Assembly: GCA_000442015.1 (NCBI GenBank)
Contig: KE560757.1
Location: 1-56,601 of the forward strand
Length of the DNA: 56,601 nucleotides
Reading direction: 5' to 3'
Source: Rozella allomycis CSF55
Taxonomy: Eukaryota
Program-made: the position numbers and the translations under genes
In this document: positions 1 to 56,601 of the stretch, one piece after another
Layout of the letters: the number at the start of each line of letters is the position of its first letter
Position numbering within the stretch: the first letter of the stretch is position 1
The notes under the pieces: generated by a model
Told to the model about the DNA's origin: nothing
Database searches by the model: none
The model's input: the letters and a program-made list of their open reading frames with translations, nothing else

Positions 1-100
1 CCTGGATTCAAAAGTCTTAAATATTTCATATTATTAAACATTTAAAAATATAATTTTCAAATCTATTCACTTTAAATTATATTTATTGAATGCAAATGAA

Positions 101-3100
101 TTATAGTTGGTTGACATAGTCAATAGCCAATTGTTTGACATGGTTAACAGACTCTTCATTCCCGTAAACATTTTCAAAATCCAAATATTTCTTGAATAGA
201 AACTTTTTCTTTTTAACGGAAAACTTTAGCGACAAGACTCGTTCAAACAATCGCCTGGATTAAATAGAAATGAAAATGTATTACCTGACTGATTCAATGG
301 CCAAAGTAGCAGCGACAGATTTAAATGATTCTTTTGATTGCTTGACCAATTTGATTTCCATGTCAATGTAGATTGACCATAAATCCAGTCTCTTTGGATA
401 ATTAGCAAGTAAACCTTCAAAGAGAGTTCTTGCGCGTTCAATGTCGCCAAATTTGTATTCCAATTGCGCAAACTTGTTGACAACTTTAACATCTAGAATA
501 AAAGGAAACATTAAAAATTACGTTTTCTTTTATCAAGTGATTTCAATGCCTTGTTTAATAGAGAACGAGCAATTTCAATTTTATTAATTCTAATAAAGAA
601 ATTTGCAGCTTCAACAAACGCTTTACAAGAATGAGAAAACTTTTTAAGAATGACTGATTGCCAAAGATTTGTAGCTTCCTATTAATAAATCATAATAACA
701 TTATTTACAATAGTTTTATTTGTAGATTCGTAAATTTTAGCCAATTGAAGATAAACTTTTTTAGGTTCATTGAATTGAAGAGATCTTTCGATTGTCTGAT
801 TTAATGAAATTTCAGAACCAAATTTATTTTCTAGATTGATTAAAGCCATCCAAACATTGAATTTTTCTTGTTCGTTTCTAAATGAGATTGATTTTAAAGC
901 TTTTTCAGCAACATTTCTAGCCTTGTCAATTTCAGATAATTTCAAATGGAATGCCATGTATCTAACCCATGTAAATGAATCATTTGGATTTGAAGCCACT
1001 AATCTTTCAAAATCATCAAGTGTTTCTGGATCATTTTCTTGTAATAATCTCTTTTCTAACATTTCAATTGATCTTTCATTTTTATTAATCTTTTCTTTTT
1101 TATTAACAATTTCTTCTTCATCATTTGAATCAGAATCATTTTTATTTTCATTGACATCCCAATTGAATTGATAATCTAAAATTGTTTCTTCATTTGTTTC
1201 TTCTTGTTGATTAACGAAATTTCCAAAATCCATTTCTGAAATTTCCATTCTATTTTCGTCACACTCTTCATTTATTTGTTGATTATCTAGTTGTAGAGAT
1301 TCCACTTGGACATCAGAATCATCATCAAGCAATGAAAAGTTTATTCTCCTTTTATCTTTATCAATTGAAACTATTTTAGGTGAAACTTTTTCACCAACTT
1401 TGAATTTAGACAAATCAAATGCAGGAACTCTAGAAACATGACAAAGACCAGAAATAGAAGAATCTAGAATATTTAGAAATAAACCAAATTCAGTTATTTT
1501 GGTGACAATTGAAGAGATTGATTGATTAATTTCTAGAGAATCTAGAGAGATTGTTTGATTTGGATTTATTATAGATTTTTTGAGAGAACATTCTAGACCA
1601 TTTTCAGTAGAGATTATTCTAGCTAAAACTCTTTGACCAATTTTGAATTCAGATTTCCAATCAACAAGAAAAGAATCTGATAAATTTTTAATTAAAACTC
1701 TGGCTGTTAAATCTTTTGTTATTGAAATGAATAAACCAGCGTGATCATTTAATGATTTAACATAACCAACTACAAGGGATCCATTCAAAGATTCAATAGA
1801 TTGTTTGTTTTTAAAGAATGAAGAATCCAAAACCTTTTCTTCAATAATATCTTTAGGCTCAGCGTCAACTACTTTTGAAAGAATGGAAACATAAATTTTA
1901 TCCTTATCATTGGCATTGTCATTGGATGTGGAATATTCACATGGAATGATATCACCAATTGAATATTTAGTCAATGGAAATTCAACAGACGAATCAATGT
2001 CAGTGATGTGAACAATACCAAATTGTTTGTTTGGAAGTGAAACATTTAAACCAAATTCATTAATTTTGTTAACAAGACAAAATTGTTTGTTAATTTCCAA
2101 GGGATAAGCTTGATTGTCAATAATGTTGATATTTAACACAGAACCAATTTGAGCTCCACTGCAAAGATAATCTAATTTTGACATTGAAATTAAATTGCTT
2201 CTATCTAAAGCAATCCAAACCTTTTTCTTTTCTTCCTTTACCACAACCCCAACAGAGCAAGCGTTAGAGGGAGCATTGGAAGGGTTATCACTTTCTTCAC
2301 TATCTTCTACACTATCAACCCCCTCTTCAACTACATCTTCAATAATATCTTTGAGACTGCATTCAATAGTCTTGTTGTCTTCATCAATAACTTTAACTTT
2401 AAGAATCTCATCAACTTTAAACATTTTTCTTAAATTTAACACTTGACCAACTTTTAATGGTTTAATTTCTGTAATATAAATTCTACAAACTTTATCACTT
2501 TTACTACTTTCANTCAACTTTGTCAATTTGAACATTAATTTGATTTGATAGAATTTTCTTTATTCTAACATTAATTTCTTTTCCAACTAGATCAGATTTA
2601 TTAATAGATTTATTTATAGATTTGTTTATTAAATTATTCATTGATTTATTTTTAGAAATGTAAGAAACTAATCTATTGTTTAAAACATGAAAATTGTTGA
2701 TTGAAACTACTTGACCAATGGAATAAAAGTTGAATGGATTAATTTGATTATTGAAAGATTGAATTCCAATGAAAACAATTTGATTATTTAATGATTTTAT
2801 TATTCCGATCAAATAATTCTTTTTAATTAAAACTATTTCTGCCTTTTCTTCCTTTTTTGTTATTTGTAAAGTATTTGTAACATTTATTCTTGTTAAATCT
2901 AATATACTCTCCTTGTAATTTATATCCAATATTCTATAATCTTTAAATTCTTTTACATTGTAAATTCCATCATTCATTATAAACCCTGTAAATCCATTGT
3001 CACACTCCATTATATTCCCTGCATTCAACTTTTGTTTCAACCTAGCCCTAACTACATCCCCAACCAATGGAGTATTATTTGAAGTATGGTTTGAAGCAGT

Positions 3101-5422
3101 ATTGTTTGAAGTAGTATTGTTTGAAGTAGAATTACTTTCACTCTCTTTAACACTCTCTTTATCTTCTACTTTAACACTCTCAAGTAATTCACTAAGAAAT
3201 TCTTTCTCTAAATTCTTCTTTATCAATGACTTTTTACAACTCAAATAGATTTTATCTTGATCAATTTCTTTAATCAAAACATTAACAGTCTGATCTACTC
3301 TCAAATAATCTTCAATCTTATTAACAAACAAATCTGAAATTTCATTCTTCAAAATTAATCCAATTTTATTCTCATTCTTATACACAAAAGACACAAAACA
3401 TCCAAATTCTGTAATCTTTTTAACATACCCATAAACTAAACTTCCAATTTTCATACTTTTGTTTTCATTCTTTATTAATATTGGTTTCATACTAACTCTA
3501 TCCTTTTCTACAACTAAAACTTCAATTTCTTGCCCCTTTTTCATCTTTTTAAATATTTCTGAATTTTCACTTTCAAAGTCTGAAATTTGGTTTAAATCTA
3601 ATCTAAAAATAGAATCTGAAATTTCACAAATTAAATGATTCTTTTCCTTTTCTTTAATTTTAGTTTTAAACAATTGTCCAATCTTTACATCTCTTTTATT
3701 CTCATTCAACTTCAACGATGCTGCCAATTTATTATTCTTATTGGATATTATCCTACATGTAACTGTTTGTCCTATTTGCACAATCTCTTCTGCTTTCACT
3801 TTCTGAAAACTCAATTCATTGTTTGGTATCAATGCACTCAAATTATTATAAAATGAAACAAACACTCCAAATTCACAAATATTCGTTATTGTTCCATTCG
3901 TTATCATCCCTACTTTGGCATCTTCAATCGTTATTATCTTTTCATACTCACTAGACATCAACATCTTCTTATGACTCAACACTATTCTCTTCATNNNNNN
4001 NNNNNNNNNNNNNNNNNNNNNNNNNNNNNNNNNNNNNNNNNNNNNNNNNNNNNNNNNNNNNNNNNNNNNNNNNNNNNNNNNNNNNNNNNNNNNNNNNNNN
4101 ATCTTTGGACAAAACCCTTTTATTTTATCCGATATCGACACCAACACACCTTGCTCTGTTATACTCGTCACTTTCCCCTTAATCACACTCCCTACTTTAA
4201 CATCTTTCATTCTTAAATATTCTTGCTCTAAATCACTCTTCTTGAAACTAACTTGATACATTTCATCCATTTCTTCATAATTAATTATTCTTCCCTTTAC
4301 TTCTTCTCCTATTCTAAACTTTTTAAATCTCTCCAAACTATTTTCTTCACTCAAATTATTCATCTTTACAAATCCAACTTTATCTTCAAATTTAACCATC
4401 AATCCTTCTCCTCCATCAATCCTTTCAATCTTCCATTTCTGTTTCATTCCAACCTCTTCTTCCTTCATCTCAACTCTCCACTCATTCACTCCCTTGTTCA
4501 AACTAATCTGAACTCTCTTATTCTCAAAATCTACATACAATATCCTTCCAACTATTTTCTGCTTTTCCTTAACTTGTTCCTTTCCAAAATGGAAATAATT
4601 AACATATCCCTTGATCATCCCACAAATCTTCACTTGCACATTCACTTCTGTAACCTTTTCAACAACACACTCCACTCTCTGTCCAACATTCAACCACTTA
4701 AACTCTTCAACCCTCTTCATCACATTCTCCCTAAACTTCTCATCACTCAACTGCACAGTCCGCGCATTCTCACTCTCAATCACAACATCAACAATCTCTC
4801 CCAACTTGTACCTCTGCTCCCCCTTCTTCAAAAACCCAATCTTCTCATTCCCAATCTCACACATATACCCATGATCCTCCTCACTCACAACAACCCCACC
4901 ACACGCACTGCCAACTCTCATCTCACAATCACTCTGCACAACACTCGGATCCAAACTCATCTCTATCCTCTTCTTCCCGCCATTCTCAACCCCAACAACT
5001 ACACCACGCACAATCTGCCCAACCCGGAAAAAATCATGCAAATCATACTCAACCTCCACAACCCCCTCAGCTTCCTCCTCCAAATCCATCACCTCCCTAA
5101 CTACTCGATTCACATTCCTAGCATCAACAAACGCTCGCAATCCATTCGGCAACGTCAACAACATCTCCCCACTCCTAATCTCCTTGATCACACACAAACA
5201 TCTCACGCCAACACGCATATGCTACTATTTTATAAATCCAAATATTACCTTGAAATATATCAGCTCAGCCGGCTTGCTCTCCAGATCGCAACGAGGGCCC
5301 TCCACACTGCGCTTGGCCTTTTTAACAACTGATTTCGTCTCGCTCGTTTTTCGCTTCTTTTCAGCCTTCACAGGCTCTATAGGCACTATGCTAGACTTGT
5401 CTCCGCGTGGAAAGTCTACCAT
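101..5422 (-). CDS. RRP5: rRNA biogenesis protein Rrp5 (S1 repeats + C-terminal HAT/TPR repeats)
   Basis: N-terminal 'DFPRG', multiple S1 repeats, and C-terminal '[24 protein letters not shown]...[15 protein letters not shown]'. Joined through 27-30 nt GT-AG introns. Assembly gap at 3995-4100 and an N-associated frameshift at 2513. Confidence 0.95.
2596..2631 (-). repeat. Short coding tandem repeat (INKS)x3 in RRP5
   Basis: About 12-nt units encoding '[12 protein letters not shown]'. Confidence 0.6.
3070..3136 (-). repeat. Short coding tandem repeat (SNNTT-like, 12-15 nt units) in RRP5 linker
   Basis: Recurrent 'gtattgtttgaag'-like units on the + strand encoding '[22 protein letters not shown]'. 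Confidence 0.65.
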
Positions 5423-5779
5423 TTTTTACTGTGGCGTAGCTGCCATGGGTGACTTTATTGCTTTAGTCGTTAAAGAAAAGGGATATATGCAGTAAAAGGA
5501 TGTGATTTGAATTAAAAAATTAATATATGAAATAGAAACAAAAAGATGTAGACTTAAGTAGCAAAGAAAGTCATTCATGGAAATTGTAATGGAGTTTTTA
5601 TAGTTGATGGTTAAATATCAATCTAAGATAACTAATTTTCAAATATTGTCAAAAATGGTGCAATCTCTTTCTCTTGCAACTGAAAATAGGTTTCTAATTT
5701 TAGCAACTGTTCATTCAATGTTCACACATTCTATAAATCACTCTTTCATTCAACTCATTCCATTTAAATTAATTTTATA

Positions 5780-6931
5780 ATGACTAATGATAATGACCCA
5801 TTTATACACGGCGGTTTTGGATTACTCGGCAATGACGGCATAATCATCCGCTTTCTAGAATCAATCCCCATAATCGGCTGCATACTACCCATCGTTCATT
5901 TCATGTTCAGTTCCATGATGATAACCTACAGATCTCTCCTAAGATGCTCAACATTCACCATACTATCCTTTCTTTCCACACCGCAAAAGGCAATTAGCAT
6001 CTCCCTCTTCCTTTCCAGTCTAGACTTTGTTTTCATTAAGTTGTTTCACGAGTCTCCAAGACTAATTGGAACTATTAAATTAGACCAAGCAAACTGGATG
6101 CAGCAGTTCCAAGACTACCGAGTTTCAGAGATTCTCATCCCTGGTACACACCAGTCGCCCTCTTATAAGTTTAATTGGGATACGTTTCTCACAGAGAAAT
6201 TCGCTAAACACCAGGATCTTTCAATTTACGATCAGCTGCTGCAGGGAACCAGGTTTCTCGATGTTAGGCTGAAATCGGACGATGGCCAGGTCTGGACATC
6301 CCATGAATGGAGTTGCGTGCTATTTAGAACTGTATTGATGCAGATAAAGAGATTTGTACAAGAACATGATCAGGAAATAGTGTTTCTGTTTTTGAGGAGA
6401 GAGCATGCTATGGGTGGGCCAGTGAAACTAGATCTGAAGCATGTTCACGATGATATTGTATCGGTGCTGAATGATGGGTTTGCGTACAATGGAAATAAGA
6501 ACTTCAAAGATTACACTTTAAAGGCATTGGTGAACACGGGAAAGAGGGTGATTATATTAAATCAAAAAGACGTTAAAGTTGAGTGGCCAAACAGCCCATC
6601 TGTTCAAGAAGCAAAAAATGTAATGTGCAGTATCCAAAATTCATCAAGTTACATTCATGACAAATATCATTTGCTTGAATGCATAAGCACATTGAACGTT
6701 CAAAGACTAATTGGTGGAGTTACAACAGATGCTTTTAATAGATTATTTGGATATTGGATTGACAAGTCGGGGTACGGAGATCAAAGAGAAGCTTCAAAGT
6801 CAACTAACTATTATTGCATTCATGAATTAGCAAAATACGATTGTGTCAAATTTAATTTCATGACATTTGATTTTATTGATGATTCAGTTATGAATGCTAT
6901 CATGGACATTAACAAGCGACGTCTAAAGTAG
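5780..6931 (+). CDS. PI-PLC X-domain protein (PLCXD/bacterial-type PI-PLC-like) with hydrophobic N-terminus
   Basis: Motifs 'IPGTHQS', 'QDLSIYDQLLQGTRFLDVR', 'WTSH', 'IKRFVQEHDQEIVFL'. Intronless. Confidence 0.85.
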   Translation: MTNDNDPFIHGGFGLLGNDGIIIRFLESIPIIGCILPIVHFMFSSMMITYRSLLRCSTFTILSFLSTPQKAISISLFLSSLDFVFIKLFHESPRLIGTIKLDQANWMQQFQDYRVSEILIPGTHQSPSYKFNWDTFLTEKFAKHQDLSIYDQLLQGTRFLDVRLKSDDGQVWTSHEWSCVLFRTVLMQIKRFVQEHDQEIVFLFLRREHAMGGPVKLDLKHVHDDIVSVLNDGFAYNGNKNFKDYTLKALVNTGKRVIILNQKDVKVEWPNSPSVQEAKNVMCSIQNSSSYIHDKYHLLECISTLNVQRLIGGVTTDAFNRLFGYWIDKSGYGDQREASKSTNYYCIHELAKYDCVKFNFMTFDFIDDSVMNAIMDINKRRLK

Positions 6932-6982
6932 AATATTTTGGAATAAACTAAACCCATCTAATTAGTGGCTAGGCCATCAATA

Positions 6983-7474
6983 ATGTACTCTTTCCTAGTT
7001 CTTCTTTTTATCGCCGTGTATTCAGTCTCTGCCGTGTCTACCATTAATTGGAATGCTGCTATTGAATATGCCCAAAGAAATCCTCTCCAAATAGGAGGCA
7101 TTGAGAACTGCGGGAGAGGCACTGACGTTTTGGAGTTACAAGATGTCATCATTAACCCAGATCCACCTAAAGTTGGCTCTTCATTAAACATCACCGTCGT
7201 TGGGAACTTGAAAAGCGTGATTGATCAAGGAAGCTATGTCAAGGTACGTGTTAGATACGGCCTTATTACCGTTGTAGATACCAAGATTGATTTGTGTAAA
7301 GAAATAAGCGATTATCCCGAACTTCCTCAATGCCCCGTTCAGCCAGGCAGAATTGCAATATCTGAAGTGACAGACATGCCAGATGCTCCAATAGGCTTCT
7401 ACAGTGCTGATATCAGTGGATTTACTGCCTCAAACGTGCAAATATTTTGTGTGGTTTACATATTCGAGCTTTAA
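6983..7474 (+). CDS. NPC2: ML-domain lipid transfer protein (NPC2 / PG-PI transfer protein)
   Basis: Signal peptide followed by 'INPDPPKVGSSLNITVVG...YGLITVVDTKIDLC...CPV', typical of fungal ML domains. Confidence 0.88.
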   Translation: MYSFLVLLFIAVYSVSAVSTINWNAAIEYAQRNPLQIGGIENCGRGTDVLELQDVIINPDPPKVGSSLNITVVGNLKSVIDQGSYVKVRVRYGLITVVDTKIDLCKEISDYPELPQCPVQPGRIAISEVTDMPDAPIGFYSADISGFTASNVQIFCVVYIFEL

Positions 7475-7519
7475 ATAAATCCTAAAAAAAGAATCATAAA
7501 AATATATTCTATTTTTATT

Positions 7520-9132
7520 TTAATATGCTGATTTTGGCTCTTCGTCAGTTTTTAAATTCTTAAATGCGTCAATGGCTCTCTTCCTTGCCATATCATGATC
7601 AACTAAAGGTAAAGGATAACTAATTTTAAGAAATAATAGTTCCATACTTTAGTTTCTTAAATTCACTCGCACCAAGACAATCTTTAGGGCAATGTATTTG
7701 CTTTTTGTTTAAACCTTTCAATTCAGGGACCCATTTCTTAATAAACACACCGTCCGGATCATTCTTTTGGCTTTGCAGAAGTGGATTGAAAACCCTAAAA
7801 TAAGGCTGACTGTCCGTTCCTGTAGATGCTGACCATTGCCAACCTCCATTATTGCTTGCAAAATCTCCATCAATTAAATTTTCCATGAAATATTTCTCGC
7901 CTTTACGCCAATCAATCTAAAGATGATTAATATATAAAATTACTAGTAAATCTTTCGTTAAAAACATTGCCGCAATCATGCGAGATCGGTTGTGCATCCA
8001 ACCTGTTTTGTTCAGTTGTCTCATTCCAGCATCAACAATCGGATACCCTGTTTCGCCCTTGCACCATTTTTCGAATCCTTCAGGATCATCTCTCCATTTA
8101 ATATTTTTCGTTTCAAGTTTAAATGGTTGATACATGCACACGCGAGGGTAATGAAACAAAACATGACGATAAAATTCTCTCCAACAAAGTTCAGATATCC
8201 ATGTAACTGCACCTTCATTTCCCGAATCTAGTAGCCCTTTATTGGCAATCAAAGCTTCGTTTAGACATTCTCTTATTCCTAATGCACCAATAGCAAGAAA
8301 TGGAGATATCACACTTGTTCCATCAAGAGCAGGAGCGTCTCTATTCTTTTTATAATCCAAAATTTTAAATTTGGAAAATTGTTCCAACTTTTTATGCGCC
8401 GCTTCTTTCCCTGCTGCCCAAAGCCCGCGCACATAATCTGCGTCGTATTTCTTGCTGATATCAAATCCCTCAACTTTTTCGGGAATCTCGTTTTTTTCTT
8501 GGTGAATAATCAATGATTGATCAATATTTGGTTCCGGTAGAGGGATAACTTGAATTAGTGAATTCTCAGCTAAAAGAATTTTTATCCACGCTTTCTACGT
8601 TACATATTCAAATTACAGTTACCTTAAATGGTGTAAAGACGGAATATGGTTTTCCATCTTTCGTTAATACTCGACCTGGTGGCACAACACATTGATCATG
8701 CGTTATGTCAAATAGGAAACCGTTTTCTTCCAATGTTTTCTGAACTTTAAGATCGCGCTTGCTTTCATCAACTTCATATTCTTTATTTATAAAAACTGCA
8801 TTAATATTCCATTCTTTGCAATGATTTAAGATTAAGTTTGGGGTTTCTTTCACATGGTTAATTTGCTTAACTACTAGTGGAATATTAAGTTCATTTAAAC
8901 TCTCTCGTAGTTTCTTCAGATTTCTAAGAATAAAATCAACTTTAATAGGTGCAACATCATGGGATTTCCATTCCTGCGGAGATATAATGTACAAGGCAAT
9001 CACCTCGCCGTAAAGGGACGCATTACGTAAAGCAGGATTATCAGTAACTCTAAGATCAGATTTAAACCACATTAAGGCTCTTTGCGAAACTTTTTTCAAA
9101 ACCATCTCACCTTTCTCCAAGGATCTCTTCAT
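7520..9132 (-). CDS. PHR1: Class I CPD DNA photolyase
   Basis: '[14 protein letters not shown]', 'WREFYRH', '[27 protein letters not shown]', '[24 protein letters not shown]'. Three 27-28 nt introns. Confidence 0.93.
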
Positions 9133-9204
9133 GACGTCATTCCTGTGGCTTGCCAAAGGTATACAAATGGACGAACAAACTTTTCATCTGATTCATTATT
9201 GCTG

Positions 9205-10728
9205 ATGTGCAGCGACCAGTTATTCGAATTTGTTCATCCTTTATCCCAGAGGTATGCTTCAAGAGAAATGCAATCTTTGTTCTCGTACGAAAACAAAAGT
9301 ATAATTTGGAGAAAACTTTGGTACCATTTGGCAAAGGCACAGAAGACCTTAGGATTCAATATAACCGATGAACAGATTGCTGAATTGTATGAGAATATAG
9401 TAAGGTTAAAATTTCTAACATCAAAGAATAATATTGACTACCAAGATATTAAAGAAAAGGAAAAGGAATTACGACACGATGTAATGGCGCATTTAAAGTC
9501 GTATTGTGATAAATGCCCTGTAGCGGCACCGATAATCCATGTTGGTGCCACATCTTGCTTCTTAACTGATAATGCAGATTTGATTATTATGAAAAAGGCC
9601 TTGCAACTAGTGCAAGATAAAATGGTTGCTTTACTCCACCGTCTTTCAGATTTGGCACTTGAGTGGAGAGATTTAACATGCGTTGGATATACTCATTTTC
9701 AAAAAGCGCAACCAGTCACAATCGGAAAAAGATTTTGCTTGTGGCTACAAGTAATGAATTATTTAATGAAACAAAGGATATTTTCTTTGACTTTGAAGCA
9801 TTAACCTTATTAATATTAAACTTGCCTTTTCGCGGGGCGAAGGGGACAACTGGAAGCCAGGCGTCGTTCCTGGCGATGTTTGAAAACAATTATGACAAAG
9901 TGGAAGCTTTAGATAATTTGATAGCCAAAGAATTCGGATTTAGTAAAGTATTTAAGGTTTGCGGTCAAACTTATCCCAGGAAATTGGACATTGAAGTTTT
10001 AAACAGGTTGGCGTCTTTTGGATCTTCAGTGCATAAATTCTGTAACGATTTAAGATTGTTGAGCCACACAAAAGAAATCTCAGAGCCATTTCAAAGCGGC
10101 CAAGTAGGTTCCTCTGCCATGCCATACAAGGAAAATCCAATCCTTTCTGAAAGATGTTGTGGCCTTGCTAGATATTTGATAAACCTAAGCAACAATGCTT
10201 ATCAGAATAATTCTGTCCAATGGTTAGAAAGATCTCTCGATGATAGCGCAAACAGGCGACTATTAATTCCTGAAGCGTTTCTTCTTTGTGATAGCATTCT
10301 AAACATTTTGTTGAGTTTCATCCCAAATTTAGTTATTAATACTTCAGTAATTCAGAATAATCTTAAAGAACATCTTTCATTTTTCATAACTGAATTAATT
10401 ATTATTGATCTCGTCAATGTTGGTAAAGATAGGCAAGTTTCGCATGAAAAAATAAAAGATCATTCTCTTAAAATAATAAACCAAGGAAAAGATTCAAATC
10501 TTTTGCTTGAAGCGCTTCTTACTGACGAATACTTTTCTCCAGTACACGAAAAGGTTATGCATGTTTTAAAGTGTAAATTAGATTAAAAGTGGCAGCTACA
10601 ATGATATTTCTCCTTTAGTTGGGACTTGTGCAGAGCAAGTTATCTATTTTGTAAATGACATCGTTTGTCCCGTGCTCTTAACTTACAAGTTTAACAACAG
10701 CATTACAGCAGGATTCCAAGTAGCTTAA
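9205..10728 (+). CDS. ADE13: Adenylosuccinate lyase
   Basis: 'RHDVMAH', 'GYTHFQKAQPVTIGKR', 'GSSAMPYKENP', 'WLERSLDDSANRR'. Three 26-28 nt introns. Confidence 0.95.
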
Positions 10729-10757
10729 TAATAAAATCAAAAATATTAAGAAGATTC

Positions 10758-12728
10758 TTAATCATCATTTATTTCACATGTTTTAGGCAATGAAAAATCT
10801 TCCTTACCACCTGATTTCGCTTTTAGTCCTAAACCTCTTTTAGCGAATCCTGCCCAAAGCTCACAGTAATTGGAACCGCTGTAATTGTGTTCATCCGCTT
10901 GTAAAATGGCATCTCTGGCATCAACAAATGATGGGTGACAAGGCTGTAGCTTTAGACCGTCAATTACAAGTTGTAACATGATGTTATTTCCTCCTTTGCC
11001 GTTAATCCAATCTGGGTCAAATCCATGTTTATCTACAAGATTCCAGTAAACTTCCCAAAGTATAGCTGTCCAAACTTCACCCTTTGCATGTGGTTCCCAA
11101 TACCTCCATCTTCTCAGAAATCCATAACTTTCAGGATCTATTAATGATTTCAACATCTTTTTACTTTTAGACATATCTGTGGAATATGGGTATTTTCTTA
11201 TTGTTTTTCCATTAAAGACATAGCTTCCCATCAAGAAATCCTTGTCTCTTGTGTAATCACGGTGTTGGTGAAGCATCAACGCCACGAGATCACCCCAGCC
11301 TTCTCCCATTCCCGCTATTATATAACTTAGATCAATCAGTTACCACTTTCACCATAATTTAGACAGTCCACGTTACTAGGGCCACCAGTAAGTCTTATTG
11401 AGACTCCATGAAAGTACTCGTGAATGATCACTCCACTGTCTAAATCCCCATCTCTGTTGGGTTTTGTCACATCCCAAATGTACATTCTCATTCTTGGTCT
11501 TCTTCCATCAGGTGGGGTTGCAAAGTTTGCATTATCTGTACCACTTCCATCCTGTGCATTCGCGATAACTGCATCTCCACCCTTTCCTCCATTACCAAAG
11601 TTATCATCTTGAAAATTTCCCGCGCGTTCATCAAACCCATAATGATACAAAATATCATGTAGAAGATTATTCCAATAGAAAAGGTTCGTGATTGCCGCGT
11701 CAACATAGGATTTGGGCGATTTCGTAAAATTTATTGGGAAATCAAAAGTGTTATTGGCCACCTTTGGTCTATGATTGCTCTTCCATTCATGTTCACCTTC
11801 CCAGTTTTCTTGTGCCCAAACATTGTTTCCCCTGGTTTGTACAACTGAATTGATTTTTGTGGTCCAACCTTTAGGCGATGCTATTTCGTCTTCAGGATCT
11901 ACTTCAACGGTTCTTTCACCGGATAAAGGGTCTGCAATGCCGGCGGGATAAACATGATATGTCGCATATTTTACCCAATCTACTAGTCCTAATATTTCTT
12001 GCGTCGAAGAACAAACTTGCGCTCTTATCCAGTTATCTTGGATATCCAATTCAATGTCCCAAACATGACGAAGGGTATCATCACTTGTAATTATGTATCC
12101 TTCATTCACTAAAATTGGCTTCCTCCCAGAGCTGCTTGCAATATAAATGTTGTGGGAATCCGTAAAACCTAAATGCTCTTTATGTTTGTGGTCCAATTCC
12201 TCGTAAGATGTCAATAGAAACGAATCATATTGATTCATTAAACTGGAGTCGAGGTGATTCAAAAGCGTCGTCACTGATTCTAACGCTGAAACTCTTTCTT
12301 CATTTCCATGAATCTTATTTCCTTTATAAAACGACTGCCCAAAAGAGATAATCCTTCCAGATGCATCAATGTTAAGGTTGAAGTCTCCATTGCATATCTA
12401 TTCTTAAAAAAAGAGTAAATGTTACCTCTATATCTTTGTACGTTTGCTTGAGGTAAATATGTGTAATTCCATTTTGCGATGTATAATGGTCTTTCACTAT
12501 GGCCTCAAATTTATGCCTGTGCTTAGAATTCGACCTTTTTAGCCATTTATTCACAAAATCAAGACCTATTTTATAGGCTCCATTTGTTTCTTTTAGAGTC
12601 TCAGCAACGTCAAGAGTGAAAAAGCGAGGAACGTTTTGAACAATTGGCGTGAAATGAATTCTTTCACAAATCTGCTCTTTCATTAAAATGAAAGCAAAGA
12701 GAATAAGTTTAATCGAAGATATTAACAT
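10758..12728 (-). CDS. Fungalysin (M36) secreted metalloprotease
   Basis: Signal peptide, FTP propeptide, 'NANFATPPDGRRPRMRMYIW', HEXXH 'HEYFH', 'GMGEGWGD', 'LKLQPCHPSFVDARDAILQAD'. Three 27-29 nt introns. Confidence 0.93.
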
Positions 12729-12951
12729 GATTCAACGCCGGGAATTTCGTTGTTTGTTGCTATGCTGCGAAGACCACTTTGCCCAGTTGCGAAGACAAGG
12801 TCCTTTCTACACTTTTTATAACAGGATCCATTGCTTTAAATAATTTTAGAATAATAATAAACAGGAAATAGAAACTCCCAGTAAAATGCAATACAACATA
12901 AGAAAATGTTTTAGCTTTATAGTTTATAACAACATTACTACAAATTGGATG

Positions 12952-13204
12952 TCAAACTGGGAGGCCAAGAGAAACAAATGTAAAAACAGTACCTATTCCC
13001 AAGGTTACAGAAGAAAACAATGCAATTGTAATTTCTTTTAGCAAAGAACGGGAATGCCGAGTGTTAGTTACCTCGTACCTAAATAGACTATGCGAATGTA
13101 TCGTACATTAAAAAATATGACGAAAAAAGAAATCCAGCCAACAAAAATATAAAAGAAAGATATGGTGCCATAATTGTGGGTACAGGTGGATGGAACGAAG
13201 TCAT
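12952..13204 (-). CDS. OST5: Oligosaccharyltransferase small subunit OST5/TMEM258 (absent from ORF track)
   Basis: Spliced over one 28-nt intron: MTSFHPPVPTIMAPYLSFIFLLAGFLFSSYFLMYEVTNTRHSRSLLKEITIALFSSVTLGIGTVFTFVSLGLPV, matching TMEM258 'YEVTSTKYTRDIYKEL...GIYV'. Confidence 0.88.
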
Positions 13205-13251
13205 GGAGAATAGAGATTTAAGATAGGCGCAGCAACGTTATCTCAAATGAT

Positions 13252-13610
13252 TTATTTATTGGCTGCAATCTTCTGTTCTTCTTGTATAGATAAATACGTA
13301 GAATCAATTTGAACGTATGGTGTCAACTAAACTTATTCGTGAAATGAAATAGAACCTTAAAGTCTTTTAGGTCTGGAGTTATGAAACATCTTATTTTCCT
13401 TGGGTCAGGCAAAAAAGATCCTTTATAGGGAAGGAAAGGAATCACTTACCATTTAACTTCCATCCCTGAGAACCACCACCAGTACCTTATTAATTTGGAG
13501 TTGAAAAAGTTACCTCTCATCCAGCCGTGGGGTAATTCTTTTGTGTCTACTTGGCCTCTATAATAATCCCTTGCTTTGCGACATAAAGAACGTAAAATTG
13601 AATTCCGCAT
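13252..13610 (-). CDS. Mitochondrial ribosomal protein mL41 (yeast MRPL27 family; absent from ORF track)
   Basis: Three 28-29 nt introns give '...GWMRGTGGGSQGWKLNGSFLPDPRKIRCFITPDLKDFKLTPYV', matching the mL41 'K-R-F/Y-PDL-FKL-PYV' motif. Confidence 0.8.
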
Positions 13611-13656
13611 TCCAAATAAAGAAGTGGCGAAGTATTTTTATTATATTGTGATTCGT

Positions 13657-16190
13657 TCAAACTTTGTCTTCGCTTGCATAAGCCATTAAACTTTTATCTG
13701 AACTAAAAGCAAGATCAATGTATTTAGCCAAGATGTACCTATTTTTAAGTTCTCTTCGATCTGCCGGGCTAGGCTTTGTGCAAGGAGGCAAGGTACCTTC
13801 ATAAATAGAATTGAAACGCGTGTTGCCCATTGATTTCATGTATTGAATAACACTGGGAGTCCAGCTTTGAGTATCAAGAGTAAAGGATCGAACTTTAGAT
13901 ATGTGAGAGCCTAGAGAGCGATGTATTCCTGAGCATTCTAATCGATGTTGTGAAATATAATTTAATACCTATACATAAAAGGATGCCAAGATTAATTGAA
14001 GCCCAATCAGGATTTTTCGCTCCGCAGTCTGCACAGATTAGATTTCCTTGATCGATATCACGTAGTTCTTGTAAAATATTATCCAAAGGCGTGATTTGAA
14101 GATTTTCAATATTAAGATGATTTAATTCGTGGTTGCTGTTCGCTAAGTGGGCTAAATTGTCTTGCGAACTGGTCCCATTAAGGAGTGATTCGATCGCATT
14201 TGAGATTACATGTATCCAAGAAAGCATTTCCTCTTGTGACGTAGCTTGAAAGACTCTTTTGAACTGTGGAGATATCAGTTCAAAGCAGAATCTTCTCTCT
14301 GTATTTCTTGCTTCTCTAACAGTGCTGAAACGAAGATCGTAGCTTGTATGGATTCGCATGTTTTCTTTCCAATTGGTGTATTCTTGTAATTGACCTCCAG
14401 AAACGACGCACCATAATTTCTTCCAGTGACCGGTAGTTCCAGGGGGTCCATTTCGGAAAATATAAAGGAAACCTTCCTTCCTTCTACCTTGATTAGTGAC
14501 TTCATTGTGATCGTGATACTCTAAATCTCTAAATCCTTTAAACTTGTTTTCTTCCTCGTCAAAAACGTTTTCAATATTGTGGCTAGGGGTCAGGGGTGAT
14601 GCTATTCCATTCGTTAAAATTCTCGTTTCCAATAGCTTTCTCTTTTCTTCTCTTTCTTTAAGTTGATGGACCATATTTTTTGTATTTTCGTCAACATGTT
14701 TTGTTAATGTCTGCAAATCTTGTTCAAGATCTTTGAAAATAATTGAGCAGCGATGATGGAATTGCGCCTTCTTTTCTTCAAATGCAGAAATGTAATACAA
14801 AATTTCTTGTTCTTTCCTTCCATGTAAATCTTGCATGTAAGAAAAATATTCAAAGCGTTTTAAATCAAAGCTTGACTTTTTATTGTGATATTTTTGATCA
14901 TAAGCTGATCGTTTCTTGTCTTCACTTTTCATTGAAAGATATTTTGAGAGAAAAGAGTAATATTCGTCTGATTCTTGCTGATAATCTTTTCTTTTCGGAT
15001 CAGCATTTTTTATGTCAGCCTCATATAGCCGTTTAAGAGGATCTAACAATAAAGCTTGCATTTGATTAAAATAATTCCTTCTAATTTCACCATATTTCTG
15101 ATTGTATTTCAATAAATAAGAATGAGCTTCTACTAAACTTGACATTTGACCTATCGCATCAATAAAGACGATTTCGGCTTCATCAAATTGCCTTCCAATA
15201 TCAATCATCGATTGCAATGATTTTATAATCCTTTTCATGTTTTGTTTTAAAGCAGAGGTTCTTTTTTCCATTTGTTGTACCGTGGCTCTAAAAACCGGTC
15301 CATCATCAAATTCTGCGTCTTCAACCGCTTGTTTTCTTTCCGCGACTTCGATATTTTGTTTTGAAAAAGATTCTTCTAAATGAAACACCATAAAATTATG
15401 GATTACCTNATCCTCAACCGCCTGTTTTCTTTCTGCAACTTCGTTATTTTGTTTTGAAAATGATTCTTCTAAACGAAATACCATAAAATTATGGATTACC
15501 TCTTGAATGACCTGTAATGTCATCCACCAATTGAAGATTATCAATCGAAGCACCTAGCTCGGAATCGGATTCATCGCGTAAATTTATTGCATCTTTAAGC
15601 CTGCAACTACCTGTAAAAAACATAAACGTAGACAAAGGCTCATATTCGTTTGTTTCTTCGTTAAAGTGCAGAAAAGTACACACATTAGTATTGGACCTAT
15701 CAAGAGGCGAATACATCCAATTCCATTCGAAGCTTTCATCATTATTTATGGAAACTACTTTTGAATAATCCAATTTTGAAAAATCATTAGGATCACTTAA
15801 TAAAATAGTGTGATCGGAATCAATGAGCTATAAAACAAGGAATATCAAATTACATCGATCTTTCTATTATGACAAGTATATAACAAGTCGTGTAATTGAT
15901 CGCCTGAAACAGTGTGAACAAACATCAACTTTTTTATACCCTTATCTTTCCTGAACTTGACTTTAATGCTTAAATTGTTATCGGGTATTTCAATAAATTG
16001 GTTTTGGTAAATTGAAATTGTTGGCATCGCTTCACAGTCAACAATTCTAAATGATAAAGGTGATACATCCAGAGTGTGCTTCTGGTCATTAAATACACTA
16101 ATCAAATTAATAGAGACTATAAAATGTTATAAAAGGTACTAAATTACATCTTTCAGAGGAATCAAGAACAAATAGAGATGCAATATTCAT
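13657..16190 (-). CDS. BAR-PH-ArfGAP protein (ACAP/centaurin-beta, Age1-like)
   Basis: BAR 'DDGPVFRA', PH 'RRKEGFL...ERRFCFEL', ArfGAP zinc finger 'CADCGAKNPDWASINLGILLCI|ECSGIHRSLG'. Introns of 26-31 nt. N-flanked duplication at 15409. Confidence 0.9.
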
Positions 16191-16238
16191 GTGCTGTGGC
16201 TCAGTTGCGAGAAATGAAATTCCATTAAATATATTTAT

Positions 16239-17714
16239 TTATTCGATTACCAATTCAGGCAAAGGAGGGATCTCAGGATATACCATTGGTTCGTCTTTGT
16301 TCTTTGAATCCATTATTTGTTGGGTTCCAACCACCCCGAGTGCAAACGTTCCGGTTGAATATGCTGCTATTCTTCCATATCTTTTCCACAATGACTTTTT
16401 GTTAGATCCTCCATCTGTTACTTGTCCGTCAGAGGAATGGCCTTGGCCGGGTGTACCTGCATCTGGAGTTTGAGTACCTTGATTGGCAACAGATGGTGCT
16501 TGAGAATCAGAGATTTCACTATGAGGATATGAGGGTCCAAAGCCTTGTGGTGCTGGCGCGTCGGCTGTATGGTGTACTCCACCGTTAGGCTGGTCCACAA
16601 AATGAGGATAATTTGGTCCAACTCCCTGGTCGTGATTTTGCAAAGGTGCTCCATTTTGTTGATTCATTTGATGTTGTTCAAATTGAGGTCTTTGCGTTGT
16701 TTGCACGTGAGTTGATTGAGGCATTTGAGCATGTTCTCCATTCATGTTTGCTGATGCTTGATGAGGCGGTACAATCTGCTGAGTGAATACAGCTTGGCCT
16801 TGATGGTTAGGTCTTGCTGCTGGAAGAACTGTTTGCGTTACTCCTGCAAGCGGTGCTGCAACGTGATCTCCGTTATCAGAGCCAGCATAAAAATCGTGCA
16901 TGTCAACCACCGAAGAAGCATCATCTCGGACTTCAGGTTTCTTTGCTGGTCCATTCGTAGTATCTTTCACAAGTTTAGCCTTTTCAACGGATCTGTTCAA
17001 CTCATTCGTGAATTTCTTGTGTTCAGTAGACCAAACCATGTCGGACCAGGTTTTGCCAGTAGATTTTCTTTTTGTAGCGATTTCTTCCAGAATGCGGTAT
17101 TGCTCGATTTTCTCTTGCAGTTTCAATTTTTGATCTTCATTTGTTGTCTTACTCTTGTCCGCTAGAGCAGCTTCTGTCTCGGTCTTTTTGGTAGCCATCA
17201 GATCTTTGAATGCGAGTACCTTTTCTTCGTCAGTCTTTGCATCACGTAATTTCTTGTATGCTGCATTTCTTTCTTGTGACATTTGCTCTAATTTATCATT
17301 CTTGAAAGTTTTAGAGCCTTTGGTGTCTTGTTTGAGAACATTGTATCCATGTTCCTTTTGAGCATCTTTAATATGCCACTGAAGGGAATCGTGTAAACTC
17401 TTTTGATCGTCAGCAGATAATTTATCGTAACGGCCCAAGTTTTCTAAAAGTCTTTCCTCGTGGATCGGCAATTCATGGCCTGCAACTTGGCCCTGTTTCT
17501 TTTCGTGTACTCTGCTCTTAAGATAGTCTGAAAACAGTTTCGTGTGTTTGCCGTTTTCGCCGATACTTGCCTTGTGCACTTGAAATTTTGACACTGGGGT
17601 GCGACTGTTTCGCATGAGACCGGATATCAATGCCTGATTTGGAGTTGGTGTGTTCGTGAGAGGATATGCTGTTGCATAAACTGCTATGAGGGTTATATGT
17701 AATAAATAATTCAT
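16239..17714 (-). CDS. Orphan secreted or membrane protein with K/E-rich helical region and Q/P/H/G-rich linker
   Basis: 491-aa intronless ORF with signal peptide 'MNYLLHITLIAVYATA' and a hydrophobic segment near the C-terminus. No recognised domain. Confidence 0.75.
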   Translation of the reverse strand: MNYLLHITLIAVYATAYPLTNTPTPNQALISGLMRNSRTPVSKFQVHKASIGENGKHTKLFSDYLKSRVHEKKQGQVAGHELPIHEERLLENLGRYDKLSADDQKSLHDSLQWHIKDAQKEHGYNVLKQDTKGSKTFKNDKLEQMSQERNAAYKKLRDAKTDEEKVLAFKDLMATKKTETEAALADKSKTTNEDQKLKLQEKIEQYRILEEIATKRKSTGKTWSDMVWSTEHKKFTNELNRSVEKAKLVKDTTNGPAKKPEVRDDASSVVDMHDFYAGSDNGDHVAAPLAGVTQTVLPAARPNHQGQAVFTQQIVPPHQASANMNGEHAQMPQSTHVQTTQRPQFEQHQMNQQNGAPLQNHDQGVGPNYPHFVDQPNGGVHHTADAPAPQGFGPSYPHSEISDSQAPSVANQGTQTPDAGTPGQGHSSDGQVTDGGSNKKSLWKRYGRIAAYSTGTFALGVVGTQQIMDSKNKDEPMVYPEIPPLPELVIE

Positions 17715-17906
17715 GGTGTTTCATATGAAATAGGGGTTTATATAACTTGGGGGTTCTAAAAATAGATATGAAACTGATGTGTGATTGGTTCAAAATAGCG
17801 CGTACAGAAATAGATTACGAAACTTATTTACTTTGAAGTATATTTTGCGATTATAAATAAATACATTATACTACTGTTAAAATAAAGAATTCAAATAGCA
17901 ATTTAT

Positions 17907-20900
17907 TTAAAAATCATCGTTATCTTCATTGATATCTTCTAATTTCATATTTTCCATATCAAGATCTTCTAAAAAGTCATCTCTTGTACCGGTAGTATTC
18001 ACTTCAAGACTCATGTTATCAGATCTGCCGTCAGTGCTTTTCTACATTAAAGAAATGTAACAGTGGTACTAGATCATCTTGGTATCTTTGAACAGAAACA
18101 TTTGAAGAAAATTTGACGGTTGAAATGGAAGGAAAAGTATTTGACGCAGCAGCTAAATTAGTGGAGATGGAATGGAATACCTTGATGGATATCTGAATTA
18201 AGAATTGATTGATAATTTTGCAAGTGGTGCCCAGAGAGAGTAGAAAACCTTTGAGAATTAATCCAAGATTCAGCATTTAGAGAAGTTTGAAGATGAGGAA
18301 ATTGATCAGGATTTGATTGAGGGTCCATGATGCGGTTGGCAATCTTTTTGGGTAAGCTTGATTTCCATTTGGAAAAGACAAGAGATAATTTTCTAAGTTA
18401 AACAAAATCATAATAAATACAAGGGACAATAAGATTGGGAATAAACGACGGCTTCACTGAATCTCTGAGACTTGACTAGAAGATTGATAATTTTGTCGTG
18501 GTTGTGGGTTAGAAAGTAGGCATTAAAAGCAATGTTATCTTGATTCAATTCTTCAGCTGTTTGAGCTAAGCGTAAAAGACCATTTGAATCACCAGATGCT
18601 TGATAAAGAATTAAAAGAGTTGAAAAGTCATTTGATTTCCATAAAGCTTTTTCAGCCAATTCAAAATTCCAGTCAGATAGAGCAGCGTCAGCTAGTTGAC
18701 GCCATTTGGAATCATTTGAAGGATCTTTTTCAGCCAATTCAAAAGCAACTTGTAGTTTATTTAATTGTATGGAAAGATTAAAACAATGTTCTTCATCATT
18801 TGAAATTTCTAAAGCTTTTTCTTTCAATCCCTGCTTTTCCAAGAAATGAGCTAAAATATTTTTATCAGATTGAGAAATTGAAGGTAATAAAGAAAATGCA
18901 GAATTTAATTCATTTCTAAGAATAAAAGATTTAAATGAAATAATATTTAAAGATAAAGAATAAGAAATTAAGTTTAAATCCTTGTCAGCTAAATATAATC
19001 TAGCATCCTTAGCCACATAACCCAAAATGAAAAATGGTGAATCAAACATTGAAATTGTAGAAACTTCATTTCCAACTGCATACGCCAATTTATTAGAATT
19101 TGTTGTAAAAATAAAACAATCTCCATTCCAACAGCCAGTCTTTACACTCTCATTCACTTCACAAATAAATTCAAATGATTCTTCAATCCCATCTTCTGAA
19201 ATTTCAGAATCTATTTTTAGTTTATATTCTTCAACATTCAACTTCAACACATAAAATGATTCTTCAGAAACAATAGTCAACAATTCATTATTATCACTCC
19301 AATAAACATTCTTTGCCGTAATATCAATTCTTCTTATCAATTTACATGTTTCCCAATCATAGAAACAAAGAAAATTAGAAGACTTCACTCCCAACAATAC
19401 TCCACCAAATAACCCTTCAGCTGAAAATGGAATCTTTAAAATCTCCTTCTCTTTAAATGATTTAAATATTTTAACAATCGACGTTGACTCTCTAATGGCA
19501 TACTCATTCGAATCCAATGACCAAACAAATTCCAACGCTGTTCCATAACTTTTATTTCTCCATGCTAAAGACGTATAAATTGTATATTCTCCATCTCCAC
19601 AAACTACAACAAACCTTCCATTTGGACTATGCTGAAGATTTTGTGCATACACTTCACTGTTACCCATCTCCTTTACATTCAAATTCAATCTCTCTCCATC
19701 TTTAATCTCTTCCACATTCTTCACATTCGCTGACATGATTTCATTATTCTTTGCCCACACAATCTTCCCACTGGAATCCATACTCATAGTTGGCTCTTCC
19801 TTTCCTATCTTTATAACAACAGTCCCCTCATCATATCCAAATCCCATAACATTCATCCCCTTCAAATAACACAAACTCCATCCCCTCTCAAACGAATAAT
19901 TCAACGTATTCTCCAATCGAAACGTCCCAGAGTTCCACATCCTAATCGTCCCATCCTCTCCAGCTGATATTATCAACGGCAAATCAGGATGAAAACAAAC
20001 TGCAGACACATTGTTACTATGCGCACTCAACGTCTGCAAACAACACTTGTTCTGATAATCCCACACTTTCACAGTTCTTTCACTCCTTTAAAATCATCTT
20101 ACTTGTCATCAGATCCAGACACCAAATACGGCTTATCGCCCCCATNCTATGCGCACTCAACGTCTGCAAACAACATTTGTTCTGATAATCCCACACTTTC
20201 ACAGTTCTTTCAATCTAATCAAATAATCTTACTTGTCATCAGATCCAGACACCAAATACGGCTTATCGCCCCCATGATAAAATTCAACACTATTCACACC
20301 CTTGCTATGACCTTCAAGCGTAAAATTAGGCACACTGGAATTCAAACTCCAAACTTTAATCGTCTTATCCAACGATGCAGTTGCAAATATATTCCCATCC
20401 TTGGGACTAAACACCACACTCATCACATAATGCGTATGTCCTTCAAAAGTCTATCTCTCAATCCACCGTTTCTTACCATAATACTCTTAAATCCCTTCTC
20501 CCAGTCCCACAGTCTCACAGTCATATCATCAGAACTAGACAAAATAAACGGCTTCTCCGCATGCACAGCCAAACACCTCAAATAATCCGTATGCCCTTCC
20601 ATCGTCGCAACCTTTTCATACGTATTATAGTTAATAATCCTTATCAACATATCATCAGACCCAATAACAATCCAATTCTTTCGCGTAATCCATCTCACTG
20701 CCCTAACTACCTTCAACACCACTATATTTTCTCACCTGGTGCATCAGTAACCTCAAACGTCTTTATTACGTTGGAAGTGTTGTAGTCTATTATCATCACC
20801 TGGCCATTATACATTCCTGCCAAAATCCATGGCTCGGTAGGATGAAACTCTACACTCTTGACACGTGATGAACGCTGTGATAATAGTTTCTGTTTTTATG

Positions 20901-20941
20901 CAAATTGTGCTGCTTACCTTTATATCTAGTCGCAATCCCAT
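17907..20941 (-). CDS. SEC27: Coatomer beta' subunit
   Basis: '[29 protein letters not shown]', WD40 repeats, '[16 protein letters not shown]'. Introns of 26-29 nt. N-flanked duplication at 20146. Confidence 0.96.
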
Positions 20942-21202
20942 GATAGAATATCGCCAAGCCACGCCAGCTCATTAATTCATTGTAAAGAGATGAAAAGAAT
21001 TAAAAACTAAAGGTTTATTTAAACATTTTATCATTATTTCATTGTTTTATATTCAAATGTAAAAATACTACGTTTCTCAAAAATATTAGATGTTGTTTTT
21101 TACAAACACTAAAAAGATATAATTACAAAAAAGAATTCATATATTCACATAAAATAGCTAAAATTTCTATTTACAATCTGCAATTAATCTTCCGATATAG
21201 AA

Positions 21203-21586
21203 ATGCCAAATTCTACTTCAGATTCAGAAGAAACATTCATGGAAATAGGTACAAAACCCTCTTATCAACTCGCACGAAAAACTTATGAACACGCATTCGA
21301 CGCAAATCAAAGCACAACCAAAACAGTATACATTCACGGCATCTCCCAAACAGCCCGCCCTTCCACATACATCGAAACCACAAATCCAGCAGCCTCACAA
21401 ATTCAACTCACATATTCTTCAAAAACATTAATTGGCAATTGGCAGGAAAACAGGGTGCAGGAAATGCTTCCACGTTACAACTCGCAAATAAAGAACCAGG
21501 ACTACTATAAAAACGCAGTCAGGCCCAAAGACTACTCTCTTAGCTTGAAAAACTATAATCTCTCCTCCAGCTTAAGCGAAAAATAA
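21203..21586 (+). CDS. Small protein with ciliary microtubule-inner-protein-like GNW motif
   Basis: 'YSSKTLIGNWQENRVQ' resembles the LIGNWxE motif of CFAP68/CFAP95/CFAP107/CFAP161-type proteins. Confidence 0.5.
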   Translation: MPNSTSDSEETFMEIGTKPSYQLARKTYEHAFDANQSTTKTVYIHGISQTARPSTYIETTNPAASQIQLTYSSKTLIGNWQENRVQEMLPRYNSQIKNQDYYKNAVRPKDYSLSLKNYNLSSSLSEK

Positions 21587-21661
21587 ATCATTATTGAAAT
21601 TTCTGAATTTTCTTGGTGAAAATTTCTTCTTCAGACCCTTGTCCAACTTGCACCGTAACTC

Positions 21662-21957
21662 ATGCAAAACAGCGAAGAAAGAATTGTTATTGGAGATCTT
21701 TACACCCCACACAAGTGGTACTTTTTTCCTTTTAATTTTGATATAGTGATGCCACCAACCGTTTGATCACCCCAAAAGATCATGCTTCTATCCAATTGAA
21801 TGTCGTTGATGTTGACGAAAATGGAGTCATGACTAAAACTTACAAGACCTATGCTCTTTCTGGATTCGTTCGCGCTCTTGGAGAAAGTGATGACTGTATC
21901 AACAGACTTGCTACTAGAGACGGATACCTCAAAAATGTCTGGTCTTATCAAAAATAA
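21662..21957 (+). CDS. RPS21: 40S ribosomal protein S21 (eS21)
   Basis: '[36 protein letters not shown]...[11 protein letters not shown]'. One 29-nt intron. Confidence 0.96.
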
Positions 21958-22012
21958 GCATAAGCAAATAAATTGCTTTAATTAAATCTAAGAAATTGTT
22001 TTATGAAATGTT

Positions 22013-23255
22013 TTATTGACGGAAAGTAGTTTCCATACATTTTAACACTGCTTTTAGAAATTCATCAGTGTGTCCTTTTCCACCAAGATCAGGAGTTCGA
22101 ATCTATCAAATTATTTTAATAATTTTACGTCAGTGGTTTTATATACCATATATATGGCCCTGGATAATTTGATTGCTTGATCTTCAAGGCCAAGGTGTTT
22201 AAGCATAAAGCAAGCACTTAGTAGGAAAGATGTTGGATTTGCTGAATTCAGATCAACGTGATGACCGACATGTCTTGCACCCTTTTTATAATATCGTCTT
22301 CAATTTACTGGTTCAAACATGGCATACTCAGTGCCAATGTTGCAACCCGGAATAAGACCTGGACCACCAACTAGGCCAGCGCCAATGTTACTAAGAATGG
22401 AGCCATAAAGATTGGGCATGACAAGAACGTCAAATTGTTGAGGTTTGCTCACCAGCTAAATTTAATTGTAAAACCATCTGGTACCTGCATTGAAGCGTTG
22501 TCGACAATCATTTCATCATAAATTATGCCACTGGATTTGTACTCTTCAGCGACTTTCTTAAAAGTGTTGAGAAACAGTCCATCACCCAATTTCATAATAT
22601 TGGCCTTATGAATGCATGTAACCCTCTTTCTGTTATTTCTTGCTGCGTAATCAAATGCAAATCTAACTATTCTCTCACATTTCGGCGCTGTCATCACTTT
22701 AAGGGATTCGACAACCCCGGGATATGATTGATGCTCCAATCCCGAATATTCCCCTTCAGTATTTTCTCTAATTATGGTAAAGTTAACATTATGGTGTCTT
22801 GTCTCAATACCAGGGATATTTTGGACGAAAGCCATTCCAGCATAGAGATCCAGGTTTTTCCGTAACAAAACATTCAATGACGTTGGTTTTCCCAACTCCG
22901 TTGAGGTGTGAATAATACCTTTTTAACAGTAGAAACTTATAATACCTTTCAAACACACTTTTGTTCTTTTAATTGATTCAAGGGCAGCTTTGAACGTTCC
23001 TTCGTCTGATTTATAACCAGATACATTAACCTCTTCCCAATCAATAGGCAAATTGGCAGATTTGAATATCGGTTTAACAGTATTGCATAATTCTTGACCT
23101 ATTCCGTCCCCGGGTATCAATGTCACCGTAAATCGCCCTCCATATGACAATCCGCTAGTTTTTAAAGGGGACTAGTAATCAATGTTTATAGCACATACCT
23201 GAAATTTGTTGTGAGCAACAACAGTTCCATATGATTTCCTTATTATTCTCTGCAT
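22013..23255 (-). CDS. IDH1: NAD-dependent isocitrate dehydrogenase subunit 1
   Basis: '[16 protein letters not shown]', '[24 protein letters not shown]', '[13 protein letters not shown]'. Five 26-29 nt introns. Confidence 0.92.
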
Positions 23256-23447
23256 CAAAGAAGTTGAACCAGGGTGTATAGGTGATATTTGTGAAAACAA
23301 AGTAATAGGAGAGATTATATAAAACTATTCAAAAATAATCAAAATTATCGTATATTGCACGTAATTAGTCTGTAGTCATAAACTCTTAAATGAAATTTCA
23401 TGAATCATGATATTTTTTATTGAATAAAGGCTGAAGATACTTCTTAT

Positions 23448-23789
23448 TCATTTTAATTTTACAGGAATATCAAATTTTGACGAAGGGACCAAAGTACAAG
23501 GCTTGGAGTAAACATCCGAAGGAAATTGAGGCGAAAGAAATGCAGATGTAGACGTATACTTGTTTTTGCTGTGAGAAATGTCGGGCTTTTCTTCTTATAT
23601 TACATGATAGTTCAACTTACCTTCAGTCATAACTAAAAATGGGTGCGAATGAAATGGTTGGCAGTTATATCGATGTGAAAGAGCGGACACCACCGTCGAT
23701 TCATTCTTTACTAGAATCTCTAACTCCTTTTTTGTTCTTCGAGAAAGATCGGGTTTTGTGCAAGCGTAACTTTCGTACAATGTGAACAT
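23448..23789 (-). CDS. Hypothetical small protein
   Basis: ATG-initiated frame that stays open across a 27-nt GT-AG intron. No recognised homology. Confidence 0.5.
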
Positions 23790-23825
23790 GGAAAAATCTC
23801 AAAGTGAGGGAAGTTAAGTATTTAT

Positions 23826-25693
23826 TTATATCAAAAGCAAATTGGGTATTTCTTCTGTGATATACTAGAATAGTATAAACTATATTTAATTACATTTCGA
23901 TAAAGGTCATTAATCTTCATTCTCATGAAACACTTTAATGGAACGGTTTCTCTCTTAAGCCAAATTTCCTTAATCTCCAAAGATAGATTAGGCTCTCTTA
24001 AATCAGCTAACGATTCATGGATTTCGAACCAATCATGTAATACTTCCCTTATTATTCGAAATCCTGATGGGTAAAGACCCAGTGCACGAATAAGGCGATG
24101 TAAATGACACTGAATAGTGGTATGAAATGATTTGAAAACAACCTATATATTTCTTTAAAATCAAACTCTTACTTCAAGAATATCGTCAGATACAATACAA
24201 GAGTTAGGTTTATAGTCCTTCAACTTGGTTAAAGGCTTATAGATTCTAACTCCACCATAATCCCTAAAACAAAATCCGAGAATTTTAATTTTCTGACATT
24301 TCGCTTCATCAAGAGATTCCACGACCAGCAAGGTGTTTTGGCCATGTGCTTCAAGTGCAAAACCGTCGAAAATTAAGGGAGGGAGAATGCAATCAAAGAG
24401 CTTTGCCGAGTATTCTTTTAAAAATATTTCTCTTTGAGCCTGGGTGGAAAGTTTGAATGCGTTAATAACATTTGTTTCTCCAGATAAATCTTTTTCAACC
24501 AAAGACGCAGCCATGATAAATCTAACGCTATTGACGTTCTCATTATCGTCAGTCAAAAAATCTCTTGCTCTAGGTCCATCCCTGACAATCATGCCAAGGT
24601 ATTTACTTATGTCAGGATCCTCATGTGTGAAGCCTGCACTTGCGACTTCATGGCAAAACCCTAATTTTGTTTCCGCTTTTCTTAAACGTAAATATGAAAG
24701 GCATTTTCTCTTTATATCGTCTAGTACAACCGATATTCTCGGCCCATTATATATTGAATATGGAGAAATAGATCTAAGTGCTGATGTTGTTTTTACTCCA
24801 AGTGACAATTTTAGATGTATTTTTGAATGATCTAACGGTTGCTTAACCGGTACAAGTGTTCTTATTGAAACTAAAGGGTGAGATGGCAGACATATCCCAT
24901 CAAATATTTGATAAACACCTTTCGGAATTTTATCTTCCAGTGATTTTATATTTCCTGGGTGAATTATTATCAATGCTTCATCCTGAGACATTTCTTCCAG
25001 GTGCTCTTCAGGGCTCTTATAATCACCTATATTCATCGAGCATTCACGAAATAACTTTTGGGTTATTTTGATTAAATCACCGTGAATTTGAAAATCTCTA
25101 ACTTTAATTTTAGCAAATAGCAAATTGACAATCGAATTTGACTCGCAAGAGAATCTCAGTGATTCATCAAGTGTTAAACCTAGCCTAGTTCTGTGCATCT
25201 GCTCAAAATCCTAAAAATATTTTACAGGATGGGTTGCGTGGCCTTCTATTACTGTGGATTCCCACTCTATTTCCGATGCTGTTAAGGGTGGGCAGTACTT
25301 GAGCATTGCAAACGATTGAACTAGTAAGAAAGATAAACTTGTCTTACATTGATTTTCAACCGAATTTTGAAGTTCTTCATAAATATTTTCCAAGTTTTCT
25401 AAATTAATCAAGGACTTTATTAAAGTCTTTGGATCCACACAAGAGTTGTCATAATCTTCTTCGAAAATTGCTATAGGGAATTTGAAGTCCATAGGATCAA
25501 CATAAACAGCACCGTTTTTCTCTATGGGCTTATTAATAATACGACATTTGAATAGATTCGTCTCACTGTCCAAGGGTCCAACAAAGAGTTCCTCGTGATA
25601 AAATTTGTATGAAATTAGTCTTTCATTTATCAAGGTACTCAAAAGCCTCTTTGATGTTGAGAAATGACATGCTTCCATAACTATATTCACCAT
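23826..25693 (-). CDS. IucA/IucC-family NRPS-independent siderophore (NIS) synthetase, rhizoferrin-synthetase-like
   Basis: 'EGHATHP|MHRTRLG', 'SIRTL', 'HLKLSLGVKTTSALRSISP', 'ALEAHGQNTLL', 'FRDYGGVRI', 'HLHRLIRALGL'. Four 27-30 nt introns. Confidence 0.9.
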
Positions 25694-25776
25694 AATTTTT
25701 CTGGACAACAAGTGGCGAAGTTTGTTCTGTATAAAAATTACGATAAGCTTTATTTATAAAAATTATATTTATTATA

Positions 25777-26795
25777 TTAATAAAAATCTTCCATTCCATT
25801 GTAATCTTTCCTGTCTAATGCTTCCAGGCCTAGTTGAACTACACCAAGCTTTTTTTGCAGAACTTGCAAAGCAGATATTAATACCTCTTCTGGTTTCATC
25901 GCCCCAGTGGTCTATAAAATTAATTTTTTTTGACTACCTCGACATTAAAGTAAAATTTATCTGGTTCTGCATGTGGATCAAACGCTTCATCGACTGGATA
26001 TTTCTCTCTTTCAGAATATCTACTTTTTGGCCTGTAGATATGAATAAAATAACGCATTTACCATTCTTTATCAATATCTTCCTCAACCCAAAAGGTTGTA
26101 TGTCGTAACAAATTATCTGGATCGTATTCAAATTCGACTGCGGATACTGGGGCCCATTTTGAGTGTTCTTTAGCGACCCCCATTTTCGCGATGCATTTCA
26201 ATTTCACTTCTTGATTTTTTCTCAGCTTTACGATCAAAACTCCCTTGTCCCCTTCACTTGTTTTAATGGGTACGACGTCAGGATTTTGACTAATCAATTG
26301 AACACTAGTGACGTCCTTTGTTTGATCGTCTTCGCATCTTTATTTTACTCAAGGATAATAAAATTACTTGGCATGTAGATATAGTTCAACGGAACATAAG
26401 TTGCAGTGTTCTAGACAATTACAATCCTAAAATGAAAACAAAGAATCATAGTCACTCTGGTATATTTGAAATTATTAACAGTTGAGCTTGTCAATGGAAT
26501 TAAGCCTAATCTCTGACTTAGCATCTCATCGCATATAACAGAAGAATTCAATTCTATTTCGACAAGGTCGATTGCTTTTGATTTAAAAATGATTAAATTA
26601 CCTATAAATAAAACTAGAAAAGGTTTTACCTATTGTTGGGACTTCAGCGAGTAAGATCCTTCTCAACCCATTTGCTAAACTGGTTCACGGCAATAAATTC
26701 ATATACCTTAAATCACAATCACTTAAAGTAAACTTTATGGAGTCACTTTTGACTTCCTGGACTGTAATTTTAGGTCTTTTTGGAACGGCAACCAT
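25777..26795 (-). CDS. RPB3: RNA polymerase II subunit RPB3
   Basis: '[23 protein letters not shown]', '[30 protein letters not shown]', 'FEYDPDN'. Multiple mini-introns including a tandem pair. Confidence 0.95.
26575..26629 (-). other. Two abutting spliceosomal mini-introns (28 nt + 27 nt) with zero-length exon
   Basis: ATA G|gtaaaaccttttctagttttatttatag|gtaatttaatcatttttaaatcaaaag|CA ATC GAC restores 'PTIAIDL'. Confidence 0.75.
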
Positions 26796-26844
26796 TTAAG
26801 AAAAATATGAATCCCGGCATTCTAAAACAGTTGAAATGTACAAT

Positions 26845-27178
26845 TTATTTTTTTCCCTCAATTCTGACAAATTGTCTCCATGCTTCATATTTTTCTGGGC
26901 TTCGATCAGAGTCATTACGGAGAACCGATCCAACGCCCATGAACAATCCAAACGATGCACCAGATGTGGCCATGTATTGAAAAACGGTGCGCAAATAACG
27001 CTGAGACATATTCACTCTTCTTCCTCTAAAATTTAAGTAATGTGCGATAATAATACTGTATGTATGCCATATTGCCAAAGACAAACCCTATGCAACATCC
27101 GACAATCCCGCCCATGAAAACTCCTAATTTAAACTGATTCCAGTATCTTTGAAATTCAGATCCTTTATCTTGCTTCAT
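26845..27178 (-). CDS. MGR2: Mgr2/Romo1 TIM23 subunit
   Basis: 'QFKLGVFMGGIVGCCIGFVFG...YMATSGASFGLFMGVGSVLR'. One 31-nt intron. Confidence 0.9.
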
Positions 27179-27324
27179 TTTGGTAATTTCCAGTGAAACG
27201 GTTCTGCGCCACGTTTACTTCTTATAGAGTTAGGTATTAAGAAACGAATCGCAGTGAAACTTTTATGGAACATGCCATTAAAGTTTCACTCAAAATCTCG
27301 AATGTGTGAAATTTCTTAAACGCC

Positions 27325-28287
27325 ATGGATGACCCATTGTACGAAAAATTGCATGCTTTGGAAGATGATCGTAGCAATAGAGATGAAGATTCAGATAGAA
27401 CAATTGATTCATTGGAGTTAGGAGAATTCATCGAGTCTTTAGAAGGCAGTGATGTGGAAATTCAAGATGACGAATATTGTCTTCCTGCAAACACAGTAAA
27501 TTTTCGATAAATAAATTAAAGTCTGATTTAACACCGCGATTACATAACACTGGGCCAAAAGGAGTCCTCGAAGAATACAAAATCCATCAAAAGGGGCAAA
27601 GAAGGGAAAATGCGCTAAAGACTAGAATGGTTTGGGACATGGCAAAAAAGAATAGTCTAGCATTAAATAAATCATTTGGGGAGACAGAAAAAGTAAGGAC
27701 CACTTATTCCTAGCATAGGACCTTGAAGAAATATCTAAAATTAGGGAGAAAAGATTAAGAGAATTAAAACAAACGAAAGTATTCAAGTAAGTAATTTTGA
27801 CTCACTATTACATAATTAGGAGGAAATTTGGTCATTTATATATAGTTGAAATGCATCAATTTTTACGTGAGATTGAAAATGAACAAAATGCTGTCCCTAT
27901 TATTGTACATTTATATAACGAGGTAAAATTTAAGTTTATTTCCAATGTGATTTCAGATGATTGTCAGGCACTAAATGAGTATATGAAAAGCCTTTCCAGA
28001 AAATATCCATTCGCCAAATTTTTAACAATGGAGGCTTCTCAACTCTCTGACAAGTTTGATATTGATGTAGTCCCGATACTTCAAGTTTATTACAGCGGGA
28101 ATCTTTCCCATAATTTTGTACGCCTTGTAGATTATCTGGGCGAGAATTTTACAAGCTGGGATCTTGAAATTTTTTTGAGAAAGTAAAATATAAAATACTT
28201 TTTGTTCCAAGATATGAAATTCTCACGAGTAACCATGAAGGAGAATTTGACAGCGACATAGAGCAGGAAGTCAGTGATTCAGAATAA
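27325..28287 (+). CDS. Phosducin-like protein (PhLP1 type)
   Basis: 'HNTGPKGVLEEY', thioredoxin-like 'IIVHLYNE...CQALN...KYPFAKF...VVPILQVYYSGNL'. Several mini-introns, one probably GT-TG. Confidence 0.88.
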
Positions 28288-28522
28288 GATAATAAATTGC
28301 GCCTTAAATATAGAACCATTAACACCTAATAACCTATGGGGTCTTAATTTATTATCCATTCATTTGTTTTATTTGCCCCAAATGAACGCTAACCAGATTC
28401 ATTGTCAATTAAGCTCGGATTAGATTTAGTACAACTAAAAAATGGGCGAAAATTTAATTAATAGATTCTTTAACTTTTTTTCCAAAAAATGGTCAACTTA
28501 AAGTGGCTAGGCAAGGTTTGCT

Positions 28523-29894
28523 ATGGTCAATGTGGAAGGGGATGATGAATCTCAAATCGCCCTGTTAAATGACATTAATGAGAAACCAAAACAACGGATT
28601 TCAATCACTTCATCTGTGTTTAACCTGTCTAATACCGCGATTGGTGCTGGAACTATTGCCATCCCTTTTACATTCAAAATTATGGGTATATTCAACGCAA
28701 TATTCTCCTTGATATTGGCTGCAGTTACAACCGCATTTTCATTGCACTTTTTGGGCAGAGTATCATCTGAAACCAACACTTATTTATATTCAGGTAGTGA
28801 TAAACTAGTCTTAATAACGATAGACTTAAGTTTAAAGACCTTTGGTAAAAGAGGAGAGTTAATAACAATTATCGTGATGATGTTGTTAATGTTTGCTCCT
28901 CTGATTGCATACCAAATTATTGTCGGTGATGTTGCATATTCGATTTTACAATACTGTTTTCCGGCATTAACTGAGGAATGGCTTTTCGATCAAAGATTTG
29001 TCACCTTTGTAACAACGTTCTTCATCATTTTTCCCATTAGCCTCACCACCAATTTAAAAGTTTTAGGGAAGCTTAGTTTTGTATGTCTTATTTGCATTTT
29101 ATATATCATTGTCCTTATCGTAATAGATCTTTTCTTAGACAGCAATGTGGACCTTCAAGAGATTTTGAAATTGCCGTACTTCAAGTTTGATTTGTCTATG
29201 TTGGGAGCATTCGCAACTATTTTAATGGCTTTCATTAGTCATACAACTGCATTAGATATTTTTTCTGTTTTAAAGGACCCTTCAACTACTCGCAAAACCG
29301 CAGTTATTGTATCCACAAATATTATTGTTCTGGTTTGTTATATTGGTGTTGGACTCTTTGGCTATTTACATTTCCAAGAAGATGTTTTAGGTAAGCCGCT
29401 ATCTAATTCACAATTAGATAACATTCTACTACAAAAGAATACAATCCCATACTTGATCGGATGTGTGTCTTTTGGATTAATGATATCATTTACATATCCT
29501 TTAATTCTTATTCCTGCAACACATTCTTTAACCTGGATATTGGAAAACACATTTTCATCATTGTCTGTCATGTTGAAAAGAATGTCGCCAAAGAAAAGGC
29601 ACATCATTTTCGCATTTAGTTTTATTGTGATATCATTTTGTCTTAACCTGATATGGCACCGAATAATTTTTGTATTTGCATTCTTTGGCTCCCTGTGTGG
29701 ATCAACTATTGTCTTCATTCTACCATCTCTGTATTTTCTTAAACTTAAATCTGATACTAAACCTTCTGAATGGTAAGTAAGCCAATGAACTTGGATCTAG
29801 GGAACTAGCGGCGGCGTATCTGAATCTCGCAGTGGGTATCTTATTATTGGTCTTTGGAACTGGCAGTCAAATTTATGTCTACATAATTGGTTAA
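28523..29894 (+). CDS. AAAP/SLC38-type amino acid transporter (AVT-like)
   Basis: 'SSVFNLSNTAIGAGTIAIPF', many TM helices, 'GSLCGSTIVFILPSLYFL'. Three mini-introns. Confidence 0.9.
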
Positions 29895-29956
29895 ATAAAT
29901 ATTCATTTTCGCGGTGATATTTTTTCTGTTTAATCAAGCCACGCAAAAATTTACTG

Positions 29957-31052
<1,096 letters not shown>

Positions 31053-31073
31053 ATTTCATGAATTGAATTGAAT

Positions 31074-32440
31074 TCAACGCCTTTTTTTATTGTACTTTTT
31101 TTGGATTGTTTCTAGGTAGTCATCGCATTTCTTAAAAATTGATAAGAAATGTTCATATTCCTTTAATTGTGCTGAAAACATTTTACTTGGGCTACAAAAG
31201 TTTCATTTAAACATTCATTAAAAATTTCATTTCTATTTTCTTCATTGACCCAAGCGCGGGCTTTCTTTACAGAATTTTTGAATTTGGAATCAGTTTTTGA
31301 TAAATGGTAAATTCTCTCGACTAATCGACCAAGCAATACAAATAAATAATGCGATAATTTATGATAAAGTAATGCTCGTTGATTACAATAGCGATCGACT
31401 AGAAAATTTGCTCTCACTTTTCCTAGATTGGGTTCAGTCTTAATTTCTTCATATTCAGCTTGGCCTCTTTCAAGAGCTTCATTATCTGAAATTTCATCAT
31501 CTGTAGCTACGATATCTGAACAATCCGAGTCGTCAAATTCTTCAGCTTCAATATTTAAAAATTCATTCTCTCTTTCTGACAATTCTTCTTCTGATATATC
31601 AGTATCATCATCTTGATTATTTTCTTGTACGCTAAATTTGTCTTCTAGTAATTTTATGAGCCTCTTTTTTCTCTGAAGGATCTTTAAATACAAAATTTAC
31701 CTTAAAAGAAAAGGTGCTGTAAGGAGTCCCTTTGAGATTTAAATGATATCTGATCAGACGCTTTTTATGACAGCATTCACATTTAGAATCTTTCTGTAGA
31801 TAAACATCAGTATCAGACAATGTCAAATCTTCGATCCGTGGAAATAATTCCAGGGCTGCTTTAAATCTCTTCGACCATCGATCAGAAGATAGCATATTTT
31901 TATAATCTTCTATTTTCATTTTAATTTTATCGTAAGGAATCGAAAAATAGACATCCCTCCCATTTTTTAAAACTGAATTTAAGAAAGTATTGTCTAAAAT
32001 ATGCGACACCAACATTTGTAATGTAATTTGGAAATAGTACTTTTCACTTTGCGGTTTAACTATTTGAAACGCTGGTGTAGTTTCTTTTTAAACTATATAA
32101 TCTTTTGGATACCTGGTTCTTCATTTTCAACAACGAAACCTTTCAAGTCTTCATCCCAATTAGAATCTTCAGACGACGATTCGCTATCAGATCTATATTC
32201 AAATTTTGGTAAATGTTACAAATTTATTGATNTATTCAAATTTTGGCTAATGTTACAAATTTATTGATTTTCTTGGTCCTTTTTGCCGCTCTACGTTAAC
32301 AACTCATCCAGATCTTACTCATAACTAAACTCTGGAGTTTCTTGGACTTTGAAAGTCTATTTCAAATCTCCACTTAAATTTTACTTGGTTTCTTTCTTTA
32401 CTTGTTCCTCATCATCATCAGAAGAAACAATTCTTTTCAT
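31074..32440 (-). CDS. DUF4211/CCDC82-like protein, paralog 1
   Basis: 'SSDRWSKRFKAALELFP...KCECCHKKRLIRYHLNLKGTPY' and 'FLVDRYCNQRALLYHKLSHY'. Confidence 0.7.
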
Positions 32441-32574
32441 TCTAGGTTCAGCCACAGTTTTGAAATGTGACAAACGACAAATTGAAAAAAAGTATTGATG
32501 TGTAGTTCATCTAATTCTTAATTTCGTGAAGGTAAGAAGTAAAAGGTCGAAAATTGGGAAAATGCTTATCAAAA

Positions 32575-34089
32575 CTAATTTATTTTGTTGGCATGTCTTT
32601 CTTCCAAAAGAAAGGCATCAATGCCACTAACTAAATTTGTGAATATGTTAAAATCCTAGATTTAAAGGGCAATAAAAGTTATTACAGACTCTACGAAATT
32701 CTCCTCTCTCAATATGTACTTTACTGTCGAATCCATATCATCTTTTGACAATTTGGGCCAAGTTCTTGTTTCTTCAATGCAACTAGCAGTGTTATTCACC
32801 AATAAACAAACATTTTCAAGTATAGCATTAAAATAGTGATACAGAAAATGATATAGCTCATGAAAGTAAGTGGATCTCGAATGACAATATCTTCCAACAG
32901 CAAAAGTCAGCTCCTTATCGTTTAAACTATAATCAATTGTATGTGGCAACGATTCATCGCTACTGCTCTCCTCTTCATAGTTTTTCAATTTCTTTTCGTT
33001 TTCCTTTTCAATCTGCAAGTATTTTTCCGTGTTTTTAACTACGTTCGGATTAATCGATACCCTTTTCTTTTGATCGGCTAGAGCTGTTAACATATCATCA
33101 TCCTCGCTATCCTCAAGAACCACACGTCCTTTATGCTTCACTTTATTCTCTCTAGCTTCATCATCACTTCCATCTACTTCCTCATCATCAATAAAATCCG
33201 ACATAAGCATATCATGTGAAGAAGAAATCGGTTGTTCCTGCTCGTCAATCGCCTCAGGATGAAAGACACTAAAAACTTGTCGCTTCTTTCTTTTTTCTTT
33301 TTCAAAAGTATTTCTATTGTAAGGTTCTCCTGAAAAAGATAAAATAAATGATGCAATTCTGTGTTTCTTATTGCATGCTGTACACTCGGGTCTTGCGAAA
33401 ATGGTTTCTCTTAAAATCTCTTGTGATGACATTTCTGGATAATTTTTAATTACAGCCTATAATAGTTAGAGCAAAGGGAATACTTCGAAATCCTTCTTCC
33501 AAGCATGAGAGTACAGAGTATTGGTGGAAGCATCAATTTTCGCTTTTATAGATTCAATGGCAGCTATATATGGGTTACCCATCGATCTATTAATGCTGTT
33601 GAAAAATTTATCGTCCAAAATGTGTCGAACATAAACTTCAGTCATTAGTTTAAAGTCAAGCCATGGATCTTTCCTGAGCATGATAAATGGCAAAATGGGA
33701 TCAGATGCTAATTTCTCTGACAAATCATTTTGTTCATTCGTAGAAGTGGTGTCTGATGATACTGTTATGACACTATTTGAAGTAGATCCTTCATCAGATG
33801 TGACATCGTCTTGATCACTAATTATATCATGATCATTCTTGTCTGTTCCTTCGACTGTTGGACTAAATTATTTATTTTCATGAATTTTTACCTTTTATTT
33901 ATGATTTCAAATGGTTTCGTCTTTTCTAATTAGACTTAATAAACTTTGTTACTTTTCATAAGTAATTCAAGTCTTTGTCTTCTTTCAGGCGTTCTATTCT
34001 TTGCTTATTGTAAATAAATACTTTAATTTTGGTAGATCATTCTCAGAATCTTCAGATTCCGATGAACTGGTCAAAATTCTTTTAGGCAT
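32575..34089 (-). CDS. DUF4211/CCDC82-like protein, paralog 2
   Basis: 'SHAWKKDFE|AVIKNYP...CTACNKKHRIASFILSFSGEPYN' and 'FAVGRYCHSRSTYFHELYHF'. Confidence 0.75.
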
Positions 34090-34233
34090 TGAAATTTACA
34101 AGTTACCACAGTACAGGCCGGGAAAGATTGTATTATTTGTATAAATTTTTGACAATTACATTCAAGCAAAAAACATGTAGGAAAATGATTTTTTAAGCCA
34201 AGTTTACTCCAATTGAAAAGTATCCAAGGTAAA

Positions 34234-35121
34234 ATGTCAGACACCAATAACGTTTCAAGAAATTCATTTTTGAACACGCCCTCATGTTACTATGATTCAA
34301 CAAGAAGACATTCATTTGAATCTTATAGTTCATTTACAAAATCTAAAGCGGATAAAAAGCATTACTCTTCCACAAAAGATATAGATTCCCTTTTGCTTAT
34401 CCCCGATGAACAATCTTTGCCTAATTTTCAACCTGATATCGTTGATAACATGTGTGGAGATGTTGACGATTTGATATCTCTTGCTGACAATAAATGTGCT
34501 CGACAATCACAGCCAAACGTCTCCAGATACAGAGTATCGTTGGAAGATCTTACGTATAGCACGGAAATTAATGAGGTGGCCACAGATATTGAAACAATTT
34601 TGGGGTATGCCGAAAGTCGAGATGTCGTCAATTCGATCTTAAGCGTGGACATTGATACTTTGCTTCAACAAGAAGATCAAATATTGCAAATTTCTAAACC
34701 TGGAGAATTCACTGAAATGGACCATGTTGATCAATACAGACCATTGATCCGATCAAACTCTGATATTGACCAAATGATGGAAATAGGCGAAAATCTATAC
34801 AATTCAAATTCTTACGAAGATACATTTCATTCATTTTTTGAAGATTATTCAATTAATGATATTGACAGCTTATTGCAGGCAAATAGAGTTGGCTCAGAAG
34901 GGAATTTAAATCGCTACCGTGGATCTGTATCAACATTATATATGAAAGACCAAGGCATGGAATATTTATCTCGTAATAACCTTCCATCTCAAACGCCACA
35001 GGACATTGATGACTTGTTGCGACTAGCCATAGAGGAAATTGAAAGAGGAATAATATCAGACAATGATATAAGAACAGAAAAACTTGATATTGATAGTATT
35101 ATAGCATTAGCAGTTCAATAA
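34234..35121 (+). CDS. Orphan acidic protein with eight D-I/V-D/E-x-hydrophobic-hydrophobic motifs
   Basis: Intronless ORF with DIDSLL, DVDDLI, DIETIL, DIDTLL, DIDQMM, DIDSLL, DIDDLL, DIDSII. Confidence 0.75.
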   Translation: MSDTNNVSRNSFLNTPSCYYDSTRRHSFESYSSFTKSKADKKHYSSTKDIDSLLLIPDEQSLPNFQPDIVDNMCGDVDDLISLADNKCARQSQPNVSRYRVSLEDLTYSTEINEVATDIETILGYAESRDVVNSILSVDIDTLLQQEDQILQISKPGEFTEMDHVDQYRPLIRSNSDIDQMMEIGENLYNSNSYEDTFHSFFEDYSINDIDSLLQANRVGSEGNLNRYRGSVSTLYMKDQGMEYLSRNNLPSQTPQDIDDLLRLAIEEIERGIISDNDIRTEKLDIDSIIALAVQ

Positions 35122-35166
35122 ACTTTGCTCTTTGTTTGATTAGCTATTAATAAATTTCGGATTTTC

Positions 35167-37234
35167 ATGGAGGATTTTCGGAACTTGTCGTGGGATAACT
35201 CCTCATCGAAATCAAAGGACCTTAATAAAGACAAAACGACCATGCAAGAAAAAACAGCCACTTCTCCTTTATCCGCTGCATATTCACAGCCATGTAAGTA
35301 TTGATAACACGTTAAAAAGATTCAATGTCAAATAGATCATTTAATGGCTTTGCCAATAATGATATACAATCTCCAAATTCTAGTATTCCTAGATCTGTAG
35401 TTGATTCTAATAACCAAGCGAAGAAAACATTTGATGATCCATTTGGGAATCTAATTTCGTTTGGCTCTTCCAAAGTGCAATCACCATCAAATATGTCGCT
35501 TGATGAACAAATGAAAATGATTGAAAAACAGAAACAAACGCAAATGCTAAATTCTTTTAGCTCCTTGTCAGTAAAGAGTACATCGCTAAATCCTGTTGCT
35601 GGACCTACTTTTCAAAATCAAAACACCCCTAAAACATCACCTTTAGACACTTGGAATCTTGATTATTTGGAAAATACTTCTCCAAAGGCAAATAGTTCAG
35701 TGAGCAAGAAGCAATCAGAAAGGGAACTTATATTTGATATTTTTGAAACTCCTACAACCATAAAAGTGAAAGATGATGAGAAAAAACCAACGCCATCATT
35801 TCAACAAACCGGTAATTCTGAAAGTATGGCTCTTCCAATTAAACCGACAAGACAGCCAGAACCAATTTTCTCATCGCCAAGGCTAGATTCTAATAAGGAA
35901 TCGAAATCTAGTATTGAAATTCAAAAGTTAGTTGAAATGGGATTTTCTAAAGAAATGGCTACCACTGCATATAATGCATCGAATAGAGATCTTTCCGCAG
36001 CGGTTTCTTTGCTACTGGCAACTCAACAGACCGAAAAGGCGCAACAAATTAAAAGAAATGATTCTAACCAAAGCATAAGTAGCGAAACTGTTTCTAAAGT
36101 GGTATCTAACGTTGCCAATTTTGGTATGAATTTGTTTCAGAAAGCAAAGTCAAAAATATCAAATGTTGTTGAGCAACAGTTGAATAAAGGCTCAAATAAT
36201 TGGCATGATGAAGAAGACGAAGAAGATTATTATAAACAAGACACTAAAGAAACGTCCAATAATTCGAACCAACAGATGAAACCAATTATCCCGCAAGTGT
36301 TCAAAGCCCCTGTGGTTCAGAAACAGAAAATAGAAGCCCCAGATTCAGTCACTCAAGCGGCTGAAATTTTAAAAGAGCAAGGAAATGTATATTTTAAACA
36401 AGGGAATTACACAGATGCTGAAGACAAATACACAAAAGGCATTGAAATGCTCCCTGCTGGGCATGAGCTGTATATCTGTTTATTGAACAATAGAGCATCT
36501 TGCAGATTAAAGAATGGAAGTTATAAATCTGCGGAGGAAGATGCTTCAAAAGTCCTTTCCTTTGAACCCAATGATTTAAAAGCGCTACTCAGACGAGCTA
36601 ACGCTTATGAAGCCCTTGAAAAGTTTGATAAAGCTCAGGCTGATTACAAATCTATCTTAACTCTGGATCCGTCTATCAGCTCAGCATCACAGGCGTTATC
36701 CAGGATTAACAAGGGATTAAAACAATTAAACGATGGAAATACAATAGAGAAAAGTATTAATTCTGAAATTAAATCATCGTAAAAATGTATTTTGAAAATT
36801 ACTCTAGTCACGTTGACCCTTCGGTAAAAGCAGCTCAGGAAGCAATCGTGAATAAACTAAAGGAGCAACAAAAAGCCGCCGAAGTTGAAGAGCAAGAAAA
36901 ATTAAGTTTCAAGGATCAAGTTGATGATAAAGTAATTAAATGAATTCAGAATTGACAGATTAACGCTTGGAAGCATCAAAAGGAAACCAACATAAGGGCG
37001 CTTTTATCATCTCTCGAAGTAATTTTGTGGAAAGAACTAGAATGGAAGCCTGTGAACTTGTCTGATTTAATTCAACCGAATAAAGTTAAAATTCAATATA
37101 TGAAAGCAATCGCCAAGTTACATCCTGACAAGTTGGGTAACAATCTGTCAGTTGAGCAAAAAATGATAGCCAATGGTATCTTTTCTGTTCTTAATCAGGC
37201 ATGGGATGCTTTTAAAGCTCAAAATAATATGTAA
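35167..37234 (+). CDS. SWA2: Auxilin-like clathrin uncoating factor (UBA-TPR-J domain)
   Basis: 'DDPFGNL', UBA 'KLVEMGFS', TPR repeats, J domain 'NIRALLSSL...YMKAIAKLHPDKL'. Confidence 0.9.
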
Positions 37235-37270
37235 AAATAAATTATGCATTATGACAACTACTTCAATTCT

Positions 37271-37670
37271 TTATGGATAATATTTCCAATCTGGTTCTTT
37301 CATACGATCATACAAACTACCCAAGAGTTCCTTAAAAAATGGCTCCTGTATACCATTAGCAATTCGTTCTTTACTATCTATTATTGTTAAGCTTACCCTT
37401 TCTTCCTTTCGATACATAATAATTAAACACACCCGCTACACCAAAAGGAAAGAAGAATGCATAAAAGTATCTGTCGCCGTGGGAGCGACCCATATGTAGC
37501 CAATGTGCGTACCTAACCCTGAAAGAGGTACCTTTAGATGGAGTCTTGTTCTTAAAAACTCTAAAAGTATCCTTTATCTTGGTATTCTTAAATTCATCGA
37601 ATGGATTAACAAGTGGATTGGGGAGAGTGATGGCTCTTTTCAATACCATTGGTGGCTGAGAGAACAACAT
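37271..37670 (-). CDS. Small single-TM protein, possibly divergent ATP synthase subunit f (Atp17-like)
   Basis: 'MVLKRAITLPNP...RVRYAHWLHMG...FFFPFGVAGVFNYYV' follows the layout of yeast Atp17. One 28-nt intron. Confidence 0.45.
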
Positions 37671-37749
37671 TGAACATTCTACAAATTATGTCAAAAAGTA
37701 TTTTATTAAAGTTAATGCTTCATTAGACCAGCTTCTGTCTTGCAAGTAG

Positions 37750-38715
37750 TTAAACCCGCACTTCCTTGCGAATGTGAGTTGGATTGGGTACAGATGATCT
37801 TACACCCAAAGGGTTTTTGGAATAGGATAAACGTATGCCTCCCTTTTTAGAGCAGCGTAACATTGTTCCTTGAAGTTGATGCATTGCTGCAGTTGAACAC
37901 AAAATGTCTTGGAATTCAACAAAACACATAGGACCATTGTCCTTCACACGGAAACTTAATCTGCGATATCCATGACATTTAATAAACACATCTCTTAGCT
38001 CTGTTTCTGTTGCATTTGGTGGCAAGTTTCCAACATAAAGAGTGTTACATGGCGCATTTTCAACAGCAGTAATGAATTGATCAAGAATACCCGATGACAG
38101 TTGTATTGTTGTATTCTTGGCAGGCATGTTAACTGGACTTGGAGGTAATGGAGGACTGATCGCTTCTGCTAAAACTGGGCTGCTGGACATATCGGGAAAT
38201 GTATAATTGCTAATATCTTCAGGATCAGGCAAAGGATCAAAAGGAGGAGGTTGCAATACAGGGGAAGGCAATTTACTTTCTTGAGTCCAAAGAGCAAGAT
38301 CCGGGAATGATGGTCTGCGATACATTGCTTCGTCAAATTCAAAAGGAGAAAAGCTAAGTGTCTCACTGGCATCTGAGGTTTCATTGCGTTCTTCCTTTTC
38401 AAAATTGATGTTTTTCGAAACTAATCCGGCAGTCAAATGCTTTTTGCCATTAGTTTCTGCTCTCCTTCCAGTGATTCTTTCACATGCCTGCAAGGCATAC
38501 TCTTTACTATAAAAATGAGCGAACCCGACCAATTGAGTTTTGGATGATACCAATGGTGGCAAATTGTCTCTCCAGGCCTCTTCTGGTGGATTTTTTAGAA
38601 CTGCAAAGTCAAATCCATCGCAAAAGGTAAACATGTTTTGAAACTCTCTTTCTTGTATATCTTCAGGGAGTCCAGTAACAAATATTGTTGAAATTTCTTC
38701 AGGTAAGACCGTCAT
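37750..38715 (-). CDS. Two-RRM RNA-binding protein (Scw1/Whi3-like)
   Basis: 'EEISTIFVTGLPEDIQEREFQNMFTFC' and 'PCNTLYVGNLP...GPMCFVEF...KGGIRLSYSKNPLGVRS'. Confidence 0.9.
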   Translation of the reverse strand: MTVLPEEISTIFVTGLPEDIQEREFQNMFTFCDGFDFAVLKNPPEEAWRDNLPPLVSSKTQLVGFAHFYSKEYALQACERITGRRAETNGKKHLTAGLVSKNINFEKEERNETSDASETLSFSPFEFDEAMYRRPSFPDLALWTQESKLPSPVLQPPPFDPLPDPEDISNYTFPDMSSSPVLAEAISPPLPPSPVNMPAKNTTIQLSSGILDQFITAVENAPCNTLYVGNLPPNATETELRDVFIKCHGYRRLSFRVKDNGPMCFVEFQDILCSTAAMHQLQGTMLRCSKKGGIRLSYSKNPLGVRSSVPNPTHIRKEVRV

Positions 38716-38927
38716 TAATACACGTAAGTTACAATGCTAATTGAAGTGGGAGGTGGCTTAATTGAGGCACCCTTGATTTAATTTGGCGTACACGTGATGT
38801 TGTCTTTACGGAAAGTACTGAATAATAACAACAACAAGTTTTAAAGTTTTATATTTTAACACTAATAAAATGAAATCCGCGACAGTGGTCTATTTAAATA
38901 TAGATATGATTTCACGAAATTTACAAA

Positions 38928-39234
38928 ATGAAACTTTTGTTTCCAGCCATATTTTTAATTCTCTTCGTCACTGTATCCTCGGCGTCTATTTTTGATTTTT
39001 TTAGAGGTGAAGGAGATAGTAATTCAGAAAGGACAGAAAGTAAATAGTACGATCCTTACTAACAAAGAAAAGAAACAAGATGAAACCTTTTGCTCAGGTT
39101 ATTTATGTCCTATAACAAACAAGTGCGTTGACGAGCCCAATCTTTGTCCTTGTGAAAACGAACTAAGCAAAAGATGTGTTTTGAAATCGTCATCATGGTA
39201 TACGTGTGTTAATCCCGATGAAAATTGCCCATAA
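38928..39234 (+). CDS. Small secreted Cys-rich protein, LCL2-like
   Basis: Signal peptide, 'SIFDFFRG', a 28-nt intron containing TACTAAC, then 'CSGYLCPITNKCVDEPNLCPC'. Confidence 0.7.
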
Positions 39235-39319
39235 TTTGAATAAATGAATTTTTAAGCAGAAAGAAAATTGTTTTTCTCAATCCATATTTCCTTTAATTTT
39301 CATTTGCAGCCTTAATTAA

Positions 39320-41000
39320 ATGTCAAATGCCTATGAATCCAAAACACCTGAAGATGAACAACTATCAATGACGTGGGAATTCTTGGAATATAAAAACTTA
39401 GCTGAAGAGGCAAAAATATTCATTGAAAACAGAAGCAATCTACGAATTGATGGCAGCTCTGAGAATAATCTCGATTTATGCCCTTCGGATAAGAATTTCC
39501 GAGAAATAAGCACTAATTCATCTAAAACACCTAATTCTGGAATGATTAGGAGAACATCAAGTCGCATGCTTATCCTTCCAAATCAAATTGATATGGTGGA
39601 GATTCTAACAAGATACGCAGCTCAAATATATGCAACAATTGAATCAGTTAGCTTTGATGTAGATCAGATCCAAAATGACTTAACATGGTTTCATATTTCG
39701 ATCAAGATGGATTCGTCTGGAGATCTTTGGACCATCAGAAAGTCTTTTCTACAATTCGAAGATCTTGATTTACAGGTAAATATTGGTCTTTATAGTATTA
39801 GATAAAAAATTTAAAGGGTCATGTCCATCCAAAGTTTCCTTCTCGTAAGTTATTCAAAGTCCCAAATCCGAAGAAGAGAGTAAAGAGAAAGGGTCACATG
39901 CAAATCTACCTAGATCAAGTCATTCAATTGTACAAAGAAGATTCAAATGTTATTTCCTTTCTGTCTTCAGACATTTTGTTACCGGGAAATCGCGAGGTCA
40001 CAGATTGTAACACAAGGAGCAAAAAAGAAGTATGCGAATTTAAATGATATAAATCAGCAAATACTAGAAGCAATTGAAGGTTATTTAATCAAGAGAGGCA
40101 AAAATTTTGGTCGATGGAAACCAAGATATTTTGTGCTGAGGCCGGATCGAATTGATTATTATAAAACGAGGTATGGTGGATTCTTGGGAACGATACCTTT
40201 GTGTGGTGCCCTTTTGAAGAATCAGACATCGGATTTTGGGGAGTTCAAACATGGTTTTATTGTTAATGACTCGAACGGCAAAACTCATCTACTTTGCGCT
40301 TCTCATGAAAAGGAAAAAGATGATTGGTTACATGCCATTTATCATAGAATAAATGATTGTAGTTCAAAAATAGTATCCCGTCGCACAAGTTGCGTCATGA
40401 TGGAGGGACGTAGAAATAGTATAGATGATGAAAAGGAGAAAGTTGATAATGGAAACATACCAATTATTTTAAAAAAATGTGTTGCTTATGTAGAACGAAA
40501 CATAAAGGAAGAAGGGCTTTACCGCATATCTGGGTCAACAAAGTCAGTTTCCAATCTCAGAGAGTCAATACGATTGAGTATTGAATCTTTTATATTTTTA
40601 ATCTAGATAGTGATCTAGATTTATCTGCATTTGATGTTCACACTGTGACAACATATATAAAGCTCTACTTGCGAGAAACCCATGAAGCTCTAATTCCTAG
40701 ATCATGCTATCAGGAGTTAGANACAGTATTTTAAGTAATAATCTCTATCAACAGTTGACGATAGATATAAGCTCAATTGATGTAAAATGTGAATTGATAA
40801 AGAATTTCTTGACTAGTATTCCCGCCCCACAATACGAAATGATTAAATTCATTTTTCAACACCTTTGGAACATTATTCAATTTTCTCATAAGAACAAGAT
40901 GACAGCCAGGAACCTTACAATTCTTTTTTCGATCACCTTGGGTCTACCGACGCAAGCGGTTCATTTGTTAACCACCAAGGCAGATGTATTCTTTCAATAA
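39320..41000 (+). CDS. PX-PH-RhoGAP protein (Bem3-like architecture)
   Basis: PX 'WTIRKSFLQFEDLD', PH 'EGYLIKRGKNFGRWKPRYFVL', RhoGAP 'EEGLYRISG...NKMTARNL'. Confidence 0.85.
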
Positions 41001-41069
41001 AAACTATTAATTTATTTCTATTTAAAAAGTTTAAAGTAAAATTCACTGACAGTTGTTCCAAGCCACTAA

Positions 41070-43324
41070 ATGAATAAAAAATCAAAAGCTGAAAGTTTGT
41101 TGGAAAATCTCCCACATCTTCAGAATTTGATTAAGAGAGATCCTATTTCATACAAGGAAGAATTTTTGCAACAGATGACACATTTTGAATCTTCGCTTTC
41201 TATTTTTCAATTGAATCCTACCAAAGAAGATGATCATTTTTCGTCTCTTGTGTCATTTCTTGGTCACGTAACAGTAGTGTTTTAGTTTAAATAGGTTGTT
41301 GGATGTTATCCTGAACATGCCAAAGATTATCCAAAAAAATTAATGGACGTTTTGAATCAGCATTATTTGGTTTTGAACTCCACTGTGCGTAAATCTATTG
41401 TTCAGTCTTTGACATTGTTAAGAAAACATGATGCGATTTCTTCTTTGGAGTAATTTTATTGCAATTGTGTTATGAGATTATTGGAATTGTTTTTTAAACT
41501 GTTTAGATGCAAAGACCAAGCTTTGAGAGAATATATTTATAATTATATTATTACAGACATCAAAGCAGCTAATTCAAAAGCCAAGAATAACAAGTTGAAC
41601 AAGACGTTACAAAATTTTATGTATCAAATGTTGTCTGATTCATGTCGTGTAGCAGCAAAGAAATCAATCGATATAATGATTGAATTGTACAAGAAAAATA
41701 TTTGGTAATTTTTAACTGAAGATTTTATGTAGGAATGATCAAAAGACTGTGAACGTGATTGCCGAAGCATGTTCAAGTAACGACTTGAAGTTGGTTGCTA
41801 CTGCGCTTAACTTTTTTCTGGGTCATGATCAAGAAGAAGAGGAGGAAGATGAAGTAATTTATTTTCAATATCTAGAGTTTAGGATATCCCTGACATTAGC
41901 AGCATTCAACATTCGAAAACTGTCGGAGGAAAAACAAGAGCCAAGGAGACAAAGTTGAAAAGAGCTAAGGCTATTGTTAGAAGAAAGAAGAATAAGGATT
42001 CCAAAGTAGAAGTTTTTAATTTTTCGGCGATCCATTTGTTGAATGATCCTCAAGGGTTTACTGAAAAGTTGTTTTCCAAACTTAGAGATTCACCAAAATC
42101 TCTTCCTTTTGAGATGAAAATAATGGTTATGAATGTGATTTCCAGAGTTATTGGGATTCACAAGTTGACACTTTTGTCTTTTTATCCATTTTTGTTTAAC
42201 TATTTGAATCCACATCAGCAAGAAGTTACTTTAATTTTAACATTTGCAGCCCAATCAACTCATGAGCTCATTCCACCCGAGGACATTGAGGCGATGGTTA
42301 AAACTATTGCTAATAATTTTGTTGCTGATCACTGCGCACCTGAAGTCATTACTGTGGGTCTAAATTCTATTAGAGAAATATGTTCTAGAAATCCATTGGC
42401 AATGAATTCTGATCTTTTAAAAGATTTAACAGAATACAAAGATTACAAGAACAAGGGTGTTGTAATGGCTGCTAGATCGTTAATTCAATTATTCCGAGAT
42501 AAAAATCCAGAATTGCTTCATCGTAGAGAGAGAGGAAAGTTTGTTTCAGAAAATATGAAAGAATTTAAGAAATTACAGTTTGGTGAATCTTTAGCTCTGG
42601 AATCTCTTCCTGGAGTTCAAGTAATTTTTTGATTAATTATCATAAAGTCCTTATTGAAGGAAGAAGAAAATGAAAAAGATTGGGATGAATGGGAAATTGA
42701 AGAAGATGAAGAAGAGAGTGAAGGTGAATGGATCGATATGCCACAAGATGAAGACATTAAATTTGATGATGAAGAAGATGCTGAAATGACTGAAGAAATG
42801 ATTCAAGAAGAAAAAGATTTGAAAACTAAAACGGCTGAATTTCTTCAAACTAAAATTTTGACACCCCAAGATTTTGCGAAAATGAAACAAACAGAAGAAC
42901 AAGATTTAGCTGAAAGAATGGCAGGTGTTAAAAAGTCAAAGAAGAGATCAGCAGACGCCATGAATGAAAATGATGAACTTGTCAACGTTAAAGACATTGA
43001 AGGTTACCAAAAGAGAGCTAAACAAACTTATGAAGAAAGAATGGAATCCATCAAAGTAAAAATAAAATTCATTTTTAATTTTAGGCTGGACGAGAAGGCA
43101 GAGAAAAGTTTGGTTCCAGAAAAGGTAAAAAGGATAAAGAATGCAGCTCTACAAATCGTGAAAAACAAAAAAAGAAAAACTTTCTTATGGTCGCTCACAA
43201 AAAAGAAATTAAAGGAAAATCTAAACTCAAACTTAGAGATAAACAAGTAAAATATTAAATCAATTCAAAAACTTAGCGTTTACTTCGTGAGCATCACATT
43301 CGTCAGAAAATGAAGCGAAAATAA
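41070..43324 (+). CDS. SDA1: Protein SDA1 (60S biogenesis)
   Basis: '[20 protein letters not shown]', '[20 protein letters not shown]', '[14 protein letters not shown]', '[15 protein letters not shown]'. Seven mini-introns. Confidence 0.96.
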
Positions 43325-43368
43325 ACTCAATAAACTATTTATTCATTGACTCTTTTACACACCTTTAT

Positions 43369-43870
43369 TTAGAATTCATCATTCTTTCTTCCAAACTTCA
43401 TTATCAGCGCACTTTTATAATCTCGAATAAGTTTAATTACCTTAATGTGATCAAAACGTTCTCTACAATTAAAGCTGTACCAGGCGCTGCATTGTTCTTA
43501 TTCTGAAACTCTACAATCATAATCCACACGGATGATATCAATCCACCAAGAATCAATAACATAGTAATTATCAAACAAAATATTCGTGCATTTCGAGTGG
43601 TACTATCGTATGAACTAAATCCATCATCATTCAACACATCCAGTGAAAGTGCATTGATTCTTTTATTCCAAACTCTAATTCTTACAGTATCAAGCCAATA
43701 GTGCTAATAATTCCAGGTATCCAGTGCCCAAAATATATTCCCTTCATATTAACATTTGCATCTATCCACACCCAAAGTGCTATACCAAACTATGGAATTT
43801 TAAATTTAAAAGTTACCAAAATACCACTAATATGTGATACTATCATATTTCTACTGTCTTCTAAGCCCAT
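43369..43870 (-). CDS. VPS68: Vps68/TMEM50 family protein
   Basis: 'SHISGIL|FGIALWVWIDA...HWIPGIISTIGLIL|INALS'. Three mini-introns. Confidence 0.85.
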
Positions 43871-44095
43871 TCTGATTCTCGTAGAGGTGGCTCAGCACTC
43901 TAATCTTGAAATGCACGATAAAAAGTAATTATATACTATGCTATAGGATAACTCCCGTCTTACATTGGAAATCTAAATGATGAAATCTATAGACTTNGCA
44001 TTAAAAGTCTAAATGATAAAATCTATAGACTTGCACTATGAAGACGTACATTGTAGGCTGCGTGGCTTGGCGTTCTAATCTATCTAATCGGGGTT

Positions 44096-45194
44096 ATGAC
44101 ACTAGATCAAAATCCTTCTACCCCGAACGATGAGGCATCAATATGGCCGGAAGATGTTGAAATGGCATTCCATGAAGCATTAGCACTGTATCCTCCAATT
44201 GGACGAAGAAAACTCTTGGAAGAAGGCAAGATGTATGGTAGCGAATATCTTTTTTAATAACAGGGAGGAACGAATTAGTTGCAAAGTACATTGAGAAAAA
44301 GACAGACAAGGTGAGATCAAGAAAGCAGGTATCCAGTCACATCCAAGTTTTGAATAAAAAGAAGAAGAAACTTGAAAGCAGATTAGTAAGCAATGAAACG
44401 AAAAGGTTTAAAGGGGCTGGGAACTGATGATGACTTTCGATGCGGTCCATTTTTTGATTCAACGCTCTTTACGTCGTTTCCATTTCACATAAAGAATACA
44501 GAGTTTAGTTATGTTGCATATGATCAAATGGATATGAATCAGGTAATTAATTAATATATTACAAATTGAAACATGTATTCTTTTCACTCACTATGAATTC
44601 GTATCCAGACACTATCAATGAATACATTGACATTGATTTTTGTCAATATAGATTTCCCGGATTGAAAGAATTAAAAGATATTGGCCATCCAAGTGTATTC
44701 TATCATAGCATAATTAATGTAATTTCTCTATTTTAGTGCAAAAGGTCAATACAGATCTACCGCGGAAAACGTCACAGTGGAAATTTAATTTGAAATGCCG
44801 ATTTGATTCTACAGAGAGTTTTACATCAAGATGTTGGACACTGGTATTTTCGTTCGGCAAAACAATAATTGATAAAAAGCAGGTCGTCCAGAGTATAAAG
44901 TGTAAAGATGGTTATACATTTTGCTTTGACCATAANTGTAAAGACGGTTATACATTTTGCTTTGACCATAATCCATTATGCCAGTTTGTAGAATCTCTAA
45001 CAAATGAAATGATTGGGTTGCAGTCTATTGATTTACAACAAAATGTTCTCGACAATATTTCAGTTTTACAGGTTCATAAATGAATTTTCTATTAATAGAT
45101 CGTCTATGACATGAATCAAGAAACAATTCTGTATTGCAATGCAATAATATTTCAAATTGACAATCATTATAACAAGATACTGAAAATTAAATAA
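44096..45194 (+). CDS. TEA/TEAD transcription factor with C-terminal YAP-binding-domain-like region
   Basis: TEA: 'IWPEDVEMAFHEALALYPPIGRRKLLEEGKMYG|RNELVAKYI...RSRKQVSSHIQVL'. C-terminus: 'FPGLKEL', 'VFSFGKTIIDK', 'NPLCQF', 'NVLDNISVLQ|IV'. Five introns; about 309 aa after removing the 36-nt N-duplication. Confidence 0.9.
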
Positions 45195-48100
45195 AATTTA
45201 TTTTATGGCCAAGATTGAATTTTTCCATTTCTATAAATAAGAGTTCCATTCTTTCATGCAACGGCTTCAAATCATTAGAAACAAAATCGCCGTGAATTTT
45301 TAGAGATCTTTTTATAATTTCTAAATGCTCGTCTATTAAAGAATTTAGGTTTTTTAATTCTGTGAGATTGCTTGGTGAAGCCTTAAAGGCCTCGTGAAAC
45401 TTTCTAATACCACCATTCACAGCTGCGTCTATAGCTCCATTTAATGCCATTGTAAAAGGATTAGATACACTTTTAGAAATATTTGTCTTTTTTGCTAGTA
45501 ATGCCAAATCACGAGATTTTGAGTAGATTATATTACATGCATTTTTAATTGGACTTAAATGGATACTTTGAATACCTTTTATACTACATGTGGAAACAAA
45601 AGAAGGAAAAGAACGTTCCGATGTTATACAAATCCTCTCAGCAAATAAATTCGAGTATTCATTTATTTCCTCATTCACAGATTTAATAATTGGAATGTCA
45701 AAGAAGAAACAATCAATATTACTATTTTCAGTGTGCTTCCTTGTAAATTCTGGATAGTCTGAATCAATAATAGGCAATAGCGGAGAGCTTTGGGAAAGAT
45801 CAATCTCCACTTTCTTTACTTGAATATTCATATGATCATCATTTTTAATTTTATTGTCAATCAATTCATTGTTTTTCATTAATTTCGCGGACTGAAATTT
45901 GTTTTGAATTTTCTCTGTAAATGATGAAATCTTCTCAAATAAAGCCGCTTGATAAATGAATTGTTTATTTCGAAAGAAAATTGGAAATCTCATGCCATAA
46001 AATGCGACTCGGTAATAATCTGGATAAAAGCGCTCGACTGTTGCTAATTTACGATACAATTTGGCTTGTATCTCTAGAATATCGGCTAATTTTATAAAAT
46101 TCATGTTATTTTTTAGGACTAGAGAATATTCATCGCATAATTCTATGGCCTTTTCCCATTCATTTCCTTTATCAAAGTAATCGATAATAATATCATAAAT
46201 TTTGCACTTTCTGGTAAAGCTAGATTCTTTGGGATAATCATTAAATGGCTCTAAATACGTATTTGGATCCCAATCAATCATTTTGGCATGTTCATAAAGG
46301 GCAAATGCGGCTTGAGACCAATTCGAAGCTTTTACGTGGCAATCAATAATTTTGTACAAGTAGCTTACATATTTATCAATTAATCCATTTTCTAGATACA
46401 TTTGCATTATTACAGACATGGCAAAACATCTCTCACTATCAAAATCAATACTTTGTGGAATGGAATGCAGACTATTTAATAAATCATTGAACTGCATCAT
46501 TTCTTTAGCGAATGATGCCACCTTAGAGTCTTTAGAGTTGTATAGACTATTGAAGAATGAAGAATATTGAATATCGTCCTTGTCAATCACTTGCAGTACA
46601 ATATTCCTTATTGATTTTATATCAATAGAGGATAAAATATGATTAAATATTGAAATTCCGAAATCAGAGATTGTAGATGACTTGTTGGAGCATAGTATAA
46701 TCGTTGGTTCCACAAACTCTAATGAAACCCTTGTTTGGCATTTAGCCCATATCTTTTCCAACAAATTAATAACATCATTTTCTATTTTCTGAATCATTTC
46801 ACGGTATTCGATATTCAGAAGTCTATAATCTTTGTGAAATGATTGTTGAGATAGGATAGTTGTCAAAAGAATGAAGCATTGCTCCAAGTGCAATTCCTTT
46901 TCATATGAAAAGAAGATGAATTTGAATACGATTTGGTGAATGCTGTTATAAAGAGATACCCAGTTAGATTTGAAGACATTAGACGTGAATATTGTATTAA
47001 AAACATGAAACAGTTTAGGAATAAATAGAATAGGGATTTCTTCGCCTTTTAAATTCTGAACAATCTTTAAAGTAAAAAGGTAATGATTGGAAGAAATGTT
47101 TAGGCCGATTATTTTTTCAAGTAGCGGGAAACAGTTTTCAATGAAAAAAGATTTATCAGTTTGTAATATAGAATTCAAAAGGGAAACCAGGAGATTTGGA
47201 ATGTCTTGACCTATTTGAATGTTCGTTTCAAAAAGGGAATTAACTTTGTTACAAATTTGGTTCATGACAGATTTATTATTAAGAGTTTCATTTTGAATTA
47301 TTTTTATAAAAAACAAAATTACGTGATTGGAGGAATCATTTCTGTTTACGGGCAACGATTTAATGAACGAGCATAGATGGTTGACCCTTGTAGTAAATAA
47401 ATCAAGAGAGGAATAAAAACTAACAATTATTGAATTTTTAATATTAATGTCTAAAGAATCATTGTGCATTAATTGGATTAGAGAATTTAGGAAATTATTG
47501 ATAGTAAAATCTAAATAGTCACTTTGCGTAGAATTTTTGATTAATAAAAGAAAATATTTAAAGCACAAGGTGATTTCTTTGAATTCTTGAAACTCTGAAT
47601 GATTTTCTATTATTATTGTCAATGATTGGACTATGAATGGAATAACTTTGGAGTGATTGAAATGATTTAAATAATTTTGAAGAATATTTTCGTCTTTATC
47701 AAATTCCATGATTGTGTTTAAAGTGAAAATTAAAGCGTTTAAACTTGAAAGTTGAACTTGGCTGAGCAATTTTAGATCTGATGACCCAGCCACAGTAGAT
47801 CTTTGTTTACTTTTGAAAGAATAATCGAAAATTTCAAATAAGCAATTTAAAGAATTTTCATGAAATAAAATTAAATCCATTTTTGGAACTTTTAGAAAGT
47901 TTGATAGAATCGAAGTAAGTCTTAAAGTGAATTTACGATTATTCCAATCTAAAAGATCTGAAAGATTTTCATTGTGAGTGAATCTATTAGAAAGAAAAAA
48001 AGATGAAACTTGAACATAATCACGTGAAAAGGTTAATTTTGCCTTGTTAGATCTTCCAGTTGAATTTTGTGAATTTACAGATTTATTATCTTCAAATGAA

Positions 48101-49863
48101 GCTTTTGATTTTGAATCATCGAAAGAGAAACGAGAATCAAAAGATTCAAGATCTGAAATAGGAGAATTTATTAAATTTGAAGAAACGTTTAAAGAATTTG
48201 TTGAATTTGAATGAAATGATTGATAAATTGAATGATGATTTAAAACTTCATTGTTGTAACGATAAAGAGGCAACGTATGATGTTTATTCTCAACGAGAAC
48301 TTTTAAATTTTGTTTGTTCAAAGGGAAAATTGCAAAAGCGAAATTCTTTAATTCAGAATCATTAGAAGAACAATGTTTAAAAGTTAGAAATAAATAACAA
48401 GAAAAAATAAATTCATTTTTCAATTTAACGCAAACGGTTTCATTCCAATTTGGACTATTGTTGTGGTATTGAACAGAAGAATAGTAAACAGATTCTAATT
48501 TTTCATTCACTTTAAAACAATTATCTATAAAACTTCCATCTTCTCTTCTTAATTGAATCGTCACTAGAATATTTTTATTTCCAGATTTATGACCCTGGTT
48601 AAATTCTCCAAAGTTTAATTCAAAAAATAATTCATTAATTTCAGTTTTATTAAAGAGATTAAAAATGTCAATTTTATCTTTAATTATTAAACTAGTTTCT
48701 GGAATCTCTTTATTTAATTCATCATCTTTTTCAATTCCAATGCAAATATACTCAACTTTACTATCTTTCTCAATAGATAGATTAGAATAACTATTTATTA
48801 AATCCTCATGAATTAATCCAAAATTATTTTCTCCCAAATTAAATATTTTCATAAATCCTTCTTGGCTCTCACTCTTTATCTGCAAAACTGCAACACCAAA
48901 AGGTCGCTTCATTTTTATTTCATTAATAGATTTTAAGTTCTCAAATGATCTCAAACTCATCATTGACGATCTTTTATTCTTCAAACTAAAATCTTCTTCA
49001 ATCATTTTCCCATATCTGTAAATATGACACACTAGAAATATGGTTCCATTCAAAACATCATTTCTCTTTACATTCATAAATCTAGTCTTAACATTTCCTA
49101 TCTTTCTTTCATCTATTGGCATTCCATACATAGTCAATGGTACCAGAAAATTATCTGAAATATATTCCTTTAATCTAGTATCATACAATCTGAAATTCAA
49201 ATAACTCATCTCTTCTGGTCCACAAATACTAGCAACACACGCTTTAAAATTTAATATTAAATTTATAAACTGGCTCTGATGCTCTTCTCGCCCTATTATC
49301 TCTTCTTTTACTATTAAAGGATTTATCGAATTGTATTCTGTAAAAATTTTCTCGACGTCTTCACTCTCATTTGCTACTATAGGCAATTCTAGTAATCTAT
49401 TCCCTTCTTTTATTAATTCAATCAAACGAAGAATGGCATCTTTATTGTGTTTTTCACTTATAAGCAATTCCTTCAATTCTTTTATCTCTTTGGTCAAATC
49501 CAAAATTCTAGAAAAATTTTCATATTCTCTATTCATTATACTAGTCTTTACTTTTTGAGACCACAGAAACAGTATTGGGGCAATTTCATTCAGTAACTTT
49601 TCCCTCACATCAATGCCACCTTCCAGACTAGAAAATGTTAAAAACTCATAACGCTTAATCACGGAACACGGAAAAATTCCCACTTTCCTTGTCAATACAT
49701 CAATTCCTCTAAACCAGCCGCTCCCGTGCCTCTCAATTACCACCACAAAGTCTCCAACATCAAGCGCCATTTGATATTTCGAACTGTCCAATGTTGATTC
49801 TACAGGATTAAATGGACACACTACTTTTCCCAAATATGGCTCTTCCAATAATGTCCAATTCAT
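45187..49863 (-). CDS. DOCK-family Rac GEF (SH3, DHR1/C2, DHR2; DOCK1-5-like)
   Basis: SH3 'GWFRG...VGIFP', C2 'YHNNSPNWNET', DHR2 'YYRVAFYGMRFP...LNGAIDAAVNGGI'. Likely start is MNWTLL at 49863. Confidence 0.92.
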   Translation of the reverse strand: MNWTLLEEPYLGKVVCPFNPVESTLDSSKYQMALDVGDFVVVIERHGSGWFRGIDVLTRKVGIFPCSVIKRYEFLTFSSLEGGIDVREKLLNEIAPILFLWSQKVKTSIMNREYENFSRILDLTKEIKELKELLISEKHNKDAILRLIELIKEGNRLLELPIVANESEDVEKIFTEYNSINPLIVKEEIIGREEHQSQFINLILNFKACVASICGPEEMSYLNFRLYDTRLKEYISDNFLVPLTMYGMPIDERKIGNVKTRFMNVKRNDVLNGTIFLVCHIYRYGKMIEEDFSLKNKRSSMMSLRSFENLKSINEIKMKRPFGVAVLQIKSESQEGFMKIFNLGENNFGLIHEDLINSYSNLSIEKDSKVEYICIGIEKDDELNKEIPETSLIIKDKIDIFNLFNKTEINELFFELNFGEFNQGHKSGNKNILVTIQLRREDGSFIDNCFKVNEKLESVYYSSVQYHNNSPNWNETVCVKLKNEFIFSCYLFLTFKHCSSNDSELKNFAFAIFPLNKQNLKVLVENKHHTLPLYRYNNEVLNHHSIYQSFHSNSTNSLNVSSNLINSPISDLESFDSRFSFDDSKSKASFEDNKSVNSQNSTGRSNKAKLTFSRDYVQVSSFFLSNRFTHNENLSDLLDWNNRKFTLRLTSILSNFLKVPKMDLILFHENSLNCLFEIFDYSFKSKQRSTVAGSSDLKLLSQVQLSSLNALIFTLNTIMEFDKDENILQNYLNHFNHSKVIPFIVQSLTIIIENHSEFQEFKEITLCFKYFLLLIKNSTQSDYLDFTINNFLNSLIQLMHNDSLDINIKNSIIVSFYSSLDLFTTRVNHLCSFIKSLPVNRNDSSNHVILFFIKIIQNETLNNKSVMNQICNKVNSLFETNIQIGQDIPNLLVSLLNSILQTDKSFFIENCFPLLEKIIGLNISSNHYLFTLKIVQNLKGEEIPILFIPKLFHVFNTIFTSNVFKSNWVSLYNSIHQIVFKFIFFSYEKELHLEQCFILLTTILSQQSFHKDYRLLNIEYREMIQKIENDVINLLEKIWAKCQTRVSLEFVEPTIILCSNKSSTISDFGISIFNHILSSIDIKSIRNIVLQVIDKDDIQYSSFFNSLYNSKDSKVASFAKEMMQFNDLLNSLHSIPQSIDFDSERCFAMSVIMQMYLENGLIDKYVSYLYKIIDCHVKASNWSQAAFALYEHAKMIDWDPNTYLEPFNDYPKESSFTRKCKIYDIIIDYFDKGNEWEKAIELCDEYSLVLKNNMNFIKLADILEIQAKLYRKLATVERFYPDYYRVAFYGMRFPIFFRNKQFIYQAALFEKISSFTEKIQNKFQSAKLMKNNELIDNKIKNDDHMNIQVKKVEIDLSQSSPLLPIIDSDYPEFTRKHTENSNIDCFFFDIPIIKSVNEEINEYSNLFAERICITSERSFPSFVSTCSIKGIQSIHLSPIKNACNIIYSKSRDLALLAKKTNISKSVSNPFTMALNGAIDAAVNGGIRKFHEAFKASPSNLTELKNLNSLIDEHLEIIKRSLKIHGDFVSNDLKPLHERMELLFIEMEKFNLGHKINFI

Positions 49864-50044
49864 GTCAATTGTCAATTTGTGGCTTACAGCAGCATCATTA
49901 AACGTGAAATTAAATATGGTAAAAATAAAATTCCAAAATACTTTCCGAATCATCAACATTATCATTATACCGTTTTCGTAATTTATGAAATATTTTGTCA
50001 CTTTATCCGAAAACGTGTCACACTCGGTCAAGCCATCACACCAG

Positions 50045-50641
50045 ATGAAACTTGCATTCGTTCCATCCGTACTGCTCCTTGTGACTGCTGCATCTGCAAA
50101 CTTTCTGCAAAATCCTTTGTCTGTTAGCATCATCAATCTCGAATCTCAGAAACGAAAAGATCCAGAGCAGGGTACTACGGTGACTCTTGCCCCGCATCTT
50201 TCATGCACACATCCATGGCTCACTTATAAAGTTTTAGAAAAGGGAGCACACGATAGTCAAAGATTTTCATTCAATTTGCATCCTTTCAAAGATCAGATCT
50301 TCAAAATCAGCGACATCAATGGAAAATATTTATCACTGCACTCTTCTCTTTCCGAAAGTCTTGTATTGTGCCATGGCGAAGAAAAGGATGGCGAATTTTT
50401 CAAGTTTATTCCAATCGAAGTAAAAGACGGAAAACATATCGGATTTCTGGCTACCAAAAATAACAAACTGTTATACAAGGGATTAAACGGATGGATGATG
50501 GCGATGGAAAAATCAGAATGGGAAATTGATAATATGAATTGCAATGAAAGCCATCGCGGTCATTTAAAGTTCTGCTTTGAAATCAGTTATCAATCAAGAA
50601 AAGTGACAAAGAAAGTTAGATTTAAAGATGTCATTGAATAA
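50045..50641 (+). CDS. Secreted protein, possible beta-trefoil (fascin/ricin-B-like)
   Basis: Signal peptide 'MKLAFVPSVLLLVTAASA', then 'FKISDINGKYLSL...EFFKF...FLATKNNKLL'. Confidence 0.55.
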   Translation: MKLAFVPSVLLLVTAASANFLQNPLSVSIINLESQKRKDPEQGTTVTLAPHLSCTHPWLTYKVLEKGAHDSQRFSFNLHPFKDQIFKISDINGKYLSLHSSLSESLVLCHGEEKDGEFFKFIPIEVKDGKHIGFLATKNNKLLYKGLNGWMMAMEKSEWEIDNMNCNESHRGHLKFCFEISYQSRKVTKKVRFKDVIE

Positions 50642-50657
50642 ATTCATTTAATTTGCT

Positions 50658-52304
50658 TTATTTTGTTTCTGTCAATTCAATGTCACATTCTTGCCTTGGT
50701 GTATTTTCCAAAGATTGCAATTTTTGTGAAGTTTCAATTTCGTCATAGAGAGCATGTATACTGCCTTGGCGTGTTAGAAAAGGTATTAAAAAACTAATAA
50801 ATGAATAGTTTTAATTCTTTTTACTTTTTGTCAAAATATTTCCATTTCCTAAGAAAATACTGAAGTTTGACCTTTTCACTGATCGACGCACGAGGGGAAT
50901 CTAATTCGGCCTCCTTAACTTCCAAATCAAGTTTCAATGCTTTCAAAACTGATATTGTTCCTGAGCCAATAATAATTAAACTGATAAATACAATGCACAA
51001 AGTTGTTCCTAGCATCAATTGTTTAAATTTACTTTCATAACCACTCATATCATACAGCTGAAATGCAAGAACATATGAAAGTGCTCCTCTTAAACCAGAA
51101 AAAAAGAAGAAGAATTGATGCTTGATGCTATACTTAAAAGTTGGCCTAAAATAATTTGCCAGCCCGCAAATCAAAAATACATGTAATCTCGATAAAACAA
51201 CAGCAACCTGGTATAATTAAAGTTATTTTAATTACCACTCCAACTGAAATAAACCCTGGATTATATTCAGGATGCTTATCACCAAGTGCCACAATCGACA
51301 GTCCCAGAAAAACAAATATAATGGTTTCAGTAATATGAGCAAACACTCTGATAACATCCTAATATTTAATATAAAGTAATATCACTTTGCTTAGCAGGGC
51401 ACCTTCGTGTGATAAATAATGGGCTGCATAGTGCGCAGTAGAAATTCCGCAAAATAAAATGCTAACCATTCCAGATAGTTCAAGCCATTCACCAAGTATA
51501 TATGAACTGTAGGCAAAAAAGAAAACAAAGGTAACCTGCGTGGCGGGCTCTTCAAATTCACAGTGTTTCAAAATCTTGGCAAGAAACATGCCAAGAAAAA
51601 TTCCTAGCAAAAGAGAGCCGAGAAAAACACCGACAGATTCAAGGGCACTTGTAAAATACATTGATGGATGGATTGATTCAGTGGCAAAATATGTCACAGT
51701 TCTATATATTATTAATGAAACTGCATCATTAAGCGCACTTTCCCCAAATATTGTGATATATAAGTAAGGCTGAATGGGAACTTGTTGGAGCACCGCCAAA
51801 ACTGACACAGTATCTGTCGCTGACATAATTGCGCCGAATGTAGCGGACTCAATAATCGAAATCGGATTTGAAGTCATTTTTGATCCGAAATATATGATAA
51901 CAAGCATAATGCCTGCACTGATAATTGTGCCAAAGAAGGCAAGTGATACAATTGTCCCAAAATTCTTGAAAAACTTTTTCCTTTTGATACTATAACCAGC
52001 CTTTAAATCACAAGAACAATAAAGTTACCTCAAACAAGATCGGCGGTAGAAGTACTAAATAAAAGAAAGAGGTATTCATTTTCATTTTCGACTGCATGGT
52101 TTCTAAACTAATCAAAGGTGTAAAAAACCGGATCAAGAATGCAACAATAGTGCTAAGTAAAACTGTTCCAGCTGCTTCTTGAATATAATTGTACAGCCAG
52201 CTTCTTTTTAATAATGAGTTCATGTAAAAGCATAGTAATACTAATGATATTAGAAATAGTTCTTGAGCAAAATAAGATTTGTAATCCACAATATTTTCGC
52301 TCAT
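50658..52304 (-). CDS. Na+/H+ exchanger (CPA1, NHX1/NHE8-like)
   Basis: 'FFYLVLLPPILFE|AGY', 'FGAIMSATDTVSVL', 'FGESALNDAVS', 'FSGLRGA'. Confidence 0.93.
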
Positions 52305-52421
52305 AACATAAACAAATAACGGTGCATTACAAAGCAAAGACCTATCTCAACAAATGCATGCTGTTGATTTTTAAATTTCAGGTCAGTTTTAACAGAACAA
52401 AATAAGAAATTTCACCATCTC

Positions 52422-54739
52422 ATGAAAAGTTTTTTAAAAGTTATTGGGACGGGTACTGGTGATTCAACACCATCGTTTTTACTATTTTTTGATCAACAAA
52501 GATATTTATTCAACTGTGGTGAAGGTTTACAACGACTTTTCACCCAGCATAAATTTCGATTCGGAAAGTTGGGGCACATATTTTTGACTCAACTGTCTTG
52601 GGAATCATTTGGTGGATTACCTGGAGCTATTTTAACTGTATCAGATCAAGGCTTTCCAGGATTTGAATTGTGGGGACCTTACGGACTCCATCATGTTGTC
52701 CACAGCTTACGCTCATTTGTAATGAGGTAAATATATGTTTAATGAATAATTTAAAGACCAAATTTTGTTGTTACGTTAAAAGAGATTGCCGAAGATGATG
52801 TCCGAGAATTTAAAGATGAGAACATTACAATGAAACTTGTTAAAATAATTTCAACTCAAACCTCAAATAAAGGCTCTGTAGAAAAACCAAAGATTTCCAA
52901 GAAAGGATTTTTCTCGCCGGCTGTGAACGATGTATTGAAAAATAGTTTTGAGGCAATTATGTCCAAGCAAAAGGAATCGGTAATTTGTTACTATTGTCAG
53001 TTAAATTCTGGCCCTGGAAAATATTCAGTCGATAAATCTAACGCTCTGGGCGTCCCAATAAATCAAAGAAGTAAACGTTTAGTGGTGTCGATAAATAAGG
53101 GAAATTAATTGACGGAGAAAGCATTGTGCTCGAAAATGGTACCGTTGTAAAACCAAGTGATGTTATACTTCCTCAAAAACCTGGAAAAGTTTTTGTTGTT
53201 TATGCCTGTCCATCCACTGACTATATTCCAGATTTAGAATTAAAGAAGAATTTATTTCACATTAATGGCGTTGAAGCAGATTTAGTTATCCATATAACAC
53301 CCGAGCACGTAATGAAGGATCCTAGATACCTTGCCATTGTTGCCCAACATCGAGGATCACAACACATGTGCATTCACGAGAGTTTAAGCGACAAACCTTT
53401 CATTTTCCCAGATTTTGAAAATTACCATCATGAGAAGTTTGATAAAATTGATACTCTTATTCACACACCTCTTTGGTCTGATGTTTCGCCTTTGAAAGCC
53501 AAGGAAGATATTATTCCAAATGAGAAACTAAAGATTGCTAAAACTTCCACAATTTTTCATTTTGAGCCCAAAGTATATTTGGATGAGAGCGAAGAAGTGC
53601 AAGGAAAACAGCTCAAGCTTGCAAATATGTTAGATAACATTCTACTCAATTTAGACCAAAAGGAGTCTGTAGTCACATTTTTTGGAACGGGATCATGTAT
53701 ACCATCAAAATATAGAAATGTTACATCGATTTATGTCAGAATTAAATCTTTTGAATTTTTATTTGACTGTGGGGAAGGGACGCTGGGTCAAATGGTTCGA
53801 CACTTTGGCTGTTCTCGGAAATCCGCCCTTCTGTCACCTTCGAATGATATAAAAGTTGAATTCTCACAACTTGAAGGTGTTGATAAAAAGTTGTTAAGCA
53901 TTCGATGCATTTTTATAACACACATGCATGCTGATCATCATTTGGGACTGATACGTATTATTTCTAATAGACAAAAGGTAAAATCGAGTGTACGCGTTAA
54001 TTAGGTACTTAAACTGCTAGTAAACCCATCTGAAATTCCAAAATTAACCATCGTTGGCCCTGGTCAACTAAAGACTTGGCTTGATCAATTTAACTTGGTT
54101 ATAGATTATTCCAATATTTATGAATTCATTGATGTTAATCAATTTGTGCAAAACAATAATTCTTGCTCAACTTCTGGTTTATCTATAGATGCCATCAAAG
54201 CTATTCACTGCCCTTCGTCTTATAGTTACATTATATCTGTTGAAGATAGCATAAAAATTGCGTAATTCATTTCCGACTCAATAAATAGGTTTTCTGGAGA
54301 TTCAAGGCCAAATCCTGAATTCTCGAAAGCTGCGAAAGGGGCCGATTTGTTAATTCATGAAGCCACTTTTGAAAACTCCCTTCAAGATCATGCGATCAAA
54401 AAGGGTCACTCTACAATTCAAGAAGCATTTGATGTAGCCAATGAAATGAATGCTAAATATTTGATATTGACCCATTTTAGTCAAAGGTATCAAAAAGTCC
54501 ACGATACTTATAAACTATTGGATAGCACAAATACATTTGATATTCCATATTTTCTGGCATCTGATTTAACTACCTGGAATTCCGATCTTTTAATAAATGA
54601 AAGAAATGTTGAATTGCACAGAAAGATTCGGTCATTCATCGATGAAAAAGAAAAAGAAAAATCCATAAACTCTCAAATTCCAGTTCAGAATGATAACAAA
54701 AACAAAAAACTGAAGAAAACGCAAACTGTACTTCAATAA
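52422..54739 (+). CDS. TRZ1: Long-form tRNase Z (ELAC2)
   Basis: 'RYLFNCGEGLQR', 'GTGSCIPSKYRNVTS', 'THMHADHHLG', 'LIHEATF', 'LTHFSQRY'. Confidence 0.96.
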
Positions 54740-54756
54740 AGCTCTTATACTTTATT

Positions 54757-55295
54757 TCATGGTCTTGAATGGGATTGATTTCTACCTCCTTCGTTTTGTT
54801 CCAAATTACTATATATGGGCAAATGAATATCTTACTCGTAGTCATTTTCAGTTTTAGAGAGCAACCTATTGCGTTCCATTGGATCTTTAGCACTGATGTA
54901 CTTTATATACATTTGCTTGACCTTCTTTTTTGTTGCCTCACCCATACCGGAAAGTTTCGCTACCCAATCGCTTTCAGATTTTACTTCAGCTTCACCATTT
55001 TCTAATCTCGACTCAAAATTTACTCATTACCTGACACTGACCTTCTGAATTCTCCGTCCATTTGTAGCTCATTGACGAAGGTCTCATCTTGCAAACTTCT
55101 TGCAAATAATTCATCCTCTCTAATTTGTGCCGCCCTTGCCCTCTCGTCTGGCGGACTGTCATCGGACATTTCAAGCAAAACATTCAGTGTTCTTTCAAAG
55201 TCACCCTGATTGGATGAAAACACAGAAGAAATTATTTCCTTATCTAATTGGGGAAATATACAATGCAATGAATCCACATTATCAGTGTCAGACAT
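54757..55295 (-). CDS. CUE-domain protein (CUEDC1/Cue5-like)
   Basis: 'LHCIFPQLDKEIISSV...LLEMS', 'QIREDELFARSLQDE', 'KLSGMGEATKKKV'. Confidence 0.8.
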
Positions 55296-55570
55296 ATTTT
55301 AAGTTTTGTTTAATGGGAAACAGAAATCCGAAATCTCCATAATTTAAATTAGGGAGTTCAACAAGATGATCCATTAAGTCCACTTCTTTTGGGCTTATTT
55401 TATAGAATTTATTCATAGGAGTTAGTGTTGAAAAAGTTGCGAACTGTGCTTTTATACCTTCTTTTTCTCAGACATATAATTTGACCAAATGAGGAACTTT
55501 CATGAAACTCTCAGATTAAAGAATGATTGGATTCAGCAGGTGATGGAATTGCATAATCAAGTGGTGGGTG

Positions 55571-55914
55571 AGCTTGCTGTCTTAAACGCCGATTTAAATA
55601 AGATTTTGCCATACATAAAAGGGGTCACTGGGCTGCTTCTCAGCTCCCTGATCAATCTTAATGCATTCCCTTTTCAGAGATCATCTGATGTGGGAAATGT
55701 TTTTTAATAATGTGATATATTTGTCCGGTATACTTTCAATGTTGAAATCTACAATAAATGACAATGTCCCCACGTCACCAAACACTTTATTATCTATAAA
55801 TTGAAACAGGTGATCTCTGCCAAGTGAGTGCATTAAGATTAATTGAGAAGCAGCCCAATGACACCCTTATGTATGGCAAAATCTTATCCGAATTGGCGTT
55901 AAAGACAGCAAGCT
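55571..55914. repeat. Diverged inverted repeat, arms of about 105-113 bp (55571-55683 and 55811-55914) around a 127-bp spacer
   Basis: The reverse complement of the left arm aligns with the right arm (shared tgatctctg, tgcattaagatt, gagaagcagccca, atgtatggcaaaatctta, aagacagcaagct). Confidence 0.85.
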
Positions 55915-56133
55915 TCTTTTTAGGTAAATTTATTTCTCAAATTTACTTNGTGATCTCTGCCAAGTGAGTGCATTAAGATTAATTGAGAAGCAGCCCAATG
56001 ACACCCTTATGTATGGCAAAGTCTTATCCGAATCGGCGTTAAAGACAGCAAGCTTCTTTTTAGGTAAATTTATTTCTCAAATTTACTTATTAAATACTTA
56101 TTAAAAAAATTGATCAAAATATAAAAGATGTAT

Positions 56134-56490
56134 TTATTTCGTTGAGTCTACAGATTCGGCTAAATTTGGGTAATTCTCAAAATGGGCTTGCTCCCACTTA
56201 CCTTTACCAACATCTTTTATGTCCACATAAAATCACATGTTACCTGCCTCATCCGAAATCCAATAACACAAGGCTAAGGTATCGTCCAAACCAATACCGA
56301 GAGAAGATAAGTTTGCTTCATCATCTTGTGATTGATCTTTATACGCAAGGCGAAATTCTTTGTAAGGCTTGTTAATTATTGATGAAAGCTTCTGCTTGAC
56401 ACTTCCTATAGTTTCATTCTGTGAACATTCAATGAAATAAGTGGTCTTATCTCTTCTGATTTTAATATGAAACGAAACCGGAGCAGTCAT
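56134..56490 (-). CDS. Elongin-B-like ubiquitin-fold protein
   Basis: 'IKIRRDKTTYFIECSQNETIGSVKQKL' parallels Elongin B '[24 protein letters not shown]'. One 30-nt intron. Confidence 0.7.
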
Positions 56491-56601
56491 GTTAAGGTAA
56501 AATGTTCACTCTAACTTGTAAATTTCGCATTTTCTCTTTGTTTATTAATGACAAAGCTAAGAGGATTGACATTTATCAGGGCTGCTCAGTCGTCAACTGG
56601 A

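What the first reader, a model, noticed from the sequence alone, without database searches (positions are those of the whole stretch)
26575..26629. Back-to-back mini-introns with a zero-nucleotide exon in RPB3 (candidate recursive splicing)
Seen: the conserved RPB3 motif EVPTI-A-IDLVEI is interrupted by 55 nt, about twice the length of every other intron here. An internal AG|GT junction splits it exactly into two typical introns: gtaaaacc...tttatag (28 nt, 26602-26629) and gtaattta...tcaaaag (27 nt, 26575-26601). No exonic base lies between them. Inference: a spliceosome limited to about 26-33 nt would remove it in two steps. Recursive splicing is mostly described for very long animal introns, so a tiny-intron version would be unusual and could record intron duplication or insertion at a splice site.
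Basis: partly seen in the sequence, partly recalled or inferred. Interest (0 to 1): 0.8.

Follow-up and report, generated by a model that had tools for sequence, protein, structure and literature searches.

The report
Two abutting mini-introns in Rozella RPB3
In the RNA polymerase II subunit gene RPB3 of the fungal parasite Rozella allomycis, two complete 27-28-base introns sit back to back with no exon base between them, which probably forces two-step splicing and has put nine spurious amino acids into the public protein model.

Summary
The window is a contig of Rozella allomycis CSF55. RPB3 lies on the minus strand (25777-26795), with introns of 27, 55, 29, 30, 30 and 26 nt. The 55 nt (26575-26629) split at a central AG|GT into a 28-nt and a 27-nt unit. 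Each unit has splice-site scores typical of the 61 other introns I could define, which are all 26-33 nt.

Random 55-nt introns of intron-like composition show such a central junction in 0.36% of draws, and one with units this good in 0.012%. None of 44 other RPB3 proteins, 77 metagenome loci or the solved structures has residues at this site. The public model nevertheless keeps unit b as a 9-residue insert.

The intron position is old. L061, L063 and probably P0011 each have a single intron there.

Two-step splicing through a zero-length exon is the best reading, at about 0.6, but it is untested because no RNA data for this organism could be reached. A recent duplication of one intron is not supported. 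I rate it a new variant of a known kind, with moderate interest.

The parts
25777..26795 (-). RPB3 (RNA polymerase II subunit 3) coding region from ATG to stop, 7 coding exons
   Evidence: Gene model built. One search gives the gene span 25777-26795. Exon 5 matches Pfam PF01000. It is 100% identical to the public Rozella allomycis CSF55 protein P0003. The best PDB matches are Pol II RPB3 chains, E 1.5e-73.
26630..26679 (-). Exon 2, ending ...EVPTI plus the first base (G) of the Ala codon
   Evidence: Translation; coordinates.
26602..26629 (-). Unit a: 28-nt GT..AG mini-intron (5' GTAAAA, 3' TATAG)
   Evidence: Splice-site PWM score 1.62, GC 0.214. It is removed in the public model P0003.
26601..26602 (-). 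Junction AG|GT: the 3' splice site of unit a abuts the 5' splice site of unit b (zero-length exon)
   Evidence: The chance rate of such a junction is 0.36%, or 0.012% with units this good.
26575..26601 (-). Unit b: 27-nt GT..AG mini-intron (5' GTAATT, 3' AAAAG). Its length is a multiple of 3 with no in-frame stop, and the public model reads it as GNLIIFKSK.
   Evidence: PWM score 2.23. GC 0.148, lower than all but 3.5% of exonic 27-mers. The 9 residues are absent from all other homologues and from solved RPB3 structures.
26456..26574 (-). Exon 3, starting with CA (completing the Ala codon) and then [11 protein letters not shown]...
   Evidence: Translation; coordinates.
26680..26706 (-). RPB3 intron 1 (27 nt); position shared with L061 and P0011
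26427..26455 (-). RPB3 intron 3 (29 nt)
   Evidence: agrees with P0003.
26338..26367 (-). RPB3 intron 4 (30 nt)
   Evidence: agrees with P0003.
26032..26061 (-). RPB3 intron 5 (30 nt)
   Evidence: agrees with P0003.
25912..25937 (-). RPB3 intron 6 (26 nt)
   Evidence: agrees with P0003.

Best explanation
The 55 nt are two complete, independent U2-type GT-AG mini-introns (28 nt and 27 nt) that abut at an AG|GT junction, with a zero-length exon between them. They occupy an old phase-1 intron position of RPB3 in Rozella allomycis. Functional mRNA lacks all 55 nt, giving the universal ...EVPTI-A-IDLV... protein. Each unit carries its own good 5' and 3' splice sites and has the length this organism's spliceosome normally handles (26-33 nt). 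The stretch is therefore most likely removed by two successive splicing reactions. If unit a goes first, exon 2 is joined directly to the 5' splice site of unit b; the -4..-1 context stays ATAG, so the site is regenerated unchanged, and unit b is then removed. If unit b goes first, unit a follows. What is shown: the anatomy, the fit of both units to local intron statistics, the non-random central junction, and the absence of the 9 residues in every homologue. What is inferred: that both units are excised, that the internal sites are used, and the order of excision. The public protein model, which keeps unit b as 9 residues, is then an artefact of gene finders that cannot place a zero-length exon.
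For: Sequence and coordinates.

Both units fit the local intron population. The 61 other introns are 26-33 nt long, with PWM scores from -1.41 to 4.72 (median 2.65) and mean GC 0.24. Unit a is 28 nt, scores 1.62 and has GC 0.214. Unit b is 27 nt, scores 2.23 and has GC 0.148.

Read as one 55-nt intron, the outer sites score only -0.28, and no intron over 33 nt could be verified in the window.

The central AG|GT is expected in 0.36% of random 55-nt introns, and with units this good in 0.012%. It is the top tandem arrangement among 96 in the window.

No residues lie between ...PT[IMLV] and A/S/T/C-ID... in 20 of 22 proteins covering the site in A1, in 24 of 26 in A2, or in 77 of 80 metagenome loci. 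The exceptions are introns or read-through introns. Solved RPB3 chains align with a 9-residue gap exactly opposite GNLIIFKSK. The AlphaFold2 model of P0003 drops from pLDDT 89-93 to 67-71 across the insert.

In 41,745 nt of predicted exons, no 26-31-nt GT..AG segment combines PWM >= 2.23 with GC <= 0.15.
Against: There is no RNA evidence of any kind, so neither removal of unit b nor use of the internal sites has been observed.

With a flat prior, 9 of 62 predicted introns were 39-67 nt. I showed only one of these to be a gap between two genes, and I judged the rest by eye.

No branch-point motif could be defined, so I cannot show that each unit has its own branch site.

Splice-site score alone is not proof. 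Two of the three exonic look-alikes with PWM >= 2.23 are conserved coding sequence.

Unit b is a multiple of 3 in length and free of in-frame stops, so its retention would give a translatable protein.
Confidence: 0.6

Rival explanations
1. A single 55-nt intron is removed in one reaction from the outer GT (26629) to the outer AG (26575), using a branch site in the 3' half. The central AG|GT is unused.
For: The outer sites are canonical GT..AG, and removal restores the frame. A relative (P0011) appears to carry a single 57-nt intron at the same spot whose peptide read-through cannot encode AGGT (my reasoning). L061 has a single 36-nt intron there. Nothing shows that this spliceosome has an upper length limit.
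Against: None of the 61 other introns exceeds 33 nt. A central AG|GT with both halves intron-like is expected in only 0.012-0.36% of random 55-nt introns. Unit a has its own good 3' site 28 nt from its 5' site, which an intron-defining spliceosome would be expected to use first (inference). No RNA structure brings the outer ends together: z = -0.56 for the 55 nt and -1.72 with flanks.
Confidence: 0.2
2. Only unit a is an intron. Unit b is coding and gives Rozella RPB3 a lineage-specific 9-residue insert (GNLIIFKSK), as in the public gene model. It might be the main product or a regulated isoform.
For: The public model P0003 reads it this way. Unit b is 27 nt, in frame and free of stops. AlphaFold2 models it as a short excursion without breaking the fold, with pLDDT 67-71.
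Against: No other RPB3 examined has any residue at this site: 44 proteins, 77 loci and the solved structures. Unit b starts GTAATT and ends AAAAG, is exactly the modal intron length, scores 2.23 and has 14.8% GC, which only 3.5% of exonic 27-mers reach. A gene finder cannot output a zero-length exon, so the public model is not independent evidence (inference).
Confidence: 0.08
3. Origin rival, independent of mechanism: the pair arose by recent tandem duplication of one intron.
For: Both 5' junctions share the 8-mer ATAG|GTAA. Tandem duplication across an AG|GT is a recognised route to new introns; it is listed among mechanisms in the passages of PMC13685798 and PMC7138796.
Against: The global alignment score of a against b is 2.0. 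The mean for 1830 random intron pairs is 2.75, and 65% of pairs score as high or higher. The shared 8-mer is simply splice-site consensus.
Confidence: 0.1

Closest known systems
Recursive splicing at ratchet points or zero-length exons in Drosophila and vertebrates, with two cases in Schizosaccharomyces pombe
   Same: A 3' splice site is directly followed by a 5' splice site (AG|GT) inside an intervening sequence, so the first reaction regenerates a 5' site and the rest is removed in a second reaction. Sources: abstracts of PMC8605326 and PMC5126111 in the listing, and passages of bioRxiv 10.1101/226894 on a zero-length exon in a 336-nt S. pombe intron.
   Different: Known cases subdivide long introns, from 336 nt in S. 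pombe to many kilobases in animals. Here the whole stretch is 55 nt, and each half is a full-size intron for this organism. Either unit could go first, because both are complete. No RNA evidence exists here.
Stwintrons (spliceosomal twin introns) of filamentous fungi and Lipomyces
   Same: These are fungal complex intervening sequences removed by two consecutive standard U2 splicing reactions. They are proposed to arise when new splice sites appear inside an existing intron (abstracts; passages of PMC7138796). One of the two origins I consider here matches that route.
   Different: In a stwintron the internal intron interrupts the donor, branch or acceptor element of the external intron, so the order of excision is fixed. 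Here the units abut and neither interrupts an element of the other.
Genomes with uniformly tiny introns (Paramecium about 25 nt, Stentor, Nyctotherus, nucleomorphs, myxozoans)
   Same: The intron length distribution is very narrow and short, the 5' signal is reduced to about GTA, and the introns are AT-rich (abstracts; passages of PMC13644364).
   Different: Rozella is a fungal relative, not a ciliate, and uses the standard code: RPB3 ends at TAA. In the papers I opened (PMC12862383, PMC13685798, PMC13644364), the terms recursive, tandem intron and adjacent intron found no description of abutting mini-introns.

Membership tests
U2-type GT-AG spliceosomal intron (each unit taken separately) | GT at the 5' end and AG at the 3' end | tested here: met
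   unit a runs GTAAAACC...TATAG and unit b runs GTAATTTA...AAAAG.
U2-type GT-AG spliceosomal intron (each unit taken separately) | Length and splice-site composition within the organism's own intron population | tested here: met
   The units are 28 and 27 nt, against 26-33 nt for 61 introns. Their PWM scores are 1.62 and 2.23, against a range of -1.41 to 4.72. Their GC is 0.214 and 0.148, against a mean of 0.24.
U2-type GT-AG spliceosomal intron (each unit taken separately) | Removal restores the conserved reading frame and protein | tested here: met
   Removing both units gives ...EVPTI-A-IDLV..., as in all homologues. Removing unit a alone gives an in-frame 9-residue insert seen nowhere else.
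U2-type GT-AG spliceosomal intron (each unit taken separately) | Branch-point element at a suitable distance from the 3' site | tested here: inconclusive
   An EM motif search on 61 introns gave a weak motif. Its median site score was 2.73, against 1.80 for shuffled interiors, and its positions were scattered 8-24 nt from the 3' end.
U2-type GT-AG spliceosomal intron (each unit taken separately) | Excision seen in RNA | not testable with these tools
   No RNA holder was listed. The one run laid (X1) does not hold this organism.
Recursive splicing through a zero-length exon (ratchet point) | Juxtaposed 3' and 5' splice sites (AG|GT) inside the intervening sequence | tested here: met
   Junction at 26601/26602; non-random.
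Recursive splicing through a zero-length exon (ratchet point) | A functional 5' site is regenerated after the first step | tested here: met
   From the sequence alone: exon 2 ends ...ATAG and unit a ends ...ATAG, so after unit a is removed the 5' site of unit b keeps the same -4..-1 context.
Recursive splicing through a zero-length exon (ratchet point) | Splicing intermediates or separate lariats detected | not testable with these tools
   Searches gave no usable RNA.
Recursive splicing through a zero-length exon (ratchet point) | Host intron is long, and recursion serves to subdivide it | tested here: not met
   The whole stretch is 55 nt.
Stwintron | The internal intron interrupts the donor, branch or acceptor element of the external intron | tested here: not met
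   The two units abut end to end and each has intact ends.
RPB3 / RpoA-insert family (PF01000, PF01193) | Sequence match to the family and to solved RPB3 chains | tested here: met
   Exon 5 alone matches PF01000 at E 2e-07 with 31.7 bits, just under the 33.9-bit cut-off for that fragment. The full public protein carries PF01000 and PF01193 and matches Pol II RPB3 chains at E 1.5e-73.

The most novel reading that the evidence does not exclude
Rozella's spliceosome works only on introns of about 26-33 nt. Under that constraint, ancestral introns either shrank to one unit or survived as exact multiples: strings of abutting mini-introns with zero-length exons, removed one unit at a time. RPB3 would be the first visible member of a genome-wide class that gene finders systematically mis-annotate, either as in-frame inserts or as broken genes. 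It would show a length ceiling on splicing and a way around it.
Probability: 0.2. Interest if true: 0.75.

Novelty: new variant of a known kind. Interest (0 to 1): 0.5.

Why it matters
There are three reasons.

1. It corrects a core gene. The public Rozella allomycis RPB3 protein very probably carries 9 residues that are really an intron, and RPB3 is used in phylogenomic data sets for the Rozella/Microsporidia branch.

2. It exposes a blind spot. Gene finders cannot output a zero-length exon, so any further cases in this or other tiny-intron genomes will be annotated as inserts or frameshifts.

3. If the two-step route is real, it is recursive splicing at the opposite end of the size scale from where it was discovered. 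It would make directly testable the question of whether very narrow intron length distributions reflect a mechanical ceiling of the spliceosome or only mutational and selective pressure. The test is to mutate or survey the central AG|GT.

Tried and rejected
RNA evidence. The look-up of sequencing runs on 21001-31000 listed no RNA holder. It listed only X1, a metatranscriptome with the same species label and next to none of the words. Laying X1 on 16601-36600 at 85% likeness gave 14 short, poor pieces (none at 99% or better) and nothing on RPB3. There is therefore no information on expression or splicing.

Whole genome. None is held, so the proposed genome-wide scan for a 52-60-nt length peak could not be run.

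Branch-point motif. EM on 61 introns found nothing clearly better than shuffles.

RNA structure bridging the outer splice sites. Not significant.

Close relatives with DNA. The metagenome scan returned 80 RPB3 loci, but none was a close Rozella relative with tiny introns. The best, L003 at 65% identity, starts exactly at the site.

A second protein search restricted to the N-terminal 110 residues found no other R. allomycis version of the protein.

Ciliate origin and ciliate code, my first guess from the intron size. Rejected (Rozella) and by the TAA stop of RPB3.

Longer introns predicted under a flat length prior (9 of 62). One bridges two different genes, a PI-PLC-X gene and an ML-domain gene 51 nt apart. 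Several contain a normal 26-31-nt intron plus an in-frame extension. None was verified, and not all were disproved.

Literature. Searches found no description of abutting mini-introns in Rozella or other tiny-intron genomes in the held library. Supplementary tables that may give Rozella intron statistics were closed, for example Table S7 of PMC8042348, whose text gives a range of fungal intron medians from 29 to 197 bp. The original Rozella genome paper was not found in the library.

Full report
What the window is. Exon 5 of the gene under the finding is 100% identical to a 282-residue public protein named from Rozella allomycis CSF55, and the longest contig recorded for that protein is 56,601 bases, the length of this window. 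The window has 34-37% GC over most of its length. It uses the standard genetic code: RPB3 ends at TAA after ...MEDFY. My first guess of a ciliate was wrong. No whole genome is held for the window.

The observation. On the minus strand the gene runs from the ATG at 26795 to the stop at 25777. Its introns are at 26680-26706 (27 nt), 26575-26629 (55 nt), 26427-26455 (29), 26338-26367 (30), 26032-26061 (30) and 25912-25937 (26). The 55 nt split at an internal AG|GT into 26602-26629 (28 nt, unit a) and 26575-26601 (27 nt, unit b), with no base between them. The exon before ends ...LLAEVPTI plus a G. The exon after starts CA and then reads [11 protein letters not shown].

How unusual 55 nt is here. 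I wrote a small dynamic-programming gene finder: a 3-periodic Markov coding score, GT..AG introns of 18-120 nt, and chained introns allowed.
- With a trained splice-site matrix and a length prior it predicted 58 introns of 23-33 nt.
- With a flat length prior it predicted 62 introns: 51 of 26-33 nt, 2 of 23 nt and 9 of 39-67 nt.
- Of the nine long ones, one bridges two distinct genes only 51 nt apart, a PI-PLC-X gene and an ML-domain gene. Several are a normal 26-31-nt intron plus an in-frame extension. None was verified and not all were disproved.
- The working set of 61 introns (56 predicted with lengths 24-34, plus 5 in RPB3) has lengths 26 (10), 27 (17), 28 (12), 29 (12), 30 (5), 31 (4) and 33 (1), and mean GC 0.24.
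- Several boundaries are confirmed by homology. The public RPB3 model agrees with five of my six RPB3 intron sites and with unit a. Exon ends in the deoxyhypusine synthase and M36 genes coincide with alignment ends.
- A published text gives fungal intron medians ranging from 29 to 197 bp, without saying in the passages I saw which species has 29 (PMC8042348; the table is in a closed supplement).

Each half looks like a normal intron. On the splice-site matrix, unit a scores 1.62 and unit b 2.23, within the range of the 61 introns (-1.41 to 4.72, median 2.65). The outer sites alone, read as one 55-nt intron, score -0.28. GC is 0.214 for unit a and 0.148 for unit b, and only 3.5% of exonic 27-mers are as AT-rich as unit b. 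Among 96 GT..AG|GT..AG arrangements with 24-34-nt halves in the window, this is the best by far: its weaker half scores 1.62, against 0.30 for the next. In 200,000 simulated 55-nt introns of intron-like composition, a central AG|GT giving two 26-29-nt halves occurred in 0.36%, and one with both halves scoring at least 1.62 in 0.012%. The central junction is therefore not an accident of composition.

Unit b is not coding. The public model P0003 removes unit a only and reads unit b, which is 27 nt, in frame and stop-free, as GNLIIFKSK between EVPTI and AIDLV.
- In alignment A1, 22 of 28 sequences cover the site. Twenty are contiguous and two have inserts: P0003 with 9 residues and P0011 with 19.
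- In A2 all 26 sequences cover the site. Twenty-four are contiguous, and the same two have inserts.
- Of 80 metagenome loci, 77 are contiguous (57, 14, 6). One is cut at the site (L003) and two have an intron there (L061, L063).
- Solved RPB3 chains align with a 9-residue gap exactly opposite the insert.
- An AlphaFold2 model of P0003 falls from pLDDT 89-93 to 67-71 over residues 41-60.

As a caution, splice-site score alone is not proof. In 41,745 nt of predicted exons, three 26-31-nt GT..AG segments score at least 2.23. Two of them, overlapping, are conserved deoxyhypusine synthase codons. None also has GC of 0.15 or lower.

Age and origin. L061 has a 36-nt GT..AG intron at the same codon and phase, and also shares the intron-1 position. 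L063 has a long, pyrimidine-rich intron ending immediately before the CA of the same Ala codon. P0011 is an ORF call from a 1,595-nt contig. It carries 19 extra residues at this site and 14 at the intron-1 site, and both start and end as read-through GT..AG introns would. Its peptide cannot encode AGGT in any register (for the peptide; the AGGT argument is my own reasoning). The position is thus old and elsewhere holds one intron.

The two Rozella units are no more alike than random intron pairs. Their alignment score is 2.0, against a mean of 2.75, and 65% of 1830 pairs score as high or higher. A recent duplication is therefore not supported. Two origins remain open. One is insertion of a second intron at the AG|GT of an existing junction. 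The other is the appearance of internal splice sites in an ancestral intron of about 55 nt while the rest of the genome's introns shrank to one unit. The second is analogous to the stwintronisation proposed for Lipomyces (PMC7138796, passages).

Mechanism. What is shown is anatomy and statistics. What is inferred is that both units are spliced, and spliced separately. The argument has three parts.
- The internal sites are too good and too well placed to be chance.
- Unit a presents a complete intron of normal length before unit b is even transcribed.
- After unit a is removed, the 5' site of unit b keeps the same upstream context, because exon 2 and unit a both end in ATAG.

Either order would work, because neither unit interrupts an element of the other.

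One-step removal of 55 nt cannot be excluded. Nothing demonstrates an upper length limit. I could not define a branch motif. No RNA structure bridges the ends: z = -0.56 for the 55 nt alone and -1.72 with flanks. No RNA data could be reached.

Comparison with known systems. The arrangement works like recursive splicing at a zero-length exon. That is known from long Drosophila and vertebrate introns (abstracts in the listing) and from two S. pombe cases, one in a 336-nt intron (bioRxiv 10.1101/226894, passages). It differs in scale, 55 nt in all, and in that each half is a full, normal intron. It is not a stwintron, because no splice element is interrupted. In my searches and in the passages I opened I found no description of abutting mini-introns in Rozella or in other tiny-intron genomes. 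That covers only the held library. I recall, without having seen it in any call, that Paramecium work links 3n stop-free introns to translational surveillance.

Verdict. The likelihoods are about 0.6 for two abutting mini-introns removed in two steps, about 0.2 for a single-step 55-nt intron, and about 0.08 for a retained 9-residue insert. It is a new variant of a known kind and of moderate interest. The immediate practical result is a probable error in the public RPB3 model. The larger question, whether there is a length ceiling on splicing and a class of unit-multiple introns, needs RNA and the whole genome.

Noticed in passing
window 24161-25693 (-): The gene directly downstream of RPB3 matches the IucA/IucC family (NRPS-independent siderophore synthetase type) at E 2.5e-24, with a weak FhuF-like hit. 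This is an unusual family for a eukaryotic parasite and a possible horizontal acquisition.
   Followed up: no
window 11138-11164 (-): A 27-nt, in-frame, stop-free GT..AG segment (PWM 2.77, GC 0.22) lies inside the M36 fungalysin-type protease ORF. Against solved M36 chains the surrounding loop is 11 residues longer than in the references. It could be another mini-intron read as coding, but the region is variable, so this is undecided.
   Followed up: partly
window 6931-6983 (+): Two unrelated same-strand genes, one with a PI-PLC-X domain and one with an ML domain, are separated by only 51 nt. Intergenic spacers here can be as short as two introns, which makes a flat-prior gene finder fuse neighbouring genes.
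   Followed up: partly
whole window, 61 introns: 23 of 61 introns have lengths divisible by 3, and all 23 carry an in-frame stop. Of the other 38, 14 have no stop in the read-through frame. My finder is biased against stop-free 3n introns, so this may be a detection artefact. Unit b would be the exception either way.
   Followed up: partly
window 2001-6000; 2594-3181; 3995-4100: There is strong negative GC skew (-0.37 and -0.53) over an RRP5-like gene with S1 domains. Short 12-15-nt tandem repeats lie at 2594-3181. A 106-base run of N at 3995-4100 and eight single Ns are scattered through the window.
   Followed up: no
P0045-P0048 (relatives): Four ORF calls from genomic contigs of relatives stop at ...CIAKKV, where other sequences continue ...CIAKKG. 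This is as expected for an unrecognised intron after the Lys codon. Rozella has no intron there, so intron positions differ among these relatives.
   Followed up: no
window 29957-31052 (+), 27325-28287 (+), 28523-29776 (+), 35167-37234 (+): Other genes recognised near RPB3 are deoxyhypusine synthase, a phosducin-like protein, an amino-acid transporter (Aa_trans) and a TPR/UBA protein. All have introns of 26-33 nt.
   Followed up: partly

Follow-up and report, generated by a model that had tools for sequence, protein, structure and literature searches.

A predicted Rozella allomycis TEA factor with a TEAD-type YAP-binding domain

Positions 44096-45194 on the forward strand of Rozella allomycis CSF55 contig KE560757.1 (the window, analyzed as a whole stretch of 56,601 nucleotides) hold a predicted six-exon gene whose product has an N-terminal TEA domain and, after it, a TEAD-type YAP-binding domain (YBD). 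The model runs from an ATG at 44096 to a TAA at 45192-45194; all six exons are open, the five introns measure 26-28 nt, and the corrected predicted protein has about 309 amino acids, with a very short linker. The gene was originally noted as missed by the ORF track, but annotation has not missed it: NCBI and UniRef carry a 232-aa model (P0001), with precomputed Pfam assignments to both TEA (PF01285) and YBD (PF17725), that skips two of the exons proposed here (4 and 6).

The TEA domain is divided between the first two exons. Exon 1 (44096-44237) carries the start codon and the first half of the domain (Pfam TEA 2.5e-08 on 44096-44236); its translation is identical to the N-terminus of the public model, and its final base is the first of a split Gly codon. 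After intron 1 (44238-44263, 26 nt, GT..AG), exon 2 (44264-44385) supplies the second half (GRNELVAKYI...RKQVSSHIQVL) and a Lys-rich tail, matching Pfam TEA at 3.3e-13 on 44266-44385 and the TEAD4 and TEAD1 TEA domains in the PDB at 8e-26 to 2.8e-24. Intron 2 (44386-44413, 28 nt, GT..AG) is the sole in-frame canonical option. Exon 3 (44414-44542), also present in the public protein, encodes the linker and the first YBD strand (..TEFSYVAYDQ..), which is where the spliced model begins to align with the holozoan YBD profile described below (profile position 31).

The remainder of the YBD is spread over three exons. Beyond intron 3 (44543-44568, discussed below), exon 4 (44569-44718), absent from the public model, would add the strands KHVFFSL..YRFPGLKELKDIGHPSVFYHSIIN. 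Intron 4 (44719-44744, 26 nt, canonical GT..AG) has the same acceptor as the public model and leads into exon 5 (44745-45071), which holds the YBD core: it gives Pfam YBD at 2.8e-13 on 44736-45071 (50.5 bits, cut-off 23), matches Scalloped and TEAD4 YBD chains at 1e-07 to 1e-06 in a PDB sequence search, and contains the codons for the Lys of an SFGK motif (44859-44861) and the Cys of NPLC (TGC, 44979-44981). Intron 5 (45072-45098, 27 nt, GT..AG) is read through in the public model to a stop at 45081-45083. Exon 6 (45099-45194), likewise missing there, encodes the last YBD strands (IVYDMNQETILYCNAIIFQIDNHYNKILKIK) and the stop codon. The TEA and YBD coding regions lie on the same strand, are collinear across exons separated by introns of 26-28 nt, and are already joined in the public model; a single transcript is predicted.

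Exons 3, 4, and 6 are supported by a custom HMMER profile built from 23 holozoan YBDs (232 positions). When the 44 stop-to-stop segments in the three forward frames of 44000-45300 were scanned with it, the best three were collinear: 44551-44733 (14.3 bits at profile positions 44-92), 44718-45080 (53.1 bits at 107-196), and 45099-45191 (5.1 bits at 196-218), so that the matches in exons 5 and 6 abut at position 196. Taken as single pieces, exon 3 (44414-44542) and exon 4 (44569-44718) gave no Pfam family and exon 6 (45099-45191) only a sub-threshold chance match. The corrected 309-aa model scores 101.0 bits over profile positions 31-217 of 232; a reconstruction of the public exon structure scores 60.6 bits, which rises to 77.1 (about +16) when exon 6 alone is added and to 101.0 with exons 4 and 6 together.

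It is very improbable, in this light, that the public model is correct as it stands, with 44569-44718 inside a 202-nt intron and a protein that ends in VLQVHK and has a partial YBD. That model is the one carried by NCBI and UniRef and uses canonical GT-AG sites throughout, but it covers only profile positions 106-196, and the segments it skips fill the missing parts of the profile in order, with scores that shuffled sequences rarely reach (0/1000 for exon 4, 2/1000 for exon 6). Its 202-nt intron would also be an outlier, because the other introns here and in the neighboring SDA1 gene have in-frame GT-AG solutions of 26-29 nt. Judged from these sequence comparisons, the public gene model is incomplete and should be corrected.

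The splice structure first proposed for the locus, with tiny introns and one non-canonical acceptor, holds in outline; its junction between exons 4 and 5 does not. That junction (..IIN/VQKVNTDL) requires a 17-nt GT..TA intron, which is non-canonical and scores 97.7 bits; a 44-nt GT..AG intron scores 90.3; the canonical 26-nt intron, giving ..IIN/VNTDL, is the best of the three options at 101.0 bits. The duplication around an undetermined base that had been reported in exon 5 is there: 35 nt (44901-44935) recur, with one mismatch, at 44937-44971 across the single N at 44936. The 35 nt plus the N (44901-44936) make up 12 codons in frame and are a scaffold-joint artefact; with this 36-nt duplicate retained, the score on the profile falls to 91.9 bits from 101.0, and it was rejected as an error of assembly.

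Intron 3 is the exception among otherwise canonical introns. It is 26 nt long and has stops in all three frames, but it runs GT..TG, and no in-frame GT-AG alternative joining exon 3 to exon 4 was found. The join is therefore putative and the gene possibly damaged: the TG acceptor could be a one-base assembly error or genuine non-canonical splicing. Could this be a decaying gene or a pseudogene, its exons still TEAD-like? The absent AG acceptor is what such a gene might show; the one RNA run labeled with this species yielded no contigs, and none of 591 pattern matches in metagenome contigs was a relative by tblastn, so that there was none to reveal purifying selection or to allow splice-site comparison. 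Such decay is nonetheless improbable, given six open exons, four of five introns canonical at 26-28 nt, a reading frame preserved exactly when intron 3 is excised, and identity to holozoan YBDs at 19 of 34 strongly conserved columns (conservation of at least 85% among 25 holozoans, MAFFT alignment). A one-base error is in addition plausible at this point because assembly joint artefacts are visible nearby.

Both domains are readily recognized even in the truncated public protein. Pfam TEA is matched at 9.4e-28 (96.8 bits, profile positions 2-67 of 68) and Pfam YBD at 3.3e-16 (60.1 bits against a cut-off of 23); the TEA domain matches the TEAD4 TEA chain 5gzb_A at 8e-26, and the YBD matches those of Scalloped, TEAD4, TEAD2, TEAD1, and TEAD3 in the PDB at 1.1e-07 to 1.1e-04. 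Aligned with five holozoan YBDs over 190-201 residues, the corrected Rozella YBD shows 23-28% identity. All six motifs that the original prediction had paired with human TEAD1 are present in the translation.

The AlphaFold check proposed at that time was carried out on the public model, and agrees. The AlphaFold2 model of the truncated protein has a mean pLDDT of 78.3, with block means of 85-95 over approximately residues 151-232. The Foldseek matches to it listed from the PDB, down to rank 50, are all TEAD or Scalloped chains, aligned over 89-94 columns with an rmsd of 2.3-2.9 A and a probability of 1.00, except at rank 29, where the match is to the TEA domain and not the YBD; PDB titles among these matches confirm a covalent acyl group on TEAD3 and TEAD4. 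As modeled from the truncated protein, the beta-sandwich fold of the YBD type is present. The sequence profiles and this predicted fold together show a TEA factor whose YBD is truly of the TEAD type, as the original prediction had it.

Where did such a gene come from? Contamination, or recent transfer from a holozoan, would fit the phmmer scores, which put the Rozella YBD nearer to those of holozoans (up to 82.3 bits) than to the Mucoromycota-like set, named and unnamed (14.8-41.0 bits). The gene lies, however, inside a 56.6-kb AT-rich contig of native character (GC 0.32), with SDA1 upstream and a gene for a DOCK-type GEF downstream, and has the same tiny introns; the highest identity to any row in the tree set is 39%. 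In the tree, for which a 312-aa variant of the model was used, Rozella and nine Mucoromycota fall on one side of a branch, a fungal grouping with support of only 58 at a point where long branches meet; Rozella lies within none of the holozoan clades, and no supported clade unites it with any holozoan. A foreign origin thus seems extremely improbable. Four top phmmer matches lack a YBD and were dropped as candidate close relatives; P0116 carries three TEA domains, and P0245, P0112, and P0113 carry two each.

A YBD in a fungal TEA factor is also less novel than first supposed; the original prediction allowed that its novelty would go if such fungal proteins commonly carried an annotated YBD, and this is largely the case. 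The divergent matches looked up were, in 10/10 cases, Mucoromycota TEA proteins (Mortierella, Podila, Modicella, Dissophora, Cunninghamella, Choanephora, Spinellus, Circinella), and all ten pass the Pfam YBD cut-off (26.8-45.0 bits versus 23). Like the Rozella protein, these are fungal TEA factors with a Pfam-significant YBD, and they share its side of the tree, but they are longer (393-841 aa, with long linkers, versus about 309) and have an FVNQFF-type sequence in place of S-P-x-C. They are also much more distant from holozoan YBDs, scoring 29-62 bits on the custom holozoan profile, and are distant from the Rozella YBD as well. Since Mucoromycota share the domain, an origin of the YBD before the split between animals and fungi, as originally suggested, fits these sequence data.

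Tec1 and AbaA of the Dikarya carry a TEA/ATTS DNA-binding domain, and in this they resemble the Rozella protein. Against the original statement that these factors lack the YBD there is one weak lead: an Atlas model of P0001 and a "Tec1p" cluster from Ascomycota align with a TM score of 0.53 over 104 residues, under the Atlas bar for naming a family. An Atlas query that followed this lead with a Mucoromycota YBD (P0172, residues 480-693) returned no usable match.

The Cys encoded at 44979-44981, confirmed here as TGC, occupies what we take to be the position of the TEAD acyl-acceptor Cys. In TEADs that Cys (S-P-x-C) and a neighboring Lys (F-G-K) reportedly have a part in acylation. The Cys is the single invariant column among 25 holozoan YBDs. 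In a larger comparison, C is found in 197/197 holozoan-like YBDs and K, at the Lys column, in 159/197; the corresponding counts among Mucoromycota-like YBDs are 0/24 and 3/24. Rozella has both residues. What distinguishes the predicted Rozella protein from those of Mucoromycota is its retention of the acyl-site Cys. As in animal TEADs, this Cys may accept a fatty acyl chain in the core of the domain and so stabilize it; this possibility is drawn by analogy from the presence of the Cys and Lys and has slightly less than an even chance of being right.

Alternatively, the YBD may dock cofactors without any bound lipid, as it must in Mucoromycota, the Rozella Cys being an ancestral leftover that has no role as acyl acceptor. 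Because Mucoromycota YBDs have no such Cys, the fold can evidently exist without it, and their domain is conserved and passes Pfam even though the Lys too is mostly gone. Yet Rozella retains the P-x-C motif, the Cys itself, and the SFGK Lys, all at an overall identity of only 23-28%, and the Cys column is precisely the one that never varies among the 25 holozoans. A lipid-free domain appears, on this evidence, rather unlikely, while deserving to be taken seriously.

The Cys and Lys of the acyl site are kept; the two residues named for the YAP omega-loop pocket are not. These are the FWAD Trp and the C-terminal Tyr, presumed to line that pocket, and each stands in a column with 85% or higher conservation among the 25 holozoans. 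Rozella has Asn at each position, bearing out the loss originally noted. Compared with animal TEAD1-4 and Drosophila Scalloped, the Rozella protein has the same order of domains (TEA, then C-terminal YBD), a fold matching solved YBDs, the P-x-C Cys, and the SFGK Lys; it differs in these two substitutions and the low identity already mentioned, in a shorter loop before the last strand, and in its compact size. The closest YBD relatives by phmmer are those of unicellular holozoans (P0247, 82.3 bits; Diaphanoeca, 76.5; Amoebidium, 76.1). The Sd/TEAD proteins of this group (Monosiga brevicollis, choanoflagellates, Amoebidium, and others) have the same architecture and the Cys, but, unlike that of Rozella, retain the Trp and Tyr columns; the lineages concerned have Yorkie, according to Table 1 of PMC4761220. 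The part of that article summarizing Sebe-Pedros 2012 places Yki in the holozoan ancestor, and in Holozoa only; YAP/Yki would for this reason not be expected in fungi. The abstract of PMC7784741 reports no non-metazoan protein that combines WW domains with a TEAD-binding domain of the metazoan type.

The explanation that best accounts for these observations, and one that is probably correct, is that Rozella allomycis has here its TEAD/Scalloped orthologue, a single six-exon gene encoding about 309 aa whose YBD may be acylated at the Cys and would dock a cofactor. The N-terminal TEA domain would be the DNA-binding part; domains of this family bind MCAT-type sites. The C-terminal part would form a complete YBD-type beta-sandwich, on which a transcriptional cofactor would dock. 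This cofactor is probably not an omega-loop ligand of the YAP type, since Asn replaces both the Trp and the Tyr of that pocket; it might instead bind the groove of the two helices that follow the Cys, where hydrophobic character is largely kept. The gene would have been inherited vertically from the opisthokont ancestor, with Mucoromycota retaining the domain and losing the Cys. A broader and more doubtful scenario is that the acyl-binding Cys/Lys pair was already present in the opisthokont ancestor, before YAP existed, that Rozella alone among the fungi sampled keeps an acylation-competent, lipid-stabilized or lipid-sensing TEAD with a non-YAP cofactor, and that Mucoromycota, perhaps also Dikarya, kept the fold without the lipid site.

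The protein is a new member of a known family, public databases already include its gene and domains, and the YBD also occurs in related fungi; novelty is modest, and no new kind of system is revealed. As drug targets, TEAD acylation and the YBD receive intense study, but they are regarded as confined to animals, or at most to holozoans, and as bound up with YAP/TAZ. In the literature searched no description of a fungal or Rozella YBD was found, although Sebe-Pedros et al. 2012 (PMC3406323), or the supplements of that and other papers, may show fungal Sd domain architectures. The Rozella YBD would be a natural "YAP-free" YBD in which to seek ancestral cofactors, and Mucoromycota, with a YBD but no Cys, form a ready-made comparative pair with it. 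With the Cys/Lys pair in place and the omega-loop pocket lost, such a fungal TEAD would offer a direct test of whether lipid binding preceded YAP binding in this family.

The model that best accounts for the TEAD-like gene at 44096-45194 on the plus strand in Rozella allomycis, a parasite from an early-diverging fungal lineage, has six exons (44096-44237, 44264-44385, 44414-44542, 44569-44718, 44745-45071 and 45099-45194) and a predicted product of 309 aa, the exon 3/4 join being the most conjectural part. The public 232-aa protein from this gene (P0001) omits exons 4 and 6: its model has a 202-nt intron joining 44542 to 44745, and, leaving the last intron unspliced, ends at a stop codon at 45081-45083. 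The original prediction had proposed additional exons, and with the aim of testing these without assuming them, a profile of the TEAD-type YAP-binding domain (YBD; 232 positions) was built from 23 named holozoan TEADs, taking the final 235 residues of each, and run against all 44 stop-to-stop segments in the three forward frames of 44000-45300. The three top-scoring segments, all plus-strand, fall in the same order along DNA and profile: 44551-44733 (14.3 bits, profile 44-92), 44718-45080 (53.1 bits, 107-196) and 45099-45191 (5.1 bits, 196-218). In 1000 shuffles each, the exon-4 score was never matched (the shuffled maximum being 6.0 bits) and that of exon 6 was reached twice.

Exhaustive enumeration of in-frame GT-AG introns gave solutions for introns 1 (26 nt), 2 (28 nt) and 5 (27 nt), and a canonical 26-nt solution for intron 4 (44719-44744). 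For intron 3, no in-frame GT-AG solution was found among all those enumerated; the candidate at 44543-44568 (26 nt) starts with GTAA, ends in TG, has stops in every frame and preserves the frame on removal. The introns are thus tiny and one lacks an AG acceptor, as originally described, but the exon 4/5 junction had been drawn at a 17-nt GT..TA intron, overlooking the canonical one. Against the holozoan YBD profile the reconstructed public structure scores 60.6 bits (P0001 itself, 60.2), rising to 77.1 with exon 6 added. The canonical intron 4 gives 101.0 bits, covering profile positions 31-217 of 232 with an ungapped junction, and outscores both the 17-nt (97.7) and a 44-nt (90.3) alternative; the same model with a 36-nt N-flanked duplicate retained was also outscored (91.9). 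The 309-aa model is preferred because its score is highest among the spliced models, and with collinear matches and 101.0 against 60.6 bits in favor of the extra exons, it is quite improbable that the short public model is correct.

The duplicate lies at an N at 44936, where, as had been noticed earlier, 35 nt are repeated on either side with one mismatch; it is a scaffold-joint artefact. It also accounts for the identity of only 88%, at 100% query coverage, between the largest exon and its single match in a search, P0001 ([quoted passage not shown]). The N at 32232 shows the same pattern (flanking direct duplicates of 36 nt, two mismatches) and that at 43997 an offset repeat of about 25 nt; repeats of this kind are absent at the five other single Ns in the window. 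Single-N joints with flanking duplicates resemble contig overlaps left unmerged; they can distort gene models, in the TEA gene by 12 extra codons. The surroundings are otherwise those of an ordinary nuclear neighborhood: the GC content near the gene is 0.32, upstream is an SDA1 homologue (41883-43250, plus strand) whose in-frame GT-AG introns measure 27 (or 33) and 29 nt, and a 1652-aa intron-free ORF for a DOCK180-type exchange factor (SH3, DOCK_N, DOCK-C2, DHR-2) lies downstream (45190-50145, minus strand). Short hydrophobic minus-strand ORFs between the SDA1 and TEA genes (43437-43789) could belong, as exons, to a gene for a small membrane protein.

Taken singly, pieces 44096-44236 and 44266-44385 match the Pfam TEA DNA-binding domain, and piece 44736-45071 matches the Pfam YBD (PF17725; 2.8e-13); 44414-44542 and 44569-44718 match no Pfam family, and 45099-45191 gives merely a sub-threshold chance match. 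P0001 matches both TEA (9.4e-28) and YBD (3.3e-16, spanning only profile positions 81-169 of 201), and, among PDB sequences, the TEA domains of TEAD4/TEAD1 (8e-26 to 2.8e-24) and the YBDs of Scalloped (1.1e-07), TEAD4 (about 9e-07), TEAD2 and TEAD1 (about 1e-05) and TEAD3 (1.1e-04). The sequence folded was also this truncated protein (AlphaFold2, 48-row alignment; mean pLDDT 78.3, block means 85-95 over about residues 151-232). The best 50 Foldseek rows against the PDB are TEAD/Scalloped chains throughout, with 89-94 aligned columns, rmsd 2.3-2.9 A and probability 1.00, except for rank 29, a match to a TEA domain with DNA. The protein Atlas's own P0001 model matches TEF-1/TEF-5 clusters at TM 0.65 and 0.58. 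For its residues 92-232 there is also a match, under the tool's bar (TM 0.53, 104 residues), to a “Transcription activator Tec1p” cluster from Ascomycota. This is a weak lead against the original statement that Tec1 and AbaA lack the domain, hinting that Tec1 C-terminal regions in Dikarya may keep a YBD-like fold.

How widespread is the domain in fungi? In two word-indexed searches PF17725 was carried by 51 of 111 and 115 of 120 proteins listed, and matches with resolvable species among these were all animal or unicellular holozoan except Rozella (the EukProt codes “Ihof”, “Clim”, “Colp12” and “Opistho-1” being, we assume, holozoans). With an E cut-off of 0.001, an exhaustive phmmer search returned 1523 proteins; the 150 listed include a set of proteins, 450-840 aa long, that match the holozoan YBD profile weakly (29-62 bits). 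All ten of these that were looked up are from Mucoromycota: Mortierella alpina (three proteins), Podila horticola, Modicella reniformis, Dissophora ornata, Cunninghamella echinulata, Choanephora cucurbitarum, Spinellus fusiger and Circinella minor. All ten pass the Pfam YBD cut-off of 23 (26.8-45.0 bits), so that a YBD in a fungal TEA factor is neither unique to Rozella nor hidden from routine annotation. The original prediction had itself said that common annotation of the domain in such proteins would remove its novelty, which is largely the case; it holds as an observation and only in part as an interpretation. The literature searched, which did not extend to Sebe-Pedros 2012 or to supplements, where fungal Sd architectures may appear, yielded no paper describing this domain in Rozella or in any other fungus. 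By phmmer the Rozella YBD scores up to 82.3 bits to holozoan and 14.8-41.0 bits to Mucoromycota-like YBDs, and on these scores is the most animal-like among the fungal YBDs seen. The top-scoring non-self matches (P0245, P0112, P0113 and P0116; 566-715 aa) have no YBD and carry tandem TEA domains, three in P0116 and two in the others; three fish proteins with DENN domains as well as TEA and YBD (P0309, P0318, P0348) are probably read-through models of neighboring genes.

All six motif blocks originally quoted are found in the translation. When the corrected Rozella C-terminal part is aligned with 25 named holozoan YBDs (MAFFT), identity to five of these is 23-28% over 190-201 positions, and Rozella matches 19 of the 34 columns conserved at ≥85% among the 25. 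Only one column is invariant throughout, that of the S-P-x-C Cys, which Rozella keeps (as N-P-L-C), with the predicted TGC codon at 44979-44981. Among 223 fetched proteins with a YBD match spanning the Cys/Lys region, this Cys is present in 197/197 holozoan-like proteins (≥100 bits), in both proteins of intermediate score and in 0/24 Mucoromycota-like ones (<65 bits); the F-G-K Lys is present in 159/197 and 3/24, respectively. Rozella alone keeps both among the fungal YBDs seen. Ten Mucoromycota YBDs (P0172, P0147, P0191, P0178, P0203, P0214, P0155, P0144, P0161, P0228) have a conserved F/Y-V-N-Q-F-F in place of S-P-x-C-E-Y and mostly lack the Lys, apparently a case of the acyl site being lost across the whole lineage while the domain itself persisted. 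TEAD is reportedly acylated at a Cys and a Lys, which we take to be these columns; PDB titles include covalently acylated TEAD3 and TEAD4, among them an acyl on Lys344. The FWAD Trp and C-terminal Tyr, presumably lining the YAP omega-loop pocket, are not conserved, as predicted: MAFFT places Asn at both, hmmalign instead aligns Val with the Trp, and by neither alignment is the Trp present. The YAP helix groove, which we take to be about seven positions on two helices after the Cys, is mostly hydrophobic still, with Glu for Lys (MAFFT). A decaying gene seems improbable.

A quick maximum-likelihood tree (26 proteins: Rozella as a 312-aa variant, 9 Mucoromycota, 16 holozoans; 405 columns) puts Mucoromycota and Holozoa each on one side of a fully supported branch, with Rozella on a very long branch (3.28) at an unresolved base. 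In the best tree Rozella and Mucoromycota share one side of a branch whose support is 58, at a point where long branches meet, and this grouping is neither shown nor rejected; no starred clade in the tree unites Rozella with any holozoan. Taken together, the tree and the native gene context fit vertical descent from the opisthokont ancestor; contamination or transfer, which would have to be squared with both, is very improbable. Such descent agrees with the summary, in Coste et al. (2016; PMC4761220), of Sebe-Pedros et al. (2012), as far as that summary goes: an ancestor shared by amoebozoans, fungi and animals already had Sd, which chytrids lost, and Yki dates only from the holozoan ancestor. 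In keeping with this, Mesrouze et al. (2020; PMC7784741) report no non-metazoan protein combining a metazoan-type TEAD-binding domain with WW domains, and Chen et al. (2020; PMC7035326) place the complete Yorkie/Scalloped pair at Corallochytrium.

The predicted Rozella protein, then, carries a TEA DNA-binding domain and, after it, a complete YBD that includes both the Cys and the Lys. It would act as a sequence-specific transcription factor, and the partner recruited by its YBD would be a cofactor of another type than the omega-loop ligand YAP. The YBD could be stabilized by a fatty acyl chain bound to it covalently, which we put forward tentatively as nearly as likely as not. In the main functional rival the domain docks partners without a lipid, as in Mucoromycota, where it persists with the Cys gone; with Cys and Lys both kept in Rozella, this rival is rather unlikely, and a decaying gene, the short public model and contamination or transfer are less likely than that. 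The Rozella protein is a new, better-modeled member of a known family, with a useful twist: the Cys that Mucoromycota appear to have lost is kept in Rozella.
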